From assembly GCF_001194135.2 (NCBI RefSeq), contig NC_068981.1:126103569-126147282 (forward strand): 43,714 nt of DNA. Reading direction: 5' to 3'. Below are positions 1-43,714 of this stretch, in pieces. Under the pieces are notes generated by a model that was not told where the DNA came from, searched no databases, and saw only the letters and a list, made by a program, of their open reading frames with translations. Source of the stretch: Octopus bimaculoides (Eukaryota). Both the position numbers and the translations under genes were made by a program. Every line of letters starts with the position of its first letter. The stretch's first letter is position 1.

Positions 1-306
1 ACCGCCTGACTGGCCTTGTAGGGTTTTCGAGCGAGATCGTTGCCAGTGCCCCTGGACTGGCTCTTGTGCGGGTGGCACATAAAAGACACCATTTCGAGCG
101 TGGTCGTTTTCGTGCGGGTGGCACGTAAAAGCACACACTACACTCTCTGAGTGGTTGGCGTTAGGAAGGGCATCCAGCTGTAGAAACTCTGCCAAATTAG
201 ATTGGAGCCTGGTGTTGCCATCCAGTTTCACCAGTCCTCAGTCAAATCGTCCAACCCATGCTAGCATGGAAAGCGGACGTTAAACGATGATGATGATGAT
301 GATGAT
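1..306 (+). mobile_element. RTE-type LINE 3' end (family A) with (GAT)n tail
   Basis: gagtggttggcgttaggaagggcatccagctgtagaaac...catgctagcatggaaagcggacgttaaacgatgatg; the same family lies directly downstream of RTE coding remnants at 18255 and 23823. Confidence 0.85.
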
Positions 307-1269
307 ATATATATATAAAGCAAATGCTCTCATTGTAAGAAGTAGGTTTATAAATTACTCTCATTGTAGAGAATATTTTCAGCAATATACCAAGCCATAT
401 CACACATCTATAATAATAAATGTGAAATTCTGTCTGTCCGTCCATCTGGAACCCCTGTATCTCAGTCTACATTTGCTCTACATAGATATATGATACTTTT
501 GTGGAATCAGGATGATCCCAGGATTGAAAATCAGATCTTTTTTTGGTTCTTGAACATCTAGCATTGGGATCAGGTTTGGATGAGGATTTGGTATATGCTA
601 ACAGTTGAAAATTCAAGTTTTAAAAGAACTCCAAAAATTTGTGAACTTACGAGTTTTTCATTTAAACTGAATTTAAAGTAATACCATATTGGTAGGGTAC
701 CAATAAATGCTTTATTATTATTGCTCTCTTCAGTTTGGGGTTGCAGGCCCAATTAGCCCTCCATGGAGTGTGGCTTTTAAGCTAGTCTTTTATAATTCCA
801 GTCTCACACATGTGGAGCCAAATCACATTTTGTTTAATTTCATGTTTTACACAAACAAACACTAAATTAGTACAACCTTGACAAACTAGGAAAACAAAGT
901 CTTGAATACCGTACTGCTTATAACCCAATCTATTCTCTATATACATTTAATCAAACGTCATGAATGAGTTGCGTAATAAAATGTACATTGTATATGTAGC
1001 CGGAAACCACTCTAAGATATAAATTATATAACAAGGCATGACCCGCTTAAATGTATTTTTGAGCCTCTGTCATCATTTTTCTTGCTTGCTTGGATAAGAT
1101 AATTCAAAAGAGACATTTTACATGAATTACTTTGCCAAGTAGCTACATTTGATAACCTTTCTAATCAGTGGTAAAATGGCTCTAGTAATTTTTCTGGATA
1201 TATGTAAGTATTGTGTGTCTGTAAGAACAACAGTTGCGAAAATTCCAATGTTATGCATATATCTGACTA

Positions 1270-1275
1270 TTTATT
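1270..1275 (-). promoter_or_regulatory. Candidate poly(A) signal AATAAA for FPGS (another at 711-716)
   Basis: Hexamer on the minus strand downstream of the stop; common by chance in AT-rich DNA. Confidence 0.25.
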
Positions 1276-2133
1276 CTGTTGGAATAAATAGAGATGAGTA
1301 TCACATTATCAACACTGGAACCACATTCAGAAACAACAGTAACAGTGTAATATAAATGTTTTCTCTTCATCCATCATCATTACTACTAATAAAATAAAAT
1401 GACCATGAAGAAGCTCTCTTGACAAATACCAAAACTAGTTTACATTGATGTCACATTACATGGTATGTGAATATTGTTAGACCGCAATATGGCAGGCAAG
1501 CCACATAATACTCTTATCTGCTAGATAACAACTCCTTTATCTCTTACACCACCTCTGTCATTCCTTAAGGGAAGCGGTTGGAGTAAGAGGTGGTGTGAAG
1601 TTCATAGGGAGAGTGTGAGAGGTAATGAGATGAAAGGTTGGCCATGTTTCAGTTACATGCATAGATATACTTACATAAGCTCCATTATAATAAAGATAAG
1701 ACCTTTCATTTCGATCAACTCGATAAGTTAAACTAGACACTTCGAAGTATCTTGAGTTGTTTTTACACAAAAAAATAGTTTTTTAAATAAATCGATATGT
1801 AATACATTCATGTGTCAATTGCACATGTTCACATGTTCTGTAAAATTTATAGGTATACTGAAGAACTATTTTAGCACTTCACTACTTCATACATCATCAA
1901 ATATATTATATTATGTTCAATACACTATCATTCAATATACACATCTATCTATTTTAAACATTCTGTCATAAACATTGCATGGTGTCAAACTATGCAATCA
2001 AGTGTGCTTTATTATAATATTCAACATATTCTGTTTCAATATCAACACCTTTGCATTTGTCTTTCAGAAATGTACATAGAAAGTTCTGTGGCATACATAC
2101 CATTGAGTGTGAGAAAATTGGAGAAAACAGAAT

Positions 2134-2525
2134 TTATATTGAGATTAGTGCTTCAGAGTCTTTAAATATTGTAAGAACACCTCCTACTAAGTAAAGGCTA
2201 CCAGTTACTAAGATTTGGACATGATCAGCTTCTTCCAGTATTGATGGCATTGATGGTTGAATAGAGAGACGTTTATTTAAAGCTTTATCTTTGCCTTGAC
2301 TACACCAAAATATGCAGTCATGGATACTTTCAAAAACATGCGTTTCAGATTCTGCTACGACATCTGAATTTGGTTGTTGATTAGGTTCATTATATTTATT
2401 ATTATTATTAAGAAATTTGTCTTTGTCTCCACAGCTTCTGTTACACTGAAGATTTCTCCAGAAATTTTCATTTGTCTGGCAAACTTTGTTGGCATCATGT
2501 GTAGTAACAGCAAGCTTTAATTGAT
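2134..2525 (-). CDS. FPGS: FPGS last coding exon (392 nt including TAA)
   Basis: ttattcag|AT CAA...; (D)QLKLAVTTHDANKVC...VFESIHDCIFWCSQGKD...HVQILVTGSLYLVGGVLTIFKDSEALISI*. Confidence 0.96.
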
Positions 2526-3410
2526 CTGAATAAAAAGGACAAAAATAAAATATACACATAAACAAAACTTAATTTTTATGTAAATTTCATCATAATTTTC
2601 AGTTTTCTGTTTAGAAATATTACTTCTGTAAATGTTTATATTTTTAAGGCTCTTTAGTGGTTAAAATTAGATGGAAAGATTTAACTAGAGGTACACCAGG
2701 TCATTTCTGCAAATCCAAATACATTGAATGCATAAAATAATATGAAGTGAGGTACCAGTCTTGAACTACACGTTTCATAATAATTAAGTTAATGTTAACA
2801 TATCTAACACAGCATTAAAAAGCTAACTATTAATACTTTTGTGATCAGTGAGAACAAAAGAACATTATTAGTCAATGACTGACATTGTTTTCGTTTCCTT
2901 TGTGTCTGTTCTTTTATGTTCCAAATATAGATCTTGTAATAATGGTTTTCACTTTCATCCTTTCAAGTTTTATAAATGCCAGTAATACAATGAATTCAAT
3001 TTAATCTACTATATCACATTTATCTCTTTTAAAATCTAATTATCTGAAAACAAATCCTACATTTAAAAGAATGTTTACTGATTTAAAACTAGCAATAATT
3101 ACAATATGTTCAAAAGCTCTAGGTACTATGATAAACAAAACACAGACAAAATGTTCTTCCATACTAGACTGAATGCAAAACTACACTACAAATTCAAATA
3201 TAATGGAATACACAAGCAGTTATCTGATTTAACTCTAACATTGCATATCTGAGGTTGTGGGACCTAACAGATCTTCAGTTAGCTTACTTGATCTATCTGA
3301 TCTACAAATGTTGGTTAACACAACAGGTACTAAATAGAATTATTGGATATGACCAATTATGTGTTCCATTTATTTACTCAGAACATTTGACAATGAAATC
3401 ATAAACATAC

Positions 3411-3474
3411 CACATAAAACTTCCTCACTGTAGCATATATTGGGGGTAAAGACAGCCAGATCAAAGTTACACTC
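3411..3474 (-). CDS. FPGS: FPGS exon 12 (64 nt)
   Basis: ttttcag|GAG TGT...TGT G|gtatgt; ECNFDLAVFTPNICYSEEVLC. Confidence 0.94.
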
Positions 3475-4020
3475 CTGAAAAATAATTACATTTAAAAATA
3501 ATCTATTTCAATTTTGTTTCAGGTATTAGTGTTTTTAAAATATAGTTAAAAGCATACTTATATTGATGTCTGACAGAGTACATTTGGAAGGCAGAACATA
3601 ATTGATAATATCAATCAAGCACTTAACCACTGTATTATTTAATTAACACATGTAAAAATGAAAAGAAGGATCAAGCCCAGTTGGATTTGAACTCAGAAAC
3701 TCAAGAGAAGCAATTAAATATACTTTGTTTTTTCAACTCAAAAATTGATGTGAGGATAGGTGAACTCTCTAGAATATGTAACCAGATGCTACCAAATGGA
3801 TACAATACTCGGATATAATTGCTGAACTAACAATTAATTTTCTTAAAAGTAAAATTAATCAGTTTTCAAGATATATAATATCTTATAATAAAGTATCAGA
3901 GATGTACAGATTAGTTTACCCAGCCCAAATTAACTATCTTCACTGATTAAAATATTTTATCTTGGAAAGGCAGAAATAATGGAGAGCTGGACAAAATACC
4001 TTCCATTATTTAGAACTATT

Positions 4021-4230
4021 CAGGTGGTGAGCTGGCAGAATCATTAGCATGCTGGGCAAAATGCTTAGCAGCATTTTGTCTGTCTTTACATTCTGAGTTC
4101 AAATTCTGCTGGGGGTCAACTTCGCCTTTCATCTTTTCAGTGTCAAGAAATTAAGCACTGGGATTGATGTAATCAACTCACCCCTCCCCCAAACTTTCAG
4201 GCTTTGCACCTATAGTAGAAAAGATTATTT
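4021..4230 (+). mobile_element. tRNA-derived SINE (family C)
   Basis: A-box-like ggtgagctggcagaa, B-box-like gagttcaaattc, core gcctttcatccttt; many copies in the window. Confidence 0.8.
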
Positions 4231-4323
4231 AGACCCATTAATGTTCTATGAAAATGTATAAACACCACAACTCCTTGACTATGTAAGAAAATCTAAATAT
4301 TCCTATAGTGAAATAAAAATTAC

Positions 4324-4405
4324 CATTAGATGATCCAGTAAAGCAAGAGAGTTTCGTGCCCCTGTGATATTAAACATCAAAATTTTCACCACTTTTTGGT
4401 TATCA
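4324..4405 (-). CDS. FPGS: FPGS exon 11 (82 nt)
   Basis: atttcag|T GAT...CTA ATG|gtaatt; DNQKVVKILMFNITGARNSLALLDHLM. Confidence 0.93.
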
Positions 4406-5069
4406 CTGAAATAGAAAAAAATAAATAAATACAATTAAACTTTCAAAGACTCTTTTTATATATATTTCTTAATAAATGTACTGGGATCGATATAATCGAC
4501 TATAGTTCTCCCTTACAAGTTCAAAACTTTCATTTATGTTAAAAACTAATATTAATCACTACCAAAAGTCATTGGATTATCAAAAGTAACAGAGATTATT
4601 TAGTTTAATTTATGTTCTATCTTTGAATACTGGCATGAAACTGCTTTTGATAGCTCTGTTGTTGATGGAATAAATACCTGTTACATGCAGGAGGTGATTC
4701 GATCAATTGTGCCCTTCTCAAACAAATTTTAAACTTTGTTCCAAAATAAGAAGTCAATATTTCTTATTTCAAAGATGATCAGTGTAAAAAAAAAAAAATC
4801 TTTCTTAGGCCATAGGCTCATAAGGCCAGTTTCTTGGATTCTGTGGTGTATTTTATTTCCCTACCTGGATGGGATTCTAGTTCATCACAGGATTATTCAT
4901 TTTTGCCAGCTGAGTGGACAGAAGCAATGTGAAATGAAGTGTTTTACTCAAGAACACATTGCATCACCTAGTCCAGGAAACAAAACTACAATCTTATGAT
5001 CATGAGCATAATATCTTAACCACTAAGTCGTGTGCCTCCATAGTGATCAATGTAGACTAATAGAAATAA

Positions 5070-5207
5070 TAACGGTTTCAACTTCTGGCACAAGGCCAGC
5101 AACTTTTGGGAGGGAGTAAATCGATTACATTGGGGCCCCAGTGTTCAACTGGTACTTATTTTATTGACCCTGAAAGGATGAAAAACAAAGTCAACCTTGG
5201 TAGAATA
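5070..5207 (-). mobile_element. SINE family C, 3' part
   Basis: gaccctgaaaggatgaaaaacaaagtcaacc core in reverse orientation. Confidence 0.75.
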
Positions 5208-5284
5208 ATAATAGTAATAATAAGTTTCCAGCGAGTGGAGAGTGCAAACTAGTTGTTATTCTAGAATGAAAGTTTTATCTTATT

Positions 5285-5526
5285 CATCATCATCGTCGTT
5301 TAACATCTGCTTTCCATGCTGGCAAGCCAGTAGGCTGCACCAGGCTCCAACTGATCTGGCAAAGTTTCTACAGCTGGATGCCCTACCTAACGCCAACGAC
5401 TCCGAGAGTGTAGTGGGTGTTTTTACGTGCCACTGGCATGAGAGCCAGTCAGGCAGTACTGGCATCGACCACACTCAAATGGTGCTTTTTACGTGCCACC
5501 AGCACGGGAGCCAGTCAGGTGGCACT
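5285..5526 (-). mobile_element. Family A (RTE 3' end) copy
   Basis: (CAT)n tail then the family A body; shares an internal block with the copy at 41073. Confidence 0.8.
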
Positions 5527-6217
5527 ATACATATATATGCAAAGAGAGGAGTAATAAGGGCATATTTCAAGATGCTATGCCACACAGAAGAGATGACACA
5601 GGGCTATGTTGATAAGGTAAGTTATTGTATAGCAAACCCATCCATCCTGTGCCAATGTAAATGTTAAAACAGTGATCAAGAATAAGCCAAATAATTTATT
5701 TATGTTTCCTTCGTCAAGTATTTTCCATTATGGTTATTATCAGAATTAGCCACCTGTTAGAAATAGCTACCAAATACCCCTCAAACTACACACTGTCATC
5801 TTATCAAAAAACTCATAGTAAAGTGTAGTCTAAAGTATCATACCTGATTAAATAAATCTAACAAGCTGCAGTCCACATCTTTCTCTGCAACTTTGGCAAG
5901 TTTTACAGAAACACTGCTCTTAAAAAATATTACTTGATTAAGTTTTACTTTCTTACAGATAAACATTAAAGCCCAATATTTAGAGGAACAAGGAATGAGG
6001 TTTATGCTTTTCCCAACCCAAACATTAGCAGCATAAACGAAATATCATAACATTTAGAGTCCGTCAGAAACTCAGTTTTCTAGGAGATTACCAATGCTTT
6101 ACATCACTGACCACTGAAATAAGAACAAACTGGAAACAAGTGATAGCAGACAAATCTCATTTCAGATCTCATTCTACTGTTTTAAGAACAGGCATATTGG
6201 ACAATGTAACTCTAGAT

Positions 6218-6545
6218 TATCATCATCATCATTTAACATCTGGTAAGGCCAGTGGCTGCATTCTGACATGGTTTTGTAATGCCAACCACTCCACAGAGTA
6301 TACTGGATGTTTTTTATGTGGTACCACCACCAGTACTTTTGATGTGACATCATCATAAGTGCTTTTTATGTGGCACCAGCACTGGTATCAATTCTGGTGG
6401 ATGAGTCTTTTTGAGTATAGCAATGTGCCAGATATCTGAGTTCTGAGTCACCTCCTTTGTAAGACTCGGTGTCATGAGATTGGCCTTCAATACTTCATCC
6501 CTTGTCTTCCTGAGTCTCCCTCTTCCACAAGTTCCATCCACTTAA
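6218..6545 (-). mobile_element. Degenerate RTE 3' end with C-terminal coding remnant
   Basis: ORF-track peptide DGTCGRGRLRKTRDEVLKANL matches the RTE C-terminal GRGRPRKTW motif; (CAT)n tail. Confidence 0.75.
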
Positions 6546-6817
6546 AGTGATCAGCACTTCTGCATGTGACTGTCTACATCTATATGCATCACATGACCAA
6601 ACCAGTACAGTCTTGCACACTGCATCTAATTCCTCTTATGCCCAACTTTTTTCCTTCAATACACTAATGCTCTGTCGAACATGTACACTAACATTGCATA
6701 TCCAGCAGAGCATACTAGCTTCATTCCTCTCTAGCCTTCATATGTCTTCTGCATTCAGAGCCTCCATCTCAAAAGGTACAAATTAGAATATTAACATAAA
6801 GATATAATGGAACTTAC

Positions 6818-6870
6818 GATAAAAGTCTGATCTCTTCAGCTGACTTTTTTTTAAACCATTCACAGCACAA
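6818..6870 (-). CDS. FPGS: FPGS exon 10 (53 nt)
   Basis: tttacag|TTG TGC...TTA TC|gtaagt; LCCEWFKKKSAEEIRLL(S). Confidence 0.92.
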
Positions 6871-7069
6871 CTGTAAAAAATATGTAACAAAATTATACAA
6901 GGATATAGAAGAAGAATTTGTGATTAATGTTGTTTAGCCTTAGGTTGGCTTTGATGGAATAGCCATGACTATTCCATCTATTTTCAGTCAAAGTTGCTCT
7001 AAGACCCACTATCCAACATGTCTTCCCTATTTTATGATGATAAGTATGATTTAAAGGAGTTCTGGCTAC

Positions 7070-8230
7070 TATTTCTTGCAGGCCAAGCATAATAAGGTGC
7101 CAACTGCAGGAGAGGTATTTAGCTAGAAGTAAGCCACTATACCTATCATTCATTAACTTAGAGAAGGCCTTGACAGCATTCCACATTCTCTAACCTGGTG
7201 ATCTTTAAAAAAAGTAGGTGCAGGTAACTGATTTGTGAGAGACTATTCACACCATGCAAGGTGAGAATTGGCAATGAGTGCAATGAGGAAATTAGCATGC
7301 AAACAGATGTCCATCAGGGTTTGCTTCACAGTCTTCTCTTGTTTACTAAAGCTTTCCAAGCCATAACAGGAGTTTAAGACAAACTGTTGATGATGATGTT
7401 CATGGGAACTACTGATGCTGATGAACAAATTCTCATAGCTGAATCTGTCAAAGATTCCATCCAAACATTTCAAAGTAAATCAAATAAAAGTCAAATAAAG
7501 ACAAAAGTTTTAGTTAGCAGGAAGATAGAATCTACTGCCATCTGGGAAGTAGCCATGCTTGATAATCAGAAAAAAGAGTAGTAGGCTGGAACCCCGTATG
7601 ATGTATCTAATGTAACTATGGATGCACAAGAGGTGAAGTGGGATCAGACAGGCTGACAGAGAAAGAGTGTTTGTATATTACAGATGTACAAGAATTGTTA
7701 GCAGAAAGAACACCCATCAAGTATCCTCTTTCAAGTGCATAAAAGTAGTTGACAGCTTCTGTTAGCAAGGTAACCTAATTAGCAATGATTCTGAAACTGG
7801 TGTTCAGAAAGCTTAGTAGCCATACTAAGAATAAGATGGAAAAAGTTTAGGAAGTTATTGCTTCTGCTAGTAAATGAAGGATTCTTTCTCCAGTGAAGGG
7901 TAGATTGTATGACACTTCTGTGCAAAATGTGATGTGTAGCAGTAAAACATGACTTTTGGATGCAAAAATGTACAAAAGTGGAAAAGAACTGAGGTGATCA
8001 TATTCTACTAGATGTGTAATGTTAGTGTGTATGGACAGTGGAGCACAAATGAGTTGAGAAGAAAATTGTGTAAAACAGGAATAAAATGTAGTGAGGAAGA
8101 AATTACACTGATATGGAAAAGGGATGTATATGGAAGCTGACAACTGGATAAAAAAAGTACCAAGGGATCCAAGTGGAAAGAACCTGCAGAAATGGAAAAC
8201 AAGGGAAGATATAGTGAAAGCAAATTTCTC
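7070..8230 (+). pseudogene. Decayed RTE LINE reverse transcriptase
   Basis: Frameshifted remnants LQERYLARSKPLYLSFINLEKA, VHQG, WELLxADE (YADD region) and IRWKKFRKLL. Confidence 0.8.
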
Positions 8231-8351
8231 AAAGAAATTGGCAAGTAGTATCTATCCATAGAAAAACATAAAATTAAGATGATAATGATGTAGCTGGAAA
8301 GTTTTGTGTACGAAAAACAAAAATCATATATCATACAGATATACAGTATAT

Positions 8352-9603
8352 ACATGAAATGTATCGAGCGGGATTGTTTGCCAGTGCCCCTGGACTGGCT
8401 CATGTGCGGGCGACACATATCTTTTGAGCGAGTTCGTTGCCAGTGCCCCTGGACTGGCTCTTGTGCGGGTGACACATGAAATGTTTCGAGCGGGATCGTT
8501 TGCCAGTGCCCCCGGACTGGCTCATGTGCGGGCGACACNNNNNNNNNNNNNNNNNNNNNNNNNNNNNNNNNNNNNNNNNNNNNNNNNNNNNNNNNNNNNN
8601 NNNNNNNNNNNNNNNNNNNNNNNNNNNNNNNNNNNNNNNNNNNNNNNNNNNNNNNNNNNNNNNNNNNNNNNNNNNNNNNNNNNNNNNNNNNNNNNNNNNN
8701 NNNNNNNNNNNNNNNNNNNNNNNNNNNNNNNNNNNNNNNNNNNNNNNNNNNNNNNNNNNNNNNNNNNNNNNNNNNNNNNNNNNNNNNNNNNNNNNNNNNN
8801 NNNNNNNNNNNNNNNNNNNNNNNNNNNNNNNNNNNNNNNNNNNNNNNNNNNNNNNNNNNNNNNNNNNNNNNNNNNNNNNNNNNNNNNNNNNNNNNNNNNN
8901 NNNNNNNNNNNNNNNNNNNNNNNNNNNNNNNNNNNNNNNNNNNNNNNNNNNNNNNNNNNNNNNNNNNNNNNNNNNNNNNNNNNNNNNNNNNNNNNNNNNN
9001 NNNNNNNNNNNNNNNNNNNNNNNNNNNNNNNNNNNNNNNNNNNNNNNNNNNNNNNNNNNNNNNNNNNNNNNNNNNNNNNNNNNNNNNNNNNNNNNNNNNN
9101 NNNNNNNNNNNNNNNNNNNNNNNNNNNNNNNNNNNNNNNNNNNNNNNNNNNNNNNNNNNNNNNNNNNNNNNNNNNNNNNNNNNNNNNNNNNNNNNNNNNN
9201 NNNNNNNNNNNNNNNNNNNNNNNNNNNNNNNNNNNNNNNNNNNNNNNNNNNNNNNNNNNNNNNNNNNNNNNNNNNNNNNNNNNNNNNNNNNNNTCATGTG
9301 CGGGCGACACATGAAATCTTTCGAGCGGGATCGTTGCCAGTGCCCCTGGACTGGCTCTTGTGCGGGTGGCACATAAAAGACACCATTTCGAGCGTGGCCG
9401 TTTTCGTGTCGGTGACACGTAAAAGCACCCACTACACTCTCTGAGTGGTTGGCGTTAGGAAGGGCATCCAGCTGTAGAAACTCTGCCAAATTAGATTGGA
9501 GCCTGGTGTTGCCATCCGGTTTCACCAGTCCTCAGTCAAATCGTCCAACCCATGCTAGCATGGAAAGCGAACGTTAAACGATGATGATGATGATGATGAT
9601 GAT
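8352..9603 (+). mobile_element. Family A element with a tandemly amplified ~60-63-bp unit, spanning a gap
   Basis: Unit tttcgagcgggatcgttgccagtgcccctggactggctc(a/t)tgtgcgggcgacacatgaaat occurs 3 times before and again after the gap; (GAT)n tail at about 9579-9603. Confidence 0.85.
8539..9293. other. Assembly gap (755 N)
   Basis: N run. Confidence 1.
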
Positions 9604-9632
9604 TGATGTAGAATAAAGTGAATTCAACAAAC

Positions 9633-9730
9633 CTTTATACTGTCTTCATTATGTGCACCATCAAGATAATAAGTTATGTTGTGTCTTTTTACAACCTGTA
9701 CACGTCCCAACCATTGGTTTGATGTAAGAG
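9633..9730 (-). CDS. FPGS: FPGS exon 9 (98 nt)
   Basis: ttcacag|CT CTT...ATA AAG|gtttg; (A)LTSNQWLGRVQVVKRHNITYYLDGAHNEDSIK. Confidence 0.96.
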
Positions 9731-9922
9731 CTGTGAATATAATGCGATATAATTTTTACAAAAATATGAGTGCTACTTTTTACCAATAAAACATTTATAG
9801 TTCAAATTGATAATAAATGTTAGCAATTGTCTGTGGTGTAATTAGTAATACAGTCATATATAAGCAATTTATTAAAATAATCACAGATGATACTGAAATA
9901 ATAAAAATGAAGTTATAATTAC

Positions 9923-10024
9923 CTTCAATGACTTTATTAACGTCTTCAACAACAGGGTCAAGAACAGGAATGGTTTCCTTACTGTCTTCAAATTCTTGCA
10001 ATGCAACTTTGCAAGTTGTGTCTC
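9923..10024 (-). CDS. FPGS: FPGS exon 8 (102 nt)
   Basis: tttatag|GA GAC...GAA G|gtaat; (G)DTTCKVALQEFEDSKETIPVLDPVVEDVNKVIE; phase 1 at both ends fits its neighbours. Confidence 0.88.
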
Positions 10025-10946
10025 CTATAAATAGAAGTTTTATAGGTTTATCACAACGTATATAAAGTTATGCAATTTTCAGGATTTTATAGAGTTTTTA
10101 GAAGTATTTAAAAATCCAATTTTACCAACTTGTATTAAACATATTTATGTGTGTGAAACCACTGCCACTTCCTGTTTGTTTATTTGTATTGTTTGAAATG
10201 TTGTAATATTCTACTTTTTTTATTGCATTTTTATGGGTTAGGCAATGCCCATGACTGTTTTCAAGGCCTCTGAGAGTAATGGGAAAATGAAAGGAAGAAA
10301 ACATGTTCCAAATGTTATCATGTACATCGTAGATCACTAGACCCAAATGCTTGCAACAGAGTGGAGCCTGCTAAAGGAACCCAAGGGTCAAATGGTACTG
10401 TTAAATATATGAAAATTATTATTGTTGTTGTCATTATTTTTATTCTTTGTATTGCCCAAATTGGAAGATATAAACGAGACTTTGTTTTCTGAATGTTTTA
10501 AGGCTTTAAAAAAGAAATTATTGTTCTTATCATTCCAATTCATTTGTTATAGTTCAAAATTGTTTTAGAATTTCTTATTGACTGTGTTTATTCTTAGCTA
10601 ATTTTTGAAGTAGTTATTATCAGTTTCTTTGTATTCTTTCTGGACAAAGTTCAGGTTGTCAGTATGTCAATGTAAATTATAAAACAGTTACAGGTTCCAT
10701 TTGTCCATACCCCAATATCATGTCTGTGTAAAATTTGCTTTTGAATTTTTTTCTTTTTTTGCTTTTTATCATCTACATCCTGGTACTACTAAGAAACCTA
10801 AATTATCAATTACTTGAAACCTATATTTTTGATATTGATAGATTAGAGTTAGTTATGATATGGTTATTCCTTTTGGATCAACATTTTGCAGCCACTATTT
10901 CTCTATAAAAATCTCTTTTGTCTATAAATTTCAGTATTTGACTATC

Positions 10947-11172
10947 TTAGCTCTTTAACATTTAAACCAGCCTTATCTGACCGTATCATATTCTATCTGT
11001 TTTAGTTCAAACCAGCCAGATCTGGACTGTCACATCAATGCTACATTGTCATTCTAAAAATAAACAATAACGTCAATAAGATCTTGAAACTACATGATGC
11101 ATCATCAATTCAAAGCAATGTGAATAAATACACATTATGTTTGATAGAATAATCGAAATGCTAAAGGGTTAC
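10947..11172. mobile_element. Short non-autonomous DNA transposon with piggyBac-like ends
   Basis: Degenerate terminal inverted repeats ttagctctttaacat ... atgctaaagggttac, resembling TTAA-CCC...GGG-TTAA. Confidence 0.5.
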
Positions 11173-11458
11173 CTGTCTCTCAAACTACTCTTTATATTAT
11201 ATCTTTTTGTAAACCTCAAATTGATATCATTCTAATCATGCTCTAGGTTATTCCAATTTAATCTGGCAGAAAATAAAATGATATATAAGTTTTTCACTTT
11301 TTGCAAGATATAAATCAAGCTACACATTCTTCAGTACTTAATGTTTCACCTCTATAAAAAGCCATATCTCCTATGATTGAAATGAAGGCTGTCATAATCT
11401 TTATAGGAGACACATCTAGTACATCTTACCACACTTTATTTAACAAATGACAACTAAC

Positions 11459-11603
11459 CTCTGTTGTTTTGATCCATCCATATCCTGGATAATTGAATAG
11501 CCAATGCCATATTTTCATATTCAAATGGTTCTTTATTGTAAAATGCAGGATTTTCTTTGACTATCTCATAAGATGAAAATGGAGGCGATAAATACAAACT
11601 ACA
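11459..11603 (-). CDS. FPGS: FPGS exon 7 (145 nt)
   Basis: ttttcag|TGT AGT...AGA G|gttag; CSLYLSPPFSSYEIVKENPAFYNKEPFEYENMALAIQLSRIWMDQNNR. Confidence 0.93.
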
Positions 11604-12549
11604 CTGAAAAATAGTCATACAAATATATATAAACATACCAAACCATCAAATATTAGATACTTCAACAATGATACAATATAAACATTTAGGAGGGAAATAA
11701 GTCAATAGATTAAACATTAAAAGCTTTAGAGTTGCAAAATTTATCCAAATAACTAACACTGTGGCTTTTCTTTGTCCCAGCAACCTGTATAACAAAGCTT
11801 TCGTTGGTATGCTATCCAATTAACCCTTTAACCCAAACTTCACCAACAGACAGTTGTTTCATACAGAATTGATCTTAAACATGTTTTATTGTTTCAGTTG
11901 GAATCATAATGCAAAAAGTTTTCTATAATTCTTTCCATAATATTGTTTATAAATAACTTAACATGATAGATGTACAAAGTTCAGATACAGATGTATCTGA
12001 TATATGTTGTACCTCTATTCACAGAGCAATACTTCAATCTACCAATACAGTTACTTCAGTATAACCTAAATAACAACATCACTTCTCTTTTACTCACTCT
12101 CATATGAAGAACAAGGGTTCAAATTGCTAAATTCTTCATTCCTTATAGCAATTGAACTTAAACTCTTATTAACTAGTTTTAGAAAGCAAACAAAGGGAAT
12201 GGGGATTTCCACTTTCGCTTGACCAAACCAATAAAAAGAACTACCTAGTTTTGTACACTGAATTAAGATAATGGATTTTGCTTAAGAACCCAATAAATAG
12301 TTCTGGTCACATGTGAACTTATGAACTTGGCAGTGTGTTGGCCCATGCCTTCACACGTAACTCCGATGTATCTATGGATAGAATATTATGTGAATGCACA
12401 GTTAAGAATATAGATTTTGTAAATATGGGAAGAAGGATTGCATCATAAAAGAATCGATATTTACATGTTTGCACAGCACATTAATATAAAACGTTAATAA
12501 AATAATTATCCTATTTTAGTTTCAACTCCAACATTAATAAAATTTTTAC

Positions 12550-12627
12550 ATTTTTATCCGTGGCCGTCTGCTTCAAAACTTTCATTGCAGCTTCTTTCTG
12601 AGGAGCAGTAACAGCAATGGAACCTGT
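12550..12627 (-). CDS. FPGS: FPGS exon 6 (78 nt)
   Basis: tatttag|ACA GGT...AAA AAT|gtaaaa; TGSIAVTAPQKEAAMKVLKQTATDKN. Confidence 0.92.
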
Positions 12628-13710
12628 CTAAATACAAATCAAGATACACAGTTGGCTATTTTACAATGCTTAATTATGTTGGTAGATGATTGATTAAAGA
12701 ATTCTTCTAGTGACCAGCATGTGTTAATTTATTTTCAGGTGGAAAGATTCAATCAGTAAATAACACAAGCAATTACCATTTAATTCAGCCATCTATATTC
12801 CCACTTGTTCTCTCATTGAAAAGGAGGGGCTTGTACTTATAGCCGTTTTGGGTTTCTCTAAGCTGAGGAATGGGGATATTTAGAAGTTTGTGTAATAAAT
12901 GTTCAGTTTGAATTCTTGCAGTCTAGTAGTAGTAGTTGTTACAACGACAGTAGCATTAAACCAAGGGGTGTTTTATGCCTACCATCTAAATCAGGCATGG
13001 ACAGCCTTTTTTTAGGAAGCAGGCTACGAGATATGGTTCATAATCAGGTAGGCCACACTACTAAAAAAATCTGTGGTCACTTTTGTTAGGTGCATCATTC
13101 AGAAAGTTTTGTTGGCTGCATACAACCTGTAGGCCACAGTTTGCCCATGACTGATCTAAATAGTCAAGAGACTTGAATCCTAAGCAATGAATCCAGAAGA
13201 CTGACAAGAAATTAGTAAAGAATAAGGTGAGTATGATTTGTTGGTAAGTGAGTATTGGTACATTTAATGTGTGGAGCATTAGAAACTAAATTATGATAAA
13301 ATATGTAGTGAGAATAAAAAGAAAATTAGTCAATGATTAAATCATTTTTTTTCATTTTGCCAACAATTATGGAAGACCACTTTGGATATATTGTTGCTTA
13401 TTCAGGTATCCTCTAAAAATATAATTGCACCATAACTTGGCACTAAATAAATATATAGTAAAGTGTATTTGTTGTCATCAGAGAATAGACTCTTTTAGAA
13501 ATCAAATACACTCTGAATTTCAGAATTGTTTAATTTCTAAATAATTCTACAATTTGTTGGAGGTGCAATGTTAACTTAAAGAACAGTTAAAAAACAAGCT
13601 ATCAAGTAAAGCCATTGACTGATGACTACAAAGAGAGGCATCTCAATATATAATGCAAATCAAAATCATTAGTGCACCAGGCAAAATATTTAGTGACATT
13701 TTGTCTAAAC

Positions 13711-14112
13711 TTTTTACTCTTTTACTTGTTTCAGTCGTTTGACTGCGGCCATGCTGGAGCACTGCCTTTAGTTGAGCAAATCGACCCCAGGACTTATTCT
13801 TTGTAAGTCTAGTACTTATTCTATTGGTCTCTTTTGCTGAACTGCTAAGTTACGGGGATGTAAACACACCAGCATCAGTTGTCAAGCGATGTTGGAGGGA
13901 CAAACACAGACACACAAACACACATATATATATATACATATACATATTTACGACAGGCTTCTTTCAGTTTCTGTCTACCAAATCCACTCAAGGCTTTGGT
14001 CAGCCTGAGGCTATAGTAGAAGACACTTGCCCAACATGCCACACAGTGGGACTGAACCCAGAACCATGTGGTTGGTAAGCAAGCTACTTACCACACAGCC
14101 ACTCGTGCGCCT
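13711..14112 (-). mobile_element. tRNA-derived SINE (family B), near full length
   Basis: Reverse copy of the element at 40181: tRNA-like head, CORE-like ttgggcaagtgtctt block, central microsatellite, gtaaaagag tail. Confidence 0.85.
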
Positions 14113-14117
14113 ATCTG

Positions 14118-14250
14118 CATATTCTGAGTTCAAATTCTGCCAAGGTCAACTTTGCCTTTTATCCTTTCGGGGTTGATAAAATAAATAGCAGTTGAGCACT
14201 GGGATTGATGTAACTGACTTACCCACTCCCTGTGCCAAAATTTGAAACCA
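14118..14250 (+). mobile_element. SINE family C fragment
   Basis: gagttcaaattctgccaaggtcaactttgccttttatcctttcgggg. Confidence 0.75.
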
Positions 14251-14481
14251 ACATATAGTGGAAATGGATGAAAATAGGTGAAAATGTTGCATACATGGAA
14301 GATTCTCAAGCTAGAGGTAGAAAAGTGGAGAAGAAATAATAAGGGCAGGTTTAAGAGGACTGAACTTCACAGAAGAACAAATACAAATAGAAACGATATT
14401 TTGTAAAGCTGGCCTATTAATGCTAATTTTGAAAGATTTGTATTACCATGATAATGATGATGAAAATTGTGATGAACTTAC

Positions 14482-14721
14482 CTTGAAAATACCAGCTTTA
14501 TGTGCTGCAATGCTCTCTAAAGTATTACCAAGTACATTTACATGGTCAATGCCTAGATGTGTAATTCCACATACTACTGGGTTTTCAACAATGTTAGTAC
14601 AATCATAAAGACCACCAAGGCCAACTTCAATGACTGCCACATCTACATCTTCTTTGTGGAAAACATAAACTGCCATCAATGTGAGGAATTGAAAATATGA
14701 TGGCATTTGTTCCTTTTTTTC
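14482..14721 (-). CDS. FPGS: FPGS exon 5 (240 nt)
   Basis: cttttag|GAA AAA...TTC AAG|gtaag; [80 protein letters not shown]. Confidence 0.98.
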
Positions 14722-14865
14722 CTAAAAGAAAGAAAATCATTTTCATTATTAGTTACATGAATTTCAAGCAAATTTGATTAAAACAGAGATTTAAAGATAC
14801 AAAGAAGACAAATATACATACAAGAAAATATTTAACAATTTAAATATAAACTAAAATCTTCTTAC

Positions 14866-14971
14866 CAATAGCTGGTCATAGCAAATCCAAAAATATTTTG
14901 TGAAATCCTCTTTTGAAAGAGGAACCCCATTGATACGGATTCTTTCACGAACTTCAATCAGGTGTGGAGAA
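14866..14971 (-). CDS. FPGS: FPGS exon 4 (106 nt)
   Basis: ttttcag|T TCT CCA...CTA TTG|gtaag; SPHLIEVRERIRINGVPLSKEDFTKYFWICYDQLL. Confidence 0.98.
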
Positions 14972-15329
14972 CTGAAAAAAATACAAATGAAAATCAAAAT
15001 ATTAGCCCAGTTGAAACCAAAGTATCAGGATAACATAATCTCTTTATTTCATTTTTGTCATTACTTGAATTAAAAGAATCTTACTCTAAGGCAGTTAAAA
15101 CTGTTTCATGATTTACCCGTTATGCAAATACCATTTCAACTATTAAATATCTTAGCTTTCAAACCTTTGAATATTTTAAATGCATAAAAAGATTGAAATA
15201 ATTTGTTTTAACTTGTTGGTTCATATGCACCATGTATATTCATTGACGTCTTTGTCTTAATAGTCAATATGTAAAGGTTTCAATCAGCTTTGTACTTGCA
15301 GTTCTCCATACCGCAAAACACTAGTGTAG

Positions 15330-16172
15330 CTAGCAGAAGGTAAGGACCAGTCTACCATGAACAGTATTTTGCAGGGATGACAAATGATCACTGAAACCTT
15401 TTTTTCAGGTGCTCAATACCATCTCTCCTGCTCATCTTCCCTCCTGCACCCCTTTCCCAGTTCTCAGGGTTTGCATTATCAATGTAGGCACATTGAAAGG
15501 TAGGTCTAATGAGATTGTTAAAATGCTTGAATGGAGGCGTGTTGCTGTATGCTGTATCCAAGAAGTAAGGTGAAGAGGAGCTTCAGCCAGGTTCCACACA
15601 GGCAAGACACCTAAGTATAAAATCTTCTGGGAAGGTAACAGTGACGGGGTAGGTGGTGTGGGCATACTTCTTGCAGAGAAATAGGTGAATAAGGTCATAG
15701 AGGTAGTCAGAGTGAGTGATAAGGTGCTTAAGCTCAGACTAGTCTTGCAGAATAGCATAGCATCAATTATCTCTGCCTATGCTCCACAAGCAGGCCTACC
15801 AAATGAACAGAAGGACCATTTTTATGATATTCTTCTGCAGGCTACCTCTAAGACAAATGACAAGGATCTCATCTTTGTGGCTGGGGATTTCAATAGGTAT
15901 GTCAGACAACAGCACGGTATTTTCCATGGTGTACATGGGGGCCATAGGATTGGTTCCCAAAACGAAGACGTAACAAGGCTACTGGAGTTCTGTGATACAA
16001 AAGCCTATTGATCTGCAACACCAACTTCAGGAAGCCAACCAGCCTGCTGATAACTTACCAATCAGGTGGCTATGCTAGCCAGATTGATTACATTCTCAGC
16101 AGGATGCATGGTTGCTCTTAAATACAAAGACTCTCCCTGGTGAAGAATGTATAGCCCAGCATAGACTAGTCT
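15330..16172 (+). pseudogene. RTE LINE apurinic endonuclease fragment
   Basis: NVGTLKGR...CCIQEVR...GVGILL...ISAYAPQAGL...VAGDFN...SQIDYIL...QHRLV, with stops. Confidence 0.9.
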
Positions 16173-17049
16173 ATCTTTTCCAATATTCAGTTAGTTTCCA
16201 GTCCTCTATGTTAGCTAACTTTTTCTCAACTATAACTTCAATCTTTATACATTCCAATGTCATTGGCTGTTCACTAATACATCATGCTGAGAAAAAGAGA
16301 CATACAAAAAAATTCATCAAATTTAGCCTGAACACACTTGTACATGGTTATAGGAATTACTATAAAGGAACAGTATGCTAGACATCCCCCAAAATCTGTG
16401 AGTTCAAATTTTCAAACTGCCTTTAAACAAAGTATAGCATTTCTTTTAACCGTTTTGGTAGAAAATGAGTGCAGTTCTAGTTTCACAGATTTAGTGATTG
16501 GATGTAGATGGTATATCTTAAGATTAGAAAAGGTAAGAATTATCATCATACATTTTTATAAGGCTGGCAACAACTTGTATATCATGCATAGCTTTATGAT
16601 TGAATGTGTAGTTTTAGAGAGGACATTGTAAGTTAAAATTCTGCTGCAAAGGTTTAAATTTACAGATCCACCCAACCAACACCATAATGTAAAACATGGC
16701 AATTATGAGCCAACAAGAAAGCTTCTACATAGTCGCTTTATCAGCTAGAAAAAAGAGCCAAATATCCCTCAAATTAATCTCTACTTTCTTTAAAAAAAGG
16801 AAGGACGCATTTGACAATACAGTTTTAGATATACAAATACAGGTTGGTCAAGGCTGGGATGCCTGTGATCATAGGTCTTATTCAGTCAGGACAGACTTAG
16901 GGCTATAATAGCAGAATTACTATTAAAATAAGATGTTTTAGTAACGTCTGCAAAAACATCCTTTTCTCGTTGTTATTGAATAATTTTTAAACCAACATGC
17001 ATTGAAACACAATCAATGCATCAGAAGAATTTTGAAAATCAATTCTTAC

Positions 17050-17168
17050 CTAAAAAATCCAGTCTTGTATCCTTTATGATGTAAAATACTCTCAGTGTAA
17101 GCACAAGTTGATCCCTTGCCTTTGGTTCCAGCTATGTGAATCACTGATAATTTGTCCAAGTCTCCTAA
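17050..17168 (-). CDS. FPGS: FPGS exon 3 (119 nt, ATP-binding P-loop)
   Basis: tttccag|TTA GGA...TTT AG|gtaag; [39 protein letters not shown]. Confidence 0.98.
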
Positions 17169-17199
17169 CTGGAAAGAAATATATATATATATATATATA

Positions 17200-18065
17200 T
17201 TGAGCCATCCCATAAATAATGCGGTTTTTTTCAATTGCATGTACTAAAAGTCAGAGGGGGATAGGATAAACTACCTGCATCAGCTTACTATAAAAGCAGG
17301 TAGTGATTTATCTTATTCTTCGTGAAGTTTTGAAGAGTGCACTTCGATTTTAACAGTTATTTTTTCAAAGCTATAATGGAAGTGACAAAACAGTATATTT
17401 GGCATATTTTGCTTTATGAGTTCATTAAAGGAAATAACACAATGGAAAGTGCAAAGAATATTAAAGCAGTATATGGGGATCGGACAATGAGTGTAAGCCA
17501 GTGTCAACAGCAATTCCAGAATTTCCGAGCTGGAAACTACAGCCTAGAAGATAAACCTTGTCTTGGAAGATCTGTAGGGCTCGACAAGGATGCCCTGCAA
17601 ATACTGGTGGAACAAAATCCCATCGTAACTGTTGAGGAAAGTGGCAGAAAAGCTTGGATTTGGTCATTCAACCATTCATTGACACCTGTGTGCCACTGGA
17701 AAAGCCAGCAAATTGTGGCAATGGGTACTTCAAACTTTCCAAATCTAATCGCATGCAGAGAGTGAATGTGTGCTCTTCTTTGCTGTCACATCTCACAAAT
17801 GAACCTTTTTTGGACTGAATAGTGAGTGACTGGTGATGAGAAATGAGTTCTCTATAAAAATGTCAAGTGCCGAAGACAGTGGATAAGGAAAGGAGAAACA
17901 CCGGCACCCCAGGCTAAAGAAGGTCTTCACCCATGTAAGGTGAAGAGAGGCCTTGCAAGTCTACTAGATAGATGGAAGAGCATTGTAGAAAATGAAGGAC
18001 AGTATATTTTAGATTTAAAAAGAACTTTGTTTATCTTAATTTTGAAAAATAAAAGAATGACCCAA
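17200..18065 (+). mobile_element. Internally deleted mariner element
   Basis: HTH region MEVTKQYIWHILLYEF...SLEDKP..GRS, then IVTGDEK, jumping to the C-terminal DRWKSIVENEGQYILD. Degenerate TIRs (TA)TTGAGCCATCC / GAATGACCCAA(TA) with TA flanks. Confidence 0.88.
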
Positions 18066-18067
18066 TA

Positions 18068-18075
18068 TGTGTGTG

Positions 18076-18146
<71 letters not shown>

Positions 18147-18187
18147 ATATGTATGTGTGTATGTATATGTGTGTGTATGTATGTATG

Positions 18188-18223
<36 letters not shown>

Positions 18224-18250
18224 CACATGCATACATGTGTATATATATAA
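18068..18250. repeat. (TG)n / (TA)n compound microsatellite
   Basis: Directly visible. Confidence 0.95.
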
Positions 18251-18254
18251 TTGT

Positions 18255-18606
18255 GGAAGGTACTTGTGGAAGGGGTGGACCCAGGAAGACGTGAGATAAA
18301 GTGGTGAGAAAGGATTTTTAGATGCTGGGCCTCAGAGGAAATGACAAGGGACTGGAAGATGTGGCGATTTGGTGTGTAAAGCAAAGTAAAATTATTGTCT
18401 TCTACACATATGCATGTGTCAGTGCTGTGTAAAAAGCACCCAGTACACTCTGTAAATGGTTGCTGTTAGGAAGGACATCCAGCTGTAGAAACCATGCCAC
18501 AACAGACAATTGGAGTCTGGACAGCTCTTAGCTAGCCACCTCCATGTCAAACCGTCCAACCCATGTCAGCATGGAAAGCAGACATTAAGTGATGATGATG
18601 ATGATA
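18255..18606 (+). mobile_element. RTE C-terminus plus family A 3' UTR
   Basis: VEGTCGRGGPRKT remnant followed by the family A body and (GAT)n tail. Confidence 0.8.
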
Positions 18607-19119
18607 ATATATATATGTATGTATGTATACATGTATAGTAGACAGCAAAATAAGAATTTTGTCTTTATTATTTTTATGTATTATTATGCTTTGGGCACAC
18701 ACACACACACACACACATTAGCAAATGGTGTCAATGTTGAGATACTGATTGAGATACTAGCTTCCTTTTTGGCTGTGTGCATACACTCACACACACACAC
18801 ACAAACATTCATACAGTCTCTCTCTCTCTCTCTTTCCCATGCACACACACTCATATTATTGAGGATATTTTAATGTAAATTAATAGTTTATTATTGTTTT
18901 TTTAGAATGATCAAGGCTTCAGAAGTGAGTTAACATATGCTGCTGTGACAATCATGCATTTGTCAAAGGCATCAATAATTTCAATGATGTGAAACAGAGA
19001 ACAAGCTTACTACCAAAGCTACTGTATTCACCATCAGTATCAATTAATAAAGTTTTTACTTTTGATTAAGTTAAAGGTCAGCTTCCTCTAACTAGACACA
19101 CCAGGATGATTTAACCCAG

Positions 19120-19245
19120 ATTACAAATTTTGGCAGAATGCCAGCAATTTCAGGGTGGAGGGCTAGCTGATTACAGCAACCCAAGTGCTTAACTGATATT
19201 TATTTTATTAATCCCCTTAAGGATGAAAGGCAAAGTTGAATCCAG
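19120..19245 (-). mobile_element. Degenerate SINE family C fragment
   Basis: ggatgaaaggcaaagttga core. Confidence 0.6.
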
Positions 19246-20100
19246 TATATATATTACTAGTCCTTACTAAATTGTCTCCAGACAAGTGAAGGATAAACTT
19301 GATTGAAGCAAAACCTGAATCCAGAATGAAGAGAGGCATAACAAAATACTATAATTGCTTTACATTGTGGAAGAGCTACTTTAACCATCTAAAGATACAC
19401 AAAGGCTTTCTACTTTGCTTTCCATTTATTTTGTGAGCTGTCAAAATTTATGTCACACCAATGCAACTTGATCACTGATATCGGGTCAACTACAATTGTT
19501 TGAAACTTAGTTAATGGCAAATTATTATTTATATACCTCCAAGATTCTTTTCTCTCTCTTTTTATTTTTTCGGTTGAACTAACAGACATACTAGTTTCCT
19601 GCATACATGACCTGCTGGTGCCATTCTTTTGTCTGTAAAATTTAGTATGCATGTATGTCAAGCAACAAGTAGAGACCAGGATGTCTGCAGACTCAACAAG
19701 AAAAAATAACCCTGAGGCTCACACGAACTTGCTTTTATTTAACCCTTTTATTGTGGAAACTAAAGATATCAAACCAAATTTTACAGCCAAAAATGGTAGG
19801 TCAACTTACATACCAAAATGATTTGGACGACTGAAAATTCCATGTGAAATGCAGCAGGTAGTGATGATATTTGAATGTTTACACTATAAGCTACATTGAT
19901 TTGTATGCCATAAAATACAGTGGCTCTAGATACACTGTGCCTAAAAAAAGGAAGATGAAACAGTTACAACCAGATTACCATGATCATATGTTTGCGTGAT
20001 GGAGGCTGATCTATGGCTAAATCTCAATAACAAGAATATCAATGAAATTATAAGTTGTGTACAAATTCAGTTTTATTGAAATAAAAATCAAGTGACTCAC

Positions 20101-20202
20101 AGTTAAATTAATGTCAGTCAAACATGATCTGACAAAGTTCAATTTGGCTTCAGGATCTTGTGATTTATTAGCTTGTAAAAGGTTTAGCTTTTTAATGGCA
20201 TC
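20101..20202 (-). CDS. FPGS: FPGS exon 2 (102 nt)
   Basis: tttttatag|GAT GCC...TTA ACT|gtgagt; DAIKKLNLLQANKSQDPEAKLNFVRSCLTDINLT. Confidence 0.92.
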
Positions 20203-20993
20203 CTATAAAAATGAAAATAAAAAATTTCTTATATTGATTTACATCAACAAATTTATGATGAGAAAAAAAAAGAAAATGATATAGGAGACACATTGGTCTC
20301 TCTAACTAAATGTAGTTGTTTAAATATGTAAGTGTCTTCATAGAGCTTGAGGTGAGGGATTTTAAAAGCCAGAGCATTGCTCTGGTTTCATGGCATTAAG
20401 TAGTAAGCAGATAAAGGTTTTGCTTTGATAAGACATGTATCTAAGATAACATTTTCAGAAAATTTCTTACATACAGTGAGTTCACAATGTTCAATAAAAC
20501 AGCTATGATTAACATAGCCAGAATTAATTCAAGTGACTTAATAATCAACCTTTAGTCCTGTGGAAAAATAACAAACAAAAATATTCTTATTCATGAATAA
20601 ATAAGTTTGAATAAAATAGTATTCAAATAGGTAACTAAAATCATGAAGCTGTAAATTTTCCAAATAGTGTATGTTTTTAGATATATTTCATTGGTCTATT
20701 TCTTTAAGAGAAATGTTTTTTAATTGTAGAAATGTCTTAATTTTCATATAAAAAGCTGATATACTGAATACTAGATAAGAACAAAACAGCTGTTAGAGGA
20801 CAGTTCATCAAGCTAAGTTTGTTATCAGTACTTCAGCAAATAAGTTGGGAAAATAGCTATTTTCCCTAATACACACCTTCTGGTTTGTTTATTACATTCA
20901 TATAAAATATAAATGACCAACTAATTGAATTTTTGAAATTTTTTTGTTACATATTTGAGTAAAAATAAATTTCTATTAGAATATTGAATATAT

Positions 20994-21131
20994 TCTTTTC
21001 TACTCTAGGCACAAGGCCTGAAATTTTGGGGGAGGGGGGGGGGCAGTCGATTAGATCGATCCCAGTATGTAACTAGTACTTAATTTATCGACCTTGATAG
21101 GATGAAAGGCAAAGTCGACCTCGGCGGAATA
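20994..21131 (-). mobile_element. SINE family C, 3' half
   Basis: ctaggcacaaggcctgaaatttt...ggatgaaaggcaaagtcgacctcggcggaat. Confidence 0.85.
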
Positions 21132-22091
21132 TTGAATATATTAATGAATTCTTAGATAGGTATGACAACTGTAATTTGTTAAGCAAGAATGTTCATCACT
21201 TTCTAACATTATTTATACCTAAAATAAGATAGTTCCAACAGAGTGAAAAGCAGGTCAAAGACTCAATTTACTACTGTACTATACAATCATAACTAAATGG
21301 TCACTAGTATATAATTGCATATATACAATAGTTACAATAAAATATTTGAAAAGGCAGCTTTTATTTTAATTGTTACTGTAATTGTATTTAACATATCATG
21401 TTCCCTTTCTAAAAAAATATTTTGTACATTATTTTAACTTCTTTGTTACAAAAATTTTATCTGACTATAGCAGCAAGATATGACTGAAAATATTTTGTTT
21501 ACAAATTGCTGGCATGTTCTCTTTGCAATCATGTGGCTCCAAGTTCAATTCCACTGCACAGAACTTTGGGAAAAAATATTTTACTATAGCTGTAACCAAT
21601 ACCTTGGGAATACAATTTTATAGATGAAAATTGAGCAGAAACCTTTTATATGTACAAATATTTTTTCATTCATTTTAACATCCATTTTACAAGGTGGGCA
21701 TAAGTTGGATAAAGGCTTATTATTAAGACATTATTTTACTGTTGGATGCTCTACCTACAGCTAAGTTTTACCTGTTTTTCAAGTAGTGTTCATAATTCCA
21801 CCTCGCTTTGAAAACAGAGTTAAGGGGCAATTCATTAACAGGGAATGCCAACATAATATCACAATTTTTGCTTTGATGTTTTCATATGAAGAAACAGAAT
21901 ATAAAAGTCCATACAGGCACACACATAGACAGACAGACAGACACACACACACACACACACACATATACAAATGCATATATGGTGGGCTTCAAAACAAAGC
22001 CAAGTACAGAGGTTTATCATTGGCTAGATATTTCTCCTGGAGTTGCATTAGCATAAATATAGCATCAGTGGTGCTTCTACCTGGCGTTTCA

Positions 22092-22459
22092 GTCATTTGA
22101 TTGTGACCATGCTGGAGCATCACCTTCAAGGGTTTTAGTTGAAGAAATCAACTGCAGGACTTATTTCCAAAGCATAATACTTATTCTATCAGGGTCTTTT
22201 GCTGAACCGCAAAGTTACAGGGATGTAAACATGCCAACACGAGTTATCAAATGGTGATGGGGAACAAACATAGACACACACACACACACATACATATGTA
22301 TACATATATATGATGGGCTTCTTTCAGTTTCCATCTACCAAATTCACTCACATGGCTTTGGTTGGCCCAAGGTTATAATAGAAGATACTTGCTCAAGGTG
22401 TCACACAATGGGACTTAACCTGGAACCATGTGGCTGGTAAACAAGCTTCTTACCATACA

Positions 22460-22465
<6 letters not shown>
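22092..22465 (-). mobile_element. SINE family B
   Basis: Same layout as the 13711 and 40181 copies. Confidence 0.8.
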
Positions 22466-22509
<44 letters not shown>

Positions 22510-22734
22510 CATACATACACAGAGAGAGGCAGACAGAGAGATCATCATCATTATTTAACATCCATGTTTCATACCAGCATGTGTTGGATGGAGTTTGTTG
22601 GGGTTACGGCTGGGTGCCCTTTGCAAGCAAGGTAATATGGCCAGACATGTCTTTTGTAGAGTATTGGAAATGAATGACATTCATTTACAACAATCACCCA
22701 ACGTCAAGATAAGGAGACACAAACATATGCACAC

Positions 22735-22990
22735 TCTCTCACACTGACCCTGCCTAATATCTTGCTTTGTTGTATCTTTGCAGCTGCTGTTGTTCTTTTG
22801 CTCTTGATCAGCTCACATCATGTTGGTCAATGATCAAAACATTCCAGCCATGACTCTTCTGTCTATTTAGGAGTATCTAAGAATACCTTATTTAATATGC
22901 CCTTCCCTCTTAAGATGAAGGTGTATGATTTAAGGGGGGTTTGGCTGCTCTTTTTAGTAGGTTATGTGACCACATAAAATGTTCCCTCTT
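22735..22990. repeat. Unclassified interspersed repeat (family E)
   Basis: cattccagccatgac...gatttaagggggtttggctgct; related segments near 5750-5810, 29880-30030, 32135-32200 and 33895-33985. Confidence 0.55.
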
Positions 22991-23007
22991 TGACTACCAT
23001 CAGTTTT

Positions 23008-23330
23008 ATCATCATCATTTAATGTCTGCTTCCAATGCTGGCATGGGTTGAACAGTTTGACAGAAAATGGCCAGCTTGGGAGCTGCCTAAGCTCCATTGT
23101 CTATTTTGGCATGGTTTCTATGGCTAGATGCCCTTCCTAATGCCAACCACTTAAGAGTATACTGGGTACTTTTTACTTGGAACCGACACAGGTGCTTTTA
23201 TGTGGCACTGGCACATGCACCTTTATGTGGCACCAGCATGGGCGCTTTCACATGACACCAGCACAATTGCTTTTTACATGACACCAGTACCTGTAAACCC
23301 TCAAGGGAGGGACCTCTCAGCTGAGAGAGG
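23008..23330 (-). mobile_element. Family A copy
   Basis: (CAT)n tail; gatgcccttcctaatgccaaccac. Confidence 0.75.
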
Positions 23331-23822
23331 GATGTAGAGGACATTCTTGTATGTTTGGATGGCCACAGTTTTACTTAGTTTGACAAGTTTTCTGAAAAAC
23401 AGTGCAATTTTGAAATAAGTTATAACAAATTATACCAGTTACCTAGTTTTAATTTTCTGTTGAAATCTCATCACTTACATATGGTAAAGTGAGGATAATA
23501 TAATCTCTCTTTTCCTTTCCCATACATATTTGTTTCAATAAAGTGTTGCTATATATTCATCCATTGAAGCATTATCGCTACAGACAATTGCCAAACTAAT
23601 TGCGCCTGTTTTTTCAGAGACTACTTTGCTTGCCCTGAGAGCACTGATAAAGACACAGAATTGTAACATGAAAAAAAAAAATCTATATATATATACAGTA
23701 GTCCTCCGATATTTGCGGGGGTTACGTTCCTAGAGCACCCGCGGATAGTGAAAAACCACGAATATTGGACGTGGTCCATAAAAATGCCTATAAATATCAA
23801 AATATAACATAAAATATTATAT

Positions 23823-25000
23823 ATCATCATCATCATCGTTTAACGTCCGCTTTCCATGCTAGCATGGGTTGGACGATTTGATTGAGGACTGGGGAAACCG
23901 GATGGCAACACCAGGCTCCAATCTAATTTGGCAGAGTTTCTACAGCTGGATGCCCTTCCTAACGCCAACCACTCAGAGAGTGTAGTGGGTGCTTTTACGT
24001 GTCACCCGCACGAAAACGGCCACGCTCGAAATGGTGTCTTTTATGTGCCACCCGCACAAGCCAGTCCAGGGGCACTGGCAACGATCTCGCTCGAAAACCC
24101 TATGGGAGCCAGTCAGGCGGTACTGGCAACGGCCACGCTCAANNNNNNNNNNNNNNNNNNNNNNNNNNNNNNNNNNNNNNNNNNNNNNNNNNNNNNNNNN
24201 NNNNNNNNNNNNNNNNNNNNNNNNNNNNNNNNNNNNNNNNNNNNNNNNNNNNNNNNNNNNNNNNNNNNNNNNNNNNNNNNNNNNNNNNNNNNNNNNNNNN
24301 NNNNNNNNNNNNNNNNNNNNNNNNNNNNNNNNNNNNNNNNNNNNNNNNNNNNNNNNNNNNNNNNNNNNNNNNNNNNNNNNNNNNNNNNNNNNNNNNNNNN
24401 NNNNNNNNNNNNNNNNNNNNNNNNNNNNNNNNNNNNNNNNNNNNNNNNNNNNNNNNNNNNNNNNNNNNNNNNNNNNNNNNNNNNNNNNNNNNNNNNNNNN
24501 NNNNNNNNNNNNNNNNNNNNNNNNNNNNNNNNNNNNNNNNNNNNNNNNNNNNNNNNNNNNNNNNNNNNNNNNNNNNNNNNNNNNNNNNNNNNNNNNNNNN
24601 NNNNNNNNNNNNNNNNNNNNNNNNNNNNNNNGTAAGAGCTCTCTAAACTTTGCCCAGGCTATTCTTATTCTAGCAGCTACACTTTCAGCGCACCCACCCC
24701 CACTACTAACTTGGTCACCCAGATAGCGGAAGATATCGACTACCTCTAGTTTTTCTCCCTGGAATGAGATGGAAGTTGTTTCCTGTTTGTTTACAGTGTT
24801 TATTGCACCTGAACATCTGCCACATACAAAAACTAACTTCGTAGTTAATCTGCCTTTGATATTGCTGCACCTCTTATGTGTCCATAGCTTGCACCGGGTA
24901 CATCTTATAGAGTTACTACCTACTCCTTTACTGCATACTGAGCAGGGCCATCTACCTGAAGGGGTTTGTGTTTTATCTACCTTCCTACTTATTAAGATTT
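23823..25000 (-). mobile_element. 5'-truncated RTE LINE inserted in the Tigger element
   Basis: Intact frame RWPCSVC...FRYLGDQVSSGGGCAESVAARIRIAWAKFRELL up to the gap, then family A 3' UTR and (ATG)n tail at 23823. Confidence 0.88.
24143..24631. other. Assembly gap (489 N)
   Basis: N run. Confidence 1.
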
Positions 25001-25159
25001 TAATAAAAACTGAAGTAAAATGTACTGTTACCAATAATGAATGATATTGATTTAAGATGATAATGATGAAAATTATGAAGGTAATGACTGTACAGCAAAG
25101 AAAACTTAAAGCTTTTCAGGTGATGCTTCTTCTTCAGGTGTTTTAGGAGATGTTATATC

Positions 25160-26791
25160 TTTGTGCAAGGCTTTCTTCATGAGCTTGAGGAACATTGTGA
25201 TGAGAAGTTGCTGTTGTTGTTTCTTCATGGTGGTGAGGAGAGTTTTATTTGTCTGCATGGCAGCATCTATGGCATTTTTAAATTGGAGAGACTAAATCAT
25301 ATAAGGATCCCATGCTTCCGCCTTCGCTTGCAATTCCTTTGCTGTCTTTAAAAGGTCGGACAGATGTTCAATTGCCAGGCCCACCTCATCCTCTTCTTTC
25401 TTCACTGGCGGGTTTCATTAACTTCGTCTGTCAGGACTTCAGAATGGGCATCGATGAGGTCGTTGACCTCATCTTGTGTGATGTTGTCAAAACCTTAATC
25501 ACTAAGTACTTTTGCCAGTTTCACCGCATTGTTGACAGCCTCGTGCTGAATATCTTCAGGTGAGAAGGCCTCGTAGTCCTGGACACACTCTGACCACACC
25601 TTCTTCCAGCATGCGATGAGGGTTTCTTTTTCCATGTCTTTAAGAGTAGCATGGATGACTGACAGGCATGTTGCAATCGTGAAATTACACCAGTACTCCT
25701 TTAACTTGAAAATCTTATCCAAATCCATTGCATCCACAAGGTGTTGGAGAGAGTTCCAAGTGTAAAGTGCCCTGCAGGTACAGATCATACCTTGATCCAT
25801 AGGCTGGATGAGGGAGGTGGTGTTAGCAGGGAAGAACTCGACTTGAACTCCCTCGTGATACCAGCATTATCCATAACAAGCAACACCTTGAATTCCATGC
25901 AAACATTTTGGAGGCATTCCTTGGCTTGACTGATGAAGCATTGGTGGAACCAATTCAAAGTTAGACTTTTGGTAATCCAGGCTTTGAGGTTGTGCATCCA
26001 GTGGACAGGTAGCAGATTTTTATTCTTATTTTTTAAGGCCCTTGGGTTTGCGGACTTGTAGATAAGCCACATGTAATTAGCATCACCCTGTCCTTCTATG
26101 CCTTAAATGCTCGGGCTCTAGCTTTGTCCTTCATGGTGTATGTTCTGGAGGCATCTTCTTCCAGAACAACCCAATCTCGTCCATACTGAAAACCTGTTAC
26201 GGCTTGCATCCCTTGTCCTCAATGATCTACCTGAAGGTCCCGAGGTACTTTCCGGTGGCTTCTTTGTCGGCTGATGTTGTCTCTCCATGCAGGGAAACAC
26301 ACTTTATTTTAAGAAGTTTCTGGAAACGGTCAAACCATCCCTTGCTGGTTTGAAAATCTTCAGGCTCCAGTGCTGTCAATGGTCTTGGTTGTGGTTCTTC
26401 GGTGCCTTCTGCTCTGTCTCTTCAGTCAAACTGCTGGTATAATTTCCATGCTTTCTTGCAGATGATGTTACCATTCAAGAGAGTGTTTTTCTTCTTGCAG
26501 TCACTGATTCACAATGCTAAGGCAGATTCCATCCTGATGAAGTGCTTATTTCTCACTATCGTTACCTTTTTGGCACTTTCACAGAAACTTACTGCTACAG
26601 TAGTCCTGATCGCCACCTCATTCTTCTTTATGTAGCATATGGTGCTTTCGTCGACAACATAATAGCAACCTACTGCAGCATAACTTGGTCATATCCAGCA
26701 GTTGTGCCTTCTCATGGAGTGCCATAACCTTTTTCTGGCACTTAGGTTCACTGCCAGAAGCCAAAGAAGATGTAGGGCGTTTGAGCGGCAT
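25160..26791 (-). pseudogene. Tigger (TIGD1/CENP-B-like) transposase pseudogene
   Basis: MPLKRPTSS...KKVMALHEK (HTH), GWFDRF, VFSMDETGLFWK, KAWITKSLTLNWFHQCF...KVLLVMDNAG (DDE_1); many frameshifts and stops. Confidence 0.9.
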
Positions 26792-27589
26792 CTTAGGGCT
26801 TTAATAACATGCTGCGAAAAACACAGCACTCAACAAAATACTGGAGACAGCGACTGGATGCAGTTTTTCCCAAAAAAAAAAAAAAAAACCTACAAAAAAT
26901 CTTCATTGCGTCTTATATGCACATACCACGAATGGGAGATTGAGCAGAGATTAAAAATAATCAGGGTTTTGAAAAATTTAGTTTGAATTACCACTAGATA
27001 CAGTAATCTATACTACAATAATAAGAGAGAGAGATGAACCAGCAAGTAATCTAATTTCAATGAGGCTATATTAGCTCATGCCAATATATGATCAAATGTA
27101 GTGATGATTTTGAAAAAAAGGGCTGGTAGTCGCTATACTAATTAGCAAGTTTGATTGAAAGCAGGAATAAGAGATACAAGATACAGTGTACTTGTATCTA
27201 AAAAATGCCATAAAAAATTGCAGATGATATTTACAATCCCGCGAATATGTGGTGGATTCCGCGAACAATTATTAGTTCCGCGAATAACAGGGTCCACAAA
27301 TGCTGAACCATGAATAAGCAGGGGTACACTGTATATATTCTAGAACATGTGCAACCTATACTATATCAGATGCCATGAAATGGTTAAGATACTTCCTGGG
27401 CTATATAATAAAACAGAAACAAAGATTAGCTTTTTGATGGAATCCTGTAAAAATAAAAAAGATATTCATATACAGGCCCATGGAATTAGATTTATGGAGA
27501 GAAGAGAAAAAATTATACAAGAAACACATTTAGTCCTTATAACTAAATGCAATGGTATAAGTTTGTAAATGTCTTTAAAGTTCTTGAGG

Positions 27590-27675
27590 GGGAGGGTCTT
27601 TAAAAGTCAGTGCTTCGCTCTGGTTTCACAGCATTAAGTTGACTGGGAGATAAATCTCTGCCTTGATAAGGCATG
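27590..27675. repeat. Short unclassified repeat (second copy at about 20350-20440)
   Basis: ttaaaag(t/c)cag...gctctggtttca...gcattaagt...ttgataag.catg shared by both sites. Confidence 0.55.
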
Positions 27676-27825
27676 TATTGGGTTGGTGCATAATTAAAGC
27701 GGCTTTTTAAAAATAAATCTTATTCAACAAAAACAATAACAACATGTAACAAAAACATCTTTAAATGATTATTCCGGAGCATATTCACCATCTACTTCAA
27801 TTATTGCTTCCGTCATTTAAAGATG

Positions 27826-28257
27826 TTTTTACTCTTCTACTTGTTTCAGTCATTTGACTGTGATCATGCTGGAGCACCGCCTTTAGTCGAGAAAATCGAC
27901 CCCAGGACTTATTCTTTGTAAGCCTAGTACTTATTCTATCGGTCTCTTTTGCCGAACTGGTAAGTTACGGGGACATAAACACACCAGTATCGGTTGCCAA
28001 GCGATGTTGGGGGGGACAAACATAGACACACAAACACATATATATATATATTACAATTAAAAGGGTAAAGGATTATCAATTTATTAATAAATTAATAATT
28101 AATAATTTTTACCAAGTCCTTCGGTATGTAAGCACCATTATCGGTGTGGAACTTATTTAAAAGTTCTTATACATTTATAAACAAAATTAAGGGATCAGCA
28201 AACAGGTTGCTTCACCACATACCGAAGTTCAGAAATAGCAGCTAAAAATGCTGAAAC

Positions 28258-28290
<33 letters not shown>

Positions 28291-29044
28291 NNNNNNNNNN
28301 NNNNNNNNNNNNNNNNNNNNNNNNNNNNNNNNNNNNNNNNNNNNNNNNNNNNNNNNNNNNNNNNNNNNNNNNNNNNNNNNNNNNNNNNNNNNNNNNNNNN
28401 NNNNNNNNNNNNNNNNNNNNNNNNNNNNNNNNNNNNNNNNNNNNNNNNNNNNNNNNNNNNNNNNNNNNNNNNNNNNNNNNNNNNNNNNNNNNNNNNNNNN
28501 NNNNNNNNNNNNNNNNNNNNNNNNNNNNNNNNNNNNNNNNNNNNNNNNNNNNNNNNNNNNNNNNNNNNNNNNNNNNNNNNNNNNNNNNNNNNNNNNNNNN
28601 NNNNNNNNNNNNNNNNNNNNNNNNNNNNNNNNNNNNNNNNNNNNNNNNNNNNNNNNNNNNNNNNNNNAAAGGATTATCAATTTATTAATAAATTAATAAT
28701 TTTTACCAAGCCCTTCGGTATGTAAGAACCATTATTGGTGTGGAACTTATTTAAAAGTTCTTATACATTTATAAACAAAATTAAGGGATCAGCAAACAGG
28801 TTGCTTCACCACATACCGAAGTTCAGAAATAGCAGCTAAAAATGCTGAAACTGTGTGTGTATATATATATATATATATGACAGGCTTCTTTCAGTTTCCG
28901 TCTACCAAATCCATTCACAAGGCTTTGGTCAGCCCGAGGCTATAGTAGAAGACACTTGCCCAAGGTGCCACGCAGTGGGACTGAACCTGGAACCATGTGG
29001 TTCGTAAGCAAGCTACTTACCACCACACAGCCACTCCTACGCCT
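27826..29044 (-). mobile_element. SINE family B, split by a further insertion and a gap
   Basis: 3' half at about 27826-28050, 5' half at about 28879-29044. Confidence 0.85.
28291..28667. other. Assembly gap (377 N)
   Basis: N run. Confidence 1.
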
Positions 29045-29760
29045 AAATATTATTGTTTTTGTTGAATAAAATTTGTTGAAAAAAGCCGCAATAATTATGC
29101 ACCAACCCAATATCTTAGGTAACACTTTCAGAGAATCTCCTATCTATTGTGGGCTCACAATATTCAATAAAATATGGAGAAATGGCAGCCACAGAGGGTA
29201 TTATGTAATTGCTTTGCCGGCTAAAAATAGAACTTCTCCCATCTTAATAAAGGAAGGACAAAAGGTGCACCATGCCCCTGTATACACTGTCTGAAAATAA
29301 GATGAGATGCTCATGGCCAGAACACTCGAATGAGATTTGATCCGGAGCTTAACAACAACCTAGAAGAACACATTAGATCAGAGGCGTGGTTAGCTGGGTC
29401 AGCTGGCATGGGCCTAGTCTCTAATAGAAGCAAAGGGGTAACCCTTTGGTAAAATGAAAAGTTACTTATTCTTTTTAGAAATAGTTAAGATTTTATTTTC
29501 TGTAGTTGTTTGTAAGTGTCTCATATCCATTGTATGTATATGTTTATCCCCGTTACCCCTAAATAAATATCATATATTTAGCACTGGTTATTTAAGTACT
29601 TAATTTAAGTACAACGAGGCTGACAAACAAGTTTTGCGCGGACCTACGTAAAACTAACACAAATGTTTAATATAAATCGTTAACAATTCATATAATTTCA
29701 TATGAAACTTAGTCAAATGTGAATTATATACCTACTATTATGTAATAAATTATTGATTAC

Positions 29761-29775
29761 CTGGTAATTAAGCAT
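29761..29775 (-). CDS. FPGS: FPGS alternative first coding exon 1b (MLNYQ; probable cytosolic isoform)
   Basis: AAA ATG CTT AAT TAC CAG|GTAATC, phase 0, giving MLNYQ-DAIKK, like human MEYQ|DAVR (recalled). In-frame TAA at 29788-29790 upstream. Confidence 0.75.
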
Positions 29776-30556
29776 TTTTAAAATCAATTAATACTGTTGC
29801 ATTGTCGAAGGTGACGTGTTAGGATTAGCGCGCTTCACATTCAAAACAATATTGACTTCATATAAATATTCCATTAACTATTGTTCAGGTATTCCAGCCG
29901 TGACCATTACGACTTTTCCCAATGTGACTCCAAGAGCACATTATTCAACATCTGTTTTTAAGACGATAGGGTAGGATTTGACGGAGATTTGATAGCTATT
30001 TCTTGCAGGTTGAGCGCCTGAATAGATACTCATTGACTGACAGTCAAATGTTTTCATTCGCTCGTTCAATGAAATAAACATTAATTCCCTCCGAGACTAT
30101 AACTGTAGGAGGATGTCGTTAGAGAATTGTTTTTTTTTTTTTTTCTTTAAGGAACTATAAGTGTTTCAAAATTCGTTAAATGTTTTAATGATCTCTATCA
30201 AAAAGTATTTATGAAGGATTATAATCACAAATAGTAGACAAATAATGATCTCACTTAACAGGTTAGTGATAGACGTGAAGATGTGCCATGTTTTGTCTTC
30301 TCCGAAGAAGGGTGGTACCATAAACTTTGCTTTCTTCCTCCGGTTAATTTCTTCTCAATACATATCAATAACTTTTTTCTATTTATATTTTCCGAATAAT
30401 AATTAATTGTATTAAGTAATTCTAAAGTTTGTATTGAATAGTAATTTGGATAAGTTTTATAAATCATCTTAACACGTGTTAAGTAATGAATCGGAAACGG
30501 ATAGTAATACGACGGGCTTCTGCTTAGTCTTCGTCCGCTAATTTCCACAAACAAAA

Positions 30557-30775
30557 TATTCTTTTCTGCTCTAGGCACAAGGCCCGAAATTTTGAGGGAG
30601 GGGGCCCAGTCAATTAGATCGACCCTAGTACACAACTGGTACTTCATTTATGGACCCCGAAAGGATGAAAGGCAAAGTCGACCTCGGCGGAATTTGAACT
30701 CAGAACGTAAAGACAGACGAAATACCGCTAGGCATTTCACTCGGCGTGCTAACGTTTTTGCCAGTTCGCCGCCTT
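30557..30775 (-). mobile_element. SINE family C, full-length CpG-rich (young) copy
   Basis: Reverse complement aaggcggcgaactggcaaaaacgttagcacgccgag...gagttcaaattccgccgaggtcgactttgcctttcatcctttcgggg. Confidence 0.9.
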
Positions 30776-30921
30776 CCCACATACAAGATATTGATTCGTG
30801 GCTACAGCAGGAGACATCAGTCCAAGTCGCCGCGCTATGGGATCGAACCCAGTACCACGTGCGTGCAAAGCTCGCTTTTTAATTACGGAATAGGAGAGTT
30901 AAGCAAGTGATAAGTGGAATT

Positions 30922-31076
30922 GCAATGTTTTTATCAGTCTGAATATGCTTGGTGCTCGTTCGAACTGGAGGAACAAGCTACTCACTGCGCTTTATCACGG
31001 AGAATATATCTCGCTTGTTGACAAATGGTGTGTGTACACCTTTGCATCATGAATATTCGGACTGATAATAACATTG
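30922..31076. repeat. 155-bp fold-back with 25-bp inverted arms
   Basis: gcaatgtttttatcagtctgaatat (30922-30946) versus reverse complement of 31052-31076, gcaatgttattatcagtccgaatat; 23/25 match. Confidence 0.8.
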
Positions 31077-31102
31077 CTAGCTTTTTAAGTCTACGGTTAT
31101 GT

Positions 31103-31128
31103 CCGCCCCGCTCAGCGAGCAGACCAAT
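31103..31128. promoter_or_regulatory. GC box (CCGCCCC, 31103-31109) next to CCAAT (31124-31128)
   Basis: Two classic proximal-promoter motifs 15 bp apart in a CpG-containing patch between FPGS exons 1a and 1b. Confidence 0.35.
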
Positions 31129-31210
31129 GAGCAAAAGTATTTTCCAAGATTACACTATCTAATGCGATGCAGGTGATTTGGCTTCTATTTTGAGGAAAGA
31201 AAAGGAAAAA

Positions 31211-31893
31211 CGGCAGAATTCTGCTGTACGCAGGGCATATAACCCCTCATAATCTATTTCATTTTTTTTAATTTTCAGAAAACTTTTGCGAATTTGTGTT
31301 CTACACACAGGAAATCATACGAATATGCAAAAAAAAAAAATGTGTGATTTAAGTAGGTATTTAGTTTGTAGCGTACGCTTGAGGGAAATTCCTCTTCTCA
31401 CGTTGGCGCTCACGTTGAACAATACTGCAACCTAGCAGCTCACAGCGGATTCTTAACCCGCTCTAACTTTACCCATTATCTCCAGAGGTGATGTATCTCT
31501 CGCGAACGGAGCTAACGAACTACGCACTGACATACAGAGGGTTGCCGGGAGCAAACCCCATGAAATGAAAACCAAATAAACAACCATTGAATTGCATCCG
31601 CTTTGTAAGCCTCTTCGAGTTCCAGAATCTTGAGACTACAAAAAATAATTGTAATGGGAGAATGAGATGTTCCACAGGTATCAAGAACCTTCTAGTCCCA
31701 TTATAAGTTGTTATTTTCAGTACATCTCACGACCACCTCATACTGTCCTCGTTTGAAAAAGTTTTTTTTTTAATGCGTTGTCGTATGAATTTCCGCGTGT
31801 AGAACACAAATTCGCAAAAAATTTCTGAAAATTCCCCAAAAATGAAAAAGTTACGATCGGGTTATATGCCGAGCGTAAAGCAGAATTCTGCCG
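31211..31893. repeat. 683-bp fold-back (MITE-like) with ~130-bp inverted arms
   Basis: Arms 31211-31340 and 31762-31893 both begin CGGCAGAATTCTGCT and share ttttgcgaatttgtgttctacac; AAAAA on both flanks. Confidence 0.85.
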
Positions 31894-32601
31894 AAAAATC
31901 ATGCTAGTGGAGAAGGAAACGTGAAAGAGATGACGGCAGCAACAACAGTATGGTAAGGTTCCGAACTCCACATGGTACGAAAACAAAGAAAATAAAACTT
32001 CTGCAAATCGAGCAAATCTAATACTCCCCATAAAAGTATTAGAATGTGATTACTGTTTAAATTTTTAAGGAATAAAATTACATTTTACAATAACTACTAC
32101 AAACGTTGCATATGTCAACAAGGGAGCCCCATGTTGTTGTTAAACCTGCTTAAAATAGCATCAAATATCTTTAAAACTATGCCCCGCCGTCTTAAAAGTG
32201 AACGACGCAGTGGACAATGTAGTATTAGATAAACAAAAGTCGATCAAGGTTGGCCTGAGGATAATCATCAACAGCTCTACGAGTTTGTTTTAAGCCATAG
32301 GCATACTGGTCAGTTGTTGATGGACCTAATGCTAATATTTGTGCGCTGTGGTTGTATAAGGACCCCAAAACCATAATAAATGATAAAGTACTAGATGCAT
32401 GATACTGGAAGAAAAAAAGATGGGTGGCCATCACTGGAATGTTTTTGATCATGTCTGCTCCATTAGGGTCAACCTGAGTTCAGACAACAACCTCATTATG
32501 TCATAGATCTACATTACACATTTAACTAGTCAAACATCTCTCATTTCTATTGTTTACAACAATAACATTCACATCGACATAAATACAGTGTCATTACTCA
32601 C

Positions 32602-32865
32602 TTCATATGTTTTTCTGTAACTTTGTTCATGTCTTGATCCAATTTCTTTAGAAGAATCGTGTTCCATGGAGTGTGTTTTTAAACTGAATAATCGAACTGA
32701 CATGGTTGTGTAAATCCTCTGGCGGCAATACAAACAAGTAGGGGGTGTTGACACCGTGATCAACAGATGACACCAATATCTCTTTTGTTTTACTGGGGCA
32801 GTCTTCCAAAATTTGAATGCCGATTGGCCAGCCAAGTTAATTATATGGCGAGAAATTTGCTGCAT
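32602..32865 (-). CDS. FPGS: FPGS alternative first coding exon 1a, 88-aa leader (probable mitochondrial isoform)
   Basis: ORF MQQISRHII...SYRKTYE ends at GAA|GTGAGT (phase 0), giving KTYE-DAIKKLN. Residues 1-67 contain 10 K/R and no D/E. Confidence 0.8.
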
Positions 32866-32966
32866 TGAAATAATGCTTAAATATTTCTTTTATTAGTTGG
32901 TATCGAAGCGTGTTGGGTTCGACATTGGGAGATGGCATGAGACTGATAGAGTTACAAGTATAGGAC

Positions 32967-32972
32967 CACGTG
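32967..32972. promoter_or_regulatory. E-box CACGTG upstream of exon 1a
   Basis: Palindromic E-box about 100 bp upstream of the exon 1a ATG. Confidence 0.25.
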
Positions 32973-34390
32973 TAACAGCCAGCAAGTTGAAGTTTAAATT
33001 ACATCGTCGAATCGTTGCACTTACTTTGTCCATATTTGAATGCTAACTCAATTAGCATAAAAGTTGATTTTAAAAACGAGTATGGCGATTTCAGTTCATA
33101 GCAACCCTGGCTGGAAAATACGTTAGATGCGAAAAGAAATAAAAATAGCAGACTATGTATTTAACCGGTGTATTATTAATTAAGTTCCCTAGGAAATCTG
33201 CGGACCGAAAGTTGTTGACTTAAATCGTGTTTAGTTGTTTGGAAGTTCTGTGAGTAAATAGGTTAATTTATTTATTCGTTTATTTATCTATACGTATGCT
33301 TAATAATTCACCAGTATTTTACTTAACTTAAACGAAGTAAAATAGGGACTGGGAATTGAAGCTGCCTGGCGGACTTTATCAGCTTAGCCTCTTTTCCTTT
33401 ATGACTTTATTTAGTTAGGAGGGAGGGACTGTACTGATGACCAACGTCGACCTTTTGGAACTGATCAGATTGATGCGGTTGGTGTTCTACTTGAACAGTC
33501 GCAAACCAATTCCAGAGCGACGGTAACGTTTTCAGAAGGAGTTTGGGTGGAAGTGAGATGCGAGTTGCTGGTTTTGCTGTTGTGGTGATTGAAAGAGTAG
33601 AAAGGAAAGCACCTATAGGAAAAGGTAGTGTTTCGTTTTATGATCACAAAGTGAAATTAAAGTGATCTGGAACTTTATAGAAAACAATTGTCATTAAACG
33701 TCAATGAAATGAAAGGGAGCGCTTGAAAGCAAATAGTAAACATTACTTGATATAGCTGTATAATGATATAGTCTAAATGATTTATTAGGAAATGCCCAAG
33801 TGATTGTTTATAAAAGATGATTTTTTTCCAGTGATGTGAGAGAGATAGCATAGAGAGATCAGACAATACATTGAAATTTCTAATATTTATGAGCCACCAA
33901 AAAAACTACATGGTTGCTTGACATGCCAGAAATAGTAACCAAATCTGTATCAAATCATAGCCACCATCTTAAATAAAGACAGCATTGTTACTAATTCCGT
34001 TTATAAAACTTGTTGAATTTTTTATTATTTTGTATTCTTCATTTGTACTGTTTGAACACTGAGGTTGATATGTGAAACTATTATTTCTGTTATTCGTTTC
34101 AATAATAAAAAACTTTTAATGAATATTTTATATTGTTAAGGATACACCACACAAATAGAAGTACTTTATAATAGGGTGGAATGCTTTATAACAACATACT
34201 TTTAATAAAAGGAGCATTCTTTTTAAGATTACTAGTAGTTTAATCAGTTACATTTTAATTCACTATTATTGCTATGTTGCATGACCAACTGGGCAAGCTA
34301 GCTGACATGTCATCCTGATATAGATTATTCTCTCTCTCTTTCTGGGTAAGATATACGTGTGTGTGTGTGTAATATATATATATATATATA

Positions 34391-35279
34391 NNNNNNNNNN
34401 NNNNNNNNNNNNNNNNNNNNNNNNNNNNNNNNNNNNNNNNNNNNNNNNNNNNNNNNNNNNNNNNNNNNNNNNNNNNNNNNNNNNNNNNNNNNNNNNNNNN
34501 NNNNNNNNNNNNNNNNNNNNNNNNNNNNNNNNNNNNNNNNNNNNNNNNNNNNNNNNNNNNNNNNNNNNNNNNNNNNNNNNNNNNNNNNNNNNNNNNNNNN
34601 NNNNNNNNNNNNNNNNNNNNNNNNNNNNNNNNNNNNNNNNNNNNNNNNNNNNNNNNNNNNNNNNNNNNNNNNNNNNNNNNNNNNNNNNNNNNNNNNNNNN
34701 NNNNNNNNNNNNNNNNNNNNNNNNNNNNNNNNNNNNNNNNNNNNNNNNNNNNNNNNNNNNNNNNNNNNNNNNNNNNNNNNNNNNNNNNNNNNNNNNNNNN
34801 NNNNNNNNNNNNNNNNNNNNNNNNNNNNNNNNNNNNNNNNNNNNNNNNNNNNNNNNNNNNNNNNNNNNNNNNNNNNNNNNNNNNNNNNNNNNNNNNNNNN
34901 NNNNNNNNNNNNNNNNNNNNNNNNNNNNNNNNNNNNNNNNNNNNNNNNNNNNNNNNNNNNNNNNNNNNNNNNNNNNNNNNNNNNNNNNNNNNNNNNNNNN
35001 NNNNNNNNNNNNNNNNNNNNNNNNNNNNNNNNNNNNNNNNNNNNNNNNNNNNNNNNNNNNNNNNNNNNNNNNNNNNNNNNNNNNNNNNNNNNNNNNNNNN
35101 NNNNNNNNNNNNNNNNNNNNNNNNNNNNNNNNNNNNNNNNNNNNNNNNNNNNNNNNNNNNNNNNNNNNNNNNNNNNNNNNNNNNNNNNNNNNNNNNNNNN
35201 NNNNNNNNNNNNNNNNNNNNNNNNNNNNNNNNNNNNNNNNNNNNNNNNNNNNNNNNNNNNNNNNNNNNNNNNNNNNNNN
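34391..35279. other. Assembly gap (889 N)
   Basis: N run. Confidence 1.
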
Positions 35280-35503
35280 GGCACATAAAAGACACCATTT
35301 CGAGCGTGGCCGTTTTCGTGCGGGTGACACGTAAAAGCACCCACTACACTCTCTGAGTGGTTGGCGTTAGGAAGGGCATCCAGCTGTAGAAACTCTGCCA
35401 AATTAGATTGGAGCCTGGTGTTGCCATCCGGTTTCACCAGTCCTCAGTCAAATCGTCCAACCCATGCTAGCATGGAAAGCGGACGTTAAACGATGATGAT
35501 GAT
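35280..35503 (+). mobile_element. Family A copy (young)
   Basis: Near-identical to 9367-9590. Confidence 0.9.
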
Positions 35504-35512
35504 GAGATATTG

Positions 35513-35720
35513 TCATCATCGTTTAATATCCTTTTTCCATGCTGGCATGAGCTGAACAGTTTGACAGGAGTAGGTAAGTCAGAAAATTGTGCCAAGCTCA
35601 ACTGTCCTGTCAGCTTTGGCTTGGTCTTTACCCTACATACCCTTCCTAATGTCAACCACTTTACAGTGTGTACTGGGTGCTTTAATGAAGCAGGTTTAGA
35701 GATGCACCAGGACTTACCCA
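35513..35720 (-). mobile_element. Family A copy (old), tail-to-tail with the previous one
   Basis: tcatcatcgtttaatatcctttttccatgctggcatg...cccttcctaatgtcaaccac. Confidence 0.7.
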
Positions 35721-35754
35721 CAGGGAACAGTGGGTAGACGTATATATGTATACT

Positions 35755-36070
35755 TGACTGGCACTCCGTCAGTTATGGTGTTGAGTGTTCCAGTTGACCC
35801 AATCAACAAAACAGCCTGATCATGAAATTAATATGCAAGTGGATGAGCACTCCACAGAACATGAATACCTTCGACATAGTTCTCAGGGAGTATCAGTATG
35901 ACACAGAAAGTGATATGGCAAATGCTTTGAACTACAGGCACAACTCATTTTTATCAATGTGAAGTAAAGTATCTTGCTCAAGGACACAACACACCATCGG
36001 GAGTTGAACTCACAACCTTACAATCTTGGGCAGAATAATCTCGCCCTAACTACTAAGCCATGCACCTTCA
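35755..36070 (-). mobile_element. tRNA-derived SINE (family D)
   Basis: Reverse complement gtgaaggtgcatggcttagtagttaggg...gtgagttcaactccc...gtgtccttgagcaagatacttta. Confidence 0.7.
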
Positions 36071-36119
36071 CACACTCACTCACACACATACACACACACA
36101 CACACACACATCACAAGCA

Positions 36120-36960
36120 TCACCATTATCATTAAACGTCCACTGTCCATGCTGGCATGGGTTAGATAGTTTTACAGAAAACTGGTAAGCTGCAGAGCTG
36201 CATCAGGTTCCAGTCTGATTTGGCATGGTTTTCTACAGCTGGATGCCCTTCCTAACACCAACCACTCCAAGAGTGTAGTAGGTGCTTTTTACATGCCACC
36301 AGTATGAGTGTGAGTTATGAAACACCAGCATTGGCCACAACTGCGATATGACTTGGCTTAACAAGTCTTGTCAAGCATGATATATTGCCAAAAATCTTGG
36401 TCACTTGTCACTGCCTCCATGAGGCCTAAAGTTCAAAGGGTGTCTTTTTTGCATGCCATTGGCACTGGCATCAGCCACAACTGCGATTTCACTTGGTTTG
36501 AGATAGGTATTCTCAAGCATAGCAAATTGCCCAGTGTTTGAAGGGTGTTTTTTACATGTCAACACACAAACACACACACTCATATATATCATTGTTATCA
36601 TCATTTAACATCCGTCTCCCATGCTGGCATGAGTTGGATGATTTAAGAGGGGCTGGTAATCCTAAGGACTGTGCCTAGCTTTACTGTCTCCTTTGGCATA
36701 GTTTTTACAGCTGGATGCCCTTCCTAATGCCAGACATTAATGGACTTGGTGCATTTTATATAGCACCAGCAACAATGATATTATGTGGCACCAGCACAGG
36801 TACTTTATACGTGATACCAACACAGATGCTTTTTACATGGAACTGGCATGGCTGCAACACAAGCATGGATGCATTTTACATAGCACTTACAGGGGTCCTT
36901 TTTACATGACACCAACATGAATATTTTTTGCATGGCAATAAATGTGAGCTTTTTACATGA
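36120..36960 (-). mobile_element. Two consecutive degenerate family A copies (about 36120-36560 and 36595-36960)
   Basis: Each has a catcatt(t)aac tail end, ccatgctggcatg and ctacagctggatgcccttcctaa. Confidence 0.75.
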
Positions 36961-37249
36961 CAGCTACACCTGTGGAAATTTAATTCCTTTTTTACTTTAA
37001 AAATATTTTCTATGCCATATATTATACTATATTACAATCATTTTAACATCAACTTTTCCATGCTTGCATGGGTTGAGCAGTGTATATTGTGGAAGTTGAT
37101 GTGTGGCCAGTTGCCCTTCTTGTTGCCATCCCTCATCTGTTTCCAAGCAAGGTAATAATAACAAACGTGTTTGCAGAATATTGGAAATGAATGGCACTGC
37201 TTATTTGCTACTATCAAAGACAAACACACACACACACACACAAGTATGC

Positions 37250-38230
37250 CTTAACTCTTCGAAACACTTAGTTTTAGAATGGTGGCAGCTGATGAAGGAA
37301 ATGTTCTCTATGTGGCCTGTGTGTTTTCTGTGCTCTGCTTATGTTCTGTTTCTCATTTTGTCCACATTTTTTTGTGATGTCCTGTACCCAGATATGCATC
37401 TATATATACATGTAGATGGACTGGTGCACGATCCTGCTGAAAGATGTAGCCAGCCTTCATCATAGTCTTTCTCACTTTGGGTAGGACTTTTGTGGCCAAG
37501 TAACTGGCTGTGGTGAGCCTGTGACCGGCCATGAACCACACTGGCAGCATCTTCTCGCCATTCGAAGCCACAACATTGAGCATCATCATGGCGGCCAGGT
37601 GTTTGGTTATGGACATTTAGCAGATCTTGGAGACATCTTGGCTGAAGATGGCCATATGGTCATTCTGCTTGTTGATAACCGGATTGACCATGAAGGGCAC
37701 TTCATCAGAAGAAAATGAAAATTTTCCATGACACTTCAAGTCGTTGAGAAGATGACAATAGTATTCTCAACATTGTTCTCACATATGGTCGGTGAGTAGA
37801 GGCCTTTCCATGCAGCTCAATCTCTTGCTGCTCTCTGGGATGTTGTTCTTCACAAGTGCAATCATTCTGAGCTTCGGCTCACTTTTGAAGACTTTTCTTA
37901 CAGCCAAATGGTCAACAACTTGAGGACTGCTTGATCGAAGTCAATCTTTGAAGTCTTTCTCATTCTCAAGCCTCTCCGCGACTCTGTGGACAGTCATCTG
38001 GCTGACATTGAACTGCTTGGTAATGCTGGACTTGTTGTGGCCTGCAGGAGAGCAAAGATCTTGATTCTTTTTGCTTCCATCTCAATACACCTGCACCTAA
38101 TGGAAAAAATGTTTTAATGACATGCTGGAAAAGTAGAACTTTAAGTATGTTTGATGGCACTTTTTCTATCACACACATTGAAAACTGAGTGTAACAGGAC
38201 TTTTGCAAAAGCCAGTTCATGCCATTTGTA
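37250..38230 (-). pseudogene. Decayed Tc1/mariner-superfamily transposase (maT-like subgroup is tentative)
   Basis: MEAKRIKIFALL...NVSQMTVHRV (start 38080), LNDLK...SSDE...NKQND, KHLAAMMMLNVVASNGEKM, YIFQQDRAPVH. Confidence 0.8.
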
Positions 38231-38440
38231 TATCCTTCTGTTGTTGCTAGAAACTATAACTTAAGGGTGGTGAATTGGTAGAACAGTTAAAATGTTGGAT
38301 AAAATGCCACATACCATTTCTTCTGGCTCTTTATGTTCTAAGTTCAAACCTTGCTTGATTCAACTTTGAAGTTCATTCCTCTGAGGTTAATAAAATAAAG
38401 TACCAATCAACTGAAGTCAATTAAATTTACTTATTTCCTC

Positions 38441-38473
38441 CCCCTCCTCCTCCTCCTCCTCCTCCTCCTCCTC
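38441..38473. repeat. (CCT)n microsatellite
   Basis: Directly visible. Confidence 0.9.
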
Positions 38474-38955
38474 AATTTCTGGGTTTATGTTTATGTTAGA
38501 AACAATTATTATTATTAGTGTTAAGGTGGAGAACTAGCAATATTGTTGACATGCTGGGCATAATGCTTAGTGGTATTTTGTCTGCCGCTGTTCTGAGTTT
38601 AAATTGTGCCGAGGTCAACTTTGCCTTTCATCTTTTCAGGTTCAATAAATTAAGTACCAGTGAAACACTGAGGTCGATGTAATCAACTAGTCCCCTCCTG
38701 CAAAATTTCAGGCTTTAGGCCTATAGTGGAAAGGATTATTATTATCATTATTATGATTATTGAGGCAGTGAGCTGACAAAATTGTTAGCATGCTGGACAA
38801 AATTGTTAGCAGCATTTTGTCTGTCTTTATGTTCTGAGTTCAAATTCCACCAAGGTCAACTTTGCTTTACATCCTGTCGGGTTCAATAAAGTAAGGACCA
38901 GCTGAACCCCCCAAATTACAGGCCCTGTGCCTATAGTAGAAAGGATAATTATTAT

Positions 38956-38986
38956 AATAATAATGATAATAATAATAATAATAATA

Positions 38987-39019
<33 letters not shown>
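38956..39019. repeat. (TAA)n(TTA)n spacerless palindrome
   Basis: Centre at 38987|38988; 32-bp arms with one mismatch. Confidence 0.9.
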
Positions 39020-39279
39020 TCTGCTACTACACTGGGCAAAAATGCTTTGTGACATTTCTTCCACCTGTGCATTCTGAATTCACATGTCACCAAGGTCAAC
39101 TTTGCCTTCCATCCTTTTGGGTTGAGGGAATAAGTATCATTTGAACAGTGAGGTTGATGTAATCATCTTACCACCTTCTCCTTGTTGGCCTTCTGCCTAA
39201 ATTTGAAACTGTTATTTCTGTTATTAATAGTACTCTGCACTCAAGAAGACCCATCTGCCACAGCAGAATTGTGCTGGTG

Positions 39280-39465
39280 TCATATAAAAAGCTCACAGTG
39301 TGGTCTGTGGAATGGTTGGCATTAGGAAAGGCATTCAGCCATAGAAACCATACCAAAACAAACAATGGAGCCTGCTGATATCCCTGGCCATACCAGCTAT
39401 GGTGTAACCATCCAACCGATGCCAGCAAGGAAAACAGACATTAAATGATGATGAAGATGATGATT
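39280..39465 (+). mobile_element. Family A copy (old)
   Basis: tggttggcattaggaaaggcattcagccatagaaacc; (GAT)n tail. Confidence 0.75.
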
Positions 39466-39990
39466 TCTAGTTTTTATTATTATGTGACTGGATCATGTCT
39501 TGTTATTTGTTGCTTAGAATCTGTGGTCCACTACTGAACTCTTACTGTATTCAGTGAAAGGGGGTGATTACTCAAATATGGCTCTTAACGCTCTGAGTAG
39601 ATGACTCTATCTACTCACATGTACTATCTGTCTGCAAAAAGAAAAACTTCAGTAATTGCAGCACCCTTCTTCTACTTTCTACCTCTTTCTTCGACTAACT
39701 AACCACACAATGTAATAGCAATACATTTCTCTTGCCTCTCAGCACTAACACTCGTCTCACTGTCTTCTTTGTCTGTATGTCTGTCTGTCTGTCTGTCTGT
39801 CTCTCGTTCTTTCTCTTTTTGCCTCCTCCTTGAAGTAACCATATCACAGCATCACACATTTGATCTTAGTGTAATAACTATTACTATTCTCCTAATTCAA
39901 GTCATTAGCACTTCTCTCTCTTTTTTTTTCTCTCGCTTTTTGTCTCTTCCTTCTACAAACCACATGATAGTGTAATGCATTCAGCCTTAG

Positions 39991-40134
39991 CATATTCTTT
40001 TCTACTCTAGACATAAGGCCTGAAATTTTTGGGGAGGGACCCAGTCGATTAGATCGATTCCAGTACGCAATTGGTACTTAATTTGTCGACCCCGAAAGGA
40101 TGAAAGTCAAAGTCGACCTCGGTGGAATTTGAAT
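39991..40134 (-). mobile_element. SINE family C, 3' half
   Basis: gaccccgaaaggatgaaagtcaaagtcgacctcgg. Confidence 0.85.
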
Positions 40135-40180
40135 CAGCCTTAATATATTAATCAATAGATTTTTTAGAATTATGTGCCTC

Positions 40181-40588
40181 AGGAGTGGCTGTGTGGTAAG
40201 TAGCTTGCTTACCAACCACATGGTTCCAGGTTCAGTCCCACTGCGTGGCACCTTGGGCAAGTGTCTTCTACTATAGCCTTGGGCTGACCAACATCTTTTG
40301 AGTGGATTTGGTAGACGGAAACTGGAAGAAGCCCGTCGCATATATGTATATATATGTATGTGTATGTGTGTGTATATGTTTATATCTGTATTTGTCCCCC
40401 CCCCCCAACATCGCTTGACAACCGATGGTGGTGTGTTTACGTCCCCGTAACTTAGCGGTTCGGCAAAAAGAGACCGATAGAATAAGTACTAGGCTTACAA
40501 AGAGTAAGTCCTGGGGTCGATTTTCTCGACTAAAGGCGGTGCTCCAGCATGGCCGCAGTCAAATGACTGAAACAAGTAAAAGAGTAAA
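40181..40588 (+). mobile_element. SINE family B, full-length young copy
   Basis: aggagtggctgtgtggtaag (A box), ggttcagtccc (B box), ttgggcaagtgtctt block, acaagtaaaagagtaaaa tail. Confidence 0.9.
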
Positions 40589-40897
40589 AAAAGTTTCAAT
40601 TTGAAAGAACAAAAACAACCGTGCATGCCGCACAAAGAAAAGAGTTATCTCCCTTACATTGATATTTGTTAATGCATTACCAGAAAGGCAGTTTTATATT
40701 TGCATATCTTTCTTTTACAAAAAAAAAGCATCGATGTGGTCGAACTATTTTTAACACACATAAATTGTTTCCAGGATGAAGAAGTATTAAAACATTAGTG
40801 ACTATGAAAATCACGAATAATTCGTAGCTCTACAGCAGACCCAACATACCTCTACTATCATGAAAAAAGGGACATTAGAACATTGATAATGATGATA

Positions 40898-41045
40898 GCT
40901 GTAGTGTCACTGTGTGGTAAGAAGCATGCTTCCCAACTACATGGCTCTGGGTTCCGTTCCACTGTGCTTCAACTTAGACAAGTGTCTTCTTCTAAAGCCT
41001 TGTGAGTGGATTTGGTAGACAGAAACTGAAAAAAGCCTGTCATAT
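40898..41045 (+). mobile_element. SINE family B, 5' half
   Basis: Its 3' half appears to resume at about 41795-42012, after a family A insertion and a microsatellite. Confidence 0.75.
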
Positions 41046-41072
41046 ATACACAAGTATATATATATATATATA

Positions 41073-41358
41073 TCATCATCATCATCGTCGTCGTCGTCAT
41101 TTAATGCCCACTTTCCATGCTGGCATGGGTTGGATGGTTTGACTGAGGGCTTGCGAGCCAGAAGGCTGCAACAGGTTCCAATCTGATCTGGCAAAGTTTC
41201 TACAGCTGGATGCCCTTCCTAACGCCAACAACTTTGAAAGTGTAGTGGGTGCTTTTTACATTCCACTGGCACGAGGGCCAGTCAGGCAGTACTGGCATCG
41301 ACCACACTCAAATGGTGCTTTTTACGTGCCACCAGTACAGGAGTCAGTCAGGCAGCAC
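41073..41358 (-). mobile_element. Family A copy inserted in the central (TA)n of a family B SINE
   Basis: (CAT)n/(CGT)n tail; same subfamily block as 5285-5526. Confidence 0.8.
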
Positions 41359-41549
41359 TATACATATATATACATATACATACATATACATATATATACA
41401 TATATATACATATACATACATATACATATTCAAACACATATATATATATACATACATACATATACATATATATATACATATACATATATATGCATATATA
41501 TATATATATATACACATATACATATATATGCATATATATATATAAATAC

Positions 41550-41613
<64 letters not shown>

Positions 41614-41795
41614 ATATAAATACATTTACATATGTATATATATACATACATATATATATATATATATATACATATACATAGATATGTATATACATATACA
41701 TACATACATATGCATATATATATACATATACATATAGATATATGTACGTACATATGCATACATATATATACACATGTGTGTGTGTGTGTGTGTGA
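41359..41795. repeat. Long compound (TA)n/(CATATA)n/(TG)n microsatellite
   Basis: Directly visible; source of the YIYI/HIHI ORFs. Confidence 0.95.
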
Positions 41796-42012
41796 TTGTA
41801 TTTGCCCCACCACCACCACCACCACCAGTTACAAATGGTATTGGTGTGTTTATGTCTGTAACTTGGAGGTTTGGCAAAAGTGACTGTTAGAATAAGTAGC
41901 AGGCTTAAAGAAACAAAATAAGTCCTGGGATCAATTTGTTCAACTAAATCCCTTCAAGGTGGTGCCCCAGCATGGGCACAGTTCAGTGACTGAAATAGGT
42001 AAAATATAAAAG
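41795..42012 (+). mobile_element. SINE family B, 3' half
   Basis: gtttggcaaaagtgactgttagaataagtagcaggctt...gtgccccagcatgggcacagt. Confidence 0.75.
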
Positions 42013-42334
42013 ATGAAGATCATATAAAATTTGTCAAAATAAAACTGTGTGCACTTATCAATAAAATATGTTATTTTCTATTTTCCTATAATGTAAAGTC
42101 GTCCAACATTAAAAAAAAATTCTCTGAAGGAAAACAAAATATCAATCATTTAGTATAGGAAGGCAGTAGAAGCTTGCTAACAATGTAGAACTGGAAGAAA
42201 AATAAATTTATCTAATATTTTAGCTTTAATAAGTTCTAATCTTAAACTGAAATTTTTTTAATGAAAATTAAATTGTAAGCAAGACCAGAACTATTAAAAA
42301 CATATGCTGAGGTAAATGATAGATGAATGATATT

Positions 42335-42780
42335 GTTTCTAATATTGGTACAAGGTCAGCAATTTCAGGGGGTGTGGCTTGTTGATTGCATAAACATCAG
42401 TGCACAGCTGGCTCTTATTTCATTGACTGCGAAAGGATGAAAAGCAAAGTCAACCTTGGCGGAATTTGAACTCAGAATTTAAAAATGGACGAAATGCCAC
42501 TAGGCATTTTACTTGGCATGCTAATGATTCTGCCAGCTGACCACGTTCGATGAACTGCAATATTGGTTTCAAATTTTGGCACAAGGCTAGCAATTTTGGG
42601 GTAGAGGGATTAGTCAATTCCATCAACCCCAGTACTCAACTGATACTTATTTAACTGACCCCAAAAGGATAAAAGGCAAAGTCCATCTCAGTAGAATTTG
42701 AACTTAGAATGTAAAGATGGACAAAATACCACCAAGCGTTTTGCCCAGTGTGTTAATGATTCTGTCTAGTTTGCCACCCT
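42335..42780 (-). mobile_element. Two tandem SINE family C copies (about 42335-42545 and 42563-42780)
   Basis: Each runs from acaagg...aattt to ggaatttgaact(c/t)agaat...gccag. Confidence 0.8.
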
Positions 42781-43044
42781 GGATGAACTAGTATTAAAAA
42801 CCCTTGCTATAACCTGCTGACAGCTGAAAAGCTAATGGCACTCAGTTAATCCATAATGCACCTATGAAATATTATTTCTGTTATAGATAAGTTACCAATG
42901 TTTCCATCAATAATTACAAGATATTATATTTGTAACACGAGAGAAATTTTTATATTCAAGAATATTCATAAATTGAGTGTGAGTGGATGAGTGAGTTGAT
43001 AACCAACTGAGAGTTAGATCCTGGCATTGACATTGCATAAAGTC

Positions 43045-43145
43045 TGTTACAACACTTTGTTATGTCTGTTTATATGACACTGTAATGTCTGTTTTTATGA
43101 CACTTTGTTGTGTCTATTCCCATGACACTTTGTTATGTCTGTGGA
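43045..43145. repeat. ~22-25-bp minisatellite, 4 copies
   Basis: (atg)acactttgttatgtctgttt repeated with variants. Confidence 0.8.
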
Positions 43146-43452
43146 TGTTTTAGCTCAGGGTGATTTATGATTGGCTTTCAATCAGAGAATTTATTTATAA
43201 TAAACTGTCACCTATTTTCAATAGTAGAATGGGTAAAGTGCTTGCAGTATTTACCTACATTTTGCTATGTTCTGTATTTGAATTCACCATACTTAACTTT
43301 ATTTTTCACCTCTTTACTTTTCACCACAACAATGTATGTAGGGACAACACTGAATTTTCTAGAATTTTTGGTCCAAAAGTATTTCTGGGTCACTGATTTT
43401 TCTGAACCAGCAGTTGTCACTTTTGTCAACACATTTTTAATTAAACAAATTC

Positions 43453-43683
43453 TTTTATTCTTTTACTTGTTTCAGTCAATTGATTGCAACCAGGCTGGAG
43501 CACCACCTTAAAGGGTGTTTTTTTAGTCAAAGAAATTGACTCCAGGACTTATTTTTTGTAAGCCTAGTACTTATTCTATTGGTCTTTTTTGCAGAACCGC
43601 TAGGTTATGGGGATGTAAACATACCAACATACAAAGCGATGGTAGTGGTGGGTGGGTGGACAAATATAGACACACACACACAC

Positions 43684-43714
<31 letters not shown>
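43453..43714 (-). mobile_element. SINE family B, 3' part (runs off the window)
   Basis: ttttacttgtttcagtc...gctggagcaccacc...ggacttattttttgtaagcctagtacttattctat. Confidence 0.85.

Follow-up and report, generated by a model that had tools for sequence, protein, structure and literature searches.

Alternative First Coding Exons of the Folylpolyglutamate Synthase Gene in Octopus bimaculoides: A Conserved Leader Exon and a Leaderless Exon Closed by a Stop Codon in Two Congeners

The folylpolyglutamate synthase (FPGS) gene of Octopus bimaculoides was found to possess two alternative first coding exons, 1a and 1b, spliced to a common exon 2. Exon 1a was conserved in four octopods, whereas the site of exon 1b was interrupted by a stop codon in two congeners. 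From the compared sequences, we somewhat favour a reading in which the ancestral exon is 1a, with the capacity to serve both compartments, and exon 1b is a lineage-restricted extra route. Most likely, exon 1b is an addition to the normal system and does not itself keep the folate pools apart.

Identification and Structure of the FPGS Gene

The window, i.e., the whole stretch of DNA analysed, comprised 43,714 nucleotides of the O. bimaculoides contig NC_068981.1 and contained the FPGS locus on its minus strand, with 13 coding exons and GT-AG boundaries throughout. To locate the exons, a probe search was combined with a profile of 62 animal FPGS proteins, and the matches ran between about 20.2 kb and about 2.1 kb of the window. 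The first exons lay further upstream. The coding exons were as follows:

32602 to 32865, minus strand: coding portion of exon 1a, 88 codons (MQQISRH...YRKTYE), which opens RefSeq X1
29761 to 29775, minus strand: coding portion of exon 1b, MLNYQ, which opens RefSeq X2
20101 to 20202, minus strand: exon 2 (DAIKKLN...DINLT), common phase-0 acceptor for exons 1a and 1b, after ttttatAG
2134 to 17168, minus strand: coding exons 3 to 13, overall span of the chained GT-AG exons
17168-17050, 14971-14866, 14721-14482 and 12627-12550, minus strand: exons 3, 4, 5 and 6
11603-11459, 10024-9923, 9730-9633 and 6870-6818, minus strand: exons 7, 8, 9 and 10
4405-4324, 3474-3411 and 2525-2134, minus strand: exons 11, 12 and 13 (exon 13 with the stop codon)

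When exon 1a was chained to the 12 further exons, the translation was identical to RefSeq XP_014782935.1 (X1, 614 aa), and when exon 1b was swapped in for exon 1a, it was identical to XP_014782936.1 (X2, 531 aa), with no differences in either case. The coding sequence was complete and without interruption via either first exon. Since both proteins were rebuilt exactly from the window, the window holds the FPGS locus of O. bimaculoides, and annotation already covers the two first exons. X1 carries the RefSeq name "folylpolyglutamate synthase, mitochondrial isoform X1" and its N-terminus is exactly the 88-aa exon 1a peptide, while the N-terminus of X2 is MLNYQDAIKKLN. The identity of the window protein to animal FPGS was about 56%. 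Its Mur_ligase_M domain, the P-loop GTKGKGS (encoded by exon 3) and the FPGS C-terminal domain placed it among the folylpolyglutamate synthases of the Mur ligase superfamily; PF08245 and PF27239 were recorded for P0122.

These results agreed with the structure given in the original prediction, which had been made from the letters of the same DNA. Exon 1a, said to end in KTYE/GTGAGT, had its ATG at 32865 and its donor junction at 32602. Exon 1b, described as MLNYQ/GTAATC with an in-frame stop upstream, had its ATG at 29775 and the TAA at 29790-29788. Both joined DAIKKLN in phase 0, with exon 2 starting at 20202, and the spacing of 2.8 kb between the two exons was measured as 2826 nt. The idea of two alternative first coding exons on a common exon 2 was likewise borne out, as both are in RefSeq models. 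The original prediction had further been unaware of any description of the arrangement in molluscs; no paper describing the octopus FPGS first exons was found, but X1 and X2 are already public RefSeq models.

The RefSeq octopus proteins were matched only when ORF pieces from the surroundings of exons 1b and 2 were joined into a chimeric query. The matched octopus cluster contained X1, X2, the O. sinensis orthologue, two O. vulgaris models, and a second FPGS gene of O. bimaculoides and O. sinensis. Searches using the actual N-terminal protein sequence returned no octopus protein, and the sole close match was the octopod genomic ORF P0121. Exact-sequence look-ups of the 98-aa read-through ORF, X2, X2 with a TTG start, and the proteins starting at M55 and M67 found none on record. 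In addition, tRNA and Rfam scans of the window gave no matches.

Conservation of Exon 1a and Properties of Its Leader

Four sequences were compared: the window, O. sinensis (L003), O. vulgaris (L004), and a Logan contig of a fourth octopod (L001), the last with a nucleotide identity to the window of about 90%. The three other sequences were all colinear with the window. The frame of exon 1a was open from M1 in all four genomes, and the only indels in the exon were of -12 nt and -3 nt, each frame-preserving. Compared with the fourth octopod, the dN/dS of exon 1a was 0.33, with a deficit of nonsynonymous changes (binomial P = 0.01); by part, the values were 0.4-0.58 for residues 1-53 and 0.1-0.24 for the remainder. 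The donor and the three candidate start codons of the exon (M1, M55, and M67), which were kept in 4/4 octopods, were as follows:

32596 to 32601, minus strand: exon 1a donor GAA/GTGAGT, the same in four species
32863 to 32865, minus strand: ATG1 (M1), tttcaATGc, weak context with T at -3 and C at +4, unchanged in four species
32701 to 32703, minus strand: M55 ATG, acaaccATGt, with A at -3, aligning with M35 of the paralog
32665 to 32667, minus strand: M67 ATG, cactccATGg, annotated start of the O. vulgaris model CAI9715162.1

The leader of exon 1a had been described as acid-free and basic over its 88 residues. This was true for residues 1-67, which held no acidic residue, but not for residues 68-88, which held five; M67 precedes the first of them. 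The net charge over the first 30 residues was +6 by composition count, and the R-3-type motifs RIY/T and RLF/S were present. Judged by such composition heuristics, the leader is presequence-like, i.e., a candidate mitochondrial targeting signal. The leader of human FPGS is similar in composition. A full HMMER search with the exon 1a ORF returned only P0121 and two tandem-repeat proteins, so that the leader appears to lack detectable relatives beyond octopods. The two tandem-repeat matches consisted of many weak matched stretches and were read as artefacts.

The annotations of the related species pointed to exon 1a as well. That of O. sinensis contained a 1a-type protein only, and the O. vulgaris gene model started at M67. 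Another O. vulgaris isoform starts at MPSYF; if a junction from the 1b-orthologous donor to exon 2 exists in that species, it would be non-coding and might account for this isoform. The O. vulgaris models were produced by EVM and PASA, which mix transcript, protein, and ab initio evidence (PMC10700109), and the model in question wrongly fused two FPGS paralogs. Because of this mixed-evidence pipeline and the fusion, the M67 start gives only a weak hint.

Dual Initiation from Exon 1a

In each of the four species, both intervals, from ATG1 to ATG55 and from ATG55 to ATG67, were free of ATGs in every frame (shuffle P of about 0.07 for the first interval). The layout of exon 1a was of the human type in two respects: ATG1 had a weak context with no intervening ATG, which makes leaky scanning possible, and conserved in-frame ATGs (M55 and M67) followed the leader in four species. 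Since ATG1 is weak and the intervals between the three starts are free of ATGs, one exon plausibly yields both forms of the enzyme. The mitochondrial form, with a presequence-like leader that is presumably imported, would start at M1, and the leaderless form or forms would start at the conserved in-frame M55 or M67, all via exon 1a. As in human FPGS, the leaderless forms may arise by leaky scanning or from transcripts that begin between the ATGs. The N-terminus from the M55 start, MSVRLFSLKTHS, is itself somewhat presequence-like, which counts against this reading.

In human FPGS, exon 1 contains two ATGs and two transcription-start clusters; the long transcript encodes both forms, and the shorter one encodes the cytosolic form only (PMC1513244). 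The original prediction had cited these two ATGs correctly. Like the human exon, octopus exon 1a consists of a leader followed by an in-frame ATG within the same exon. Furthermore, the cytosolic N-terminus starts just ahead of Y-[E/Q]-D-A and exon 1 joins a common exon 2, as in the human gene. Unlike human FPGS, octopus exon 1a has three candidate starts, and in O. bimaculoides a further coding first exon, located 2.8 kb downstream, provides an entire enzyme without a leader.

The Tandem Paralog

A second FPGS gene (copy B, with the gene of the window as copy A) was present in O. bimaculoides, O. sinensis, and O. vulgaris; it lay outside the window but has to be reckoned with in any account of how the two folate pools are supplied. 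In O. vulgaris, copy A ends about 11 kb upstream of the first exon of copy B. The leader of copy B, MTFLRKLMKHSLSF..., was homologous to that of exon 1a but shorter, with acidic residues at positions 15 and 21. M55 of copy A aligned with M35 of copy B in the pattern [KQ]RI..TM, indicating that the internal Met predates the duplication.

The tandem arrangement in O. vulgaris, the presence of both copies in the two other species, and the shorter, partly acidic leader of copy B would suit a division of the compartments mainly between copies A and B, either way round, with the choice of 1a or 1b in copy A being secondary. However, copy B is built like copy A, with a homologous leader and a conserved internal Met, and we regard such a division as very unlikely.

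Structure of Exon 1b and Its Chance Expectation

Two features bordered the coding part of exon 1b:

29755 to 29760, minus strand: exon 1b donor CAG/GTAATC, 7/9 consensus positions, no G at +5
29788 to 29802, minus strand: 4-codon uORF MQQY* (ATG CAA CAG TAT TAA), in frame, upstream of exon 1b

The stop codon of the uORF (TAA, 29790-29788) closes the frame 4 codons ahead of the exon 1b ATG, which has A at -3. On its exon side, the donor matches CAG perfectly. The first acidic residue of X2 is at position 6, and the 1b form is without a leader. It was considered whether exon 1b was a duplicate of exon 1a, but the similarity was not significant and the idea was rejected. A 1b-like sequence was not found in the intron of paralog B.

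Candidate mini-exons, defined as a phase-0 ATG, an open frame, and a donor with at least 7/9 consensus positions, were counted in the 12.4-kb intron between exons 1a and 2. There were 7 candidates, compared with 6.3 +/- 2.5 in shuffles. Judged from the sequence alone, exon 1b does not exceed what chance would give. Among the 7 candidates, exon 1b alone ended in Y-[E/Q/D], and about 5% of the shuffles did so. Y-[E/Q] belongs to the conserved FPGS N-terminus; mammals and fish have MEYQDAV, a wasp TYEDAI, and a sponge TYQDAV. The Y-Q of exon 1b matches the human MEYQ/DAV and many other animals, and exon 1a (TYE) and exon 1 of paralog B (SYD) have the same kind of ending. In the proposed scheme, exon 1b would give a leaderless, presumably cytosolic enzyme that keeps Y-Q ahead of DAI.

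The numbers above bear on the view that exon 1b is a by-product, in which a weak intronic start and a chance ATG plus donor were caught by annotation and negligible protein is made. About six phase-0 mini-exons are expected in the intron by chance, the donor has no G at +5, the uORF lies upstream, and the exon is missing from the O. sinensis annotation, all in keeping with this view. It is at odds with the conserved Y-Q at the end of the peptide, the perfect CAG on the exon side of the donor, and the retention of the X2 model on a chromosome-scale assembly. In the NCBI pipeline, such retention usually means transcript support. The by-product view is rather doubtful to us. The same retention also counts against our preferred reading, as exon 1b could then be a major source of the cytosolic enzyme in O. 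bimaculoides.

Exon 1b in Other Octopuses

In O. sinensis and O. vulgaris, the orthologue of exon 1b reads ATG CTT AAT TAC TAA/GTAATC, compared with TAC CAG/GTAATC at the junction in O. bimaculoides. The altered codon was located as follows:

L003 (O. sinensis) 12837-12839 and L004 (O. vulgaris) 12690-12692: orthologous 1b codon 5, TAA

Two substitutions in the junction codon were therefore seen, which created a stop and removed the G at -1 of the donor, and the same site cannot encode the 1b peptide in the lineage of O. vulgaris and O. sinensis. With a local divergence of 5-8%, the chance of two changes in one given codon is about 1%, indicating that the site was clearly unconstrained in at least one lineage. 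In the profile of O. bimaculoides against O. sinensis, introns and exons both differed by about 5-8%, with no conservation peak at exon 1b, and the substitution rate at exon 1b was not below the intron background. Since introns and exons diverge alike, the level of conservation cannot single out exon 1a or exon 1b. The substitution rate and the two junction-codon changes also fit the by-product view discussed above.

Conservation of both exons in other cephalopods, which the original prediction had named as a check, was found for one of them: exon 1a was intact in the four octopods, and exon 1b was stopped in two. The two first exons were thus not both maintained in related species. O. sinensis and O. 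vulgaris lack a coding exon 1b yet need cytosolic FPGS; therefore, exon 1b is not the general octopod source of the cytosolic enzyme.

The original prediction had assigned exon 1a to the mitochondria only and exon 1b to the cytosol, each with its own promoter, so that the two pools could be regulated independently. Part of this assignment stands, as exon 1a is presequence-like and exon 1b leaderless. X1 and X2 are both in RefSeq and were reproduced from the window, the 1b peptide ends in the conserved Y-Q (chance of about 0.05), and the 1b ATG has A at -3, all in agreement with one exon per compartment. The role of pool separator is not supported; against it stand the stop and the weakened donor in two species that still need cytosolic FPGS, the conserved internal ATGs and the ATG-free interval of exon 1a, which suit dual initiation, and paralog B, which may share the work. 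Moreover, the uORF lies directly upstream of the 1b ATG, and exon 1b shows no conservation peak. Separation of the pools by the two exons is accordingly considered unlikely. In the reading that we prefer, exon 1a would supply both compartments, and exon 1b, presumably from a promoter of its own, would be an additional route.

O. bimaculoides parted from the lineage of O. vulgaris and O. sinensis about 34 million years ago (PMC10700109). From these octopods alone, gain and loss of exon 1b are equally plausible. For a gain, point changes from TAA to CAG directly ahead of a GT at one intronic site would have produced a coding first exon with a start site of its own, and copy A would have acquired a new cytosol-only transcript, open to regulation separately from the mitochondrial form; this full scenario is speculative, and we would not expect it to hold. 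Conversely, an ancestral exon 1b may have disappeared from the lineage of O. vulgaris and O. sinensis once its role had passed to the tandem paralog.

Comparison with Known Systems and Significance

Alternative first exons of FPGS have been studied in mammals. The mouse Fpgs gene has two promoters 10 kb apart with the alternative first exons A1a and 1, and human FPGS has the alternative exon-1 variants 1A, 1B, and 1C (PMC1513244). Like those of mouse Fpgs, the octopus first exons are kilobases apart and give a common body with distinct N-termini. However, the two mouse promoters yield isozymes of different tissues (liver and dividing cells) rather than separating mitochondrial from cytosolic enzyme, and the mouse alternative exons have no sequence relation to octopus exon 1b. 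Alternative first exons with or without a mitochondrial presequence are found in SHMT2/SHMT2alpha. In MsrA, too, localisation is set by the choice of first exon, with or without a mitochondrial presequence (PMC1431549). If there were one exon per compartment in the octopus, the logic would be the same as in MsrA and SHMT2, with one first exon carrying the targeting signal and the other not. Unlike MsrA and SHMT2, for which localisation experiments exist, the octopus case is known from sequence, and exon 1b is not conserved within the genus. The mechanism itself, gain or omission of a presequence by alternative first exons, is already known, as are FPGS first-exon variants in mouse and human.

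The labels "mitochondrial" for X1 and "cytosolic" for X2 should accordingly be treated as putative, and what is seen here should not be extended to cephalopods in general. The two first exons of octopus FPGS are an ordinary, species-restricted instance of a known trick, which is a modest point. If exon 1b is used, it would be a simple switch by which O. bimaculoides makes cytosolic FPGS without mitochondrial FPGS, and it would show how fast such switches arise or vanish between close species. A compartment-specific first exon may have been born or lost recently beside a tandem duplicate; if the gain reading is true, the locus would allow the origin of such an alternative first exon to be dated.

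Intron Divergence, Repeats and N Runs

The FPGS gene of the window (copy A) was compared with the O. sinensis locus. Window positions 31750-31300 and 29050-28750 did not align to O. sinensis, while the remaining intron aligned at about 90%. These two segments are likely lineage-specific insertions or deletions. The following repetitive elements were found in the window:

17337-17765, + strand, mariner/Mos1-type transposase remnant (HTH_48, E = 2.5e-14)
about 30900-30550 (exon 1a-exon 1b intron) and 42789-42330, dispersed repeat of ~220 bp
about 17194-17175, (AT)n microsatellite

The mariner/Mos1-type remnant sits in the exon 2-exon 3 intron, and exon 3's polypyrimidine tract and acceptor are directly preceded by the microsatellite. 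The ~220-bp repeat carries the tRNA-like motifs GGTTCGATCCC and GAGTTCAAATTCC and has several matches within the O. sinensis locus, with 72-75% identity. A SINE is the probable identity of this repeat, at whose sites neither ARAGORN nor Rfam made a call.

Furthermore, the window contains four N runs, which are assembly gaps or masked stretches:

8539-9293, N run
24143-24631, N run
28291-28667, N run
34391-35279, N run

Two of the four fall inside the exon 1b-exon 2 intron, and another lies ~1.5 kb upstream of exon 1a. The N runs gave rise to spurious long ORFs in all frames, and small exons could be hidden by them.

Tandem Paralog and Gene Models

Octopuses possess a second FPGS gene in tandem (proteins P0124 and P0128), located in O. 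vulgaris ~11 kb downstream of copy A. The relevant features of the O. vulgaris genomic sequence (L004) colinear with the window were as follows:

46772-46939, outside the window, second FPGS gene
10001-96670, gene models CAI9715162.1 and CAI9715163.1

The second gene has its own leader, MTFLRKLMKHSLSF..., its exon 1 closes with SYD, and the position of the exon 1/2 boundary is the same.

In protein database searches, queries with the true N-terminal protein returned neither the identical RefSeq proteins nor any Octopus FPGS, and both surfaced only through a low-coverage chimeric query. A finding of no close relative from this search is not trustworthy at face value.

The O. vulgaris gene model merged both tandem paralogs into one protein of 1086 aa, which starts at M67, one of the two conserved in-frame internal methionines of exon 1a. 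In the other O. vulgaris FPGS isoform the protein begins with MPSYF, encoded in exon 5 and thus past the P-loop, which lies upstream in exon 3; this start hints at a transcript whose 5' end differs and is non-coding.
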